This document shows positions 1-64,000 of a DNA stretch of 64,000 nucleotides, in pieces (the first letter of the stretch is position 1; each line of letters starts with the position of its first letter). The position numbers and the translations under genes are program-made. The notes under the pieces are model-generated. The model did no database searches. It had not been told where the DNA came from and worked only from the letters and a program-made list of their open reading frames with translations. Source of the stretch: Candidatus Parcubacteria bacterium (GTDB taxonomy: Bacteria > Patescibacteriota > Minisyncoccia > Phycocordibacterales > UBA6065); the NCBI GenBank assembly GCA_039796155.1, contig JBDKKJ010000009.1, forward strand, positions 15,077 to 79,076, in the 5' to 3' direction.

Positions 1-696
1 CGCGCCGTCCGTGATGCTACAAAAAATGCCGGCGCGCGCGAAGTGCACATCGTCGAACAACCAATGGCCGCAGCTATCGGTATCAAACTTCCTATCCATG
101 ATCCAGCAGGAAACATGGTTATTGATATTGGAGGGGGAACAACCGACATTGCGGTGATTTCACTTGGTGGTGTTGTTCGTTCAAAATCTCTTAAAATTGC
201 CGGCGACAAACTCAATACCGACATCATTTCATACATTCGAAACGAATTTAAAATCCTTATTGGTGAAAAGACTGCAGAAGAAGTAAAGATTGCTATCGGA
301 GTTATTGTTCCAGACGATGTACCACACGAAGCGTCTATTCGTGGACGCGACCTTGTCACAGGTCTTCCACGCGAAGTGGTTTTGACTGACGCTGATATCC
401 GCGAAGCCGTCTCACAATCAATCGACAACCTTATCGATTCTGTTAAAGAAGTACTCGAAACAACTCCACCTGAAATCATGGCTGATGTTATGCACCGAGG
501 CATATACCTTGTCGGTGGTGGAGCACTCATTCGTGGCCTCGACAAGCTCATTGAAGAGTTTGTAAAGATTCCTGTTCATATCGCTGATGATCCTCTTACG
601 GCTGTAGCACGTGGCACAGGAATCATTCTCGAAGACCTCGACAAATATCAGGACGTCCTCATCCAAAACGAAGATGACCTACCTAAAGCGAACTAA
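1..696 (+). CDS. mreB: Rod-shape protein MreB (actin-like), 5' end cut by the window edge
   Basis: Frame 1 is open from nt 1 (RAVRDATKNAGAREVHIVEQPMAAAIG...). Motifs DIGGGTTDIAVISLGGVV and LVGGGALIRGLD are present. It is followed by mreC-mreD-mrdA. Confidence 0.9.
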   Translation, partial: RAVRDATKNAGAREVHIVEQPMAAAIGIKLPIHDPAGNMVIDIGGGTTDIAVISLGGVVRSKSLKIAGDKLNTDIISYIRNEFKILIGEKTAEEVKIAIGVIVPDDVPHEASIRGRDLVTGLPREVVLTDADIREAVSQSIDNLIDSVKEVLETTPPEIMADVMHRGIYLVGGGALIRGLDKLIEEFVKIPVHIADDPLTAVARGTGIILEDLDKYQDVLIQNEDDLPKAN

Positions 697-1474
697 CGTC
701 AACGCCCAGCGAAGTCGAGTCACCACGCTTTTCATTTCCCTTGTTATTCTGGGTCTCTTTTTAATACATTACATTTTCCCGGGAGCATATGCGGGACTCT
801 TTTACCCTATAACAAGCGCATTTTGGAAATCTGAGACGGGAGTACTTGGTTTCTTCTCTCACATGGCAAAAATCGTGGTCTCAAAGTACTCGCTCGTAAA
901 GGAAAACGAGCGACTTATTCAAGAGGTCGCATCTCGCGACGCATCAGCCCTACTTGTTGATTCTCTTAAAGATGAAAATGAGACACTGAAAGCAACTCTT
1001 GGTCGCACAGGAAATGGAAATGATATCCTGGGTGTTGTTTTGTCACGGCCACCGTTTTCTGTGTACGATACAATCGTAATTGATGTCGGTCGTACTGATG
1101 GTCTTCAGGTTGGTAACAAGGTTTACGTAGAAGGCGACACTCTTATTGGTGATGTTGTTGAAGTGTATGATCATCAAGCAAAGGTAAGTCTCTTTTCGAC
1201 TCCTGGTCGGCAGATGTCGGTGCTCGTCGGTAAAACAAATATTTCTGCACAGGCGACAGGACGAGGGCTCGGGAACTTTGTGATTCATTTACCTGTCGAG
1301 GTTGGCGTTCAAGAAAACGATATCATTCTCCTCCCACAGATCCGTCCGCATACATTCGGGGTTGTCGAAACTGTACTTGTTGACTCATCAGACTCTCTCC
1401 AGACAATACTTTTTAAGTCGCCGGTAAACATAAATAGTCTTCGATTTGTTGAGGTGGATAGAAACAGTAAATAA
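674..1474 (+). CDS. mreC: Rod-shape protein MreC
   Basis: ATG at 674 (MTYLKRTNV...) overlaps the mreB end by 23 nt. N-terminal TM segment, coiled-coil stretch, then a beta-rich C-terminus (GDVVEVYDHQAKVSLFSTPG). Position between mreB and mreD. The track start at 611 is probably too early. Confidence 0.75.
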   Translation: MTYLKRTNVNAQRSRVTTLFISLVILGLFLIHYIFPGAYAGLFYPITSAFWKSETGVLGFFSHMAKIVVSKYSLVKENERLIQEVASRDASALLVDSLKDENETLKATLGRTGNGNDILGVVLSRPPFSVYDTIVIDVGRTDGLQVGNKVYVEGDTLIGDVVEVYDHQAKVSLFSTPGRQMSVLVGKTNISAQATGRGLGNFVIHLPVEVGVQENDIILLPQIRPHTFGVVETVLVDSSDSLQTILFKSPVNINSLRFVEVDRNSK

Positions 1475-1726
1475 ATGAGAATCGCTTTTAATATAGGTCT
1501 TATAATCTCCATTTTGTACTTGCCGTGGTGGGTAGGTGCTCTTATTCTTCTTGTTGCCTGCTTTATGATTGAACGTTTCTACGAGGCCTTTCTGTATGGA
1601 ATACTTACTGACGCACTCTACGGAACCAGTCTCGGCATTCACGCCATTATGTATGTGGCGTCGCTCTACAGTCTTGTGGTTTTTTGCCTTGCAGCCTTTC
1701 TGAGGGACAAGTTGTCGTGGCAATAA
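1475..1726 (+). CDS. mreD: Small polytopic membrane protein, MreD-like by position
   Basis: 83 aa, almost entirely hydrophobic. It starts 1 nt after the mreC stop and lies between mreC and mrdA. Confidence 0.5.
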   Translation: MRIAFNIGLIISILYLPWWVGALILLVACFMIERFYEAFLYGILTDALYGTSLGIHAIMYVASLYSLVVFCLAAFLRDKLSWQ

Positions 1727-1749
1727 CCAAGAAGTGTTAGAATACGTTT

Positions 1750-3480
1750 GTGAATTTTTTACGCCGACAAAAGTCATGTATACGGCAGGAAATTGATCCT
1801 GACGAGATATTCTTGGATTCAACGAATCTTCCTGGTCTTGATGTTGATCAGTTTGAAGGAAGAATTGAGAAGCCTATATCGCTTGGAACAATCATCACAC
1901 TGTCATCAGTGTTTCTTCTGCTTATGGCTGTCCTGTTGGGTAAAGCATGGTTCCTTCAGGCTAAAGAGGGGGAGCGATTTAGCGAACTCAGTAAGAATAA
2001 TAGTTTTGATCAGACTGTTATATACGCAGAGCGTGGAGCGATCTTTGATCGAAATGGAAACAAGCTTGCATGGAATACGATTGATCCTAAAGAACCGGAT
2101 TTTTCTGCACGCGCATATACCAAGGATTCTGGTTTTGGTCATATCCTCGGTTATATAAAGTATCCAACTAAAGACAAGAAGGGAAATTACTATCAAAAGA
2201 ACTTCCAGGGCGTGTCAGGTCTTGAAAAATATTTTAACGACGCGCTCCAGGGTTCACATGGACTTAAAATTATTCAGTCTAATGCACTCGGTGCCGTTGA
2301 TTCTGAATCTGTAATTCGTCCTGCAATAGATGGTGCCAATCTCACTCTGTCTGTCGATGCACCGGTTCAAAAGAAGCTTCATGAAGCAATCGCCGGCCTT
2401 GCTGAACGAGTTGGATTTAGTGGAGGTGGGGGAATTATCATGGATATTCATACGGGCGAAGTTATTGCGTTAACCTCATATCCTGAATATAAAAGTTTAG
2501 TCATGGTTGAAGGTTCAGACAGCAAAACAATCTCAAAGTACCTCACTGATACACGCAAACCACTCTTTAATCGTGTGCTTTCTGGACTCTACACGCCGGG
2601 TTCGATTGTAAAGCCATACGTTGCTCTAGCAGCTCTCGAGGAGGGAGTTATTAGTCCAGAAACTCAGATTTTGAGCACGGGTTCAATCAGTATTCCAAAC
2701 CCGTATGATCCAAAACGAAAGACAACTTTCATGGACTGGAAGGCGCACGGACTGGTTGATATGCGTAAGGCAATTGCCGTGTCTTCAAATGTGTATTTTT
2801 ATGAAATAGGAGGAGGCTTTGAAGGTCAAAAAGGTGTCGGTATTGAAAAGCTAAACACATACTTTAGTATGTTTGGTTTTGGTAAAGGAACTGATGATGG
2901 ATTTTTTGCTAGTCCAAAGGGAACGGTACCTTCACCAACGTGGAAGGATAGAGTTTTTCCAGGAGACCCGTGGAGAATCGGAGATACCTACTTTACTTCA
3001 ATCGGACAGTACGGTTTCCAGGTGACGCCATTACAAATGATTCGTTCTATTTCGACAATTGCAAACGGAGGCACGTATCTTGCGCCATCCATTCTTAAAT
3101 TTTCAACATCGACGCCGATTGTAAGCGAAGAAATTCCTGTTGACTCCGCAAACTTTAAGATTGTGCGTGAGGGTATGCGGCAAGGTGCACTTACTGGAAG
3201 CGCGAGTGGTTTGAATGTGCCGTATGTCCAAATAGCTGCAAAAACCGGTACCGCCGAACTTGGAGTTTCAAAATCTTTCGTGAATTCATGGGTTACTGGC
3301 TTTTTCCCCTATGAAAACCCTCAATATGCATTCGTGGTCGTAATGGAACGAGGTCCTCGAACTAACATTTACGGTGCAACATATGTGATGAGAGAGCTTT
3401 TCGACTGGATGAACACATACTATCCAAAATATATTACAGGAACTAAGTCAAAGGTGGTGGAGGATAGCACCACACCTTAG
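1750..3480 (+). CDS. mrdA: Class B penicillin-binding protein 2 (elongation transpeptidase)
   Basis: GTG start, N-terminal TM, and transpeptidase motifs S-I-V-K (TPGSIVKP), S-S-N (VSSNVYF) and K-T-G-T (AKTGTAE). It follows mreBCD. Confidence 0.85.
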   Translation: MNFLRRQKSCIRQEIDPDEIFLDSTNLPGLDVDQFEGRIEKPISLGTIITLSSVFLLLMAVLLGKAWFLQAKEGERFSELSKNNSFDQTVIYAERGAIFDRNGNKLAWNTIDPKEPDFSARAYTKDSGFGHILGYIKYPTKDKKGNYYQKNFQGVSGLEKYFNDALQGSHGLKIIQSNALGAVDSESVIRPAIDGANLTLSVDAPVQKKLHEAIAGLAERVGFSGGGGIIMDIHTGEVIALTSYPEYKSLVMVEGSDSKTISKYLTDTRKPLFNRVLSGLYTPGSIVKPYVALAALEEGVISPETQILSTGSISIPNPYDPKRKTTFMDWKAHGLVDMRKAIAVSSNVYFYEIGGGFEGQKGVGIEKLNTYFSMFGFGKGTDDGFFASPKGTVPSPTWKDRVFPGDPWRIGDTYFTSIGQYGFQVTPLQMIRSISTIANGGTYLAPSILKFSTSTPIVSEEIPVDSANFKIVREGMRQGALTGSASGLNVPYVQIAAKTGTAELGVSKSFVNSWVTGFFPYENPQYAFVVVMERGPRTNIYGATYVMRELFDWMNTYYPKYITGTKSKVVEDSTTP

Positions 3481-3552
3481 AAGATTAATACCTTGGTTAA
3501 AAGCCTGTTTTGTGCTATCATGGCCTGATTAACGCATAAAAAGACGACTCAC

Positions 3553-4029
3553 ATGGATACCACAAAGGACACAACGAAATACCTTACGAAAGAAAAGTAC
3601 AAGGAATTGGAAAAAGAACTTGTTGAGTTAAAGACCGTAAAGCGTAAAGAAGTTGCTGCAAATCTCGAATACGCACGATCATTGGGAGACCTTTCTGAAA
3701 ACGCAGAATACCAGGAAGCTCGTGAAATTCAGGCTACTATCGAGGACCGCATTGCGAACATTGAAAATACTCTAAAGACCGCTGAAATCGTTCACGATAT
3801 GCACGGTGATCACGTTACAATCGGTTCACACGTAAACGTTGAAAAGCAGGGTGCAAAGGGAATTATGAAATTCAAAATCGTAGGTTCAGACGAAGTGAAT
3901 ACTACCGAAGGAAAGATTTCAAACCAGTCTCCACTCGGATCAGTACTCATCGGCAAGAAGCGTGGTGACTCTGTTTCAGTAAAGACTCCAAAAGGAACCA
4001 TTACCTACAAGATCGTTTCAGTAGAATAG
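3553..4029 (+). CDS. greA: Transcription elongation factor GreA
   Basis: 158 aa with an N-terminal coiled coil containing LGDLSENAEYQEARE and a C-terminal FKBP-like domain (SNQSPLGSVLIGKKRGDSV). Confidence 0.9.
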   Translation: MDTTKDTTKYLTKEKYKELEKELVELKTVKRKEVAANLEYARSLGDLSENAEYQEAREIQATIEDRIANIENTLKTAEIVHDMHGDHVTIGSHVNVEKQGAKGIMKFKIVGSDEVNTTEGKISNQSPLGSVLIGKKRGDSVSVKTPKGTITYKIVSVE

Positions 4030-4046
4030 GTCTCATATCACAGAAG

Positions 4047-4076
4047 AAAGACTCATAGCAAAAGAGTCTTTTTTCT
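4047..4076 (+). terminator. Intrinsic terminator after greA
   Basis: Stem aaagactc (4047-4054) pairs with gagtcttt (4064-4071) and runs into a T-run. Confidence 0.6.
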
Positions 4077-4110
4077 TGTATTCTTAATCCATTATTCATT
4101 TCAACGCTTT

Positions 4111-5571
4111 ATGGCATCACTCGAAGAAATACGCGCAGGAAGACTAACAAAGCTCGAGCTTTTAAAGAAAGCGGGCGTAAATCCGTTTCCTATTGAAACT
4201 CATCGCAAGCATGAGCTCTCAACAATAAAGGCAGACTTCGACAAACTTCTCGGCAAAGGAGATGTTGTTTTGGCTGGTCGTATCATGGCTATCCGTGGAC
4301 AGGGTGCGATTCAGTTCGTACCACTCTTTGACGGTACTGCAACATTTCAGGCTGTGGTAAAGAAAGATGTTCTCGATGAAAAACTCTTCTCACTCTTTGA
4401 GAACGCGGTTGATATTGGTGACATTGTTGAAGTGTCAGGCGAACTCTTTTTGACTCTTAAAGGGGAGAAAAGTCTTTTGGTTAAAAGCTGGAGAATGCTC
4501 GCAAAGTCACTTCGACCGCTTCCGGAGAAATGGAATGGTCTTCAGGATATAGAAGAGCGTTTCCGCCGACGATATCTCGATACCGTGATGTCAGAAGTCA
4601 TCCGCAGCCGATTTGTTATTCGAAGCAAGACTGTTAGTGTTATTCGAAGTGTTCTCGACAAAGCGGGGTATCTTGAAGTAGAAACCCCAGCACTTCAGCC
4701 ACTTGCAGGAGGTACAAACGCTGAACCGTTCAAGACGCACCACAATGCTCTCGACATTGACCTCTTCCTTCGCATTGCACCTGAGCTCTATCTAAAGAAG
4801 CTTCTTATTGGAGGTTTTCCAAAGGTCTATGAAATCGGCCGAAACTTTCGTAATGAAGGTATCGACGTAACTCACAATCCTGAGTTCACTATGCTTGAAT
4901 TTTATGAAGCATTCAGCACAGCGGCAAAGCAGATGGTTTTTGTTGAAAAAATGTTCCAGGAAATTGTTTCTAAAGTACTTGGTGGTGATGAAATTGATAC
5001 AGGGGAAGTAAAGATTGGTTTTTCAAAACCATTTGAACGAATTACCTACAAGGACTTGGTTACTAGGGATGCGGGCTTTGATCCGATAACTACACCTATT
5101 GATGAAGTGGTAAAGAAGGCGCGAAAGCTCGGTGTTAAAGTTGAACCTTCTGATTCTCGAGAGAAGATTATCGACAATATGTATAAGAAGGTGAGCCGAC
5201 CAAAGATTATTCAGCCTACATTCATTACTGACTATCCGGTAAATATGCTTCCTCTCGCAAAGCGATCTGAAAAAGATCCTTCTGTGGTGGATGTATTCCA
5301 GCTCGTGATTGGTGGAATGGAATTGGTAAAGGCATTCTCTGAATTGAATGATCCTATTGATCAGCGTGAACGATTTACTAAAGAAGAAGCTAATGCAAAA
5401 GCCGGTGATGCAGAAGCTCAGCCAAACGATGAAGAATTCATTGAAGCTCTTGAATACGGTATGCCACCAGCGGGTGGAGTGGGGATTGGAATCGATCGAC
5501 TCTGTATGCTTCTTACGAATACAAAGAACATTAAAGAGGTGATTTTGTTCCCAACGATGCGACCTCGGTAG
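4111..5571 (+). CDS. lysS: Lysyl-tRNA synthetase, class II
   Basis: 486 aa with an OB anticodon-binding N-terminus and class II motifs (FRNEGIDVTHNPEFTMLEFY; GMPPAGGVGIGIDRL). Confidence 0.93.
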   Translation: MASLEEIRAGRLTKLELLKKAGVNPFPIETHRKHELSTIKADFDKLLGKGDVVLAGRIMAIRGQGAIQFVPLFDGTATFQAVVKKDVLDEKLFSLFENAVDIGDIVEVSGELFLTLKGEKSLLVKSWRMLAKSLRPLPEKWNGLQDIEERFRRRYLDTVMSEVIRSRFVIRSKTVSVIRSVLDKAGYLEVETPALQPLAGGTNAEPFKTHHNALDIDLFLRIAPELYLKKLLIGGFPKVYEIGRNFRNEGIDVTHNPEFTMLEFYEAFSTAAKQMVFVEKMFQEIVSKVLGGDEIDTGEVKIGFSKPFERITYKDLVTRDAGFDPITTPIDEVVKKARKLGVKVEPSDSREKIIDNMYKKVSRPKIIQPTFITDYPVNMLPLAKRSEKDPSVVDVFQLVIGGMELVKAFSELNDPIDQRERFTKEEANAKAGDAEAQPNDEEFIEALEYGMPPAGGVGIGIDRLCMLLTNTKNIKEVILFPTMRPR

Positions 5572-5588
5572 CCTGTAAAGACAAAAAA

Positions 5589-5619
5589 GCGCCGGACCCT
5601 ACGGGTCCGGCGCTTTTTT
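5589..5619 (+). terminator. Intrinsic terminator after lysS
   Basis: Perfect 11-bp GC-rich stem gcgccggaccc / gggtccggcgc with loop tac, followed by TTTTTT. Confidence 0.85.
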
Positions 5620-5633
5620 ATTACAAATTTTTT

Positions 5634-5724
5634 GTGGTGAAATCTTATCCACAGTTTATGTGGAATATCGTGTATCATTGTGGGACAAAGTGTTATAAAA
5701 TATATGCTAAGTGGGAAAAGGTGG
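5634..5724 (+). promoter_or_regulatory. Array of GTGG(G) boxes upstream of mraZ (candidate MraZ operator)
   Basis: GTGG/GTGGG at 5634, 5660, 5680, 5711 and 5721, spaced about 26, 20, 31 and 10 nt, in the lysS-mraZ spacer. Confidence 0.3.
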
Positions 5725-5901
5725 AAGATATTATTTTTCACATTAAATACCCACGGTACCATGCGAATTATTCAAACTGTTTCTAAAGTTCTCACTAGCT
5801 TTGGAACTCTTGAGATAAAGGTTACGCAGGTGAAAGGTCTTCGATTGCGAAAGAAGGTCGCGGTCCGAAGATAGAAGTTATTTTTGCCGAAAGGCGCACA
5901 C

Positions 5902-6336
5902 ATGCTCATAGGCGAATACACACATTCGATAGACGAAAAAAATCGTATATCACTCCCGGTTAAATTCCGAGAGAAGATGGGAAAGAAAGTCGTGGTCACT
6001 CCTGGCCTCGATCATTGTCTTTTCGTGTTCACGCCAAAAGAGTGGGAGAAGATTGCCGGCAAGCTCTCAGATGCTTCGTTCGGACAGTCAGATACCCGAT
6101 CGTTCTCGCGATTCATGTTCGGAGGTGCTGTCGAAGCAGATATCGACTCGATTGGACGCATTCTTGTTCCTGACTTTCTTCAGGAATGGGCAAGCTTGAA
6201 GGGCAAGGTTGCTGTAGTTGGTGTTTCATCACGCGTCGAAATCTGGAACGACAAGGCTTGGGGTCAGTACAAGAAGGGTGTTGAAGGTAAGGCTGGTGCA
6301 TTGGCTGAAAAGCTTGGCCAGATAGGCGTACTCTAA
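5902..6336 (+). CDS. mraZ: Transcriptional regulator MraZ
   Basis: MLIGEYTHSIDEKNRISLPVKFR... with a second SpoVT/AbrB-like half (DSIGRILVPDFL). I prefer ATG 5902 over the TTG at 5884. It is first in the dcw block. Confidence 0.9.
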   Translation: MLIGEYTHSIDEKNRISLPVKFREKMGKKVVVTPGLDHCLFVFTPKEWEKIAGKLSDASFGQSDTRSFSRFMFGGAVEADIDSIGRILVPDFLQEWASLKGKVAVVGVSSRVEIWNDKAWGQYKKGVEGKAGALAEKLGQIGVL

Positions 6337-6341
6337 AAAGT

Positions 6342-7229
6342 ATGCACGAATCAGTTCTTTTACATGAGACGGTAGACGGACTCGAGCTCCAGGCGGGCGA
6401 TATTGTCGTCGATGGAACTTTGGGACGCGCAGGTCACTCACTCGAGGCTTTTAAAGTACAGCCAAAAATTTTCATATTAGGCATCGATAGAGACGACGAC
6501 GCTCTCACAGAGTCAAAGGTAAAGCTTGATGCGGTTGGTGCTTCTTTCAAACTTTGTAAAGGAAACTTCCGCGATATGGATGTCTTTCTTAAAGAAGCTG
6601 GAAAAGATCACGCAAACAAAATCATGCTCGACCTCGGAGTTTCGTCACCACACCTTGATTCATCAGGTAGAGGATTCTCATTTCGTTTTGATGAACCTCT
6701 TCTTATGACCATGGAGAAAAATCCTGGCAAAGATTTATTCACCGCTCGCGACATTGTGAATGGCTGGACTGAAGAAGACATTGCAAACGTTATCTACGCA
6801 TACGGCGAAGAACACTATGCTCGTCGTATTGCAAAGAAGATTGTTGAGGCTCGTGCAGTTTCTCCAATCGAAACCACATTCGCTCTGGTTGATATCGTAA
6901 AGAGTGCGGTTCCTGGAGCTTACAAGAAGGGCAAGACTCATCCTGCAACAAAGACCTTCCAAGCTCTTCGAATCGCGGTTAATGACGAGTTGGGAAGCCT
7001 TAAAAAAGGTCTCACCACAGCGTTCTCTGTCCTTGCTCCTGGTGGACGACTCGCGGTCATCTCATTCCACAGCCTCGAAGACCGAATCGCCAAGGTACTT
7101 ATGAAGGAATGGGAGAAAGAGGGTCTCGGCAAGCAATCAACAAAGAAACCGATTATCCCCACAGACAAGGAGATGGAAAAGAATCCAAGGTCACGCAGTT
7201 CAAAACTTAGAATTTTTATAAAGCAGTAG
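6342..7229 (+). CDS. rsmH: 16S rRNA (cytosine1402-N4)-methyltransferase RsmH/MraW
   Basis: HESVLLHETVDGL..., DGTLGRAGHS, DLGVSSPHLD, ISFHSLEDRI. Confidence 0.92.
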   Translation: MHESVLLHETVDGLELQAGDIVVDGTLGRAGHSLEAFKVQPKIFILGIDRDDDALTESKVKLDAVGASFKLCKGNFRDMDVFLKEAGKDHANKIMLDLGVSSPHLDSSGRGFSFRFDEPLLMTMEKNPGKDLFTARDIVNGWTEEDIANVIYAYGEEHYARRIAKKIVEARAVSPIETTFALVDIVKSAVPGAYKKGKTHPATKTFQALRIAVNDELGSLKKGLTTAFSVLAPGGRLAVISFHSLEDRIAKVLMKEWEKEGLGKQSTKKPIIPTDKEMEKNPRSRSSKLRIFIKQ

Positions 7230-7254
7230 AAGCATTATTAGTCACACACAACAT

Positions 7255-7575
7255 ATGACACAGTACGTTACAGCAAAAGTAGAGACATTAGAAAAACCAA
7301 TCACCATGTGGGCTTTGATTGGTATTGCTGGAATGCTTTTGTGTGTATATGTGTACTTTGTGAGTGGTGCTGTGGCTAATGCTATTGCTGCTAAGGACAT
7401 GCAGTCTCAGATTGCTGTGTTGACCTCTTCTATTGGAGGCCTTGAATCTTCATACCTCGCTGCAAAGTCATCTCTCACCCTCGAATCAGCTTTGGCTTCT
7501 GGCTATTCTGAACCAACTGAAGTCGCAGTCTACGTAGCAAAGAAATCTCCTACAGCTCTCTCATTCAATCGCTAG
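7255..7575 (+). CDS. Small bitopic membrane protein in the FtsL position
   Basis: 106 aa with one TM (MWALIGIAGMLLCVYVYFV) followed by a helical segment. It lies between rsmH and ftsI. Assignment is by position only. Confidence 0.4.
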   Translation: MTQYVTAKVETLEKPITMWALIGIAGMLLCVYVYFVSGAVANAIAAKDMQSQIAVLTSSIGGLESSYLAAKSSLTLESALASGYSEPTEVAVYVAKKSPTALSFNR

Positions 7576-7590
7576 TTTTTTGTAATTATT

Positions 7591-9306
7591 ATGGGTTCGC
7601 TTAGAAACGAGAGGATAAAATTGCTCGGTATTGGGATAACTGTATTTGCAGTTATTCTTGTTGGCCGACTTTATTACGTGCAGATTATGAAAAATCAGGC
7701 ATATCTCGATCAGGCGGATAGACAGTATGTGCGTAAAGGGCAAGCAATATTTGATCGTGGTTCTATTTTCTTTAGTGCTAAAGATGGAAACCTAGTTTCA
7801 GCCGCTACACTCAAGACTGGGTATACGATTGCACTTGAACCTAAAAAAATTACTCAACCTGAAGATGTCTACAATGCACTCTCAGGAATTTTAACGTTTG
7901 ATGAATCAACGCTTCTTACCAAAATTGATAACACTGATGATTCATACGAGGAGATTGCAAAGAGGACAGATGAAGAGACGGCAAAAAGAATTACCGCACT
8001 CAACCTCAAAGGCGTCAGTCAGTTTAAAGAGCGTTGGAGATACTATCCTGGTGGAAAAACTGCGGCCCAAGTACTCGGCTTTACCGGTTTCGCTGCTGAT
8101 GGAGTGACACATAACGGCCGTTACGGACTTGAAAAGTATTACAACGACGTGCTTTTGCGTGACTCATCTGATTTGTATGTAAACTTCTTTGCGCAGATCT
8201 TTTCTAATTTGAGTAATGCCTTCTTTAAAGATGAAAAGTCACAAGGTGATATTGTTACAACTATTGAACCAGCTGTTCAGCATGAGTTGGAGGGGAAGCT
8301 GGCGGGTGTCGTGAGTAAATGGAATTCTGACCTGACAGGAGGAATTATCATGGACCCCTACACAGGTGAAATTCTTGCTATGGCGGTCACCCCTGTCTTT
8401 GATCCAAATGATTTGTCTAAAGAAAAAACCACGTCTATATTCGGAAACCCTATGGTTGATCGCGTCTACGAAATGGGATCAATTATAAAGCCTTTGGCCA
8501 TGGCTGCAGGTATCGATGCGGGTGTAGTCACACCGAAAACCACCTATGATGACAAGGGGTTTGTACTCGTAAATGGTGCAAAGGTTTCAAACTTCGACGG
8601 CAAGGGTCGTGGAATTGTGAACATGCAGCAAGTGCTCAATGATTCACTCAACACCGGTATGGCTTTTGTAACAGGGAAGCTTGGCAACGAAAGACTGACT
8701 GACTATTTCATGTCATATGGATTCGGACAGGAAACAGGTATTGATTTACCAGGTGAAATTCGTGGACTTGTTTCAAACCTCAAGAGTCCTCGTGATATTG
8801 AACATGTGACCGCTTCATTCGGTCAGGGTATTGCTATGACGCCTATCGAGACTGTACGTGCTCTTGCAGCACTGGGGAACGGAGGGTTTTTGCCGAGTCC
8901 GCATGTGGTAAAGAAAATAAATTACACATCAGGTATTTCAAAAACAATTACGTATGACCCTTCAGGGCCAGTGCTCAAGCCTGAGACTTCAAAAACAATT
9001 ACAGATATGCTTGTGCATGTGGTGGATACAGCGCTTCTCGGTGGTACGGTTAAAAATCCGCGCTACTCGGTAGCTGCTAAAACAGGAACGGCACAGATGG
9101 CTAAAGAATCGGGTGGAGGGTACTACACTGACCGCTATTTGCACTCATTTTTTGGATATTTTCCAGCGTACAAACCTCGTTTCGTGATCTTCCTTTTTAC
9201 AGTGTATCCAAAGGGGGCACAGTATGCGTCACATACTCTGACACAGCCTTTTATTGACCTGGAGAAGTTTTTAATCAATTATTACGAGATACCGCCAGAC
9301 CGGTAG
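7591..9306 (+). CDS. ftsI: Class B penicillin-binding protein (FtsI/PBP3-like division transpeptidase)
   Basis: N-terminal TM with motifs S-I-I-K (MGSIIKP), S-L-N (NDSLNTG) and K-T-G-T (AKTGTAQ), in dcw context. Confidence 0.85.
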   Translation: MGSLRNERIKLLGIGITVFAVILVGRLYYVQIMKNQAYLDQADRQYVRKGQAIFDRGSIFFSAKDGNLVSAATLKTGYTIALEPKKITQPEDVYNALSGILTFDESTLLTKIDNTDDSYEEIAKRTDEETAKRITALNLKGVSQFKERWRYYPGGKTAAQVLGFTGFAADGVTHNGRYGLEKYYNDVLLRDSSDLYVNFFAQIFSNLSNAFFKDEKSQGDIVTTIEPAVQHELEGKLAGVVSKWNSDLTGGIIMDPYTGEILAMAVTPVFDPNDLSKEKTTSIFGNPMVDRVYEMGSIIKPLAMAAGIDAGVVTPKTTYDDKGFVLVNGAKVSNFDGKGRGIVNMQQVLNDSLNTGMAFVTGKLGNERLTDYFMSYGFGQETGIDLPGEIRGLVSNLKSPRDIEHVTASFGQGIAMTPIETVRALAALGNGGFLPSPHVVKKINYTSGISKTITYDPSGPVLKPETSKTITDMLVHVVDTALLGGTVKNPRYSVAAKTGTAQMAKESGGGYYTDRYLHSFFGYFPAYKPRFVIFLFTVYPKGAQYASHTLTQPFIDLEKFLINYYEIPPDR

Positions 9307-9441
9307 TCTGTTGGGAGCCAGAGAAAGCTCTCTGTCAGGTACGGATAATTCGCTTGGGGCGAATTTCCTCACTCTCGCGCCGTCGCGCTCCGAGAGCCCC
9401 TCCCGAAAGCTTTCTCTGGCTCCCGCCGAATACTGGTCTGG
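9295..9441 (+). other. Highly structured intergenic element between ftsI and murF
   Basis: Perfect 17-bp helix gggagccagagaaagct (9313-9329) / agctttctctggctccc (9408-9424). It encloses at least two inner hairpins. An outer pairing ccagaccggta / tactggtctgg brackets the whole element. Confidence 0.45.
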
Positions 9442-9444
9442 GCT

Positions 9445-10755
9445 ATGTCACTGTTAAGAATGAAAAAACTATTTAAAAACATTGTTGTGAAGGTGCTTAC
9501 ATGGGAGGCAAAGGTTGCCTTGAAGAAGCATGCGCCTAAAATCATTGCCGTTACGGGTAATGTGGGTAAAACTTCGACCAAGGACGCAATATACGAAGTG
9601 GTTTCGTCTGCTTTTTCTGCACGTAAGAGCCAGAAGAGTATGAATAGTGAAATTGGACTTCCTTTAACTATTTTGGGACTTGATAATGCGTGGGGGTCTC
9701 TTGGTGGTTGGGTTTCAAATCTCTGTGAGGGTTTTAAAGTAGCCTTTTTTGCAAAAGATTTTCCGGAATGGCTTGTGCTCGAGGTGGGTGCTGATCATCC
9801 GGGGGATATTGAATCTGTTTCGCACTGGCTTTTCCCTGATGTGGTTGTTTTGACGCGTATGTCTGATGTGCCAGTGCATATGGAGTACTTTACTGACGCT
9901 GCCGCAGTGCTTCGCGAGAAAATGTTTTTAGCGCAGGCACTCAAGCCAACAGGAACATTGATTGTAAACTCAGACGATCCTCTCTTTATGAAAGCGACAC
10001 AGAGCATGCCGTGTACCAAAGTATTCTATGGAGAAGCACAGGGATCACTCGTTCAGATTATTGAATCAAAAGTAGTCTATGGAGACGGAGCACTTCCATT
10101 GCCGGTGGGACAGGGGGCATTGATGAATATTAAAGGAGTGCAGGAGAATATTTCTCTTCATGGAGTGCTTGGTGCGCACCTTATGTACTCAATTGCTGCT
10201 GCATGTGCGGTGGGCAAAGTTCTTGGTATTGAATCAAAGTATTCGGGCGTATTTCGTGACTTTGAAACACCTCGTGGACGCATGAGAATCCTCCCAGGAA
10301 TCTCTGCTTCAGCCATTATTGACGATACCTATAATTCTTCTCCTTTAGCCTGTGCCGAGGCATTAAGAGCCCTTGGAAGCCTCTCAATTCGTGGTAGGAA
10401 GGTGGCAGTTCTGGCAGATATGAAAGAACTCGGGGACGAGGCGGAAAAGGCTCATAGGACCATTGGACGACGTGCTTTTGAATATCTCCATACCTTGGTG
10501 ACTGTTGGGGATATGGGCCGATTTATAGCCGAAGGAGCACGTGAAGCGGGAATGGCTAATGATCGAATACATTCATACCAGACTGCTGATGAAGCGGCTC
10601 TTGCGCTTGTTGATATGGTGCGGGCAGGGGATGTGGTACTTGTAAAGGGTTCGCAATCAATGCGCATGGAACGTGTTTCAAAAGCGCTTTTGGAGGACAA
10701 AGCAAAGGCGGAAGAACTCTTGGTGCGCCAAGAAAAAGAGTGGACGGTGCGGTAA
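9445..10755 (+). CDS. murF: UDP-MurNAc-tripeptide--D-Ala-D-Ala ligase (Mur ligase, MurF-like)
   Basis: Mur-ligase P-loop IIAVTGNVGKTSTKD plus central and C-terminal Mur ligase domains (DDTYNSSP; VLVKGSQSMRME). It follows ftsI. Confidence 0.82.
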   Translation: MSLLRMKKLFKNIVVKVLTWEAKVALKKHAPKIIAVTGNVGKTSTKDAIYEVVSSAFSARKSQKSMNSEIGLPLTILGLDNAWGSLGGWVSNLCEGFKVAFFAKDFPEWLVLEVGADHPGDIESVSHWLFPDVVVLTRMSDVPVHMEYFTDAAAVLREKMFLAQALKPTGTLIVNSDDPLFMKATQSMPCTKVFYGEAQGSLVQIIESKVVYGDGALPLPVGQGALMNIKGVQENISLHGVLGAHLMYSIAAACAVGKVLGIESKYSGVFRDFETPRGRMRILPGISASAIIDDTYNSSPLACAEALRALGSLSIRGRKVAVLADMKELGDEAEKAHRTIGRRAFEYLHTLVTVGDMGRFIAEGAREAGMANDRIHSYQTADEAALALVDMVRAGDVVLVKGSQSMRMERVSKALLEDKAKAEELLVRQEKEWTVR

Positions 10756-10799
10756 TTTTGGTGTAATTTGGTGGTTGTCGGTGCGCATGATGCGCGAAC

Positions 10800-10871
10800 G
10801 GCCCTATCGTCTAACGGTTAGGACATTGCCTTCTCAAGGCAGTAATCAGAGTTCGATTCTCTGTAGGGTCA
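10800..10871 (+). tRNA. tRNA-Glu (anticodon CTC)
   Basis: Manual cloverleaf. Acceptor ggcccta/tagggtc. D-arm tctaacggttagga. Anticodon stem ttgcc/ggcag with loop ttCTCaa (CTC at 10833-10835). T-arm cagag-ttcgatt-ctctg. Discriminator a. No CCA is encoded. Confidence 0.85.
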
Positions 10872-10957
10872 CAACGCTTTTAACCTTATTTATTAAGGTA
10901 ATTTTTGTAGCATTTTGAGAGTTCAGAACTTTAAGATTTTTTGATATAATTCAAATT

Positions 10958-11683
10958 ATGAAACTAATCACACTAAACACGTGGGGAGGTAGGATAAACC
11001 AGCCCTTACTTCAATTTATAAAAAACAATAACAATGTTGATATTTTTTGTTTTCAAGAAATGAACAACGGTGCCACTGAAGATATGATGGATTCACCACA
11101 AGAGGAAGACAAAAACCTTTTTACACATATTCAAGAAATACTACCGTATTTTACAGGATATTTTAGCCCTCAAGTGCCTGGTACAGGTCATGCTATTTTT
11201 ATAAAAAAAGAATTTAATGTAGACCATGTAGAGTTTCATCATATTTTAGATGAGCATGAAATAACAAATATGCCAGACCCATTTCCAAGAATTTTACAAT
11301 CTATACATCTTAAAGATAATCAATTAAGTGTATATAATTTTCACGGAGTACCTAAAGATGGGAAAAAAGATAATCCTGTAAGAGACCTTCAAACAACTAG
11401 AGTACTAGACATAATTAACAAAGACACAAATCCTAAAATTATTGTAGGAGATTTTAATTTAAATCCCGACACAAGAGCTATCGCTACGTTTGAAGCAATT
11501 TTCACAAATCAAATAAAAAAAAGTAGTTACATCACAACAAGAAGTCATTATTATGAAAAATTAGAAGATTTTCCTTTCGCAGATTATATTTTTACTTCTC
11601 CTGAAATACAGGTAAATCAATTCCAGGTTCTTAATGAAGAGGTCTCTGACCATTTGCCGTTACTGCTTGATTTTATTGTTTAA
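10958..11683 (+). CDS. Endonuclease/exonuclease/phosphatase (EEP) family protein
   Basis: MKLITLNTWGG..., FCFQE, GDFNL and a terminal SDHLPLLLDF, which are typical EEP motifs. The gene is visibly AT-rich compared with its neighbours. Confidence 0.8.
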   Translation: MKLITLNTWGGRINQPLLQFIKNNNNVDIFCFQEMNNGATEDMMDSPQEEDKNLFTHIQEILPYFTGYFSPQVPGTGHAIFIKKEFNVDHVEFHHILDEHEITNMPDPFPRILQSIHLKDNQLSVYNFHGVPKDGKKDNPVRDLQTTRVLDIINKDTNPKIIVGDFNLNPDTRAIATFEAIFTNQIKKSSYITTRSHYYEKLEDFPFADYIFTSPEIQVNQFQVLNEEVSDHLPLLLDFIV

Positions 11684-11892
11684 GATAAAACTAAACTCAA
11701 CTCTTTAATCCCTAATTCAATCCACTCCCTATCTTTAACAAGTTCTGAAAGCCACGCAGTGGGTTCACCAAGTTGAGGTTAGCTCGAGTCGCGTTAACGC
11801 TACGGATGTTTGAGTTTGCATAGAGCGGTAGTAATGTGTTTTGAAGACGAGTCACGGGCTCGAACTTTCTCGTTTTCGGCTATAATAAATAT

Positions 11893-12852
11893 ATGAACCC
11901 TGAAGAAAAATCCCTTGTAGCGATTCAAAGAGTATTTCCACAAGCCGCGATTGGTTCGGTGCTGAAATTCTCGAAAGGCCTGGCCAGCAGTGTATATAAG
12001 GTTGAGATACGTGATCCGAGTAAGATTTTGGCTGTTAAATTCTTCCCAAAAAAGATTGAATTAAGAGTTGAGAAAAGCTCACGAATCTCAAGTTACGTAA
12101 AAGAAAATGGCCTACCTTCACCTCAAACCTACGAACTGTTAAAGGGAGATAACGAGGGTTCTGTTGTTATGGATTGTTTGCCTGGTGAAGTCGCTTCCGA
12201 AGTATGGGAGACGGCATCTGTTGAAAATCAACAGATAATCTTGGTTAATTCTGGGAAGATGTTGGAGAAGATTCATGACCTTAAAATTCCTCCGTTTTGG
12301 ATTCACCAAAAACATGAAGTTGCCTCCCCAGGAGAATGGGTTGAGTGGACAAGGATGCGAATTCAAAAGTATCTAACGGCTGCGCAAGAGAATTTAGACA
12401 AGGATATTGTAGATTTCCTCAGAGGAAAATTCGCAAGATTGCAGGATCTCTACACGGCGCAGCCAAACTTTCGTTTCGTCCCGCTTCATTGGGACTATCA
12501 CTTTTCAAATATCAATGTTGATAGGCATTTCGAGATAAGTGGTATATTCGATTTTGATAATGCTATGAAAGGCCACGATATGGCCGACCTCGGACAAACA
12601 ATGTATTGGCTCGTGACTCAGCAAAAGATATCAAATATAGAGGTGTTTGAAAAATTCTTTATAGGCTACGGAGAGCTGTCGTCACTCGATCGCGAGTTCG
12701 TATACCTCCACTTCCTCCTTTTTCTTGCCGGTGTAACAAGGTCAACGTGGTCGAAAGAAAATCTGAAGTGGTTAAATGAGCTACATGTGGAGGTATTAAA
12801 GAAATGTGTTCAAGGAGAATATTGTATACATACCCCTGCTATACTTAAATAA
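11893..12852 (+). CDS. Aminoglycoside/choline-kinase-type phosphotransferase (APH family)
   Basis: Brenner-type catalytic loop PLHWDYHFSNINV and the metal-binding FDFDNAMKGHDMADLG. Confidence 0.75.
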   Translation: MNPEEKSLVAIQRVFPQAAIGSVLKFSKGLASSVYKVEIRDPSKILAVKFFPKKIELRVEKSSRISSYVKENGLPSPQTYELLKGDNEGSVVMDCLPGEVASEVWETASVENQQIILVNSGKMLEKIHDLKIPPFWIHQKHEVASPGEWVEWTRMRIQKYLTAAQENLDKDIVDFLRGKFARLQDLYTAQPNFRFVPLHWDYHFSNINVDRHFEISGIFDFDNAMKGHDMADLGQTMYWLVTQQKISNIEVFEKFFIGYGELSSLDREFVYLHFLLFLAGVTRSTWSKENLKWLNELHVEVLKKCVQGEYCIHTPAILK

Positions 12853-13193
12853 TGTCAGAGTTTAATTTTCAAATCCTTCACCAAGACCTTTTTCCTGATA
12901 GATCGACGGAACAATCCTTTACCTTTTCTAATCGTCCCACGGTCAAAGTTATTCTTTTAGATAGCGATAACAAAATATGCTTAACCTCTAAAAAAGGAAG
13001 CGGTTTTTATTTTCTTCCTGGAGGTGGCATAGAAAATACAGAAGATCCGATTCAGGCATTAAAGCGTGAGTGTCTCGAGGAGGCTGGTTGCCATGTTGAA
13101 GTAAAACGTAAAATAGTAACCATAAAATGTTTTAACGTTTACTTCTATCTGAGCGATAGCAAGCATGGCGTTTTTCAGAGCGTTTCGTTCTGA
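12852..13193 (+). pseudogene. NUDIX hydrolase, C-terminally truncated fragment
   Basis: NUDIX box LPGGGIENTEDPIQALKRECLEEAGC. Recognisable sequence ends near nt 13103. The remaining ORF tail is the antisense of the converging nrdB fragment. Confidence 0.6.
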
Positions 13194-13658
13194 TTCGGTG
13201 ACACGGACCTTAAAGTCCTGAATGTCGCTCGTGTAATTAAATTCTGTGTGTATCCAGTACGAGTGGCGGACAGCATCTACGTATTCTATGAGTTCAGGGT
13301 ATTCAAATGGCTTTAAATGAACTCGTTTTTTAAAAATATTGCGCTTGCGCAAGAGTGCGTACTCGTTTCGATATAAAATGTAGGCCTTTGCCACGTCGTG
13401 GAAATTGCTTTCCATGAGAGTTTGTTCGACGACGTCTTGGATATGTTCGACAGAAGGGCATTGTGCACATTCGTCGACCAGCTTTTCTTCAACTTTTTGT
13501 GCTACGAGGAGGGCATCGATAGCTGTTCCGTGCTTGGTGGCGTGCATGGACTTCTCCACAGCTCGAGTAATCTTTTTTAATTGAAAGGGGACAACGGATC
13601 CGTCGCGTTTAGTAATGGTCGTGAAGCGTGTATAGGGGGATTCAGTTGTTTTTTTCAT
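13059..13658 (-). pseudogene. ATP-cone domain fused to the N-terminal part of an RNR small subunit (NrdB-like), truncated
   Basis: ATP-cone (ITKRDGSVVPFQLKKITRAVEKS...VEHIQDVVEQTLMES...AKAYILYR), then an NrdB N-terminus (HSYWIHTEFNYTSDIQDF...TESERNALKNAMLAIAQIEVNVKTF). Similarity stops near nt 13125, so only about 185 aa of an expected 400+ remain. The likely start is ATG 13658. Confidence 0.6.
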
Positions 13659-13710
13659 AGATATTGTTATATTGATAGTCGTCAATGGATTATAATATAG
13701 ATACTCATCT

Positions 13711-14079
13711 ATGGAAAAGAAAAAAGGGGAAAAGTTAAATTTGGAAACAAAAAAAACCGGAGAGCAACACGAGACACGTCCGCGACCATCGTGGGTTCCT
13801 AAAACTGTTATGGGTGAAGAGGAGCTTTGCCCTGATTGTTTTAAAGTTGTAGGTGAACGAAGTCGCTATAAATTGGTCTGTATGCTCGGAAGGAGTAAAG
13901 AAGGAATGACTGTTGGTGAATTAACTGACGGATTAAAGTTAAAACAACCTACGGTGACGCATCATCTGCAGGTTTTAAAGTCTGTCTCTGCTGTTGAGAG
14001 CGAAAAATCAGGTCGAGAGCAGATATACCAGCTTAATCGAAGTGCACACTGCTTTGAGGAGTGTAAAATTCCTTTCTAA
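13711..14079 (+). CDS. ArsR/SmtB-family metalloregulator
   Basis: Winged HTH MTVGELTDGLKLKQPTVTHHLQVLKSVSAVESEKSGREQIY with an upstream CPDC pair. Confidence 0.8.
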   Translation: MEKKKGEKLNLETKKTGEQHETRPRPSWVPKTVMGEEELCPDCFKVVGERSRYKLVCMLGRSKEGMTVGELTDGLKLKQPTVTHHLQVLKSVSAVESEKSGREQIYQLNRSAHCFEECKIPF

Positions 14080-14099
14080 TAGTTATTGTTTATAGATAT

Positions 14100-14804
14100 A
14101 TGAAAAAAATATTGTACATAAAAGGCATGACATGCAATTCATGCAAGACAAAAATCGAGGATACACTAAAGAGCACTTCGGGAGTATCATCTTTTACAGT
14201 TGATTTTGAATCAGCTACAACGGCCGTTGATTTGGATGAGAGTGTGAGTGTTGATTCCATTAATACAGCGCTTGCACAAAAGGGGAAGTTTACGCTTTCT
14301 GATAAAAAACCTTTGGCGCTATTTAAAGTGTTAAAGAAATTCGCACCGTTGATCACCATGTTTGCTCTCGTAATCGCGTACACGGTATACGGACAAATCA
14401 GTATTGGTATGTTCTATCTTCACCATGCAATGGCAGATTTCATGGGCGCATTCTTTCTCTTGTTTGGTCTCCTCAAGGTCCTAAATATCCACAAGTTTGC
14501 TCCTTCATACGCAAAGTATGACTCGATTGCACAGAAGGTGCCTGCATGGGGCTATGTCTATCCATTATTTGAACTCGCATTTGCATATGCGTACTTTACT
14601 CAGACACACCTACTCCTTGTGAATTCAATGGTATTTGTTTTGATGTCGCTCAAGGCATATTCAGTTAATAAAAAACTTTCCAACGGAGAAAGTATTCAGT
14701 GTGCGTGTCTCGGAGGGTTCTTTAATATTCCTATTACTAGAGTTACGGTCGCAGAGGATGCTCTCATGGCAGTGATGGCATTTACCATGTTGTTTATTAA
14801 ATAA
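14100..14804 (+). CDS. Heavy-metal-associated (HMA) domain fused to a MauE/DoxX-like 4-TM membrane domain
   Basis: N-terminal IKGMTCNSCKTKIEDTL (the GMTCxxC HMA motif) followed by four hydrophobic segments. It lies directly downstream of ArsR. Confidence 0.7.
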   Translation: MKKILYIKGMTCNSCKTKIEDTLKSTSGVSSFTVDFESATTAVDLDESVSVDSINTALAQKGKFTLSDKKPLALFKVLKKFAPLITMFALVIAYTVYGQISIGMFYLHHAMADFMGAFFLLFGLLKVLNIHKFAPSYAKYDSIAQKVPAWGYVYPLFELAFAYAYFTQTHLLLVNSMVFVLMSLKAYSVNKKLSNGESIQCACLGGFFNIPITRVTVAEDALMAVMAFTMLFIK

Positions 14805-14940
14805 AAAAGACCGGGATAGTTCCGGATCTTGGGTTATTTGGCGGGCTCACAGATTTCGAGCCACTTACCAAACATGCATAACCGGTCAACGTTATTTCTG
14901 GCTATTGCTGTATCGTTTTAAAGAATTAGGTCAAACAAAA

Positions 14941-14975
14941 GAGCGGCGCCCTTCGGGCGCCGCTCTTTTGTTTTT
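14941..14975. terminator. Bidirectional intrinsic terminator
   Basis: Stem gagcggcgccc (14941-14951) / gggcgccgctc (14955-14965), flanked by aaacaaaa on the left and ttttgttttt on the right. Confidence 0.8.
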
Positions 14976-15168
14976 ATGCGTTGTACTTCTTTATCAGTGC
15001 CTGCAATTTTGTAATATGATCCTCTTTAGCCTTTTCAATTTCTTTCCAGAGAGCCATCATGTCATCTGAACCGACTGCTTCCTGCATGTACTGGTTTTTG
15101 ATGCGCCATACGCTCTTTGATTCCTGAACGAGCTGGTTCATCATATTAAAAAGATTGTTGCGTACCAT
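14974..15168 (-). CDS. Hypothetical small helical protein
   Basis: 64-aa ORF that ends at the bidirectional terminator. I recognise no family. Confidence 0.4.
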   Translation of the reverse strand: MVRNNLFNMMNQLVQESKSVWRIKNQYMQEAVGSDDMMALWKEIEKAKEDHITKLQALIKKYNA

Positions 15169-15215
15169 GAATGTGTTGCTAGGGAATAATGGTATTAGTA
15201 TATACCAAAATAATC

Positions 15216-15241
15216 AGGCCGGATGCTTGCGCATCCGGCCT
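15216..15241 (-). terminator. Intrinsic terminator
   Basis: Stem aggccggatgc / gcatccggcct with loop ttgc, T-rich on the minus-strand side. It lies just after the stop of the 15256-15564 ORF. Confidence 0.7.
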
Positions 15242-15255
15242 TGGTTGAGGATTGA

Positions 15256-15564
15256 TTACAGAAGAGACAATTGCTCTTCTTCTTTTCTCTCGAGAGCTGC
15301 AGCGACGTTTGCTCCGAAAGTGCGTTGACGTGTTGGTAAGCTGCCGCGATCAGTTTTGAGCTGATGAAGAATTATTTCTCTGAGTTCCTCGTACTCATCG
15401 ATACAATTAATCACAGCACCTTTTACTGCTTCAAAGAGAGCATAAGCCTCTCTTTGGGTGACGACGTAAAATGTGGCTGCTACCACTCCACATCTCTTTT
15501 CGAACATCACCCGTAGAACTTCACTGCCGTATTCGGCAATTACAGGATCTACATGTTTAATCAT
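15256..15564 (-). CDS. Hypothetical protein
   Basis: ORF with its own terminator. The likely start is ATG 15564 (MIKHVDPVIAEYG...). I recognise no family. Confidence 0.4.
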   Translation of the reverse strand: MIKHVDPVIAEYGSEVLRVMFEKRCGVVAATFYVVTQREAYALFEAVKGAVINCIDEYEELREIILHQLKTDRGSLPTRQRTFGANVAAALERKEEEQLSLL

Positions 15565-15734
15565 GGTTAAAAACTGTTTGAGCTGTTTGACCCAAACTAT
15601 ACACCCGTTAGCTCGTTTTGTCAATAGTAGGAAACACATTAGGCTACTTGGCAAGAGGTGTCCGTGTAGAAGGGAATAATCTCAAAACAAAAGCTCCGTT
15701 TGAATGGAGCTTTTGTTCTAGAGTCGATGAGTAC

Positions 15735-16187
15735 CTACACAAACAAACTATCTACCACTTCTTTAATATCTGAACCTTCTGCCTTACCTTTCAATTCCTT
15801 TGAAATTGCACCAATGAGTTTTCCTGCACCTGCTTTGTCAGTAACATTCATTTCTGCTTTCTTTGCGAGAGCAACTTTCATGATTTCTTCCTTTGGCATA
15901 GAAGCAGGGAGGTATGCCTGGAGAATTGCGAGCTCAGCCTGCTCGTCTGCTGCCAATTCCGGTCGTCCACCTTTAACAAACTGATCAATAGAATCCTTTC
16001 TCTGCTTTACGAGCTTCTTTACGGCCGCAAGTGTTTCCTCGTCAGTACCTTCTGTTGCGAAAGATCCCTTTGCAAGGAGTTCTTTTTGAATTTCAGCTGC
16101 AACACCACGGAGAACCATGGTCTTTGCTGAGTCCTTTGCTATCATCGCCGCCTTTGTATCTGCTTTTATTGTCTGATGTAATGTCAT
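15735..16187 (-). CDS. GatB/YqeY-domain protein
   Basis: From ATG 16187: MTLHQTIKADTKAAMIAKDSAKTMVLRGVAAEI...ELAILQAYLP...AGKLIGAISKELKGKAEG, the typical YqeY pattern. Confidence 0.8.
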   Translation of the reverse strand: MTLHQTIKADTKAAMIAKDSAKTMVLRGVAAEIQKELLAKGSFATEGTDEETLAAVKKLVKQRKDSIDQFVKGGRPELAADEQAELAILQAYLPASMPKEEIMKVALAKKAEMNVTDKAGAGKLIGAISKELKGKAEGSDIKEVVDSLFV

Positions 16188-16247
16188 ATATATGTATATA
16201 ATGCTTGTACGTATTCTAACACGAGTAAGCTCTGCTATAATATCCCT

Positions 16248-17354
16248 ATGCAAACAGCACTTATCGTCATTTTCGGCATCCTTATACTCGTTATCAATGC
16301 CGGGGTTCTTTTCTTTATAATGCGAAAGAAGGAAGATGTAAAGCAAGACGACGGTGCGATGAAGCTTCTCCTTGAGCAGATGAACAATTTGACGAGTACG
16401 GTTGACAAAAAAATTGGCGAGACAAATCGTTCAGTCACAGAATCAATGCGTGACCAGAGAAACGAATCACAAAAGTTTGCAGGGGACTCTATCCGCCTCG
16501 TTGACCAGTTTTTGCGCGAAATAAAGTCCGTTACTGAAAAGGTGACGCGTGTAGAAGAGACGGGTAAACAAATGGTTGGCTTTGCCGATCAGCTTCAGGG
16601 TCTTCAGGACATGCTTAAAAACCCAAAGCAACGTGGAGTGTTGGGTGAATACTACCTCGAGACACTGTTAAAGAACGTAATGACGCCTCGCGATTATCAG
16701 ATGCAGTATGCCTTTAAAGACGGCGAGATTGTTGATGCTATTGTACGTATTAAAGACAAGATTATCCCTGTTGACTCGAAATTCTCTCTTGAAAACTATA
16801 ATCGAATGATTGGAGAAAAGAACGAGGCTGAAAAAGAGCGCTACAAAAAAGCCTTTGTTAATGATCTCAAACTCCGCATAAAGGAAACTTCAAAATATAT
16901 TCGACCCGCTGAAGGCACGATGGATTTTGCATTTATGTTTATTCCGCACGAAGCAATTTATTATGATCTCCTTGTTAATACCGTCGGTGCTCTCGGCTCT
17001 CTTGGTGAGGATACTGAGAACCTTATTCAGCGATCTGTTAAAGAGTACAAAGTTATCATTGTTTCTCCAACATCATTCCTTGCATACCTTCAGACGGTGA
17101 TGCAGGGGCTCAAGGCAATGGAAATTGAAGAGAAGGCAAAGGACATTGTTCAGCGTGTAGGGGAGTTGGGTAAGCATCTGAAGACCTATGAGGACTATCA
17201 CAACAAGCTTGGTAATAACCTTGCGACAGTCGTAAATCAGTACCTTTTCTCTTCAAAAGAGCTCAAAAAGGTGGATAAAGATGTGCTCCGCATTACCGGT
17301 TCTGGGGCTGGTTTGGAGCCTATAATGATAGAAAAGCTCGAATTAGACGAATAG
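16248..17354 (+). CDS. rmuC: DNA recombination protein RmuC
   Basis: N-terminal TM plus coiled coil, then the RmuC nuclease-like core (IIPVDSKFSLENY; FMFIPHEAIYYDL; IIVSPTSFLAYLQTV). Confidence 0.85.
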   Translation: MQTALIVIFGILILVINAGVLFFIMRKKEDVKQDDGAMKLLLEQMNNLTSTVDKKIGETNRSVTESMRDQRNESQKFAGDSIRLVDQFLREIKSVTEKVTRVEETGKQMVGFADQLQGLQDMLKNPKQRGVLGEYYLETLLKNVMTPRDYQMQYAFKDGEIVDAIVRIKDKIIPVDSKFSLENYNRMIGEKNEAEKERYKKAFVNDLKLRIKETSKYIRPAEGTMDFAFMFIPHEAIYYDLLVNTVGALGSLGEDTENLIQRSVKEYKVIIVSPTSFLAYLQTVMQGLKAMEIEEKAKDIVQRVGELGKHLKTYEDYHNKLGNNLATVVNQYLFSSKELKKVDKDVLRITGSGAGLEPIMIEKLELDE

Positions 17355-17429
17355 ACTTGCGTTTTTAAGGCTCCTATGCGATAGTATACGGACAAAAGCC
17401 CTCTTTAGGGCTCTATAATTTTCCAAAAT

Positions 17430-17783
17430 ATGGCTACAACTAAGGCAAAAAACACTGTAACTTCTGACGCTTTCGCGGTTATCGCGACAGGTGGAAAGCA
17501 GTACAAGGTAAAGGTAGGTGACATCGTAAAGATTGAAAAGCTTTCTGGTGACCACAAAGTAGGTGACAAAGTTGTTTTCGACAACGTTGTTCTCCTCGAT
17601 GCAGCAGGCGAAACAAAGGTAGGTGCTCCTTTCCTCAAAGGAACTACAGTTTCAGCCGAGATCAAAGAAATCGGGCGAGATCCAAAGGTAGTTGTTATCC
17701 ACTACAAGCAGAAGTCTAAGTACTTCAAGAAGTATGGACACCGACAGCCTTTCTTCTCAGTTACAATCAACGCAATCGCGTAA
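17430..17783 (+). CDS. rplU: 50S ribosomal protein L21
   Basis: FAVIATGGKQYKVKVGDIVKIEKL...KVVVIHYKQKSKYFKKYGHRQPFFSVTI. Confidence 0.92.
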   Translation: MATTKAKNTVTSDAFAVIATGGKQYKVKVGDIVKIEKLSGDHKVGDKVVFDNVVLLDAAGETKVGAPFLKGTTVSAEIKEIGRDPKVVVIHYKQKSKYFKKYGHRQPFFSVTINAIA

Positions 17784-17794
17784 TACAAACATTC

Positions 17795-17822
17795 AAAAAA
17801 CCGCCCTCTGGTGGTTTTTTGT
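17795..17822 (+). terminator. Intrinsic terminator after rplU
   Basis: aaaaaaccgcc-ctct-ggtggtttttt. Confidence 0.7.
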
Positions 17823-18084
17823 TTGCGTGTAAGAGCTCCTCCTCTGGGCACTTTGGTACAACTCAGCATGCGCGAGCCTTGGAGGTGCCAAAGCTCATTT
17901 TGAGACTCAAGCGCAGAGGCGAAACATTGGTTGACACAAGTGTAGTAAAACCTTTTGTAAATGTACTCTGTCCAAGAGGTGTAGGGGTCCTCTAAGGACA
18001 GAGCGAAGAGCTTCACGGGAGAGGACGAGCGTTCGTAGTAAGGTACTAAGGAGAGAAAAAAAGGAGAGGTGATACCGCATAAAC

Positions 18085-18117
18085 AAAAAATCACAGAGAA
18101 CGCTCTCTGTGATTTTT
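18085..18117 (-). terminator. Intrinsic terminator (bidirectional shape) after the HTH gene
   Basis: Stem tcacagaga (18091-18099) / tctctgtga (18104-18112), flanked by an A-run and a T-run. Confidence 0.75.
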
Positions 18118-18118
18118 A

Positions 18119-18385
18119 TTACTCTCGCTCGCTTCGTACTATCAACTTTCGTGCGATTATTTTCTTGCGAGTGATCCCGGTTCGAGGTTTTGCTTTAGTG
18201 GGGAGGGAACCGCTCTCGATATCCTGGACCAACTTCTCGAGATCCTCAGTTTTGTAGATTCGATAGTTCGACATAGGGTGTCGAGTTGTCGGAAGCTTGC
18301 CCGACTTATCCCAATTTCGAAGAGTCAGAGGTGTTACCCCTAGGAATACTGCCGCCTCTTTAATTGTCATAAACTTGCCAGACAT
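18119..18385 (-). CDS. Small MerR/excisionase-type helix-turn-helix protein
   Basis: From ATG 18385: MSGKFMTIKEAAVFLGVTPLTLRNWDKSGKLPTTRHPMSNYRIYKTEDL. It has the same HTH type as the N-terminus of the giant ORF. Confidence 0.65.
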   Translation of the reverse strand: MSGKFMTIKEAAVFLGVTPLTLRNWDKSGKLPTTRHPMSNYRIYKTEDLEKLVQDIESGSLPTKAKPRTGITRKKIIARKLIVRSERE

Positions 18386-18453
18386 GGTTTTGATTAGATT
18401 GTATACTATAGTATACCTCGCACTCGGTCCATACAAGTAGGAGGTTACCATAT

Positions 18454-18984
18454 ATGAAGACATTTTCTAAAGAGAACATTATCGCAATCACAATTGTCAC
18501 GTTCGTAGCAGTCATTTTTATACGCCAATTCGTCTTCGAAGGCTTTTTTGTGAGTGGTGATTCCATGGATCCCACGATACAGTCAGGGGACTTTGTACTT
18601 GTAAACAAGATGGCGTACCTCTGGAGTGAGCCACAGCGTGCAGATATCGTGGTAGCCGTTCCACGGGTCTACCCGGGCAAGGTGGTGAAGCGAATTATAG
18701 GCCTTCCAAGGGAATGGTTTTTGATAGAAAATAATCGCGTCGTGATCAAAAACTCTCGAACAGAAAAAAGCGTCAATCTTGACGAAGCCTATCTCGCATT
18801 TCCTGATACACCTGAGGTTGGGAAGGTTAGAACCAACATTGATCCCAACGAATATTTTGCACTCGGTGATAATCGTAAAGTAAGCATCGATTCTCGAGAA
18901 TTAGGCATGGTGGACCTGGGAAGTATTAAGGGAAGAGTGTTTGGAGTCATAAGTTTCAAAAGGGCTACATATATACGTTTCTAG
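18454..18984 (+). CDS. lepB: Signal peptidase I (S26)
   Basis: TM anchor, catalytic SGDSMDPT box, VKRIIGLP, GDNRKVSIDSR. Confidence 0.88.
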   Translation: MKTFSKENIIAITIVTFVAVIFIRQFVFEGFFVSGDSMDPTIQSGDFVLVNKMAYLWSEPQRADIVVAVPRVYPGKVVKRIIGLPREWFLIENNRVVIKNSRTEKSVNLDEAYLAFPDTPEVGKVRTNIDPNEYFALGDNRKVSIDSRELGMVDLGSIKGRVFGVISFKRATYIRF

Positions 18985-19083
18985 GAAATCAGGTTAGTTA
19001 AGGTTTATTAAGGTTTATAAATCTATAAAAATCTTTCACAAAGAGGATTAGGGTTCGGAAAAATTTCAATAAAGTTATGAAAA

Positions 19084-19125
19084 ACACCTCAGGTCAAATC
19101 GACACGTGAGGTGTTTTTCTTTTTC
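19084..19125 (+). terminator. Intrinsic terminator after lepB
   Basis: Stem acacctca (19084-19091) / tgaggtgt (19107-19114), followed by tttttcttttt. Confidence 0.6.
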
Positions 19126-19146
19126 TTGTACATAGTTTTTTGAATC

Positions 19147-19273
19147 TATCCGATACGACTTTTTTGATGTTATCCGATATTGAGTTGTCCCCAGAAAAAG
19201 ACCCTAAAAAATTGAGTCTCGTCCGTATAATGTCCTGGTCAGCTTTCGGGTACCCGATACGATGTATCGGATA
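19147..19273. promoter_or_regulatory. Four copies of a TAYCCGATAY motif plus a TATAAT box upstream of the giant ORF
   Basis: tatccgatac at 19147-19156, tatccgatat at 19171-19180, tacccgatac at 19251-19260, and inverted gtatcggata at 19264-19273. The last two form the palindrome ccgatac-gat-gtatcgg. TATAAT lies at 19226-19231. Confidence 0.35.
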
Positions 19274-19277
19274 CTAA

Positions 19278-40046
<20,769 letters not shown>

Positions 40047-40065
40047 TGATACTCAGCAGGAATAT

Positions 40066-40102
40066 TAAAAAACAGCGCCAACATGAGTGGTGCTGTTTTT
40101 TC
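40066..40102 (+). terminator. Intrinsic terminator after the giant ORF
   Basis: Stem aacagcgcca (40071-40080) / tggtgctgtt (40088-40097), followed by tttttt. Confidence 0.75.
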
Positions 40103-40164
40103 TTGAAAAAATACGTGGACAAAAAAAGAGTGTGGGTGTCGAGCGAAGTATGTCAGTACACCTT

Positions 40165-40200
40165 TCCTACTTTTGATCAAATTTTAATCAAAAGCAGGAA
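40165..40200. repeat. Palindromic element, copy 1 (core TTGATCAAATTTTAATCAA)
   Basis: tcctacttttgat-caaatttta-atcaaaagcagga. It is paralogous in position and core to 42426-42476. Confidence 0.6.
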
Positions 40201-40283
40201 GGATCACAAAGGGTACTAGGTGCCCCTAAGTCGCGTTCACACATATCCCCATTTTTATCTTTCCTTTATCTTTCCCTTTGGCA

Positions 40284-40292
40284 TGCGATAAT
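40284..40292 (+). promoter_or_regulatory. Extended -10 element TGcGATAAT, 8 nt upstream of the LamG-1 ATG
   Basis: The conserved string catgcgataata appears before both LamG genes (also 42537-42545, 8 nt before ATG 42554). There is no Shine-Dalgarno sequence in between. Confidence 0.45.
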
Positions 40293-40300
40293 AGGTATAT

Positions 40301-40381
40301 ATGAATATGAAGCAACGCATCCACGGCACTGTATTTTTCTGTACTTTATTACTTTCTACTCTCATGATGGGCTTTTTTTAA
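40301..40381 (+). CDS. LamG-1 segment 0: signal peptide ORF, cut off at a T7 run
   Basis: MNMKQRIHGTVFFCTLLLSTLMMGFF-stop. Adding one T at 40373-40379 joins it to ...LKADRVQAASTAKT of the 40393 ORF. Confidence 0.65.
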   Translation: MNMKQRIHGTVFFCTLLLSTLMMGFF

Positions 40382-40392
40382 AGGCTGACCGT

Positions 40393-41922
40393 GTGCAGGC
40401 TGCCAGTACAGCAAAAACAGTTACAAACAGCGGCCTTATGGGTTGGTGGTCTTTTGATGAAAACACAGGCACCATCGCTCATGATTTTTCTGGAAATGGA
40501 AATGACGGCACTCTCACCAATAGTCCTACATGGGTAAGAGGGAAACGTGGCGGGGCACTTTCCTTTAATGGATCAAATACGTATGTGGCAGGACCCTCAA
40601 TTTCAATCTCGAACACGATTACCGCTTCTGCCTGGGTATACTCTTCCAACTTTAACCAAAATGGTTTCGTGATTGGGAGAAATCCGGTAAACACGCAGTG
40701 GGAACTCTTTTTTGAGGCAACCGTACTCCGTTGGCGTGGTGGAGCTGCTGAGAATACCGTATTTTGTAATATACCCACAAATAATAAATGGCACCATATT
40801 GTGGGAACACAGACGGGTACGACAGGAACGCTCTATATTGACGGGGTGCAGTGCGGTACAGGAACAGTCACCGCTATTGGAAATGCCGCGGGTACAGTCG
40901 ACATTGGTCGCTTTGCAAGCGCGTATCACTTTAATGGTTTGATTGATGATGTGAGACTCTACAATCGTGTACTAACTGCCAGTGAAGTTGCTGCGCTGTA
41001 TCGTTCGGGTGAAGTGGTGAGGAAAAATGTATCAGCAAATGGTTTGGTGGGGCACTGGAGTTTAGATGAGGGAACTTCAACTATTGCACATGATTTTTCG
41101 GGTAATAGTAGAACAGGCACCCTCGCTAACTTTAGTACTCCTACATGGGTGAATGGAAAATTTGGGAAAGCTCTCACTTTTGATGGTGTTGATGATTCTG
41201 TAAATATAGGGAGTCTCGGTGCTTTTCCTGCACAGGGAACTATTTCTTTTTGGATGAATCCTGCTGTTGTTGAAAACTATCGTAATCCTTTTACCACAAA
41301 TCTAAATGGATTGAACGTAGGTATCCGTTTTGAAGAATATACTACAGTATCACCGTATGGTGGTTTTAGTGCTGTAGTTGGAAACGATGCGGGTACGTAT
41401 GCTGCTGCGTCCTATAGTCCGACGGCCGTTCTTCGACCTAATACGTGGTACAATGTTGTACTTTCGTGGGATACGGGTACAAATATACTCACCGGTTATT
41501 TAAACAATGTGCTCGCATTTAGTATTTCACATTCACTGTGGCCGACAACAATGCCAGCGGTAGCGATCGGTAACGGTTTCAACACAGCACGCTACTGGTC
41601 AGGAAAAATGGATGAAGTCAGAATATATAATAGAATTTTATCCGCCTCAGAAATTTCAACTCTCTACACTCAGGGTGCTATCACTATAAACTCATCTCAA
41701 AACACAAAGCTCACAAACGGTCTCATTGGCCTCTGGAGTTTCAATGGGGCGGATATGAACTGGACCAGCGCGAGTGCGGGTACTGCGTATGATAGGTCAG
41801 GACAACAAAATCATGGAACACTTGTAAATATGTCTCAATCGAGTTCTCCTGTCAGCGGGGTCGCAGGTCAGGGACTTGATTTTGATGGTGTTAATGACTA
41901 TATTTTTCGGCAAGCAATATAG
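40393..41922 (+). CDS. LamG-1 segment 1: concanavalin-A-like lectin/LamG repeat protein (domains 1, 2 and the start of 3)
   Basis: Repeated pattern GL.G.WSFDE.TGT.A.D.SGNGN.GTL......W..GK.G.AL.F.G.....DDVR.YNR.L...E..ALY, typical of Laminin_G_3. Confidence 0.8.
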   Translation: MQAASTAKTVTNSGLMGWWSFDENTGTIAHDFSGNGNDGTLTNSPTWVRGKRGGALSFNGSNTYVAGPSISISNTITASAWVYSSNFNQNGFVIGRNPVNTQWELFFEATVLRWRGGAAENTVFCNIPTNNKWHHIVGTQTGTTGTLYIDGVQCGTGTVTAIGNAAGTVDIGRFASAYHFNGLIDDVRLYNRVLTASEVAALYRSGEVVRKNVSANGLVGHWSLDEGTSTIAHDFSGNSRTGTLANFSTPTWVNGKFGKALTFDGVDDSVNIGSLGAFPAQGTISFWMNPAVVENYRNPFTTNLNGLNVGIRFEEYTTVSPYGGFSAVVGNDAGTYAAASYSPTAVLRPNTWYNVVLSWDTGTNILTGYLNNVLAFSISHSLWPTTMPAVAIGNGFNTARYWSGKMDEVRIYNRILSASEISTLYTQGAITINSSQNTKLTNGLIGLWSFNGADMNWTSASAGTAYDRSGQQNHGTLVNMSQSSSPVSGVAGQGLDFDGVNDYIFRQAI

Positions 41923-41948
41923 CATTTTCAGGCAATGCTGAATTTACG

Positions 41949-42374
41949 ATGTGTTCATGGATAAAGTGGAATGGTGCTTGGAGTAGTGATTATCCATCAT
42001 TTATGGGTAACAATAGTACCGGTGTGACAAATCAAGGTCTTTCTTTTACTGTTCGCGACGGTCGTCCTGCAATAGATTTTTGGGTAAATAGATTCAGGGC
42101 GGATAATGCTCTTTTGATTAATACGTGGTACCACGTTTGTGGAACAAAAACTCCTGGTCTTATTTCCGCAACATCAAAGTTATACGTGAATGGCGGACTG
42201 GTTACAGGTGCGGTTGAAGGTTCAGATACAACACCAAACATTACCGCGTCACCTGCTATACTTGGTCGACTCGATGCAACACGATGGTTTAAAGGGGTGG
42301 TTGATGAATCACGTTATTATAACCGCGCTCTCTCAGCCGCCGAAATAAAACAACTTTACCTCATGGGAAAATAG
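41949..42374 (+). CDS. LamG-1 segment 2: remainder of the third LamG domain
   Basis: The frame is open from 41898 (YFSASNIAFSGNAEFTMCSWIKWNG...VDESRYYNRALSAAEIKQLYLMGK). It joins segment 1 through the T5 run at 41903-41907. Confidence 0.8.
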   Translation: MCSWIKWNGAWSSDYPSFMGNNSTGVTNQGLSFTVRDGRPAIDFWVNRFRADNALLINTWYHVCGTKTPGLISATSKLYVNGGLVTGAVEGSDTTPNITASPAILGRLDATRWFKGVVDESRYYNRALSAAEIKQLYLMGK

Positions 42375-42425
42375 TAGATTGATGTGTACCTAAACTATCC
42401 CGTACAAGGAGGGATACATACCTCT

Positions 42426-42476
42426 GAGACCCCTCTGGTTTTTGATTAAATTTTAATCAAAAACCAGAGGGGTCTC
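42426..42476. repeat. Palindromic element, copy 2 (core TTGATTAAATTTTAATCAA)
   Basis: Near-perfect 51-nt palindrome gagacccctctggtttttgattaaa-t-tttaatcaaaaaccagaggggtctc. Confidence 0.7.
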
Positions 42477-42553
42477 AAGGCATACATACTAGCCTTGCCG
42501 CCATCGCTGCGCTCATTTTAATCTTTCCTTTAGACATGCGATAATAAACATAT

Positions 42554-43807
42554 ATGAAGCGGCAAAGCTATCTCGTGCATATTTTTTCTCTGTTCTCGGC
42601 TCTGTCTATGCCCGTATGTATGTTTGCATTTCTGTTTGTCGTCGCGCCAACCCCGATCCACGCCGCAATCACTCAAAAAGTTGCCACAACTACAGCCGGG
42701 CTCATAGGTTGGTGGACCCTGGATGAGGGTACGAGCACAACAGCAACTGATTTTTCCCAAAGTAGGAATGCGGGCGTCCTCCGAAACGGAGCGCTGTGGG
42801 CTACAGGTAAAAGGGGTAAAGCAATCAGTCTCGATGGTCTCAATGATTACGTTGAGATCCCTTCGTCAGCAGCACTGACCTATACGGGTGGGGATATCAC
42901 TTTCTCTGCATGGATAAACCCTAACAACACCGAGGCGGATGGGGGAACCATAATATCAAAGCCTTGGAACGGTAATGGTGAATATAATTATTATCTCACC
43001 TATGCGGGAAGCGGAGTTTTTAGCATAGCTCTCTATGGTGCAACTGCCTTTAGTTTTGCCACCACTCGAACTTTACCCCGTAATCAGTGGAGTTTTGTAA
43101 CAGTTACTATATCGAGCTCAAAAGTTATAAATATATATTTTAATGGAGTTTTGGCTGGAACAACGTCTCATGCAATTTCAAGCTGGGTACCACCGAGTGG
43201 AAACGGCTCTTTGCCCTTTAGTATTGGAACAGTATATCCCTATGGCGAAGGATGGGGTGGCAACACAAGTCACGCCTTTAATGGAAAAATCGACGATGTC
43301 CGTGTTTACAATCAAGCTCTGACAGCCAATGAAGTTTCAGCATTATACCGACTGGGAGAGACAGTACGAAAAGTGGCCGACAAGAAAGGTCTTGTGGGGT
43401 ATTGGCCTATGGATGAAGCTACTTCGACTACGGTAGGGGATTTTTCTGGCATGGGTTATAACGGTACTCTGAGTGGTTCTCCTGTACCCACATGGGTAAA
43501 TGGAAAAAAGGGTATGGCTCTTAGTTTTGATAATAATCGAAACTACGTAGAAACTAACCAAGTATCAGTTTTTAATATGGGAACGCAAAATTTTACACTT
43601 GCTGCATTTGTAAAAAAAATAATAATACAGCTCGTGTTATTTATGAAAAAAGAGGTAGTGGTTTATTGGGCTATCTTTTTGTTTTGGATTATCCATCGGC
43701 GGGCCAGGCAGCAGTCTTTCTCAATGATCCAATCGGAGGACAAGATGTTTACACTTTTTCTTCTCCAGGATCAATGCCTGTTGGCGCGTGGTTTCATGCG
43801 GCTGTAG
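42554..43807 (+). CDS. LamG-2 segment 1: secreted 3xLamG protein (signal peptide, domain 1, part of domain 2)
   Basis: Signal peptide MKRQSYLVHIFSLFSALSMPVCMFAFLFVVAPTPIHA, then LamG pattern. Real homology ends at the A8 run (43612-43619). The rest of the ORF is out-of-frame read-through. Confidence 0.8.
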   Translation: MKRQSYLVHIFSLFSALSMPVCMFAFLFVVAPTPIHAAITQKVATTTAGLIGWWTLDEGTSTTATDFSQSRNAGVLRNGALWATGKRGKAISLDGLNDYVEIPSSAALTYTGGDITFSAWINPNNTEADGGTIISKPWNGNGEYNYYLTYAGSGVFSIALYGATAFSFATTRTLPRNQWSFVTVTISSSKVINIYFNGVLAGTTSHAISSWVPPSGNGSLPFSIGTVYPYGEGWGGNTSHAFNGKIDDVRVYNQALTANEVSALYRLGETVRKVADKKGLVGYWPMDEATSTTVGDFSGMGYNGTLSGSPVPTWVNGKKGMALSFDNNRNYVETNQVSVFNMGTQNFTLAAFVKKIIIQLVLFMKKEVVVYWAIFLFWIIHRRARQQSFSMIQSEDKMFTLFLLQDQCLLARGFMRL

Positions 43808-44670
43808 GAGTTGACCGGGTAAACAACACCGCTACTTTTTATAATAATGGCATTGCTATGCAGACGGTGAGTATTGCCGGGACAACAGGGAGTATTGATA
43901 GCGACGGGACTTTAAAAATCGGTTATGACCTCGGCGGCTTTTCCTTTAATGGTTCAATGGATGATGCGCGAATATATTCTCGAGCTCTTTCAGGTGATGA
44001 GGTGGCAATCATCGCTAAATCAAATCAGACAAAAATAAATGCGCCTCAGGATACCAAGCTGACGGGCGGTTTGGTGGGGTACTGGACATTTAATGGTAAG
44101 GACATAAATGGTTCTACTGCTTCAGATGTGAGTGGTCAAAATAATCATGGCACATTTGCAAATACTCAAAATAGTATCGGAAAAGTCGGACAAGGAATGG
44201 TTTTTAATGGTGTGAGTAGTCTCATGACATTGTCTTCTTCGATCAGCATTGCTGGTGGCGCGTGGACGATTGCCTCATGGTTTAAATACCCGCTTGGCCC
44301 AAGTGGTAGCTGGAATACTCTCACACGAGGCGTCAGTGCTGATCACCAGGTAATCATTCAATCAGATGGTCAGTTGGGTACGTATGATAACGGAGGATTA
44401 GGATTTGTTTCAAGTGGTTACAATATGTCGACACTTGCACCAAATGCAGGTTGGCACCATCTCACAGCTGTCGGGTCTGGTTCGGTAACATCATTCTATA
44501 TTGATGGGGTGTTTGTCGGATCCTCTGCTTTTAAATCGTCGTCGCAAATATCGTATGTAGGAAACTATCAGGGTGGTGGACAGCAGTTTGGTACTATTGA
44601 TGAAGTTCGAGTATATACCAGGGCACTTTCTGCCGCCGAAGCAAAACAACTCTTTCTCATGGGTAAATAA
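43666..44670 (+). CDS. LamG-2 segment 2: rest of domain 2 and domain 3
   Basis: The frame reads KNNNTARVIYEKRGSGLLGYLFVLDYPSAGQ... from 43612 onward and ends IDEVRVYTRALSAAEAKQLFLMGK, parallel to the LamG-1 end. Confidence 0.8.
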   Translation: MGYLFVLDYPSAGQAAVFLNDPIGGQDVYTFSSPGSMPVGAWFHAAVGVDRVNNTATFYNNGIAMQTVSIAGTTGSIDSDGTLKIGYDLGGFSFNGSMDDARIYSRALSGDEVAIIAKSNQTKINAPQDTKLTGGLVGYWTFNGKDINGSTASDVSGQNNHGTFANTQNSIGKVGQGMVFNGVSSLMTLSSSISIAGGAWTIASWFKYPLGPSGSWNTLTRGVSADHQVIIQSDGQLGTYDNGGLGFVSSGYNMSTLAPNAGWHHLTAVGSGSVTSFYIDGVFVGSSAFKSSSQISYVGNYQGGGQQFGTIDEVRVYTRALSAAEAKQLFLMGK

Positions 44671-44679
44671 TGATATAAT
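44671..44679 (+). promoter_or_regulatory. Extended -10 promoter element TGaTATAAT upstream of gap
   Basis: Exact TGnTATAAT at 44671-44679. An 8-bp inverted repeat aatgtatc...gatacatt (44677-44704) sits between it and ATG 44705. Confidence 0.45.
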
Positions 44680-44704
44680 GTATCCATAAAAATATAGATA
44701 CATT

Positions 44705-45760
44705 ATGGCAACAAAAAAAATCAGAGTGGCTATTAACGGTTTCGGTCGCATCGGACGCGCGTTTTACAAGGCATCAAAAGGCAGAGAAGACGTTGAGGTT
44801 GTGGCAATAAACGACCTTGGAGATATCAAAAACATGGCGTATCTACTCAGATACGACACGGTCTACCGTGGAAGTGGTCTTGAGGTAAAGGTTAAAGAGG
44901 GTGACAAGCCAGTTCTCATTATTGATGGCAAAGAAGTTCTTTTCATCAGCCAGAAAGAACCAACACTTTTGCCATGGAAGGACCTCAATATTGATGTTGT
45001 TGTTGAATGTACCGGTCTCTTTACTACATACGAAAAAGCAAAGGTTCACTTGGTTGCCGGTGCAAAGCGTGTTGTTATTTCTGCTCCAGCTAAAGACGAT
45101 CCAACCGCAGAAAATCCTGGTATGACAGTGCTCATGGGTATTTCAAATGACCGTATTACAAAAGAAAGCGAATCTGCTCCTATTTCTTCAAACGCTTCAT
45201 GTACTACAAATGCAGGTAGTCCGCTCATCGCCATTCTCGACGAGACTATTGGTGTTGAAAAAGCACTTCTTAACACTGTTCACGGATACACAGCGAGCCA
45301 GGGAATTGTTGACGGTCCAAACAAGAAGGATTTCCGTGAAGGACGTGCCGGCGCAATGAACATTGTGCCTTCAACTACCGGTGCGGCCATTGCTGTAACC
45401 AAAGTATTGCCACAACTTCAGGGTAAATTCGACGGTATCTCTATTCGAGTTCCTGTTGTTGCAGGTTCAATCGTAGACATCACTTTCATTTCAAAGCGAC
45501 CAACTACTAAGGAAGAGGTTAATGAAATTCTAAAGAAGGCAGCTGGAACAGCGCGCTGGGAAGGAATATTTACTGTGACCGAAGAGGAGTTAGTTTCATC
45601 TGACATCATCGGAAATCCTCATGCTTCTATCGCTGATCTCAAGTTCACTCGCGTTGTGGGTGGAAATCTCGTAAAGGTTCTCGGCTGGTACGACAATGAA
45701 TGGGGTTATACAAATACTCTTGTTCGACATGTTGTTGAAGTGGGTGCGACAATTAAGTAA
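44705..45760 (+). CDS. gap: Glyceraldehyde-3-phosphate dehydrogenase, type I
   Basis: INGFGRIGR Rossmann motif, active-site SNASCTTN, WYDNEWGY near the C-terminus. Confidence 0.93.
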   Translation: MATKKIRVAINGFGRIGRAFYKASKGREDVEVVAINDLGDIKNMAYLLRYDTVYRGSGLEVKVKEGDKPVLIIDGKEVLFISQKEPTLLPWKDLNIDVVVECTGLFTTYEKAKVHLVAGAKRVVISAPAKDDPTAENPGMTVLMGISNDRITKESESAPISSNASCTTNAGSPLIAILDETIGVEKALLNTVHGYTASQGIVDGPNKKDFREGRAGAMNIVPSTTGAAIAVTKVLPQLQGKFDGISIRVPVVAGSIVDITFISKRPTTKEEVNEILKKAAGTARWEGIFTVTEEELVSSDIIGNPHASIADLKFTRVVGGNLVKVLGWYDNEWGYTNTLVRHVVEVGATIK

Positions 45761-45768
45761 AGATCAAC

Positions 45769-46278
45769 GTGTTCATCCGAGGTCACGAAAAAGGATTCAC
45801 ACTCATAGAACTTCTCGTGGTGATTTCAATCATCTCACTTTTGTCGAGCATTGTTTTGGCTTCTCTCAATAGCGCACGACAAAAGGGCCGCAACGCACAG
45901 AGGTTGAGCGACATGGCTCAAATTAAGAATGCGTTAGAACTTTATTATAACGACTATGGAAACTACCCCGTAGTAACAAACGGTGTAGACACAAGTTGGC
46001 GCAGCGAATGCGCATCGTGGGGAGCATTAGCGAATAACGCTGTGATACCAGGGTTTGTTCCCACCTATATAAAGGTGCTTCCAAAGGATCCGATTATGGT
46101 GCCAGCAAATAGTGACTCGTGCTATATCTATCGCTCTGATGGCGCTGGCTTTGCTTTTCTTATGCATGACAACTCACCGCCGTGGAGTGATGGGGCGATT
46201 CCTGTTAAGTATGCTGACCCCACCAGACCAACACATGCTTGGAAGCTCTGCTACGGAACTACTCAGTGTGCGTGGTAA
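45769..46278 (+). CDS. Prepilin-type N-terminal cleavage/methylation domain protein (type IV pilin / pseudopilin)
   Basis: Leader MFIRGHEKG followed by FTLIELLVVISIISLLSSIVLASL (class III signal). Small Cys-containing globular domain. It starts 8 nt after the gap stop. Confidence 0.8.
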   Translation: MFIRGHEKGFTLIELLVVISIISLLSSIVLASLNSARQKGRNAQRLSDMAQIKNALELYYNDYGNYPVVTNGVDTSWRSECASWGALANNAVIPGFVPTYIKVLPKDPIMVPANSDSCYIYRSDGAGFAFLMHDNSPPWSDGAIPVKYADPTRPTHAWKLCYGTTQCAW

Positions 46279-46310
46279 TAAATTGTCCATAATTTAGGTA
46301 TAATAGACCT

Positions 46311-46766
46311 ATGAAAATTTATATAGCCTCTGATCATGCTGGTTTTGAACTTAAGAGCTTTCTTGTAGAGAGAATTTCTTTGGCGGGTCACGAAATTAAG
46401 GATTTGGGGCCAAAGACATTTGAACCGGAGGATGATTATCCAGATTATATTTCTCTGGTAGCAAAAGAAATCGCACGTGACCCTTCAGCGGCAAAAGGAA
46501 TTGTGATTGGGGGTTCTGGTCAAGGAGAAGCTATTTGCGCTAATAAATTCTACGGTGTCCGTGCGGCGCTTTATTACGGTGGTAACATGGATATTGTAAA
46601 ACTCTCACGCGAACACAATGATGCAAACGTGCTTTCGCTCGGTGCGAGGTTTGTCTCAACTACAGAGGCGATGAATGCGGTAAACATATGGCTCTCAACA
46701 CCGTTTTCAGGTGATGAACGACACAAGCGACGTCTTCTTAAACTCTTTAATATTAAACACGTATAA
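46311..46766 (+). CDS. rpiB: Ribose-5-phosphate isomerase B
   Basis: MKIYIASDHAGFELK..., GIVIGGSGQGEAICANK, ANVLSLGARF. Confidence 0.88.
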   Translation: MKIYIASDHAGFELKSFLVERISLAGHEIKDLGPKTFEPEDDYPDYISLVAKEIARDPSAAKGIVIGGSGQGEAICANKFYGVRAALYYGGNMDIVKLSREHNDANVLSLGARFVSTTEAMNAVNIWLSTPFSGDERHKRRLLKLFNIKHV

Positions 46767-46771
46767 CTGTC

Positions 46772-47479
46772 ATGACAGAAATTATTCCCGCAATCCTTCC
46801 GAAATCGTACGCAGAACTCGAAACTGGTATTTCAATTGCTACCGGACATACTCCGGTAATTCAGATTGATATTTGTGATGGTGGATACGTTCCGTCACGC
46901 ACGTGGCCGTACCTCAAGGGTCCGAATGTTGAGGACATGATTTTCAATGACATCGTTGCTCAAGAAAAGGCTCTTCCGGGTTGGGAAGAGACTGACTTCG
47001 AATTCGATTTGATGATAAAAGGCGCATACGAAAAGATTCCTGACTTTATTTCCGCTGGTGCCGCTCGAATTATCGTTCACAAGGGAAGTGTTGATGCGGA
47101 TGAAATGGCAAATGTCCTCCGTGATTACGGAAAACACTCAGAGGAACTCGGTCCTTTTGATGTTGAGCTTGGTATTGCTCTTATGCCACAAGACAAAGCA
47201 GAGTCTATTGCTAATATTGTAGATACGATTCACTTTGTGCAGGTTATGGGTGTTGAAAAGATTGGTTTTCAGGGTCAGCCAGCGAGTCCGCATGCAGTGG
47301 AGCTCATTCGCAACCTCCGAAGCATGTATCCGAACCTTGTTATCTCTGTCGATGGTGGTGTAAACATTGAATCAGCACCTGACTTTTTGAATGCGGGAGC
47401 GAATCGATTAGTTGTGGGTAGTGCGCTCTTCGGAAATGATGATTTTCTTGGTACACTAGAAGAGTTTCGAGCACTTTAG
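46772..47479 (+). CDS. Ribulose-phosphate 3-epimerase-like TIM-barrel protein (divergent)
   Basis: IIPAILP..., IQIDICDGGYVP, FDLMI, ISVDGGVN, VVGSALF follow the Rpe strand pattern. It sits in a pentose-phosphate context between rpiB and tkt. Confidence 0.65.
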   Translation: MTEIIPAILPKSYAELETGISIATGHTPVIQIDICDGGYVPSRTWPYLKGPNVEDMIFNDIVAQEKALPGWEETDFEFDLMIKGAYEKIPDFISAGAARIIVHKGSVDADEMANVLRDYGKHSEELGPFDVELGIALMPQDKAESIANIVDTIHFVQVMGVEKIGFQGQPASPHAVELIRNLRSMYPNLVISVDGGVNIESAPDFLNAGANRLVVGSALFGNDDFLGTLEEFRAL

Positions 47480-47505
47480 GTGCTCGCACTGTCGGTTGAA
47501 ACCAC

Positions 47506-48399
47506 ATGGCACTTTCTACACAAAAAATAAAAGAGATTGAGATCAAGGCAAATTCAATTCGTGAATCGATTATTGAAATGCTTATCGCTGCAGGTTCAGG
47601 ACATACCGCGGGACCACTTGATATGGCAGATATTTTTGCCACACTCTATTTCCACACACTCAATCACAAGCCAAAAGAGCCGAAATGGGATGGCCGTGAC
47701 CGCCTCATACTTTCAAATGGTCATATTTGTCCGGTTCTGTACGCATCGATGGCACATGCAGGATATTTTCCGGTAGAAGAGCTCAAAACACTGCGTAAAT
47801 TTGGTTCACGTTTACAGGGTCATCCTCATCGTGAGTTTTTGCCTATGCTCGAAACTTCGTCAGGTCCATTGGGTTCTGGACTTTCTCAAGCTGTAGGTAT
47901 GGCGCTCGCTGACAGAATCGACAAGGGTAAAACATCATCAAAACGATTCTATTGTCTAACAGGCGACGGGGAACATGATGAAGGAAATCACTGGGAGGCT
48001 GTCATGCTTGCAGGTAAAGAGAAGCTTCACACGGTTGTATGTATTGTTGATCGTAACAATATTCAGATTGATGGAAATACCGAGGACATTATGCCTCTTG
48101 AACCTTTTGTAAATAAATATATTACGTTTGGCTGGCATGTGATTGAGATTGATGGTCACAATATTGCCGAAATTGCTGCAGCATTTGATGCCGCAAAAGG
48201 TATTTTCGAAAAACCTACCTGTATTATGGCCCATACGATACCTGGCAAAGGCGTAAAGGAGTTTGAATATGACTATCGATGGCATGGCAATCCTCCCGGC
48301 CTCGGTCCTGAAGACAAAATTCCTCGTGCGCAGCAAGGTGCGGTGGCTTTGGCTGAGTTACGGACGTTGGGGAAGAAGATAAGAAGTGAACATGAATAG
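47506..48399 (+). CDS. Transketolase, N-terminal (TPP-binding) subunit
   Basis: GSGHTAGPLDMADI, SNGHICPVLYA, GPLGSGLSQAVGMA, LTGDGEHDEGNHWEA. Confidence 0.9.
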   Translation: MALSTQKIKEIEIKANSIRESIIEMLIAAGSGHTAGPLDMADIFATLYFHTLNHKPKEPKWDGRDRLILSNGHICPVLYASMAHAGYFPVEELKTLRKFGSRLQGHPHREFLPMLETSSGPLGSGLSQAVGMALADRIDKGKTSSKRFYCLTGDGEHDEGNHWEAVMLAGKEKLHTVVCIVDRNNIQIDGNTEDIMPLEPFVNKYITFGWHVIEIDGHNIAEIAAAFDAAKGIFEKPTCIMAHTIPGKGVKEFEYDYRWHGNPPGLGPEDKIPRAQQGAVALAELRTLGKKIRSEHE

Positions 48400-48685
48400 T
48401 ATGAAAAGACTACTTATAAATTTATTTTCACTTGGGTTGATTATTACTGGTTTGCTCTTTACATATGGAGCGATTTTTGGTCCAAGTACTAGCATTGGAC
48501 TGAGTAGTTGGGTGACAATTTGGTTTTCATTTATAATTTTTATATTTCCTTCGATAGTTCTTTTTCTTAGGGAAAGTAATGGAAGTGCTGGATTTTGCCT
48601 TAGCTCAAGAACTAGTATCATTCTTTTAATTACAGCTGGTTTTCTTTGTTTGGTATCACTATTAATACTAATGGAAACTGCATGA
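48392..48685 (+). CDS. Small 3-TM membrane protein wedged between the transketolase halves
   Basis: AT-rich ORF. Its start overlaps the tktN stop, and its TGA (48683-48685) overlaps ATG 48682 of tktC in an ATGA arrangement. It has three hydrophobic segments. Confidence 0.45.
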   Translation: MNSMKRLLINLFSLGLIITGLLFTYGAIFGPSTSIGLSSWVTIWFSFIIFIFPSIVLFLRESNGSAGFCLSSRTSIILLITAGFLCLVSLLILMETA

Positions 48686-49680
48686 TTTCTTCTTCACAAA
48701 AACTCAATCCGAAAGTATTCGACAAAGATGTTGAACAAGTGCCAATCCGAAAAGGTTTTGGTATCGGACTTTTGGCAGCGGGGGAGAAAAACACAAACGT
48801 GGTTGGCCTCTGTGCTGACCTGACTGAATCCACTCAGATGCATTTCTTCCGTGATAAATTCCCCAATCGTTATATTCAAATGGGAGTAGCAGAACAAAAT
48901 TTGGCTGCAGTTGCTTCCGGTATGGCTGCTATGGGTAAGATTCCGTTTATTAGCTCATATGCCATGTTTTCGCCGGGACGCAATTGGGAACAGATTCGCA
49001 CAACCATTGCGTACAATGATGTGCCGGTTAAAATTGTCGGTTCACACGCTGGTGTTTCTGTTGGTCCTGATGGTGGTACACATCAGGCAATCGAAGATAT
49101 TGCCATCACCCGTGTGATTCCAAATATGGTTGTTATTTCACCTTGCGATTCTATTGAAGCAGAGAAGGCAACTAAGGCAATTGCTGAGACCAAACAGCCT
49201 ACCTATATTCGTCTTATTCGCGAGAAAACGCCTGTTATAACCACCGTAGATACTCCATTTGAGATTGGGAAGGCTCGCATCTATTTTGAGCCTATAACAG
49301 GCAAACCAGAGGTTGCGATTATTGCCACCGGTGCACTTCTTCATAATGCTCTTTTGGCAGCTCGTGAACTTGAAAAGGAAAAGATTGGCGTGACCGTGGT
49401 GAACCTTTCAACTATAAAACCTCTTGATGAGGCAACTATTCTCGCAGTGGCTAAATCAGCCGGTACACTCGTAACCCTCGAAGAGCATCAGGCTGCGGGA
49501 GGTATGGGATCGGCTGTAGCTGAATTCATTTCAAGTACCTATCCTGTGCCAGTTATCCGTATGGGTATTCATGACAAATTTGGACAGTCGGGGACACCGG
49601 CAGAACTCATTGAGCACTACGGACTCGGTGTGTCACATATTAAAGAAGCTGCTCGTCAGGCGATTGCTAAGAAAAAATAA
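48682..49680 (+). CDS. Transketolase, C-terminal (pyrimidine-binding) subunit
   Basis: RKGFGIGL..., IQMGVAEQNLAAVASGMA, GPDGGTHQAIEDIA, TLEEHQAAGGMGSAVAE. I prefer ATG 48682. Confidence 0.9.
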   Translation: MISSSQKLNPKVFDKDVEQVPIRKGFGIGLLAAGEKNTNVVGLCADLTESTQMHFFRDKFPNRYIQMGVAEQNLAAVASGMAAMGKIPFISSYAMFSPGRNWEQIRTTIAYNDVPVKIVGSHAGVSVGPDGGTHQAIEDIAITRVIPNMVVISPCDSIEAEKATKAIAETKQPTYIRLIREKTPVITTVDTPFEIGKARIYFEPITGKPEVAIIATGALLHNALLAARELEKEKIGVTVVNLSTIKPLDEATILAVAKSAGTLVTLEEHQAAGGMGSAVAEFISSTYPVPVIRMGIHDKFGQSGTPAELIEHYGLGVSHIKEAARQAIAKKK

Positions 49681-51260
49681 TGATTATCGATCCATTTAAT
49701 ATTCCGCTCTTCGTTACAGATATCTCATACACTCTTTTCTTTTTCCTTACGGTTATATTCGGACTATGGGTCTACCTCAAGAGTTCACACAAGACACTTC
49801 ACGTTATGTATTTACTCATGAGTCTTGCTGTGGGTGTCTATCAGATATCCCATGTGTTTGGTATTACGGTGACTGATTCTGAGGCTTCTCGCACAATCTT
49901 TACGCTCAGTCTTTCAATAATTTATGTTGGCTGTTTTACCGTGCACTGGATTGCTGCTGCTGTTGAAAGGGAAAAGGAATACCTTTGGACTATACTCTCA
50001 ACATACGCGTGTGCTGTTGTTCTCACAGCTTTTTATCTTTTTAAACCAGCAAGCTTTTTGCTCCCTTCAGTACCAAAGCTTTATTTTCCAAATTATTACG
50101 TTGCAGGAAATTATTACTGGCTGCTGGTTGCGTACTTCGCCGTGGTATTTGTCTTGGTTCTTCGAATGCTCATAAAGTCGTATACAATTTCTGACGCACT
50201 CCACAAGAATCGTCTCTCATACTATATTTTTGCCATCTTCATTGGTTTTCCACTTGCAGGCATTGGATTCTTTCTTTCATACAATATTCAGATTGATCCA
50301 ATCTTCTCTGTACCATTTAACTTCTTTATCATTCCATTGGCGTACGGTGTTTTGCGCTATGACATCATGGATGTTAAAACGGCTGCACGTAAGGCTTTTT
50401 CATATGCTGTGTTTGTACTCGGTACAGCCTTCTTTATCCTGGGCGCGAATCTCGGTAATAACTTCTTGGCAGTCGCATATCCAATGGTCCCAGATTGGAT
50501 TTTGCCACTTGTTTCATCACTTCTCATTGTGTTGTTTGCTGGATTTATATGGGAGCGCATGCGAGACCTTGAAACTCTCAAGTACGAATTCATTACCGTC
50601 GTGACACATAAGTTCCGTACACCTCTTACACGAATAAAATGGTCATCAGAGATACTCCGAAAGTGTGAAGGTGTTGATGATGAGCAAAAATCTGCAATTT
50701 CTGAAATAGAAAGTGCAAACGAGCATCTGGTATCGCTTACCGACGTGCTGCTGAATCTTCGTAAAGCAAATGACAGTGCATTTCAATATGAATTTGAGAC
50801 ATATGACATCTGTAGCTTGATTGATCTCACAGTAAAAAATATGAGTAAGCGAATCAAAGACAGAGAGATGGATTTCTCGGTCGTTTGTCCTGAATCACGC
50901 TCAAATGTAAGTCTTGATAAGCGTCGTTTGGCATTCGCGCTTCAGATTGTGATTGATAATGCTATCACCTATACGCCAAAACAAGGAAAAATATCTGTAA
51001 CGGTCTCAAACGAGAGCGGCAGCGTGTATATTAAAGTTAAAGACAGTGGTATTGGTATTGCGAGCGATGATATGAGTCGTATGTTTAGCAAATTCTGGAG
51101 AAGCAAAGAGGCAAAAACTACCGACACAGAAGGAATGGGGATTGGACTCTTTATGGCACGCGAAATTATTGAACGTCACGACGGTGAAATCGATGTGGAA
51201 TCAGAAGGTGTGGGTAAGGCTTCTGTATTTAGTATCAAACTTCCTCAAGCTCAGGCTTAA
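49680..51260 (+). CDS. Sensor histidine kinase with a polytopic N-terminal membrane domain
   Basis: About 7 hydrophobic segments, then HisKA (VTHKFRTPLTRIKWSSEIL) and HATPase_c (DNAITYTP..., DSGIGI..., GMGIGLFMAREI). The start overlaps the tktC stop (TAATG). Confidence 0.85.
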   Translation: MIIDPFNIPLFVTDISYTLFFFLTVIFGLWVYLKSSHKTLHVMYLLMSLAVGVYQISHVFGITVTDSEASRTIFTLSLSIIYVGCFTVHWIAAAVEREKEYLWTILSTYACAVVLTAFYLFKPASFLLPSVPKLYFPNYYVAGNYYWLLVAYFAVVFVLVLRMLIKSYTISDALHKNRLSYYIFAIFIGFPLAGIGFFLSYNIQIDPIFSVPFNFFIIPLAYGVLRYDIMDVKTAARKAFSYAVFVLGTAFFILGANLGNNFLAVAYPMVPDWILPLVSSLLIVLFAGFIWERMRDLETLKYEFITVVTHKFRTPLTRIKWSSEILRKCEGVDDEQKSAISEIESANEHLVSLTDVLLNLRKANDSAFQYEFETYDICSLIDLTVKNMSKRIKDREMDFSVVCPESRSNVSLDKRRLAFALQIVIDNAITYTPKQGKISVTVSNESGSVYIKVKDSGIGIASDDMSRMFSKFWRSKEAKTTDTEGMGIGLFMAREIIERHDGEIDVESEGVGKASVFSIKLPQAQA

Positions 51261-51270
51261 GAAGTCGACT

Positions 51271-51903
51271 TTACATCAATGTCTCTTGTTTGCGTCCCAT
51301 CAGGGCGTTCTTGATTGTCTCTGCATCAGAATATTCAAGTTCAGTACCCGTTGAAAGTCCTCGTCCGAGGATTGAGACTTTAATGCTGTACTGTTTAACC
51401 AGAGGTGCAATAAAGTTTTCTACGTATTCACGGGTATTTTCACCTTCAGCATTGAGTGAGAGAGCGAGAATGATCTCTTTAAGTCCCGCTTTAATGCGCT
51501 GTTCAAGCACAAGTACCAATTCACGAGTGCGGATTTTTGATTCCGGTTCTTTCTCAATGAGCGAAAGTGTGGTACCAAGTACAAAATAGTACCCACGGTA
51601 TGACTTACTCTTTTCGACAACGTCGAGATCGACATCTTTAGCAACAACCATAAGCGACTCATGATCACGGGAATCGTCATGACAGACACTGCAGAGTCGT
51701 CGGTCCATTCCTTTGCTATCAAAGTATCTAAAGCACGATGTACAGACAGTCACACGAGAAGCGAGTTCGGTAATTTCTTTAGCAAGCATTTCCCGGTACC
51801 CGTCTGTGGTGTTCAAAAGGAAATAGACAAAACGCTTTGCTTGGCGAGGCCCAATACCAGGGAACTGTTTAAAGAGATCGTGTAAGCGATTGAGGTGATC
51901 CAT
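51271..51903 (-). CDS. recR: Recombination protein RecR
   Basis: FPGIGPRQAKRFVYFLL (HhH), a C4 zinc finger (CTSCFRY...CSVC), and a Toprim region. Confidence 0.92.
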   Translation of the reverse strand: MDHLNRLHDLFKQFPGIGPRQAKRFVYFLLNTTDGYREMLAKEITELASRVTVCTSCFRYFDSKGMDRRLCSVCHDDSRDHESLMVVAKDVDLDVVEKSKSYRGYYFVLGTTLSLIEKEPESKIRTRELVLVLEQRIKAGLKEIILALSLNAEGENTREYVENFIAPLVKQYSIKVSILGRGLSTGTELEYSDAETIKNALMGRKQETLM

Positions 51904-51908
51904 GTGTT

Positions 51909-53288
51909 TTAAAATCCTCCTACGTCAGATGCCTGGAAAGCTCCAAAGTCAGCCTTTTCAACCGAAAGGAAGGTTGCCTTGTCTGCATCGAATACGAGCT
52001 GGATTTCTCCGGTAGGACCGTTTCGGTGCTTTTCAATGAGAATGGTTGCTTGATTTGAGCGAGCCTGATCACCAGATTCGTCCTTTTCACGGTGAATGAA
52101 CATAACCACGTCGGCGTCCTGCTCGATAGATCCAGAGTCTCGAAGGTCAGAGAGTCGCGGCTTACCTCCGCGGGCTTCCACGGCTCGGGAAAGCTGTGAG
52201 AGGGCGATGACAGGAACCTCGAGATCTCTGGCAAGATTTTTAAGCGATCGAGAGATTTCGGTAACCTGCTGAACAACGTTGTCTTTTGCTGAGTTCATCG
52301 GTGTCATGAGCTGGAGGTAGTCGACAATAATGAGTCCAAGCGATTTTTCAGACTTAAGACGACGAGCAATAGCGCGCATTTTCAAAATATTGTTTCCTGG
52401 CTGGTCGTCGATATAAATAGGGGCCTTGGCGAGCTTTTCCATAGCGTCGCGAATGCGGGTAAAGTCCTGATCAACAGAGAGTCCTTTACCAGTGCGGAGT
52501 TTCCATGCATCAACGCGTGATTCTGCAGCAAGCATACGATCAACAAGTTGTTGAGAACTCATTTCAAGAGAGAAGATTCCAACAGGGATATTGTGGTTTA
52601 CAGCCGCCATACGGGCAATATCGAGGGCAAGCGAAGTCTTTCCCATAGATGGTCGAGCGGCAAGGATGATGAGGTCAGATTTCTGGAAGCCTGAGAGTTT
52701 GTTGTCGAGGGCGGCAAAACCAGTCGGTACGCCACGGAGTTCGTCACGGGTGTTATGTAGTCGATCAATACGGTCCCATGCTTCACCAAGGGTGTCTTTG
52801 AGCTGCACAAACTTGTGCGAACCGATAGCGTTAGTTACGTCAAACAACTTCTTTTCTGCGGTGTCGATAATTTCTTCAAGTTCACCTTCTTCTGCGAATC
52901 CAGTATGAGTAATATGTTCACCGGCTTCAATAAGGCGTCGCATCATGCTCTTCTTTTGCACAATGGTACCGTAGTGGCGAACATTCGATGCTGACGGCAC
53001 AAGCTGAACAAGCTCAGAGAGGTATGATGCACCGCCAACACGATCAAGTGAACCTTCGTCACGAAGTTTTGATGAGAGTGAAATGAGGTCGATTGGATTT
53101 CCCTTAGATGTGAGTGACATCATAGCCTGCCAAATCACACGGTGTTTGTCAGAATAGAAATCTTCTTCTCGTACAACGTCGGTAACTTCATGAATTGCTT
53201 CTGGACGCAGACAAATAGAACCAAGGAGCGCTTGTTCAGCTTCAATCGATTGAGGTGGGACGCGGATGTGATCTCCTTTTCTTTGCAT
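51909..53288 (-). CDS. dnaB: Replicative DNA helicase DnaB
   Basis: PPQSIEAEQALLGS..., Walker A ARPSMGKTS, IIVDYLQLM, and a C-terminal RecA fold. There is no intein-sized insertion. Confidence 0.93.
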   Translation of the reverse strand: MQRKGDHIRVPPQSIEAEQALLGSICLRPEAIHEVTDVVREEDFYSDKHRVIWQAMMSLTSKGNPIDLISLSSKLRDEGSLDRVGGASYLSELVQLVPSASNVRHYGTIVQKKSMMRRLIEAGEHITHTGFAEEGELEEIIDTAEKKLFDVTNAIGSHKFVQLKDTLGEAWDRIDRLHNTRDELRGVPTGFAALDNKLSGFQKSDLIILAARPSMGKTSLALDIARMAAVNHNIPVGIFSLEMSSQQLVDRMLAAESRVDAWKLRTGKGLSVDQDFTRIRDAMEKLAKAPIYIDDQPGNNILKMRAIARRLKSEKSLGLIIVDYLQLMTPMNSAKDNVVQQVTEISRSLKNLARDLEVPVIALSQLSRAVEARGGKPRLSDLRDSGSIEQDADVVMFIHREKDESGDQARSNQATILIEKHRNGPTGEIQLVFDADKATFLSVEKADFGAFQASDVGGF

Positions 53289-53371
53289 GAAGATATTGTA
53301 CGTTACTTAGTTGAGATAAAGAAAAAATAAAGGGGATGAGATGGGGAAAGTGGGGATAAGGTAAAGCGAGG

Positions 53372-54784
53372 TTACTTTCTAAGAATTTGCTGTCCCTCGG
53401 GAGTATCTTTTACGTCGTAGCCAAGTGATTCAATTTCAAGGCGGAGGTTATCTGACTTTTTCCAGTCTTTAGCAGTTCGAGCAAAAATACGGTCCTCGGC
53501 GAGTTTGAGGATTTCGGGAGGTAAGTCGAGCGCTTTCGATCTTGACACTACAGCGCTCAAATTAAGGCCTAATAGCGCATCAATTTTAATGATAGTAGCT
53601 TTTTTGTCTTCTGGAGAAAGTGTATCGTGCTTGAGGATATCCCAGAGTAATGCGAGGGTCTTTGGTGTATCGAGATCATCTGATGCAAAAGAAAGTGCTT
53701 TGTCATACAGTGCTGAGTCCGCTTTGCCTCCATCTGGCAATTCAGAAACTGCTGCAGTAAGACGCTTGTATGCCTGAGCACCTGCTTCGAGAGCCTCCCA
53801 GGTAAAGTTAAGAGGTGTCGAGTAGCGTGCACCGAGCAAAAAGTATCGATAGGCAAGTGGAGTGATACCTTTTTCAACTACAGATGCGAGAGTAACAAAG
53901 TTTCCTTCTGACTTTGCCATTTTTCCGCCTTCAATGTTCATGAATGCAGAGTGCATCCAGTAGTGAACAAAGTCTTTACCAGTAGAACCTTCTGACTGAG
54001 CGATTTCATTGTTGTGGTGAACAGGAATGTGATCGATACCACCTGTATGAATATCAAAAGTCTCACCGAGGAGTGCTTTAGACATAGCTGAACACTCAAT
54101 ATGCCAGCCAGGGAAACCAACACCCCACGGTGAAGGCCATTCCTGCTCACGTTTCTCGGCCGTGCCTACAGGAGAGAGCTTCCAAAGAGCGAAATCAGTT
54201 GGATTCTTCTTCTCATTATTCACTCCAATACGTTCACCTTCACGAATTCCTGTGATATCTATGTTGCCAAGCTTGCCGTAATGAGGAAATTTCGAAGTAT
54301 CAAAATAAATACCGTCTGAAGTTTTATACGTAAAACCTTTCTTTTCAAGAGTGGTAACAATTGCAATCTGTTCCTTAATATAATCCGTTGCACGAGGGAA
54401 TTTTGTACTCTTTGTATCAATATTGAGGTCTTTAAGATTCTCAAAAAAGACATTTGTATAAAAATCAGCAATCTCACGCGCAGATTTGTGTTCGCGCAGT
54501 CGAGCTTTTTCCATTTTATCCTCGCCTGTATCGGCATCACTTACAAGGTGTCCCACGTCTGTGATGTTTATAACCTGCTGTACTTTAAAACCAGATGCGA
54601 GCATGAGCCGCTTCAAGGTATCCGCAAAAACATATGCACGGAGGTTCCCTATGTGAGGGTAATTGTAGACTGTTGGTCCGCAATGATACATGCCAACTTT
54701 AGGTGTACCAAAAAGAGTCTTCTTAAAAGCTTTGAATTCCTCTTTTTTACCCGAAAGAGTGTTATGAAGTTGAATTAGAGCCAT
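53372..54784 (-). CDS. cysS: Cysteinyl-tRNA synthetase
   Basis: HIGN (HIGH-type) motif, WHIECSAM, KMAKSEGN (KMSKS). Confidence 0.93.
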   Translation of the reverse strand: MALIQLHNTLSGKKEEFKAFKKTLFGTPKVGMYHCGPTVYNYPHIGNLRAYVFADTLKRLMLASGFKVQQVINITDVGHLVSDADTGEDKMEKARLREHKSAREIADFYTNVFFENLKDLNIDTKSTKFPRATDYIKEQIAIVTTLEKKGFTYKTSDGIYFDTSKFPHYGKLGNIDITGIREGERIGVNNEKKNPTDFALWKLSPVGTAEKREQEWPSPWGVGFPGWHIECSAMSKALLGETFDIHTGGIDHIPVHHNNEIAQSEGSTGKDFVHYWMHSAFMNIEGGKMAKSEGNFVTLASVVEKGITPLAYRYFLLGARYSTPLNFTWEALEAGAQAYKRLTAAVSELPDGGKADSALYDKALSFASDDLDTPKTLALLWDILKHDTLSPEDKKATIIKIDALLGLNLSAVVSRSKALDLPPEILKLAEDRIFARTAKDWKKSDNLRLEIESLGYDVKDTPEGQQILRK

Positions 54785-55689
54785 TTTTTTAGACGCATAA
54801 TGGAAGCAACAATGACAGCAACTACAAGCATTACAAGGCCAACAAGCCAGAACTCATGACGTGCTTCAGCAAAAGGTCTGTCAGGTGCCTCCACAAGGAA
54901 CCAGCTTGAAATAATAGTAAGAAGTGAAGATATGACGGTGATAGCGGTAAACATTTTCATCGTCTCACTTTGTTTTGCTTCAAGAAGAGCGTTGTTTGTT
55001 TCACGTAACTCAGCGAGTGACTCAGAGATGTTTACGATTGTTTTATTCACTTTTATGTATTCACCCTTGATTGCATCGAGGTAGTGAGTAAATGTAGCAC
55101 CAAAGAATGGTTTTGCAGCCAAAGAGAATGAAGTAAGTATTTCTTCATGAAGATCTGTCGCATGTTTGAACGCCAAGAGCTCTCGAGACGTATTTGAAAG
55201 CTCAAACACCATTTCTTTTTCTTGTCCGGTAAATGTGTTCTTCTCAATATCCTGGAGATTATCTTTAATAGACTCCAATTCATCACCGAGTGAGTGATAA
55301 ATCTCGCGAATCATGTAATAAAACATGTACCCAGCATTTTTTCCAACCAAGGCGTTGCGGTCAAGAACTGAATTTACCTCAAACATCTTTGCAAACTTGT
55401 GAATAGGATCAATGGTGTCGTAACGAGCCGTCACAATGTAATTTTTACCCACAATGAAGTCAATCTCTTGAGAAGTTTCTTTATGAGAATGCTTCCACGC
55501 AGGGAAGTGAAGTATCAAATAAATAAAGTCAGGATAGACATCTACTTTTGGACGAAGTGTTGGCAAAAGAAGATCTTCTGCAGCGAGAGGTGGAATATCG
55601 TACTTAACCATTATCTCTCGAACTTCATCGCGTGTAGGTGATTCAAGGTCAACCCACGCAACATCTTTGTATGAATACGTATTTATCAT
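54775..55689 (-). CDS. CorA-like divalent cation transporter homologue lacking the GMN motif
   Basis: CorA-like length and layout with two C-terminal TMs and the ending RLKKWL. The position of YGMNF reads SSWFLVEAP. Confidence 0.65.
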   Translation of the reverse strand: MINTYSYKDVAWVDLESPTRDEVREIMVKYDIPPLAAEDLLLPTLRPKVDVYPDFIYLILHFPAWKHSHKETSQEIDFIVGKNYIVTARYDTIDPIHKFAKMFEVNSVLDRNALVGKNAGYMFYYMIREIYHSLGDELESIKDNLQDIEKNTFTGQEKEMVFELSNTSRELLAFKHATDLHEEILTSFSLAAKPFFGATFTHYLDAIKGEYIKVNKTIVNISESLAELRETNNALLEAKQSETMKMFTAITVISSLLTIISSWFLVEAPDRPFAEARHEFWLVGLVMLVVAVIVASIMRLKKWL

Positions 55690-55747
55690 AGATATATTCT
55701 ATCACGACGATTTTCTTTTTTCCGCTCTCTTTGAGATAATGGTACGC

Positions 55748-57007
55748 ATGTATCAATCAAAACGTTTTTCACTGGCACTCATTTCTCTTTTTGTCCTCGG
55801 TATTACCTTTAGCATTGGTTTCAAATCAGGGCTTTCCGGTGCATCTGCACAAGGCCAGGTACTCGGTGTTACTAATATGAAGGCCGGTATGCCAGAAAAC
55901 GTTGATTTTGCAGCCTTTTGGAAGGCTTGGAGTATCTTGAATGACAAATTCGCTGGCACATCAACAACAGACCAGCAAAAGGTGTATGGTGCTATCAGCG
56001 GTCTTACGTCATCGCTCGGTGATCCGTACACTGTATTTTTTCCACCTGAGGAGTCAAAAGTCTTTGCGAGTGAAATTGCAGGGAACTTTGAAGGAGTGGG
56101 AATGGAAATGGGTATTAAGGATGGAAAGCTCGTTGTCGTAGCACCTATTAAAGATGCTCCAGCTGAAAAGGCGGGTGTTCGTGCCGGAGACTTTATTGTT
56201 AAAGTTGATGACAGGGATTCTCTCACATTTTCGACTGATGAGGCGGTAAAACTCATTCGTGGAAAGGCGGGTACTAAAGTAAAACTCACGGTTGCTCGCG
56301 AAGGGGTCAAAACACCTATTGAAATCTCTATTACTCGTGCTCAGATTGATATCCCGACTGTAAAGACGACAACAAAGAGATCTCTTGCTTCAACTGATAC
56401 ATCGGATACAGTCGGACTCCGCAAAGACGGCATATTTGTCATTTCTCTCTATAGTTTCAGTGCTAATTCAGCAAATCTTTTTAGAAATGCACTTAAGGAG
56501 TTCATAGATTCAGGCTCACATAAATTGATTGTTGACCTTCGTGGCAATCCAGGAGGATATCTTGAGGCTGCGGTAGATATGGCAAGCTGGTTCCTGTCAT
56601 CGGATAAAGTAATTGTTAAAGAGGAATTCGGTAAAGGTAGAGAGGGTCAAATGTATAAGAGTAAGGGTTACGATATCTTTAATAAGAGTCTCAAGATGGT
56701 TGTTCTTGTAGACGGTGGCAGTGCTTCAGCATCTGAAATCCTTGCTGGTGCACTTTCTGAAAACGGTGTAGCAACACTGGTTGGTGCAAAGACATTCGGT
56801 AAGGGTTCTGTGCAAGAGTTGGTGAACCTCACATCAGATACATCGCTCAAGGTAACTATCGCAAAGTGGCTTACTCCAAACGGCCACTCAATCTCAAAGC
56901 AGGGAATTACACCTGATTATGTCGTACCAATGACGGCTGATGATGTGAAGAACCAGAAGGATCCTCAAATGGATAAAGCGGTGGAACTTCTCTCAAAGGA
57001 GAAATAG
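55748..57007 (+). CDS. Carboxyl-terminal processing protease (S41, Ctp) with PDZ domain
   Basis: TM/signal MYQSKRFSLALISLFVLG. PDZ (PAEKAGVRAGDFIVKVD). S41 core (DLRGNPGGYL; GSASASEILAGAL...TFGKGSVQ). Confidence 0.85.
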   Translation: MYQSKRFSLALISLFVLGITFSIGFKSGLSGASAQGQVLGVTNMKAGMPENVDFAAFWKAWSILNDKFAGTSTTDQQKVYGAISGLTSSLGDPYTVFFPPEESKVFASEIAGNFEGVGMEMGIKDGKLVVVAPIKDAPAEKAGVRAGDFIVKVDDRDSLTFSTDEAVKLIRGKAGTKVKLTVAREGVKTPIEISITRAQIDIPTVKTTTKRSLASTDTSDTVGLRKDGIFVISLYSFSANSANLFRNALKEFIDSGSHKLIVDLRGNPGGYLEAAVDMASWFLSSDKVIVKEEFGKGREGQMYKSKGYDIFNKSLKMVVLVDGGSASASEILAGALSENGVATLVGAKTFGKGSVQELVNLTSDTSLKVTIAKWLTPNGHSISKQGITPDYVVPMTADDVKNQKDPQMDKAVELLSKEK

Positions 57008-57072
57008 GTTGTTAAATAGGCATATTTTTGCTAAGGTAGATGAACTAACAGACAGATATAACTTAAAAACAG

Positions 57073-57516
57073 ATGAAGATAGTAATGCTTAAAGATGTTA
57101 AAGGAGTAGGAAAGAAGCACGAAATAAAGATCGTGGCTGATGGTTTCGCGCTCAACAGCCTCATTCCACGAGGAATTGCTGAAGTTGCTACTACAAAAGC
57201 TCTCGCTCGTGTAGAGATGGTTAAGAAGATAGAAGAGGCAGAAGGCAAGATTCATGCAGATCTTCTCGCAAAGAACTTGAAGTCTATTCATGATGCTGTT
57301 GTCACAGTTACAGCTGATGCAAACGAAAAAGGACACCTTTTTGCAGGTCTCCACACAACAGATATTGCACCTCTCATAAAGGAACAGACTCGAATCGATG
57401 TGTTGCCTGAATTTATTCAGCTCGAGAAGCCTATTAAAGAAGTAGGTACTCATAAAATCGATATCAAAGTTCAGGGTAAGTCAGCGACATTTACTCTCGA
57501 AGTAAAGGCAAAATAA
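57073..57516 (+). CDS. rplI: 50S ribosomal protein L9
   Basis: MKIVMLKDVKGVGKKHEIKIVADGFALNSLIPRGIA. Confidence 0.9.
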   Translation: MKIVMLKDVKGVGKKHEIKIVADGFALNSLIPRGIAEVATTKALARVEMVKKIEEAEGKIHADLLAKNLKSIHDAVVTVTADANEKGHLFAGLHTTDIAPLIKEQTRIDVLPEFIQLEKPIKEVGTHKIDIKVQGKSATFTLEVKAK

Positions 57517-57538
57517 TAAGGTTTGGTGGCATAAAAAA

Positions 57539-57562
57539 GCCGGACACTCGTGTCCGGCTTTT
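57539..57562. terminator. Intrinsic terminator after rplI (bidirectional shape)
   Basis: aaaaaa-gccggacac-tc-gtgtccggc-tttt. Confidence 0.8.
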
Positions 57563-57796
57563 ACATATACACCTCATCGAAGCATCCAAGGTCCACCCGT
57601 CAAACTCATGTGCTGCTTTACTCTATCCTGACCACGAGCTGACTGCTTTCTTGAGCTTCTGGGCAAGGTTTTATGCTTCTTCTGCGACGTATCGCTGTGA
57701 GAAACCGATTTAATTTTCATGTCTAAATTATTTCTGGCTTAAAAATACTAGCACGACTTGAGTTGTTTTTAAATTGTTTGTCTGTAATATAAAAAC

Positions 57797-57994
57797 GTGA
57801 TTGATCCAATTACTTCAGACGATGAAAATCGTTCTCCGCTTGCTCGTGATGGTTCGGCACTGCTTTCTGACGGCACTCATTTTGAGGAGGCTCTCAGACA
57901 ATCAGGTGTCCACACTCCACATAATCCACCACCCGGTGTAATTGTGCGGACAGTTCCTAAAGAGAAGAAACCATTTCGAGGCTCGTTCTTCTAA
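57797..57994 (+). CDS. Hypothetical small protein
   Basis: 65-aa GTG-initiated ORF followed by its own terminator. I recognise no family. Confidence 0.3.
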   Translation: MIDPITSDDENRSPLARDGSALLSDGTHFEEALRQSGVHTPHNPPPGVIVRTVPKEKKPFRGSFF

Positions 57995-58006
57995 GGGTTC
58001 AATGCG

Positions 58007-58032
58007 GCCAGACCAACATGTCTGGCTTTTTT
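58007..58032 (+). terminator. Intrinsic terminator
   Basis: gccagac-caacat-gtctggc-tttttt. Confidence 0.7.
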
Positions 58033-58039
58033 ATGCAAC

Positions 58040-58065
58040 AAAAAACCGCCAAGTGGCGGTTTTTT
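58040..58065 (-). terminator. Intrinsic terminator after rpmA
   Basis: aaaaaaccgcc-aagt-ggcggttttt, immediately 3' of the rpmA stop on the minus strand. Confidence 0.75.
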
Positions 58066-58068
58066 GAG

Positions 58069-58341
58069 TTAGATTACGTTTACGACGTTCTTTACCTTTG
58101 TCTTTCCGTTGAAGCCAAGCTTTCGCTTTGTTGAGTTAGTAACAACTCCTTCCTTTGTAGAGTAGATAGTGTAATCCTTACCAATATCTGTGTTCTTTCC
58201 AGGGAGAGTGTTGAGGCCTTCCTGTCGGATAATGATAGAACCGATCTTTGCTTTTTCACCGGCATAGAGCTTTACACCCAAGTATCGTGGGTTTGAGTCT
58301 CGTCCGTTTTTCGTTGTTCCGGCTGATTTTTTTGTTGCCAT
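58069..58341 (-). CDS. rpmA: 50S ribosomal protein L27
   Basis: MATKKSAGTTKNGRDSNPRYLGVKLYAGEKAKIGSIIIRQEG...PGKNTDIGKDYTIYS. Confidence 0.92.
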   Translation of the reverse strand: MATKKSAGTTKNGRDSNPRYLGVKLYAGEKAKIGSIIIRQEGLNTLPGKNTDIGKDYTIYSTKEGVVTNSTKRKLGFNGKTKVKNVVNVI

Positions 58342-58383
58342 GGATTTAGTTTTCCTTTATCTATACGCCCGTATTATGTACGT

Positions 58384-58836
58384 ATGTTTAGATTTCAAAG
58401 TATAAACCATAGCTACACAAAAATCAAGGGCATCCATAGGGTTATTGATAAAAAGGAGGTCTATTGGGCGCTCAGTATAGTGTTTTCGGGCGTCGGGGCC
58501 TATTTTATTGGGCTTATGATTGGTATGGATATGGTGCGGCCGCCGGTCACTTTGGAGCGGTTTAGGCTCGAAGCTCCTGGTCCGGCGGCCGATTCAGACG
58601 CCTCTACTACCACCCAAACTGCACCATTAGCACCAGAACCTACCACCAAAACTGCCTCAAAAACCCTTCAAAAACAGGTCAAAGCATACGTCGCATCCAA
58701 AACTGGCACCAAGTACCATTTGCCCACATGTATTGGTGCCAAGGGCATTAAAGAGGCGAACAGAGTCTGGTTTGCTACCAAAGCTGAAGCGGAAAAAGCA
58801 GGGTACAGTCCAGCAGGGAACTGCAATGGACTATAG
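58384..58836 (+). CDS. Membrane-anchored protein with a C-terminal Ada-like Cys/His motif
   Basis: One TM (VYWALSIVFSGVGAYFIGLMIG), a Pro/Thr linker, then KYHLPTCIGAKGIKEANRVWFATKAEAEKAGYSPAGNC. The start codon is uncertain. Confidence 0.45.
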   Translation: MFRFQSINHSYTKIKGIHRVIDKKEVYWALSIVFSGVGAYFIGLMIGMDMVRPPVTLERFRLEAPGPAADSDASTTTQTAPLAPEPTTKTASKTLQKQVKAYVASKTGTKYHLPTCIGAKGIKEANRVWFATKAEAEKAGYSPAGNCNGL

Positions 58837-59104
58837 TATACTTCTCTGCATGAATCCTTATTTCAAAACAATTTTATTCTTGATCGGCATTGGTTTTGTT
58901 ATCCTTGGTGTGATCGGTCTCTTCATTCCTATTATGCAGGGAATTCTCTTTCTAGTTATTGGAGTTTACATACTTTCTCTGACTTCTACTCGCTTTAAAA
59001 ACTGGTTTGATCATCACATAGCAAAGTTTCCTCGAGTGAAGCATCATTACGAGAAACATAGGGGCAGGGTAGACAGAATCTTTAAAAAGAGGGGAGAGCA
59101 GTAA
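58826..59104 (+). CDS. Small 2-TM membrane protein
   Basis: ATG 58826 (MDYSILLCMNPYFKTILFLIGIGFVILGVIGLFIPIMQGILFLVIGVYIL...). It overlaps the previous gene by 11 nt. Confidence 0.5.
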   Translation: MDYSILLCMNPYFKTILFLIGIGFVILGVIGLFIPIMQGILFLVIGVYILSLTSTRFKNWFDHHIAKFPRVKHHYEKHRGRVDRIFKKRGEQ

Positions 59105-59140
59105 ATCCCCTACTGTGGCTCTATAAAGCCACTAGAATCT

Positions 59141-59200
59141 GTTGACACAGGCTCTTTTTCCTTGTAATATCTTGACAAATGGAATCAGAGGTGCTATAAT
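59141..59200 (+). promoter_or_regulatory. Tandem sigma70-type promoters upstream of the transglycosylase gene
   Basis: P2 has TTGACA (59172-59177), a 17-nt spacer and TATAAT (59195-59200), all consensus. P1 has TTGACA (59141-59146), an 18-nt spacer and TAATAT (59165-59170). Confidence 0.6.
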
Positions 59201-59303
59201 GGCTACACATCAGAGTTAACCCTCTGGTGATCTGTTTTTAGGGGGAAAACTCTCAAAGGCGTAAGCCGATAGGGTCGGACTCTTAAACAACGAGCCTTAC
59301 ATT

Positions 59304-59774
59304 ATGATGGAAATTACAACTAGCTTGCTTATGCTCGCTTCAGCTCTCTCGCCGATGACAACAAAGGCGGTAGCGGATGCGAAGGTTGCGACGGTTACTG
59401 CAGCACAGGCGACTACTACCGTAGAGGCTTTGGCCGCAGATCACCCACTCACAACAGTTTCAGTAGAAGCGTACGTACGAGACTATTTTAAAGATATTCC
59501 TCTACTCGCTGAGATCTCAAAGTGTGAATCGACATTTAGACAGTTTGACTCGAATGGACGTGTGATTCGGGGCAGGGTGAACAGTGACGATATTGGTATC
59601 ATGCAGATCAACAAGTACTACCACGAAGAAGATGCAGTCAAACTCGGTTTGGACATCTATACTATCGACGGTAACTTGAAGTATGCCCGATGGTTGTTCA
59701 ACAAGTACGGAAGTGACCCTTGGGTTCATTCATCACCATGTTGGAACAAGTACATCCACTTAGCTGTAAATTAA
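59304..59774 (+). CDS. Lytic transglycosylase (SLT/goose-lysozyme-like) domain protein
   Basis: Signal-like N-terminus, then ISKCESTFRQFD...DIGIMQINKYYH... (catalytic E-S and MQIN motifs). Confidence 0.7.
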   Translation: MMEITTSLLMLASALSPMTTKAVADAKVATVTAAQATTTVEALAADHPLTTVSVEAYVRDYFKDIPLLAEISKCESTFRQFDSNGRVIRGRVNSDDIGIMQINKYYHEEDAVKLGLDIYTIDGNLKYARWLFNKYGSDPWVHSSPCWNKYIHLAVN

Positions 59775-59781
59775 TACTCGC

Positions 59782-59807
59782 AAAAAACCGCCCATAAGGC
59801 GGTTTTT
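59782..59807 (+). terminator. Intrinsic terminator
   Basis: aaaaaaccgcc-cataa-ggcggttttt. Confidence 0.8.
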
Positions 59808-59914
59808 GCTTTAATGATATATAAACTATAAAACCCCGACCCGAAGCGCTTCCCAGAGGGAACGAAAGGGGTCGGGGTTCATTATTACCCGCGATAGAGC
59901 GTTGTGCTGCCATT

Positions 59915-60375
59915 ATGCCTGCTGTCATCACGACATGAGCCGCTACTAATCTGGGCCAGACCTGGTGGGGTCTTGGGACCGCGCAACCTGGACCTGAAGT
60001 CCGAGGCAGCGCGGGTTGTGCTAGGTGCGATTGTGATATTTGACCATAGCTTCAGAGATGATATTAACTCTAATAATTTTTTGTGCAAGCAATTAAAATT
60101 TTAACGGAGTGCAGTACTCAGGGTTAGGCGATACGAGAGACTTAAATCTAAAGGGAAGCCTATTCAGCTATTATATAGCAGTGTCGCACAATATATCTTT
60201 CCGGCGATTAAATATATACACCAGGGCTCCCTGCTTGATACTCTAAAAATAGTTGCATTCAGGTGCGCTTCAAGATAATGTGAACCCCGGCAACCACCCT
60301 TGCTCAGTGATTGAGGTTCTTTAAAAGAAGCTCGGACTCTCTTGCATGCTATAGGCTGTGCACATTACGACAGCC
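59915..60375 (+). ncRNA. rnpB: Candidate RNase P RNA (bacterial type A-like); ends uncertain by tens of nt
   Basis: This lies in a 600-nt ORF-poor region. Motifs occur in the order found in E. coli M1 RNA. GAAGTCCGAGGC (59996-60007) matches CR-I GGAAAGUCCGGGC. GGGTTGTGCTAGGTGCG (60013-60029) matches CAGGGUGCCAGGUAACG. GAGTGCAGTAC (60107-60117) matches CAGUGCAACAG. AGGTGCGCTTCAAGATAATG (60261-60280) matches AGGCUGCUUGAG...AGAUGAAUG. AAAAGAAGCTCGGACTCT (60323-60340) matches ACAGAACCCGGCUUA. Positions 59998-60005 pair with 60331-60338 as an 8-bp P4-like helix. Confidence 0.5.
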
Positions 60376-60398
60376 AAGTCTGAAGTTTCGTTAGGAGC

Positions 60399-60430
60399 TA
60401 AAACGCCGTCCCTCTGGGACGGCGTTTATT
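60399..60430 (-). terminator. Intrinsic terminator (also a possible 3' end for the plus-strand RNA)
   Basis: acgccgtccc-tct-gggacggcgt. The T-run is on the minus-strand side, just after the stop of the 60441-60758 ORF. Confidence 0.7.
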
Positions 60431-60440
60431 CTTGTCTCTC

Positions 60441-60758
60441 CTATTGGTCTCCTATCGGCTGATACCCTCGATCACCTATATTCATTAACCTTTGTCCTGC
60501 GTTCTCGAGTTCAGTGGGCGCTCCTGCATCTATTCGTCCTAAGTTGTGTATGAAAGCGTTCCAGAGAATTCCGATGAAAATATTTTTATACAAATATGTA
60601 ATCGGACCTTTTATATAATCCCAGACGTACGAAACTCCGTCGCCAGCATAATGAAGATTGCTTTGAGTTAAAGGAGCTTCGACAATAGCTTTCAAATCGT
60701 ATCCAAAGAAGCTGAGAACGATTACTGCTATAAGTGCGAGGATTATGTATTTAATCAT
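60441..60758 (-). CDS. Hypothetical small membrane protein
   Basis: N-terminal TM MIKYIILALIAVIVLSFF plus a second hydrophobic stretch. It has its own terminator and lies downstream of the M23 peptidase gene. Confidence 0.5.
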   Translation of the reverse strand: MIKYIILALIAVIVLSFFGYDLKAIVEAPLTQSNLHYAGDGVSYVWDYIKGPITYLYKNIFIGILWNAFIHNLGRIDAGAPTELENAGQRLMNIGDRGYQPIGDQ

Positions 60759-60808
60759 GTAATTAGTATATCAGAGGCTTCACGTGTCAAAAAGGAGTTA
60801 TCAACGGT

Positions 60809-62173
60809 TTAGAACGGTAGGTATGAAATTGGGTTTAGGTAGGCTTTGGCTGCCGCAGCTACTGTCTTAATTCCCCTGCATGTTGTTGTCGGTTTAAGCT
60901 CCTCTGTGCGAACAATACGAACACCTTGAGTTGCATACACTCCAAAGTGAAGGTGTGGGCCAGTAGAAAGTCCCGTATTACCACTGTAGCCGACAGTATC
61001 GCCGGTGGTAAGAATGTCACCAGGACGAACACTTACTACAGACAAATGCGCGTAGAGTGTTGAAAGTCCGTTTGCATGCTTTATAAGTACCCAGTAACCA
61101 TACTGACACCCCTTCTTTGCCGTTGTATTTTCAACATCGGTGACAGTACCTGACAAAGCAGCCTGAATGCGAGTTCCTGTGGTAGCTCCAAAGTCTATAC
61201 CATTGTGACCGCTTCCACTGTAGTAACCAGTCGCCCTTGAGAATGCGGTGCTTCCGAATGTTTGCGTAATACAAAAAATGTTTCCAAGGGCCCGCTGTTT
61301 ACCTGCACATGTATCAATAAAGGCGCCCGCAAAAGGCCATGACAAAAGACCCGTACGAGCTGTTGGAATAGAGTTGGGATCAAGAGTGATTTTAAGCTTC
61401 GATTCGTATTCAAAAAGCTCCTTCTCGAAAACGCTTCTTTCTTTCTTTTTTGTTTCAAGCTGTGCAGCGTACATCGCCAGAGTTTGTTTTGCCTGAGTTT
61501 GGAGTTTTGTTTTCTCGTCCTGATTGTATTCAACAACCTTCTTTTGATCAGAGAGAGTTTTTTGATAGCTTTGAAGCTTATTTTTTTGCCCTTCAGCTTG
61601 GTCACGCTTTGCACCTAATATCATTCTGTTATCACGGAGGGTTTTCAGATTAATTTTCATGCGCGTCTGCAGTGTCTTAAGTGCGTTCACATAATCAAAC
61701 GCATCAGAAATACTAGTATTCTTGAGGAGTCCTTCAATCGCAGATTCGCTTTCAGCTTGGCTCATGTCCATAATATTTCGCGACACTGCCACTGATGTAG
61801 ACGCAATACCTTTTTCTGCTATAGCAATATCCTCTCTAATTTGTTCGAGTGTTAAAACGGTTTCAGAGAGATTGGTTGAGGTCAGTCTCAAATTTGCCTC
61901 AAGTTTCTTTTGAGTAAGATCGAGGGTCTTGAGTGCGTTGGTGTAGGTTTGAGCCTGTCGTGTAGTGGTATCAAGGGCACCCGACAGTGCATCAATCTCT
62001 TTTTGAATGGCTTCCCTTTGCTGTAAAACATCCTTAATTTTGCTACTGATTTCAGCAGCAGTTTGTGCATGAACATCTACGCGTAACACAGGAAGCATGT
62101 ACAAAAAACCGCTCACTAGAGTGAGACTTAGTGTTATAAAGCATATTTTTTTAAGAGTATTAGACGTTTGCAT
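60809..62173 (-). CDS. M23-family metallopeptidase with a long N-terminal coiled coil (EnvC-like architecture)
   Basis: Signal/TM, about 250 aa of heptad-rich sequence, then GHNGIDFGA...YAHLS...GNTGLSTGPHLHFGVY. Confidence 0.88.
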   Translation of the reverse strand: MQTSNTLKKICFITLSLTLVSGFLYMLPVLRVDVHAQTAAEISSKIKDVLQQREAIQKEIDALSGALDTTTRQAQTYTNALKTLDLTQKKLEANLRLTSTNLSETVLTLEQIREDIAIAEKGIASTSVAVSRNIMDMSQAESESAIEGLLKNTSISDAFDYVNALKTLQTRMKINLKTLRDNRMILGAKRDQAEGQKNKLQSYQKTLSDQKKVVEYNQDEKTKLQTQAKQTLAMYAAQLETKKKERSVFEKELFEYESKLKITLDPNSIPTARTGLLSWPFAGAFIDTCAGKQRALGNIFCITQTFGSTAFSRATGYYSGSGHNGIDFGATTGTRIQAALSGTVTDVENTTAKKGCQYGYWVLIKHANGLSTLYAHLSVVSVRPGDILTTGDTVGYSGNTGLSTGPHLHFGVYATQGVRIVRTEELKPTTTCRGIKTVAAAAKAYLNPISYLPF

Positions 62174-63665
62174 CGGCGCATTTTTTAAGCGCCTCAGTGA
62201 TCCGCTTCAACGTAGTTTCCTTGCCGAGTATGTCTGAAAGTGTAAACGGATTTGGAGATTTATCTTTTCCTGAAAGTGCGTATCGCAAAGGCCACAACAC
62301 CTGTCCCCTACCTTCCGCATCTGCGTACGGCCAAATTGCTTCCTTTATATCCCCTTCTCTCCATTTTGAGTCTGGCACAGCCGTAAGGGCGTCTTTAACA
62401 AATGTTAGGTGTTTGATAGTTCCCTTTAGGTCAACTTCATCTTTCCAGCGTAAAGAAAGAGCATCATAATTTGGTTCAGTGAAATAGTAATCAAGATCAC
62501 GATCAACAATCATTAAATCCAAGTCCGAGTACACTTCAATGCGGTCAAGGATAACGGGTGCTATTCGCGTGAGCACTTCTGGAGTGAGTTTCCAGCCAAG
62601 GTCTTTAACACGCTCGTTCTCAGAGAGGCGTTCTCGAACCGCTTCAACAAACTTCTCCTTAGGTAACAGTTTCAAATGCTCCTTGTTCATCCAGCGAAGT
62701 TTCTCTTCATTAAACACACCTCCAGCCTTGTGGATCTTTGCAATTTCAAATGCTTTTACGAGATCTGGAAAATTAAAAACCTCTCGTTCTGTTCCTGGAT
62801 TCCAGCCAACAAGTGCAAGGAAATTTACCATTGTTTCTGGAAGGAAACCTTCCTTTTTGTACTCAAGAATATCTTTTGCACCATCACGCTTTCCAAGTTT
62901 CTTTGTCTTGTCGTTTCGGAGAATTGGCGGAAGTGTAACGAGTACCGGTGGAGTAATTTCAAGTGCTTCGTACAGGGAAAGGAACTTGGGTGTGCTTGAA
63001 ATGAATTCGTCCGCACGCATAACATGCGTCACACCCATCATCAAGTCATCGATGATGTGTGCAAAATTGTATGTTGGATAGCCATCCTTCTTTATCAAAA
63101 TAAAGTCGTCGAGAGCTTCCTCGCCAGCTTCAAGGTCTCCACGCACTTCATCGTGCCACTTCATACGACGTGGGTTTGCTACTTTAAATCGAAGTGCTTT
63201 TGATCCGTCCCACTTCTCGAATGTCTCTGGGCGGTGTTTGCGATAAAGAAACGGACGCTTTTCAGCATCAGCCATCGTGCGGAATGACTCCAGCTCTTCA
63301 GAAGTATATGGATCAGGATATGCCAAACCTTTAGCAATCAATTTCTGTGCATACTCGCGATAGGTATCAAGTCGTTCCGACTGAATACACGAACCAAAAG
63401 GACCTGGTTTGTCAGGACCGTATTTCCATTCAATACCAAGCCATGAAAGTGTCTTCTTGATGTGTTCAATCGAACCTTCAACTTCCCTTTCAGTGTCTGT
63501 GTCTTCAATACGGAGTATAAAGGTACCGTTGTTCTTTAAAGCCCAAAGATAGGCATAGAGAGCGGTTCTGGCACCTCCAATATGCATAAAGCCGGTTGGG
63601 CTTGGTGCAAATCGTGTTACAACTTTTGGCTTCTTTGAGAAAAGCTCCTTAATACGTGAAATCAT
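62160..63665 (-). CDS. gltX: Glutamyl-tRNA synthetase
   Basis: RFAPSPTGFMHIGGARTALY (HIGH region) and KLGKRDG (KMSKS-type). It overlaps the M23 gene start by 14 nt. Confidence 0.93.
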   Translation of the reverse strand: MISRIKELFSKKPKVVTRFAPSPTGFMHIGGARTALYAYLWALKNNGTFILRIEDTDTEREVEGSIEHIKKTLSWLGIEWKYGPDKPGPFGSCIQSERLDTYREYAQKLIAKGLAYPDPYTSEELESFRTMADAEKRPFLYRKHRPETFEKWDGSKALRFKVANPRRMKWHDEVRGDLEAGEEALDDFILIKKDGYPTYNFAHIIDDLMMGVTHVMRADEFISSTPKFLSLYEALEITPPVLVTLPPILRNDKTKKLGKRDGAKDILEYKKEGFLPETMVNFLALVGWNPGTEREVFNFPDLVKAFEIAKIHKAGGVFNEEKLRWMNKEHLKLLPKEKFVEAVRERLSENERVKDLGWKLTPEVLTRIAPVILDRIEVYSDLDLMIVDRDLDYYFTEPNYDALSLRWKDEVDLKGTIKHLTFVKDALTAVPDSKWREGDIKEAIWPYADAEGRGQVLWPLRYALSGKDKSPNPFTLSDILGKETTLKRITEALKKCADANV

Positions 63666-63683
63666 AGTAAAAGTATACCTTTT

Positions 63684-64000
63684 TTAGCTGGTGTGAGAAA
63701 GAGCGATGCGGAGAATCTCGTGAGCGATTGTATCTGAAGCGTCTTTGTGAGCGAATGTAGCAGCACCCTTTTTCATAGAGTCTGCAACGCCCGGTTTTTC
63801 AATTATACGTTCAATCTCTGACGCAAGCACGTGTGGTGTTAGATTTATCTCCTCTATAACAGAACATGCACCCGATGCAGCGTATGCAAATGCGTTTGAT
63901 GTCTGATCATGACTGATTTCCTGTGGAATCGGAATAATAATTGAAGGAATTTGCCACAATGCGAGCTCAAAAATCTGTGAACCGGCACGAGAAATAATCA
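63684..64000 (-). CDS. murG: MurG glycosyltransferase, C-terminal part (5' end beyond the window)
   Basis: The frame is open to the window edge: IISRAGSQIFELALWQIPSIIIPIPQEISHDQTSNAFAYAASGA, the MurG C-terminal nucleotide-sugar-binding pattern. Confidence 0.8.
   Translation of the reverse strand, partial: IISRAGSQIFELALWQIPSIIIPIPQEISHDQTSNAFAYAASGACSVIEEINLTPHVLASEIERIIEKPGVADSMKKGAATFAHKDASDTIAHEILRIALSHTS

Follow-up and report, generated by a model that had tools for sequence, protein, structure and literature searches.

Is the 28-kb stretch around the gene for a 6,922-residue, membrane-anchored, phage-tail-fibre-like protein in a tiny-genome bacterium of the Patescibacteria/CPR a single attachment apparatus? 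The original prediction regarded it as one, composed of an HTH protein, a signal peptidase, a giant fibre, two LamG lectins and a pilin. All of these genes, as well as gap, were found at the coordinates given for them in the window, i.e., the whole 64-kb stretch of DNA analysed (features lie on the plus strand unless stated otherwise). The analysis, computational throughout, favours with moderate confidence a narrower reading: at the heart of the locus lies a conserved Paceibacteria-type surface-fibre cassette, comprising a fibre similar to the MAT proteins of Bdellovibrio and its partner genes, and the 28-kb stretch does not form one operon.

The giant fibre gene (19278–40046) is a single uninterrupted ORF encoding 6,922 aa when read from its TTG start; reading from the ATG (19341) gives 6,901 aa, the length called in the JGI record. 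A Pfam match and a hydrophobic peak agree with the predicted N-anchored, tail-fibre-like protein with an S74 chaperone. The N-terminus features a predicted cytoplasmic HTH_17-like winged-helix domain (19341–19502), recognised by a conserved W-L-S-x-S-E-A-A.. block and by a model with a helix-turn-helix and a beta-hairpin (residues 1–55, pLDDT 72–91). The match to Pfam HTH_17 is below threshold in this protein (E = 0.097); several homologues have it as a precomputed or named domain. The single transmembrane/signal-anchor segment (aa 334–356, 20277–20345) is the sole strong hydrophobic peak in 6,922 aa. It ends at P-x-P-F-V-x-G/S | F-F-D, a junction conserved among homologues, in which position −1 is a small residue and position −3 is V, I or S; a signal peptidase may cleave there. 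The juxtamembrane ectodomain that follows (about 145 aa, 20346–20780) is the most conserved part of the family, and invariant or near-invariant columns are concentrated there (PGTHxNEVLLLD..GHIETxGQ..VENLNAE..FTLAxVTKNGN..VEVGK..LVKGA); it was modelled poorly (pLDDT < 55). The ectodomain has a high content of T, G, S, A and N and contains 34 G-N-V-G-I-G motifs. The N-terminal HTH-TM-N-domain head is common to 223 clusters (50% identity, E ≤ 1e-30) with lengths of up to 7,920 aa, and eight of the long members possess a strong C-terminal S74 core.

In the giant protein, the Peptidase_S74 intramolecular-chaperone core is located at 38994–39400, with the PF13884 match covering aa 6574–6626 (26.6–29.3 bits, cutoff 22). 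The predicted cleavage serine, S6573 (codon 38994–38996), is invariant and K6578 corresponds to a nearly invariant lysine among 33 homologues. The core was modelled with pLDDT > 90, and its top Foldseek matches in the PDB were the MyRF ICA domain (7dc3, probability 1.0) and the endosialidase chaperone (3gw6). The core is followed by an extension (39401–40043) made up of a coiled coil, a beta domain containing Cys and a tail of PEPTP repeats; homologues keep the ITLYD..PYC motif and have an Ig-like/DUF5011 or Pro-rich tail. Altogether, the predicted cleavage site is followed by 350 aa, about 270 of them past the S74 core, which is atypical and makes cleavage uncertain. The C-terminal profile matched Bdellovibrio MAT proteins, namely Bd2133 (8OND, E = 7.8e-10) and the chain family 8OJN/8ONB/8ONC (E = 2.1e-8; 8ONC is Bd3182), as well as 8OML, 8OL4 and 8ON4. 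The MAT family consists of S74-terminated trimeric adhesive surface fibres with described architecture and function (PMC10769870). Hence, the giant fibre is not a new kind of structure, contrary to the suggestion of an apparatus of a kind not described. The giant protein is probably trimeric, beta-helical and phage-tail-fibre-like, of the Bdellovibrio MAT kind.

The small MerR/excisionase-like HTH gene (18119–18385, minus strand) is oriented divergently from lepB and the giant gene. Its ORF spans 18119–18463, and the conserved start at 18385 gives a protein of 88 aa consisting of the DNA-binding domain only (PF00376, 39.6 bits, cutoff 28.2; TIGR01764, 30.1 bits, cutoff 28.8). A divergent HTH gene was expected at the start of the locus, and it proved to be a conserved partner: it precedes the giant-gene homologue in eight of nine lineages and does so in five or more unrelated contexts (mraZ..rplU, dCMP deaminase, gatB, secA and hrcA-dnaK-ddl), and the HTH proteins of these lineages are orthologous, with 44–85% identity. 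The 68-nt divergent intergenic region between the HTH gene and lepB contains a 16-nt perfect palindrome, GTATACTATAGTATAC (18401–18416), a candidate operator; AT-rich palindromes occupy the matching position in loci L091 and L093. The anticipated repeated motif ahead of the giant gene was also present. The whole 64-kb window has five ATCCGATA sites (1.5 expected), three of which are clustered at 19148–19272, the cluster ending 8 nt 5′ of the TTG start and including the palindrome CCGATAC-N3-GTATCGG (19254–19270). The latter recurs exactly at the matching position in L091 and L093. TCCGATA sites were found at the giant-gene 5′ end (≤400 nt upstream or within ~30 nt past the called start) in seven of eight relatives, with the variant palindrome in L093 instead. 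The small HTH protein probably regulates the fibre gene via these TCCGATA boxes.

The signal peptidase I gene lepB (LepB, S26; 18454–18984) has strong matches to PF10502 (112 bits) and TIGR02227 (127.7 bits, cutoff 47) and the catalytic boxes (SGDSM, KR and GDN..DSR). In four of nine lineages (the window, L091, L093 and L179), the gene sits between the HTH gene and the giant gene; L131 has a degraded remnant, and about half of the relatives lack it. The probable substrate of its product is the conserved V-x-G|FFD junction or, alternatively, another exported partner.

Strong intrinsic terminators follow both lepB (19079–19119; hairpin of −21.8 kcal/mol, z = −5.3, then a U-run) and the giant gene (40067–40101; −17.9 kcal/mol, z = −5.05, then a U-run). 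As lepB, the giant gene and the first LamG gene are separated in this way, the 28-kb stretch is not one operon. The upstream regions of the LamG and pilin genes contain no TCCGATA boxes; distinct upstream motifs together with the terminators speak against the fibre and LamG genes being co-transcribed or jointly regulated. At the far end of the locus, gap (GAPDH by Pfam, 44705–45760) is the first gene of a gap-rpiB-rpe-tktN-tktC block which is kept in Patescibacteria without the giant gene, and it is not judged to be part of the apparatus. The prepilin-type (type IV) pilin gene (45769–46278; N_methyl, 34 bits; TIGR02532, 33.4 bits, cutoff 16.3) is inserted between gap and rpiB. Seven related loci (L098, L117, L134, L137, L155, L168 and L174) have a pilin gene next to gap or rpiB. 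The closest relatives with intact LamG pairs, L094 and L095, have no pilin gene there. The pilin thus travels with gap/rpiB and does not group with the lectins (4 of 36); pilin and sugar-metabolism gene are mere neighbours of the giant fibre gene, conserved or recurrent ones, probably in a separate transcription unit.

The two LamG genes encode three-domain Laminin_G_3 proteins with signal peptides and, contrary to the original prediction, neither is an intact ORF. LamG-A (40301–42374; PF13385, 149 and 66 bits) is split into three frames, with the signal peptide at 40301–40381, the body at 40393–41922 and the third domain at 41949–42374, by 1-nt losses in T7 (40373–40379) and T5 (41893–41897) tracts. 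LamG-B (42554–44670; PF13385, 107 and 110 bits) has an intact signal peptide and occupies two frames (42554–43807 and 43666–44670), the break being a 1-nt loss at A8 (43612–43619), where the orthologue has AAGAAAAAT. The proposed duplicated control cassette was confirmed ahead of each gene as a hairpin with the core TTGATYAAATTTTAATCAA (four matches, 0.2 expected) and a CTTTCCTTTA..CATGCGATAAT block. The LamG-A cassette (40162–40293) consists of an imperfect hairpin (40162–40202) and the block ATCTTTCCTTTA..CATGCGATAAT, the promoter-like block being conserved 5′ of LamG1 in L094. The LamG-B cassette (42425–42546) consists of a perfect 26-bp inverted repeat (42425–42477; −45.3 kcal/mol, z = −11.7, no U-run) and the block CTTTCCTTTA..CATGCGATAAT. 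Close relatives carry intact 693-aa LamG pairs; in L094 and L095, the paired genes lie 2 nt apart with no cassette between them.

Of the 36 non-redundant relative loci whose sequence continues for 8 kb or more downstream, 14 (about 40%) have LamG genes directly 3′ of the giant gene, compared to 1 of 19 control Patescibacteria gap loci (Fisher p = 0.0099). LamG precedes gap in all 13 loci having both, and follows the giant gene with no gap within 8–10 kb in L106, L116, L120, L125 and L145. About 60% of relatives lack LamG, including L097 and L098, though the C-terminal region of their giant genes is 76–77% identical to that of this genome. The LamG genes are thus accessory. The expected synteny was found in part: the HTH gene and, less often, lepB and LamG recur next to the giant gene, and the pilin gene keeps to gap-rpiB. 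As the relatives were collected via the giant gene and are phylogenetically akin, this synteny in part reflects simple descent.

The chances are not far short of even that the LamG genes are decaying pseudogenes and not phase-variable, leaving this organism with a fibre without lectins: the three frameshifts are independent, one of them lies in a mere T5 tract, and relatives dispense with the genes. All three breaks are identical in independent assemblies of the strain (JGI contig and SRR35626834), and SRR35626843, which covers the A8 break alone, has the same tract length, so a mistake in one assembly does not explain them. Tract lengths did not vary among these consensus assemblies, in which minority lengths are invisible; hence the claim that the lectins are switchable describes a possible but unproven property. 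Against decay, no further stops or indels have accumulated, and one base added per site restores clean ORFs of 691 aa (LamG-A) and 705 aa (LamG-B). The dN/dS of rebuilt LamG-A (against the intact 693-aa orthologue) is 0.26 and that of rebuilt LamG-B is 0.15, similar to the 0.15 of the giant-gene C-terminus; these low values indicate a recent or reversible inactivation. Moreover, homopolymers of 7 nt or longer make up two of the three sites, and A8 provides the slippery heptamer A-AAA-AAA, so that expression could be restored by slippage at the level of DNA, RNA or the ribosome.

The remaining alternatives concern the locus as a whole. It is unlikely, though conceivable, that there is no functional unit and that the surface protein, lepB, lectins, gap and pilin merely share the inherited gene order of one Paceibacteria clade. 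The terminators between the genes fit such an explanation, lepB is probably a housekeeping signal peptidase, gap-rpiB-rpe-tkt is conserved far outside the clade without the other genes, and in many relatives gap comes straight after the giant gene, no other gene intervening (L097, L098, L142, L150, L157, L171 and L174). Inheritance does not readily account for the variety of contexts of the HTH-giant pair, for LamG genes downstream of the giant gene in loci without nearby gap or for the matching position of the TCCGATA motif across lineages. Less probable still is a membrane-tethered DNA-binding signal transducer, in which the fibre would sense contact and the HTH would act on the TCCGATA boxes, whether or not proteolysis through the neighbouring peptidase takes part. 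The family-wide conservation of the cytoplasmic HTH, the two HTH proteins and two distinct palindromic motifs at the locus, and the C-terminal module, whose predicted fold is closest to the ICA domain of MyRF, which likewise pairs a DNA-binding domain with an S74/ICA domain, speak for it. However, the analogy is loose: the domain order differs from that of MyRF, and S74 cleavage would be extracellular, about 6,200 residues from the membrane, and so cannot free the HTH. A signal peptidase cuts at the external face of the membrane and would leave the HTH tethered, and DNA binding by this domain would have to be presumed. Finally, S74 domains and motifs of the GNVGIG type typically occur in phage tail fibres and tailspikes, and PemK-like toxins and other small variable genes adjoin the giant gene in relatives. 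Nevertheless, a degraded prophage is most improbable, given the N-terminal HTH and membrane anchor, the stable chromosomal position in many lineages and a 64-kb housekeeping context in which no phage structural, replication or integration genes were found.

According to the preferred reading, a conserved fibre cassette, the giant protein would insert with its N-terminus inside the cell, the HTH and a Pro-rich linker preceding the single signal-anchor helix. The 145-aa juxtamembrane domain would sit at the cell surface, and ~6,000 residues with the 34 'capping-loop' motifs would form the shaft. The S74 module would nucleate trimer folding and then cleave at S6573 via the S6573/K6578 dyad. The secreted LamG proteins may serve as exchangeable accessory glycan-binding factors, both genes in this strain probably having been switched off, or recently inactivated, through homopolymer slippage. 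The unusual features of this fibre are its size, the cytoplasmic HTH before the anchor, the 350 residues that follow the predicted cleavage serine, and the conservation of its partner genes. The giant fibre is a strong candidate for the device by which this bacterium would contact its host.

Every gene family that the original prediction had combined into a 28-kb cell-surface module at 18119–46278 was found in the window. The small HTH gene (18119–18385, minus strand) encodes an 88 aa protein with a MerR/excisionase-type DNA-binding domain. The genes on the plus strand are a canonical signal peptidase I gene (lepB, 18454–18984) with the catalytic boxes present, the giant gene (19278–40046, one ORF of 6,922 aa), two LamG genes and a prepilin-type pilin gene (45769–46278) with Pfam and NCBIfam matches. 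As predicted, the pilin gene is separated from the lectin genes by the GAPDH gene gap alone. The surroundings represent housekeeping DNA of a small-genome Patescibacteria (CPR) organism, with mreB/C, PBP2, greA, lysS, mraZ/W, ftsI, murE, yqeY, rmuC and rplU on the 5′ side of the locus and gap, rpiB, rpe, a split transketolase, a histidine kinase gene, recR, dnaB, cysS and corA on the 3′ side. A prophage origin of the locus was ruled out by this genomic context. A 143-kb JGI contig and several Logan assemblies contain the same DNA with an identity of 99.86–100%.

Several features of the surrounding DNA were recorded. An Rfam scan of the window, repeated for 17780–18130 at a relaxed threshold, returned tRNA-Glu as the sole match. 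About 290 nt at 17826–18120, flanked by the rplU terminator on one side and the bidirectional HTH gene terminator on the other, are non-coding; this interval has no Rfam match even at E ≤ 1, folds only moderately (z = −2.65) and could represent a small RNA of no known class or the remains of a gene. Its equivalent in locus L091 comprises only about 139 nt. The rpmA (L27) gene is absent 3′ of rplU in the window. Transketolase is encoded by N- and C-terminal genes (47506–48399 and 48646–49680) with a 246-nt spacer, in which some gene calls place a 90–97 aa ORF, and the split is kept across Patescibacteria relatives. The ORF at 13059–13685 (minus strand), with precomputed matches to the ATP-cone and the ribonucleotide reductase small subunit, is antisense to a NUDIX gene, overlapping its end (12852–13193), and its calls vary by assembly (199 aa vs. 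162 aa). The GC-content is 0.47–0.52 in the 3′ third of the giant gene (32000–40000) vs. about 0.43 elsewhere in the window, and the GC skew is strongly negative at 20–26 kb, corresponding to the T/N-rich repeat region.

Alignment and a predicted model place a conserved winged-helix HTH at about residues 22–75 of the giant protein, followed by a Pro-rich, poorly conserved linker. The sole hydrophobic peak (aa 334–356) ends in a conserved junction of P-x-P-F-V-x-G/S with F-F-D, which resembles a signal peptidase site. The juxtamembrane domain of about 145 aa is the most conserved part of the family; a word-indexed search with this domain gave just 8 close fragments, none of them a named relative. 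In the AlphaFold model of the N-terminal 520 aa, only the HTH was confident and the juxtamembrane domain had low confidence, and this model was left out of the fold search. A BLASTP comparison of the HTH with the small HTH protein gave spurious short matches alone, with no detectable paralogy. The shaft comprises about 6,000 residues, is rich in T, G, S, A and N and has large internal repeats as well as 34 G-N-V-G-I-G motifs. At the nucleotide level, repeats are found at 22239–22720 and 24030–24511 (95% identity) and at 29328–29627 and 36378–36677 (84% identity).

An exhaustive profile search (E ≤ 1e-30) revealed 223 clusters at 50% identity that possess the head of the giant protein, i.e., its HTH-TM-N-domain part, the longest reaching 7,920 aa. 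Eight long members possess a strong S74 core at the C-terminus, and many others are truncated or have no detectable S74 core. The closest named relatives of the head belong to Candidatus Paceibacterota, Yanofskybacteria, Zambryskibacteria and Wolfebacteria. Both of the family members with a source name are annotated as hypothetical proteins, as is most of the family in public databases, apart from a few YadA-, tail-fibre- or HTH-domain proteins. Literature searches on such loci in CPR (giant, S74 or LamG fibres) yielded nothing specific and no account of the family. Almost all database homologues of the giant protein are ‘partial’, and the Logan contigs of this strain all stop at 21923, just 5′ of the first internal repeat. 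The genes of the family are almost always truncated in public assemblies because contigs break in the internal repeats, which also accounts for the under-annotation of the family.

The C-terminal part of the giant protein matches Peptidase_S74 (PF13884) with 26.6 and 29.3 bits (cutoff 22). Among 33 homologues, the Ser of the predicted cleavage dyad S6573-T-R-D-A-K6578 is invariant and the Lys nearly invariant; the residue following S6573 is T rather than D. The model of the S74 segment has a pLDDT above 90. Its best Foldseek match is 7dc3, the MyRF ICA domain (probability 1.0, E = 3e-3, TM to target 0.53), and the next one, the endosialidase chaperone 3gw6, is weak. By analogy, the S74 module is expected to drive trimer folding and then to cleave itself. 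The S74 core is followed by about 270 residues comprising a coiled coil, a conserved beta domain with Cys and a PEPTP tail, of which the tail is replaced in relatives by Ig-like/DUF5011 domains; a functional domain past the self-cleavage site is unexpected for S74 proteins. The conserved region, encoded at 39401–40043, combines the coiled coil with a GITLYDExTGxPYC...G.C pattern (homologues P0060, P0061 and P0087) and in relatives runs on into Ig-like/DUF5011 or HYR domains. One homologue of the C-terminal region (P0091, 508 aa, on a 162-kb contig) has an intein splicing domain (PF14890, 52 bits) directly ahead of the S74 module.

The gene order upstream of the giant gene was compared in nine lineages possessing its head. 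An orthologue of the small HTH gene (44–85% identity) lies divergently on the 5′ side in 8/9 lineages, whose genomic contexts are otherwise unrelated. The lepB gene is located between the HTH and giant genes in four of the nine, and a fifth has a frameshifted remnant. TCCGATA boxes are clustered at the 5′ end of the giant gene in most lineages. In the window, the expected repeated promoter motif was identified as three ATCCGATA boxes at 19148–19272, just 5′ of the giant gene start, two of which make CCGATAC-N3-GTATCGG. The small HTH protein matches PF00376 (39.6 bits vs. 28.2) and PF13411 (35.6 bits vs. 21.6). The MerR C-terminal dimerisation helix and effector-binding domain are absent from it, and the protein and its orthologues comprise only 71–88 aa and instead match the type of the excisionase/BldC-like small DNA binders (TIGR01764, 30.1 bits vs. 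28.8). LepB matches TIGR02227 (127.7 bits vs. 47) and PF10502 (112 bits) and possesses the SGDSM, KR and GDN..DSR boxes.

The two LamG genes, LamG-A (40301..42374) and LamG-B (42554..44670), both on the plus strand, are of the predicted family and in the predicted place, but they are not intact ORFs, both being frame-broken at homopolymer tracts. LamG-A is broken at a T7 tract after the signal peptide and then at a T5 tract, and LamG-B at an A8 tract. These tracts sit exactly at the three frame breaks, the simple-repeat arrangement associated with phase variation. When one base is added per tract, clean ORFs result (691 and 705 aa), each encoding a signal peptide and three Laminin_G_3 domains (PF13385, 66–149 bits vs. 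cutoff 27.6). Independent assemblies covering the breaks carry identical breaks, which are thus real features of the consensus genome. No tract-length polymorphism was seen in these consensus assemblies, as the JGI contig and the Logan contigs L008 and L010 were 100% identical over the tracts covered (for L010, only the LamG-B A8 tract). An apparent difference between loci L094 and L095 proved to be a gene-calling difference only. The LamG genes are off in this strain. Their inactivation is recent or reversible, since the dN/dS of the reconstructed genes is low (0.15–0.26) and other lesions are absent.

The duplicated control cassette predicted for the lectin genes is indeed present. Each copy combines a hairpin, whose AT-rich palindromic core is common to both, with the block CTTTCCTTTA..CATGCGATAAT. 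The hairpin of the LamG-B copy has a perfect 26-bp stem with a folding energy of −45.3 kcal/mol. This perfect inverted repeat is located at 42425–42477 and its diverged copy at 40162–40202, and their common core TTGATYAAATTTTAATCAA is absent elsewhere in the window and in the other loci compared, except for copies from the same strain. The palindrome may act as an operator or as a terminator lacking a U-run, or it may be a small mobile palindrome that was duplicated along with the promoter block.

The LamG cassette is separate and has no TCCGATA boxes, and strong intrinsic terminators are located 3′ of lepB (z = −5.3) and of the giant gene (z = −5.05). Hence, the 28 kb comprise several transcription units and not one operon. 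The terminators were called by direct folding in place of a consensus promoter/terminator scan, which found no more sites than in shuffled sequence and missed real hairpins. The gap gene starts 35 nt 3′ of LamG-B.

A metagenome scan seeded with the C-terminal module yielded 80 loci, or 71 clusters at 95% nucleotide identity, and the counts refer to the 36 of these whose downstream sequence reached 8 kb or more. LamG genes were found in 14 of them, gap in 15, pilin in 4 and PemK in 2. LamG is 5′ of gap in 13/13, and in five loci it lies 3′ of the giant gene with no gap. The control set comprised 19 Patescibacteria gap loci of GTDB representative genomes without the giant gene. LamG occurred in 1/19 of these, vs. 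14/36 (Fisher p = 0.0099), and neither a pilin gene nor a giant gene near gap was found in the 19. The gap-centred comparison taken by itself would suggest no conservation of the locus; giant-gene-seeded searches ruled this out by showing that the gene is simply missing from those 19 genomes. In two close relatives, whose C-terminus is 79% identical, the gene order is giant gene, PemK-like toxin gene, a pair of intact LamG genes (693 aa each), coiled-coil gene, gap and rpiB, and the pilin is absent from both. The original prediction is thus borne out in part: the fibre-centred core and its association with lectins are real, and inclusion of the pilin and the single-unit claim found no support.

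The pilin of the window has the motif KG/FTLIELL and matches PF07963 (34.3 bits vs. 21.2) and TIGR02532 (33.4 vs. 16.3). Where present, pilin genes adjoin gap or rpiB. They are found repeatedly inside the gap-rpiB-rpe-tkt block, after gap, rpiB or both (the window and loci L098, L117, L134, L137, L155, L168 and L174). This resembles the embedding of appendage genes in central-metabolism operons in the case of Pam pili, where surface-appendage genes lie beside ATP synthase genes (bioRxiv 10.64898/2026.03.03.709456). For Saccharimonadia and Microgenomatia, the same preprint mentions, without detail, that a ‘tail fibre-like protein’ is co-localised. In relatives, the position directly 3′ of the giant gene is often taken by a toxin gene of the PemK/MazF type (PF02452, 31 bits), for which no antitoxin partner is apparent (L094, 5150–5596; L095, 9207–9653; also L117, L118, L126, L149, L165 and L166); the window lacks this gene. 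The slot can also hold further small variable genes, among them those for membrane proteins of 200–240 aa and for a four-helix-bundle protein, as well as a GIY-YIG-like ORF.

The original prediction regarded the apparatus as being of a kind not described as a unit, but the fibre itself is of a known kind. A profile made from the C-terminal region of the giant protein (A2), compared with all PDB sequences, matched Bdellovibrio MAT proteins over stretches of 32–81 residues, with E-values from 7.8e-10 to 1.6e-3 (8OND, Bd2133, 7.8e-10; 8OJN, 8ONB and 8ONC, the last being Bd3182, 2.1e-8; also 8OML, 8OL4 and 8ON4). MAT (mosaic adhesive trimer) fibres of Bdellovibrio bacteriovorus are surface-exposed, trimeric, phage-like fibres of prey recognition (Caulton et al. 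2024, PMC10769870). Their architecture begins with a signal peptide and a conserved ~130-aa N-terminal domain, includes a capping-loop motif and ends in an S74 terminus or other adhesive tip (PMC10769870). MAT and, by prediction, the giant protein are tail-fibre-like adhesins encoded by the cell and not by a phage, with the same order of export signal, conserved N-terminal domain (~130–145 aa), shaft and C-terminal S74. Both have a repetitive shaft, predicted to be beta-helical in the giant protein, with V-G-x-G..P..L capping-loop motifs (27–34 copies in the giant protein) and an S74 chaperone with a Ser..Lys dyad, and both families include members without a detectable S74 core. The N-terminal domains (about 130 aa vs. 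about 145 aa) are likened by place and length.

The differences from MAT are also considerable. The giant protein is 6–7 times longer (6,922 vs. about 1,000 aa), its motif is one residue longer, and about 270 extra residues follow the S74 core. Unlike MAT with its cleavable N-terminal signal peptide, it has about 333 cytoplasmic residues, including an HTH and a ~250-aa linker, ahead of the hydrophobic segment that would serve as export signal. The giant gene also has conserved MerR-like, lepB and LamG gene partners, and its host is a Gram-positive-type CPR cell rather than a deltaproteobacterial predator. The giant fibre is a striking new variant within a known fibre kind.

Phage endosialidase and tail-fibre chaperones (K1F endoNF, 3GW6; T5 pb1; PF13884) likewise carry the Ser/Lys dyad module at the fibre C-terminus. 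In contrast to them, the giant protein is not a virion protein, its dyad motif is STRDAK instead of SDxxxK, and its predicted released fragment of 350 aa contains additional conserved domains. The ICA domain of MyRF (7DC3) is the closest structure to the modelled C-terminal module, and each of the two proteins has a DNA-binding domain and a membrane span in addition to its S74/ICA domain. The order, however, is DBD-ICA-TM in MyRF and HTH-TM-fibre-ICA in the giant protein, so S74 cleavage cannot free the DNA-binding domain of the latter.

In the tapA-sipW-tasA operon of Bacillus subtilis, a dedicated signal peptidase gene lies beside a fibre gene, SipW being a second, dedicated signal peptidase paralogue. 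The giant locus is similar in that a type I signal peptidase gene adjoins the gene for a predicted extracellular fibre, but about half of the relatives have no lepB at the locus. The best NCBIfam match of the LamG proteins is NF052521 (TafC), at 126.7 bits well under the family cutoff of 410. TafC is a LamG-type domain protein and a minor component of a surface filament, the haloarchaeal Tat-fimbriae (PMC11821415). The likeness is limited to the shared LamG fold, and TafC is secreted by Tat, whereas the LamG proteins studied here are predicted to be secreted by Sec.

The best-supported reading of the locus is a conserved fibre cassette in which a giant MAT-like S74 fibre is accompanied by a MerR-like regulator, TCCGATA boxes and, often, lepB. 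Directly 3′ of the giant gene is a variable slot, frequently occupied by one or two genes for secreted LamG proteins of three domains each. The gap and pilin genes are neighbours through gene order, or perhaps through a shared strongly expressed operon, and are not demonstrable parts of the apparatus. By analogy with MAT and phage fibres, we infer trimerisation, self-cleavage, surface exposure, lectin activity and host contact.

A far-reaching extension of the fibre cassette reading, to which we give little credence at present, would be a lineage-wide contact apparatus of Paceibacteria. A fibre of several thousand residues, continuous with a cytoplasmic DNA-binding domain, would form one circuit with its dedicated small MerR-like partner, the TCCGATA operators and, in many lineages, the signal peptidase. 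Contact of the tip with the host would then be coupled to gene control at the fibre’s own locus, and the slippage-switchable LamG lectins would serve as exchangeable specificity modules. If true, a single protein would act as an outside-to-DNA signalling fibre, for which there is no described precedent in bacteria.

To our knowledge, little has been established about the means by which Patescibacteria outside the Saccharibacteria locate and hold on to a host. Studies of host contact in Patescibacteria have so far centred on type IV pili and the recently described Pam pili. The present analysis adds a widespread family of predicted giant surface fibres resembling the prey-recognition fibres of Bdellovibrio and defines its conserved partners, namely the small MerR-like regulator, the TCCGATA boxes, lepB and the LamG genes. 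It also provides handles in the form of a predicted self-cleavage site, a candidate operator and candidate glycan binders, and the three slippage sites could report on/off switching in natural populations.

What the first reader, a model, noticed from the sequence alone, without database searches (positions are those of the whole stretch)
40301..44670. Two paralogous secreted 3xLamG genes are broken by three frameshifts, all at homopolymers and all needing +1 nt (or a -1 slip)
LamG-1 has two breaks. Its signal-peptide ORF (40301-40381) stops at a T7 run (40373-40379); one more T gives ...MMGFFLKADRVQA/ASTAKT, in frame with 40393. Its third LamG domain is split at a T5 run (41903-41907); T6 would read DYIFSASNIAFSGNAEFTMCSWIKW, which aligns with the paralogue's SLMTLSSSISIAGGAWTIASWFKY.

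LamG-2 is split at an A8 run (43612-43619); A9 would read FVKKNNNTARVIYEKRGSG.

The giant neighbouring ORF and all housekeeping genes are intact; gap, for example, keeps an in-frame A8 at its start. The defects are therefore concentrated in these two surface-lectin genes.

I see three possible explanations:
- Slipped-strand phase variation (contingency loci).
- Programmed -1 frameshifting or transcriptional slippage. Site 3 is an A_AAA_AAA heptamer. Site 1 has tRNA-Phe on TTT next to a TAA stop. Site 2 is followed by CGG, which may be a rare codon here (I did not tally codon usage).
- Homopolymer under-calling by the sequencer.
Basis: partly seen in the sequence, partly recalled or inferred. 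Interest (0 to 1): 0.7.

Follow-up and report, generated by a model that had tools for sequence, protein, structure and literature searches.

The report
Two frameshift-broken surface lectin genes
Two neighbouring genes for secreted sugar-binding (LamG) surface proteins in an uncultivated Parcubacteria bacterium each lost single bases in short A or T runs; the breaks are real mutations and most likely recent gene inactivation, an ordinary process, not a special decoding or switching mechanism.

Summary
T7 (40373-40379), T5 (41903-41907) and A8 (43612-43619) each interrupt a 3xLamG gene. Adding one base at each restores 691-aa and 705-aa proteins that match intact syntenic orthologues across all three junctions.

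- **Real, not miscalls:** three Logan assemblies of other runs show T7/T5/A8, and an NCBI MAG on a different-length contig annotates the same fragments. All 159 homopolymer observations in the Logan contigs agree with the source contig.
- **Concentrated:** 3 of 30 A/T runs of 5 nt or more are broken in the LamG region, against 0 of 191 in other coding sequence (p=0.002).
- **Lineage-specific tracts:** orthologues read GTA AAG AAA AAT, GTT ATT TCA and GCT TTT TCA. No orthologue needs a frameshift.
- **No recoding signals:** no RNA structure follows any tract.
- **No contingency signature:** the LamG family is depleted in long A/T runs, and about 165 other loci gave only two weak, non-homopolymer frame-transition candidates.
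- **Recent:** downstream dN/dS is still low (about 0.1).

Best reading: recent, fixed slipped-strand deletions that inactivate both genes (young pseudogenes), with some leaky rescue possible at A8. Reversible phase variation needs read-level data to exclude. Programmed recoding and sequencing error are unlikely. Interest is low.

The parts
40171..40193 (.). Palindrome core TTTTGATCAAATTTTAATCAAAA upstream of LamG-1
   Evidence: Found only twice in the window, once before each LamG gene; 0 matches expected by chance. Aligned with the LamG-2 copy.
40284..40292 (+). Extended -10-like box TGCGATAAT, 8 nt before the LamG-1 ATG
   Evidence: Conserved block CATGCGATAATA..ATATATG shared with the LamG-2 upstream region. 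Promoter function is inferred. The sigma-70 consensus scan did not list it and found no excess of promoter-like sites in 40000-44750.
40301..40379 (+). LamG-1 5' segment (frame 2): signal-peptide-like N-terminus, ending in the T7 run
   Evidence: ORF 40301-40381. The N-terminus aligns with the orthologues' N-termini.
40373..40379 (+). Break site 1: T7 run. T8 would restore ..GFFLKADRVQAAS..
   Evidence: Orthologues read GCT TTT TCA or TCT TTT CTT. T7 was seen in the source contig and in Logan contigs L002 and L172.
40380..41907 (+). LamG-1 middle segment (frame 1): LamG domains 1 and 2 and the start of domain 3
   Evidence: ORF 40393-41922. Pfam PF13385. Annotated as the separate protein MEN9622070.1 in the NCBI MAG.
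41903..41907 (+). Break site 2: T5 run. T6 would restore ..DYIFSASNIAF..
   Evidence: Orthologues read TAT GTT ATT TCA. T5 was seen in the source contig and three Logan contigs. Recovered independently by the tblastn frame-transition scan.
41908..42374 (+). LamG-1 3' segment (frame 0): the rest of LamG domain 3
   Evidence: ORF 41949-42374. About 93% of nonsynonymous sites are unchanged against L005_1 and dN/dS is 0.09.
42425..42477 (.). Perfect inverted repeat with 26-nt arms, containing the palindrome core, between LamG-1 and LamG-2
42537..42545 (+). Extended -10-like box TGCGATAAT, 8 nt before the LamG-2 ATG
   Evidence: Function is inferred; the sigma-70 consensus scan did not list it.
42554..43619 (+). 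LamG-2 5' segment (frame 2): signal peptide, LamG domain 1 and the first part of domain 2
   Evidence: ORF 42554-43807. Pfam. MEN9622072.1 in the NCBI MAG.
43612..43619 (+). Break site 3: A8 run, an in-phase A_AAA_AAA. A9 would restore ..FVKKNNNTARVIYEK..
   Evidence: Orthologues read GTA AAG AAA AAT. A8 was seen in the source contig and in Logan contigs L002 and L004. Recovered by the tblastn scan.
43620..44670 (+). LamG-2 3' segment (frame 1): the rest of domain 2 and domain 3
   Evidence: ORF 43666-44670. dN/dS is 0.12 against L005_2. MEN9622073.1 in the NCBI MAG.
19278..40046 (+). Context: intact giant ORF (6,922 aa) immediately upstream. The giant gene followed by LamG genes is a conserved arrangement.

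Best explanation
The three breaks are genuine single-base deletions, fixed in this Parcubacteria population. They arose by replication slippage at short A/T runs.

The runs themselves had only recently formed by point substitutions in this lineage. At site 3, for example, a synonymous AAG to AAA change made an A9 run that then lost one A.

The deletions inactivate both members of a tandem pair of secreted 3xLamG (concanavalin-A-like lectin) surface proteins. These sit next to a giant surface protein and are intact in all known relatives. The genes are therefore young pseudogenes, or genes in the course of being lost.

LamG-1 has two hits. That is expected once a gene is already dead and further slips are neutral. 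LamG-2 may have lost its selective value along with its partner.

Shown: the breaks, their reproducibility, their lineage-specific origin, the intact orthologues, and the absence of recoding and contingency-locus signatures.

Inferred: that no functional full-length protein is made, that the loss is irreversible in practice, and that the proteins act in attachment. A small fraction of full-length LamG-2 could still arise from RNA-polymerase or ribosome slippage on A8. That would be adventitious, not programmed.
For: 1. The repaired frames match intact syntenic orthologues across all three junctions. Relatives L005, L006-L008 and L009-L011 have single ORFs of 652-720 aa in the same gene order: giant gene, LamG-1, LamG-2, gap.
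2. The tracts are lineage-specific and are interrupted in the orthologues.
3. Independent evidence agrees. Logan contigs from SRR35626834, SRR35626827 and SRR35626843 show T7/T5/A8 directly. The NCBI MAG, on a 98,372-bp contig against JGI's 142,931 bp, annotates the same 509-, 141-, 417- and 298-aa fragments. No contig ends at a tract.
4. All 159 other homopolymer observations in the Logan assemblies are concordant.
5. The breaks are confined to these genes: 3 of 30 against 0 of 191, p=0.0023, and the +/-1 edit scan finds no other split gene.
6. LamG-1 carries two breaks, one at a mere T5 run.
7. No intact allele of this lineage was found in the protein collection.
8. No stimulatory RNA structure follows any site.
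9. The family shows no contingency signature. Long A/T runs are depleted in 444 kb of LamG-coding DNA, and about 165 other loci gave only two weak, non-homopolymer frame-transition candidates.
Against: Downstream segments show no decay. There are no in-frame stops after repair, and dN/dS is 0.09-0.12, as low as upstream. Inactivation must therefore be very recent, or the segments are still used.

Both genes keep conserved promoter-like upstream elements.

Three slips with no other lesion, in surface-protein genes, is also what a reversible switch caught in the OFF state would look like.

The sequencing platform and read-level heterogeneity could not be examined. The samples may come from one site or project, so they may not be independent populations.
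Confidence: 0.6

Rival explanations
1. Reversible slipped-strand phase variation. The A8 and T7 tracts act as ON/OFF switches for host-attachment lectins, as poly(A) tracts do in Mycoplasma surface lipoprotein genes. The sampled population happens to be OFF, and the T5 break is a secondary lesion acquired while the gene was OFF.
For: The genes encode secreted surface proteins, the class usually subject to phase variation (PMC3711429). Site 1 lies in the 5' signal-peptide region. A8 and T7 are long enough to be slippery. Downstream frames are fully preserved with low dN/dS. The breaks are concentrated in these genes. Both genes keep promoter-like elements.
Against: Consensus tract lengths are identical wherever they can be read. 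No de Bruijn contig breaks at a tract. The tracts are absent from orthologues at 55-80% identity. LamG-1 needs two simultaneous reversions, including one at a T5 run. Tract density in these genes (0.46 per kb for runs of 7 nt or more) is about the same as in other genes of the window (0.40 per kb). Across 444 kb of LamG-coding DNA, long A/T runs are depleted. About 165 other loci gave only two weak, non-homopolymer frame-transition candidates. The intact paralogue's A7 and A8 runs are stable in five assemblies.
Confidence: 0.15
2. Functional expression by recoding. A -1 ribosomal frameshift or transcriptional slippage at each tract yields full-length proteins, so the genes are not defective.
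For: Site 3 is an in-phase A_AAA_AAA heptamer. A -1 slip there gives exactly the orthologous sequence. A8 runs can give roughly a tenth full-length product by RNA-polymerase slippage (PMC1088944). At site 2 the P-site Phe codon is followed by the rarest Arg codon, CGG. At site 1 it is followed by a stop. Downstream frames are conserved.
Against: No orthologue needs a frameshift, and the tracts are not conserved. No significant downstream structure exists (z = +0.76, +0.91, -0.32). Thirty in-phase slippery heptamers, including four A_AAA_AAA, occur in intact genes of the window. Any 1-nt deletion inside a homopolymer automatically creates a site where a -1 slip re-pairs, so the re-pairing is not independent evidence. 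T5 and T7 are below the 8-9 nt at which transcriptional slippage becomes productive. LamG-1 would need two successive events. No Rfam element is present.
Confidence: 0.07
3. Sequencing or assembly artefact. Homopolymers were under-called and the genes are intact in the organism.
For: All three defects are 1-nt shortfalls in homopolymers, the classic signature of some platforms. The platform is unknown to me. All assemblies may derive from one project and platform, so a systematic error could repeat.
Against: Three Logan assemblies made directly from reads of other runs are 100% identical to the JGI contig over 2.5-13.7 kb, including the tracts. The NCBI MAG annotates the same fragments on a contig of different length. 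All 159 homopolymer observations agree. Fourteen other A/T runs of 7 nt or more, including the gap A8, are in frame. Another 191 coding runs of 5 nt or more are in frame, so the concentration has p=0.002. The paralogue's A7 and A8 runs are called in frame. A T5 miscall is improbable on any accurate platform.
Confidence: 0.08

Closest known systems
Frameshift pseudogenes formed by replication slippage at homopolymers (ordinary bacterial gene decay; the singleton 'fs-genes' of GeneTack surveys, PMC3711429)
   Same: They are single-base indels inside mononucleotide runs. They disrupt genes that are intact in relatives. They are lineage-specific, include more than one lesion in one gene, and lack recoding signals.
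   Different: They are very young, with no stops and no rise in dN/dS downstream. They strike two adjacent paralogues at once. The affected genes are surface lectins of a Parcubacteria (CPR) organism.
Poly(A)/poly(T) phase-variable surface protein genes (for example the Mycoplasma fermentans P78 poly(A) tract, Theiss & Wise 1997, cited as reference 50 in PMC3711429; details of the A7/A8 switch are from my own knowledge)
   Same: The tracts are A/T runs of 7-8 nt inside the 5' or internal coding region of a surface-exposed protein, in a small-genome bacterium. A 1-nt change toggles the frame.
   Different: No length variation was seen among assemblies. The tracts are not conserved in relatives. 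One break is at T5. LamG-1 has two breaks. The gene family is depleted in long runs.
Rescue of poly(A)-frameshifted genes by transcriptional slippage (endosymbionts; human apoB A8; IS elements with A8/A9; Baranov et al. 2005, PMC1088944)
   Same: Site 3 is an A8 run one base short of the in-frame length. That is the configuration in which RNA-polymerase slippage restores a fraction of full-length product.
   Different: Productive slippage is usually seen at 9 nt or more. Sites 1 (T7) and 2 (T5) are too short. There is no conservation and no expression data.
dnaX / IS3-type programmed -1 ribosomal frameshifting
   Same: Site 3 has an in-phase A_AAA_AAA slippery heptamer.
   Different: There is no downstream stem-loop or pseudoknot. 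The shift is not conserved. Sites 1 and 2 have no canonical heptamer. The same heptamers are common in intact genes of the window.

Membership tests
LamG / concanavalin A-like lectin domain proteins (Pfam PF13385 Laminin_G_3) | Significant match to the domain model | tested here: met
   Each repaired protein has three PF13385 stretches, E 2.7e-63 and 5.1e-66.
Frameshift pseudogene | Reading frame disrupted relative to intact orthologues | tested here: met
   Orthologues in L005, L006-L008 and L009-L011 are single ORFs. The window needs three +1 corrections.
Frameshift pseudogene | The lesion is real, meaning reproducible rather than an assembly error | tested here: met
   Tract lengths are identical in the JGI contig and three Logan contigs, and the NCBI MAG annotates the same fragments. 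All 159 control runs are concordant. Read-level data were not available.
Frameshift pseudogene | Relaxed constraint or decay downstream of the lesion | tested here: not met
   dN/dS is 0.09-0.12 downstream against 0.17 upstream for LamG-2 (0.07 and 0.33 for the LamG-1 middle segment against L006_1 and L005_1). No stops remain after repair. This fits very recent inactivation, but the pairwise test cannot isolate the terminal branch.
Frameshift pseudogene | No full-length product made | not testable with these tools
   Needs a transcriptome or proteome.
Slipped-strand phase-variable (contingency) locus | Tract-length polymorphism within or between populations | tested here: not met
   T7/T5/A8 appear in every assembly that covers them, and no contig breaks at a tract. 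This is consensus level only; read-level heterogeneity is untested.
Slipped-strand phase-variable (contingency) locus | Repeat tract maintained, at varying length, in related strains or orthologues | tested here: not met
   Orthologues have interrupted sequences at all three positions. No relative closer than 80% amino-acid identity was available.
Slipped-strand phase-variable (contingency) locus | Hypermutable tract length and enrichment of tracts in the gene or family | tested here: not met
   T5 is not hypermutable, and A8 and T7 are borderline. Density of runs of 7 nt or more is similar in LamG and other genes of the window. The family as a whole is depleted, 0.19 against 0.34 per kb.
Programmed -1 ribosomal frameshifting | In-phase X_XXY_YYZ slippery heptamer | tested here: inconclusive
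   Met at site 3 (A_AAA_AAA). Not canonical at sites 1 and 2. Thirty such heptamers occur in intact genes.
Programmed -1 ribosomal frameshifting | Downstream stimulatory RNA structure | tested here: not met
   Folding z-scores are +0.76, +0.91 and -0.32 for the 100 nt after each tract.
Programmed -1 ribosomal frameshifting | Frameshift requirement conserved among orthologues | tested here: not met
   All orthologues are in frame. Only two weak, non-homopolymer frame-transition candidates turned up in about 165 family loci.
Programmed transcriptional slippage | A/T run of 9 nt or more (8 in some organisms), conserved at the site | tested here: not met
   The runs are 8, 7 and 5 nt and are not conserved. 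Thresholds are from PMC1088944.

The most novel reading that the evidence does not exclude
The A8 and T7 tracts are newly evolved contingency switches. On this reading a Parcubacteria (CPR/Patescibacteria) episymbiont reversibly turns host-attachment lectins off and on by homopolymer slippage, helped by leaky transcriptional rescue at A8. I found no paper linking phase variation with this radiation in the searched library.
Probability: 0.12. Interest if true: 0.55.

Novelty: new member of a known kind. Interest (0 to 1): 0.2.

Why it matters
As it stands, the practical value is mainly for annotation. Four "hypothetical proteins" in the NCBI MAG (MEN9622070-MEN9622073) are fragments of two disrupted 3xLamG genes.

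It also gives a dated snapshot of gene loss in a CPR bacterium. A tandem lectin pair next to a giant surface protein, conserved and intact in relatives, has just been knocked out by slippage at runs that formed only recently. A second giant-protein/LamG module in the same genome stays intact.

If the lectins mediate host or surface attachment, as is speculated for Patescibacteria (PMC12911398), this lineage may be changing its attachment repertoire.

It would become notable only if read data showed tract-length heterogeneity.

Tried and rejected
1. **Other overlapping same-strand ORF pairs** (43-696/611-1474, 48386-48685/48646-49680, 58384-58836/58733-59104 and others). These are alternative-start extensions of separate intact genes, not frameshifts.
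2. **Shorter LamG-2 orthologue in L010 and L011** (652 against 693 aa). The DNA is identical to L009, so this is only a gene-caller start choice.
3. **JGI metagenome and GTDB genome scans with repaired LamG-2.** No close relative was found (best 46% and 37%). The window's own LamG locus was not returned, so it seems to be excluded. No strain-level comparison came from these scans.
4. **Look-ups through gap, RpiB and the fragments for a divergent strain.** SRR35181981 differs by 4 SNPs at the paralogue, but no contig from it covers the LamG locus.
5. **Short peptides P0225-P0227 clustered with the 417-aa fragment.** They are unrelated sequences and a clustering artefact.
6. **Incomplete homology search.** The search with repaired LamG-2 did not list the window's own 417- and 298-aa fragments, although both are in the collection. 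Failure to find an intact allele is therefore suggestive, not proof.
7. **Rfam scan of the window.** Only one tRNA was found.
8. **Consensus promoter and terminator scan.** Matches were no more frequent than in shuffled sequence.
9. **The rare CGG after site 2 as a frameshift stimulator.** Rejected, because the codon exists only as a by-product of the shift and is not conserved.

Full report
**What is there.** The window is part of a 142,931-bp contig, JGI 3300043416 Ga0451722_0000032 (window base 1 corresponds to contig base 59,643). NCBI names the organism "Candidatus Parcubacteria bacterium", with locus tags RLZZ67_504-507 for the pieces discussed here.

Downstream of an intact 6,922-aa giant ORF (19278-40046) lie two genes for secreted proteins, each with three LamG / concanavalin-A-like domains. 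LamG-1 is broken at a T7 run (40373-40379) and a T5 run (41903-41907). LamG-2 is broken at an A8 run (43612-43619).

The frames step 2, 1, 0 in LamG-1 and 2, 1 in LamG-2, so each break needs one extra base. With those bases added, the genes read through as proteins of 691 and 705 aa. Each has three PF13385 hits, and the two are 32% identical to each other.

**Are the repaired readings the true ancestral ones?** Yes. Three groups of related metagenomic contigs carry the same gene order: giant gene, LamG-1, LamG-2, gap and, where the contig extends far enough, rpiB and the following genes. They are ENA GROS21 scaffolds L005 and L009-L011, and Logan contigs L006-L008. In all of them both LamG genes are single ORFs of 652-720 aa.

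The repaired window proteins align with these orthologues straight across all three junctions. One example is FVKKNNNTARVIYEKRGSG against FVKKNNSTTRVIYEKRGSG. An apparent N-terminal truncation in L010 and L011 is only a gene-caller start choice, because the DNA is identical to L009.

**Where did the tracts come from?** Codon alignments show that the runs are specific to the window lineage.
- Site 3: orthologues read GTA AAG AAA AAT. A synonymous G to A change would create an A9 run, and the window now has A8.
- Site 2: orthologues read GTT ATT TCA, against a repaired window reading of ATT TTT TCG.
- Site 1: they read GCT TTT TCA or TCT TTT CTT, against TTT TTT TTA.

So point substitutions first made or lengthened the runs, and each run then lost one base. 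No orthologue needs a frameshift.

**Are the breaks real?** Logan assemblies built directly from the reads of three other runs (SRR35626834, SRR35626827, SRR35626843) are 100% identical to the window across the tracts. No contig ends at a tract. The NCBI MAG sits on a contig of a different length (98,372 bp). It annotates the same 509-, 141-, 417- and 298-aa fragments as separate hypothetical proteins.

Across the overlapping Logan contigs, 159 observations of homopolymers of 5 nt or more agree with the source, with no gaps at all.

Within the window, 3 of 30 A/T runs of 5 nt or more are frame-breaking in the LamG region, against 0 of 191 in other coding sequence (Fisher p=0.0023). For runs of 7 nt or more the figures are 2 of 2 against 0 of 14 (p=0.008). 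The in-frame runs include the A8 at the start of gap (44713-44720).

An unbiased scan that edited every homopolymer by +/-1 nt found no other split gene. The remaining flags were ordinary gene boundaries. A third LamG paralogue on the same contig (P0031, 687 aa, directly after a 2,579-aa protein) is intact. Its in-frame A7 and A8 runs are stable in five assemblies.

A platform-wide tendency to under-call homopolymers is therefore very unlikely. I could not see the reads or learn the platform.

**Is it programmed recoding?** The evidence is against it. The shift requirement and the tracts are not conserved. The 100 nt after each tract fold no better than shuffled controls, with z = +0.76, +0.91 and -0.32. 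No Rfam family matches.

Site 3 is indeed an in-phase A_AAA_AAA heptamer, and CGG after site 2 is indeed the rarest Arg codon at 0.8 per 1000. But intact genes of the window contain 30 in-phase slippery heptamers, including four A_AAA_AAA. Any 1-nt deletion inside a homopolymer also creates a site where a -1 slip re-pairs perfectly, so these features carry no independent weight.

Published work puts productive transcriptional slippage at runs of about 9 nt. A8 is sometimes enough for roughly a tenth of the product (PMC1088944). Some leaky full-length LamG-2 is therefore conceivable. LamG-1 would need rescue at both T7 and T5, which should be negligible.

**Is it phase variation?** This cannot be excluded without reads, but nothing positive supports it.
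- Consensus tract lengths are the same wherever they can be read.
- The tracts are missing from relatives.
- LamG-1 would need two simultaneous reversions, one at a T5 run.
- Density of long runs in these genes is about the same as in other genes of the window.
- A tblastn frame-transition scan recovered the window's sites 2 and 3 as positive controls. Across about 165 other LamG loci from diverse genomes it found only two weak candidates, neither at a long homopolymer.
- In 444 kb of LamG-coding DNA, long A/T runs are depleted relative to neighbouring genes: 0.19 against 0.34 per kb for runs of 7 nt or more, and 0.014 against 0.063 for runs of 8 nt or more.
- I found no paper linking phase variation with Patescibacteria in the searched library.

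**How old are the breaks?** They are young. After repair there are no internal stops. Pairwise dN/dS downstream of the breaks is 0.12 for LamG-2 and 0.09 for the LamG-1 3' segment. Upstream of site 3 in LamG-2 it is 0.17, and for the LamG-1 middle segment it is 0.07 against L006_1 and 0.33 against L005_1. This fits recent inactivation. It equally fits continued use, and it is the main reason I keep the reversible-switch reading alive.

**Verdict.** The most economical account is ordinary slipped-strand mutation. Runs formed by substitution, each then lost one base, and the deletions are fixed in this population. A tandem pair of surface lectin genes has been knocked out and is now a pair of young pseudogenes (confidence about 0.6). 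The second hit in LamG-1 is what is expected once a gene is already dead.

The rivals are reversible phase variation (about 0.15), sequencing artefact (about 0.08) and functional recoding (about 0.07). That all three need +1 nt is not informative by itself: p=0.125 under equal odds.

LamG/concanavalin-like proteins are thought to help Patescibacteria attach to other cells (PMC12911398). The loss may therefore reflect a change in attachment repertoire, but that is inference.

The finding was well observed and is biologically ordinary. Read pile-ups at the three tracts against control tracts would settle it.

Noticed in passing
window 40171-40193 and 42425-42477; boxes at 40284-40292 and 42537-42545: Both LamG genes are preceded by the same palindrome core, TTTTGATYAAATTTTAATCAAAA, found only at these two places in the window. 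The outer arms differ between the copies but stay self-complementary; the LamG-2 copy is a perfect inverted repeat with 26-nt arms. A conserved CATTTTWATCTTTCCTTTA...CATGCGATAATA block follows, and its extended -10-like box lies only 8 nt before the ATG, which may mean leaderless transcripts. In relatives LamG-2 starts 1 nt after the LamG-1 stop and has no such spacer.
   Followed up: partly
window 40301-42374 and 42554-44670, compared with L005, L006 and L009: The LamG genes look mosaic. LamG-1 domains 1-2 are closest to L006_1 (pN 0.18), while domain 3 is closest to L005_1 (pN 0.07, against 0.43 to L006_1). The LamG-2 3' half has half the dS of its 5' half against L005_2. This suggests domain-level recombination among lineages.
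   Followed up: partly
L176 2262-12064 (same contig, upstream of the window): The genome has a second module of a giant protein (2,579 aa) followed immediately by a 3xLamG protein (P0031, 687 aa). This LamG gene is intact despite carrying in-frame A7 and A8 runs.
   Followed up: partly
window 29328-30193 and about 36378-37244 (inside the giant ORF 19278-40046): The 6,922-aa ORF contains an internal direct repeat of about 870 bp at 85% identity, plus many shorter repeated protein motifs. The ORF is intact and has few long homopolymers.
   Followed up: no
L005 7370-7816; L009 9207-9653; L010 5150-5596; L011 1214-1660: The GROS21 relatives carry a 148-aa gene with a weak PemK-toxin hit between the giant gene and LamG-1. 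The window has only a 254-nt spacer with the palindrome at that position.
   Followed up: no
window 12852-13193: An ORF whose sequence looks NUDIX-like by eye (no domain search was run) is only 113 aa long. It overlaps a minus-strand ORF (13059-13685) and may be truncated at its C-terminus.
   Followed up: no
L130 about 5398; L080 about 6567: These are the only two other candidate frame transitions in LamG-family genes among about 165 loci. L130 is a Woesebacteria MAG and is supported by 9 query proteins. Neither candidate is at a long homopolymer.
   Followed up: no
window 44668-52404 compared with L003 (SRR35626827): One run contains a variant with 11 substitutions and no indels over 7.7 kb downstream of the LamG genes. 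The LamG region from the same run is identical to the window. So at least two closely related strains coexist.
   Followed up: partly
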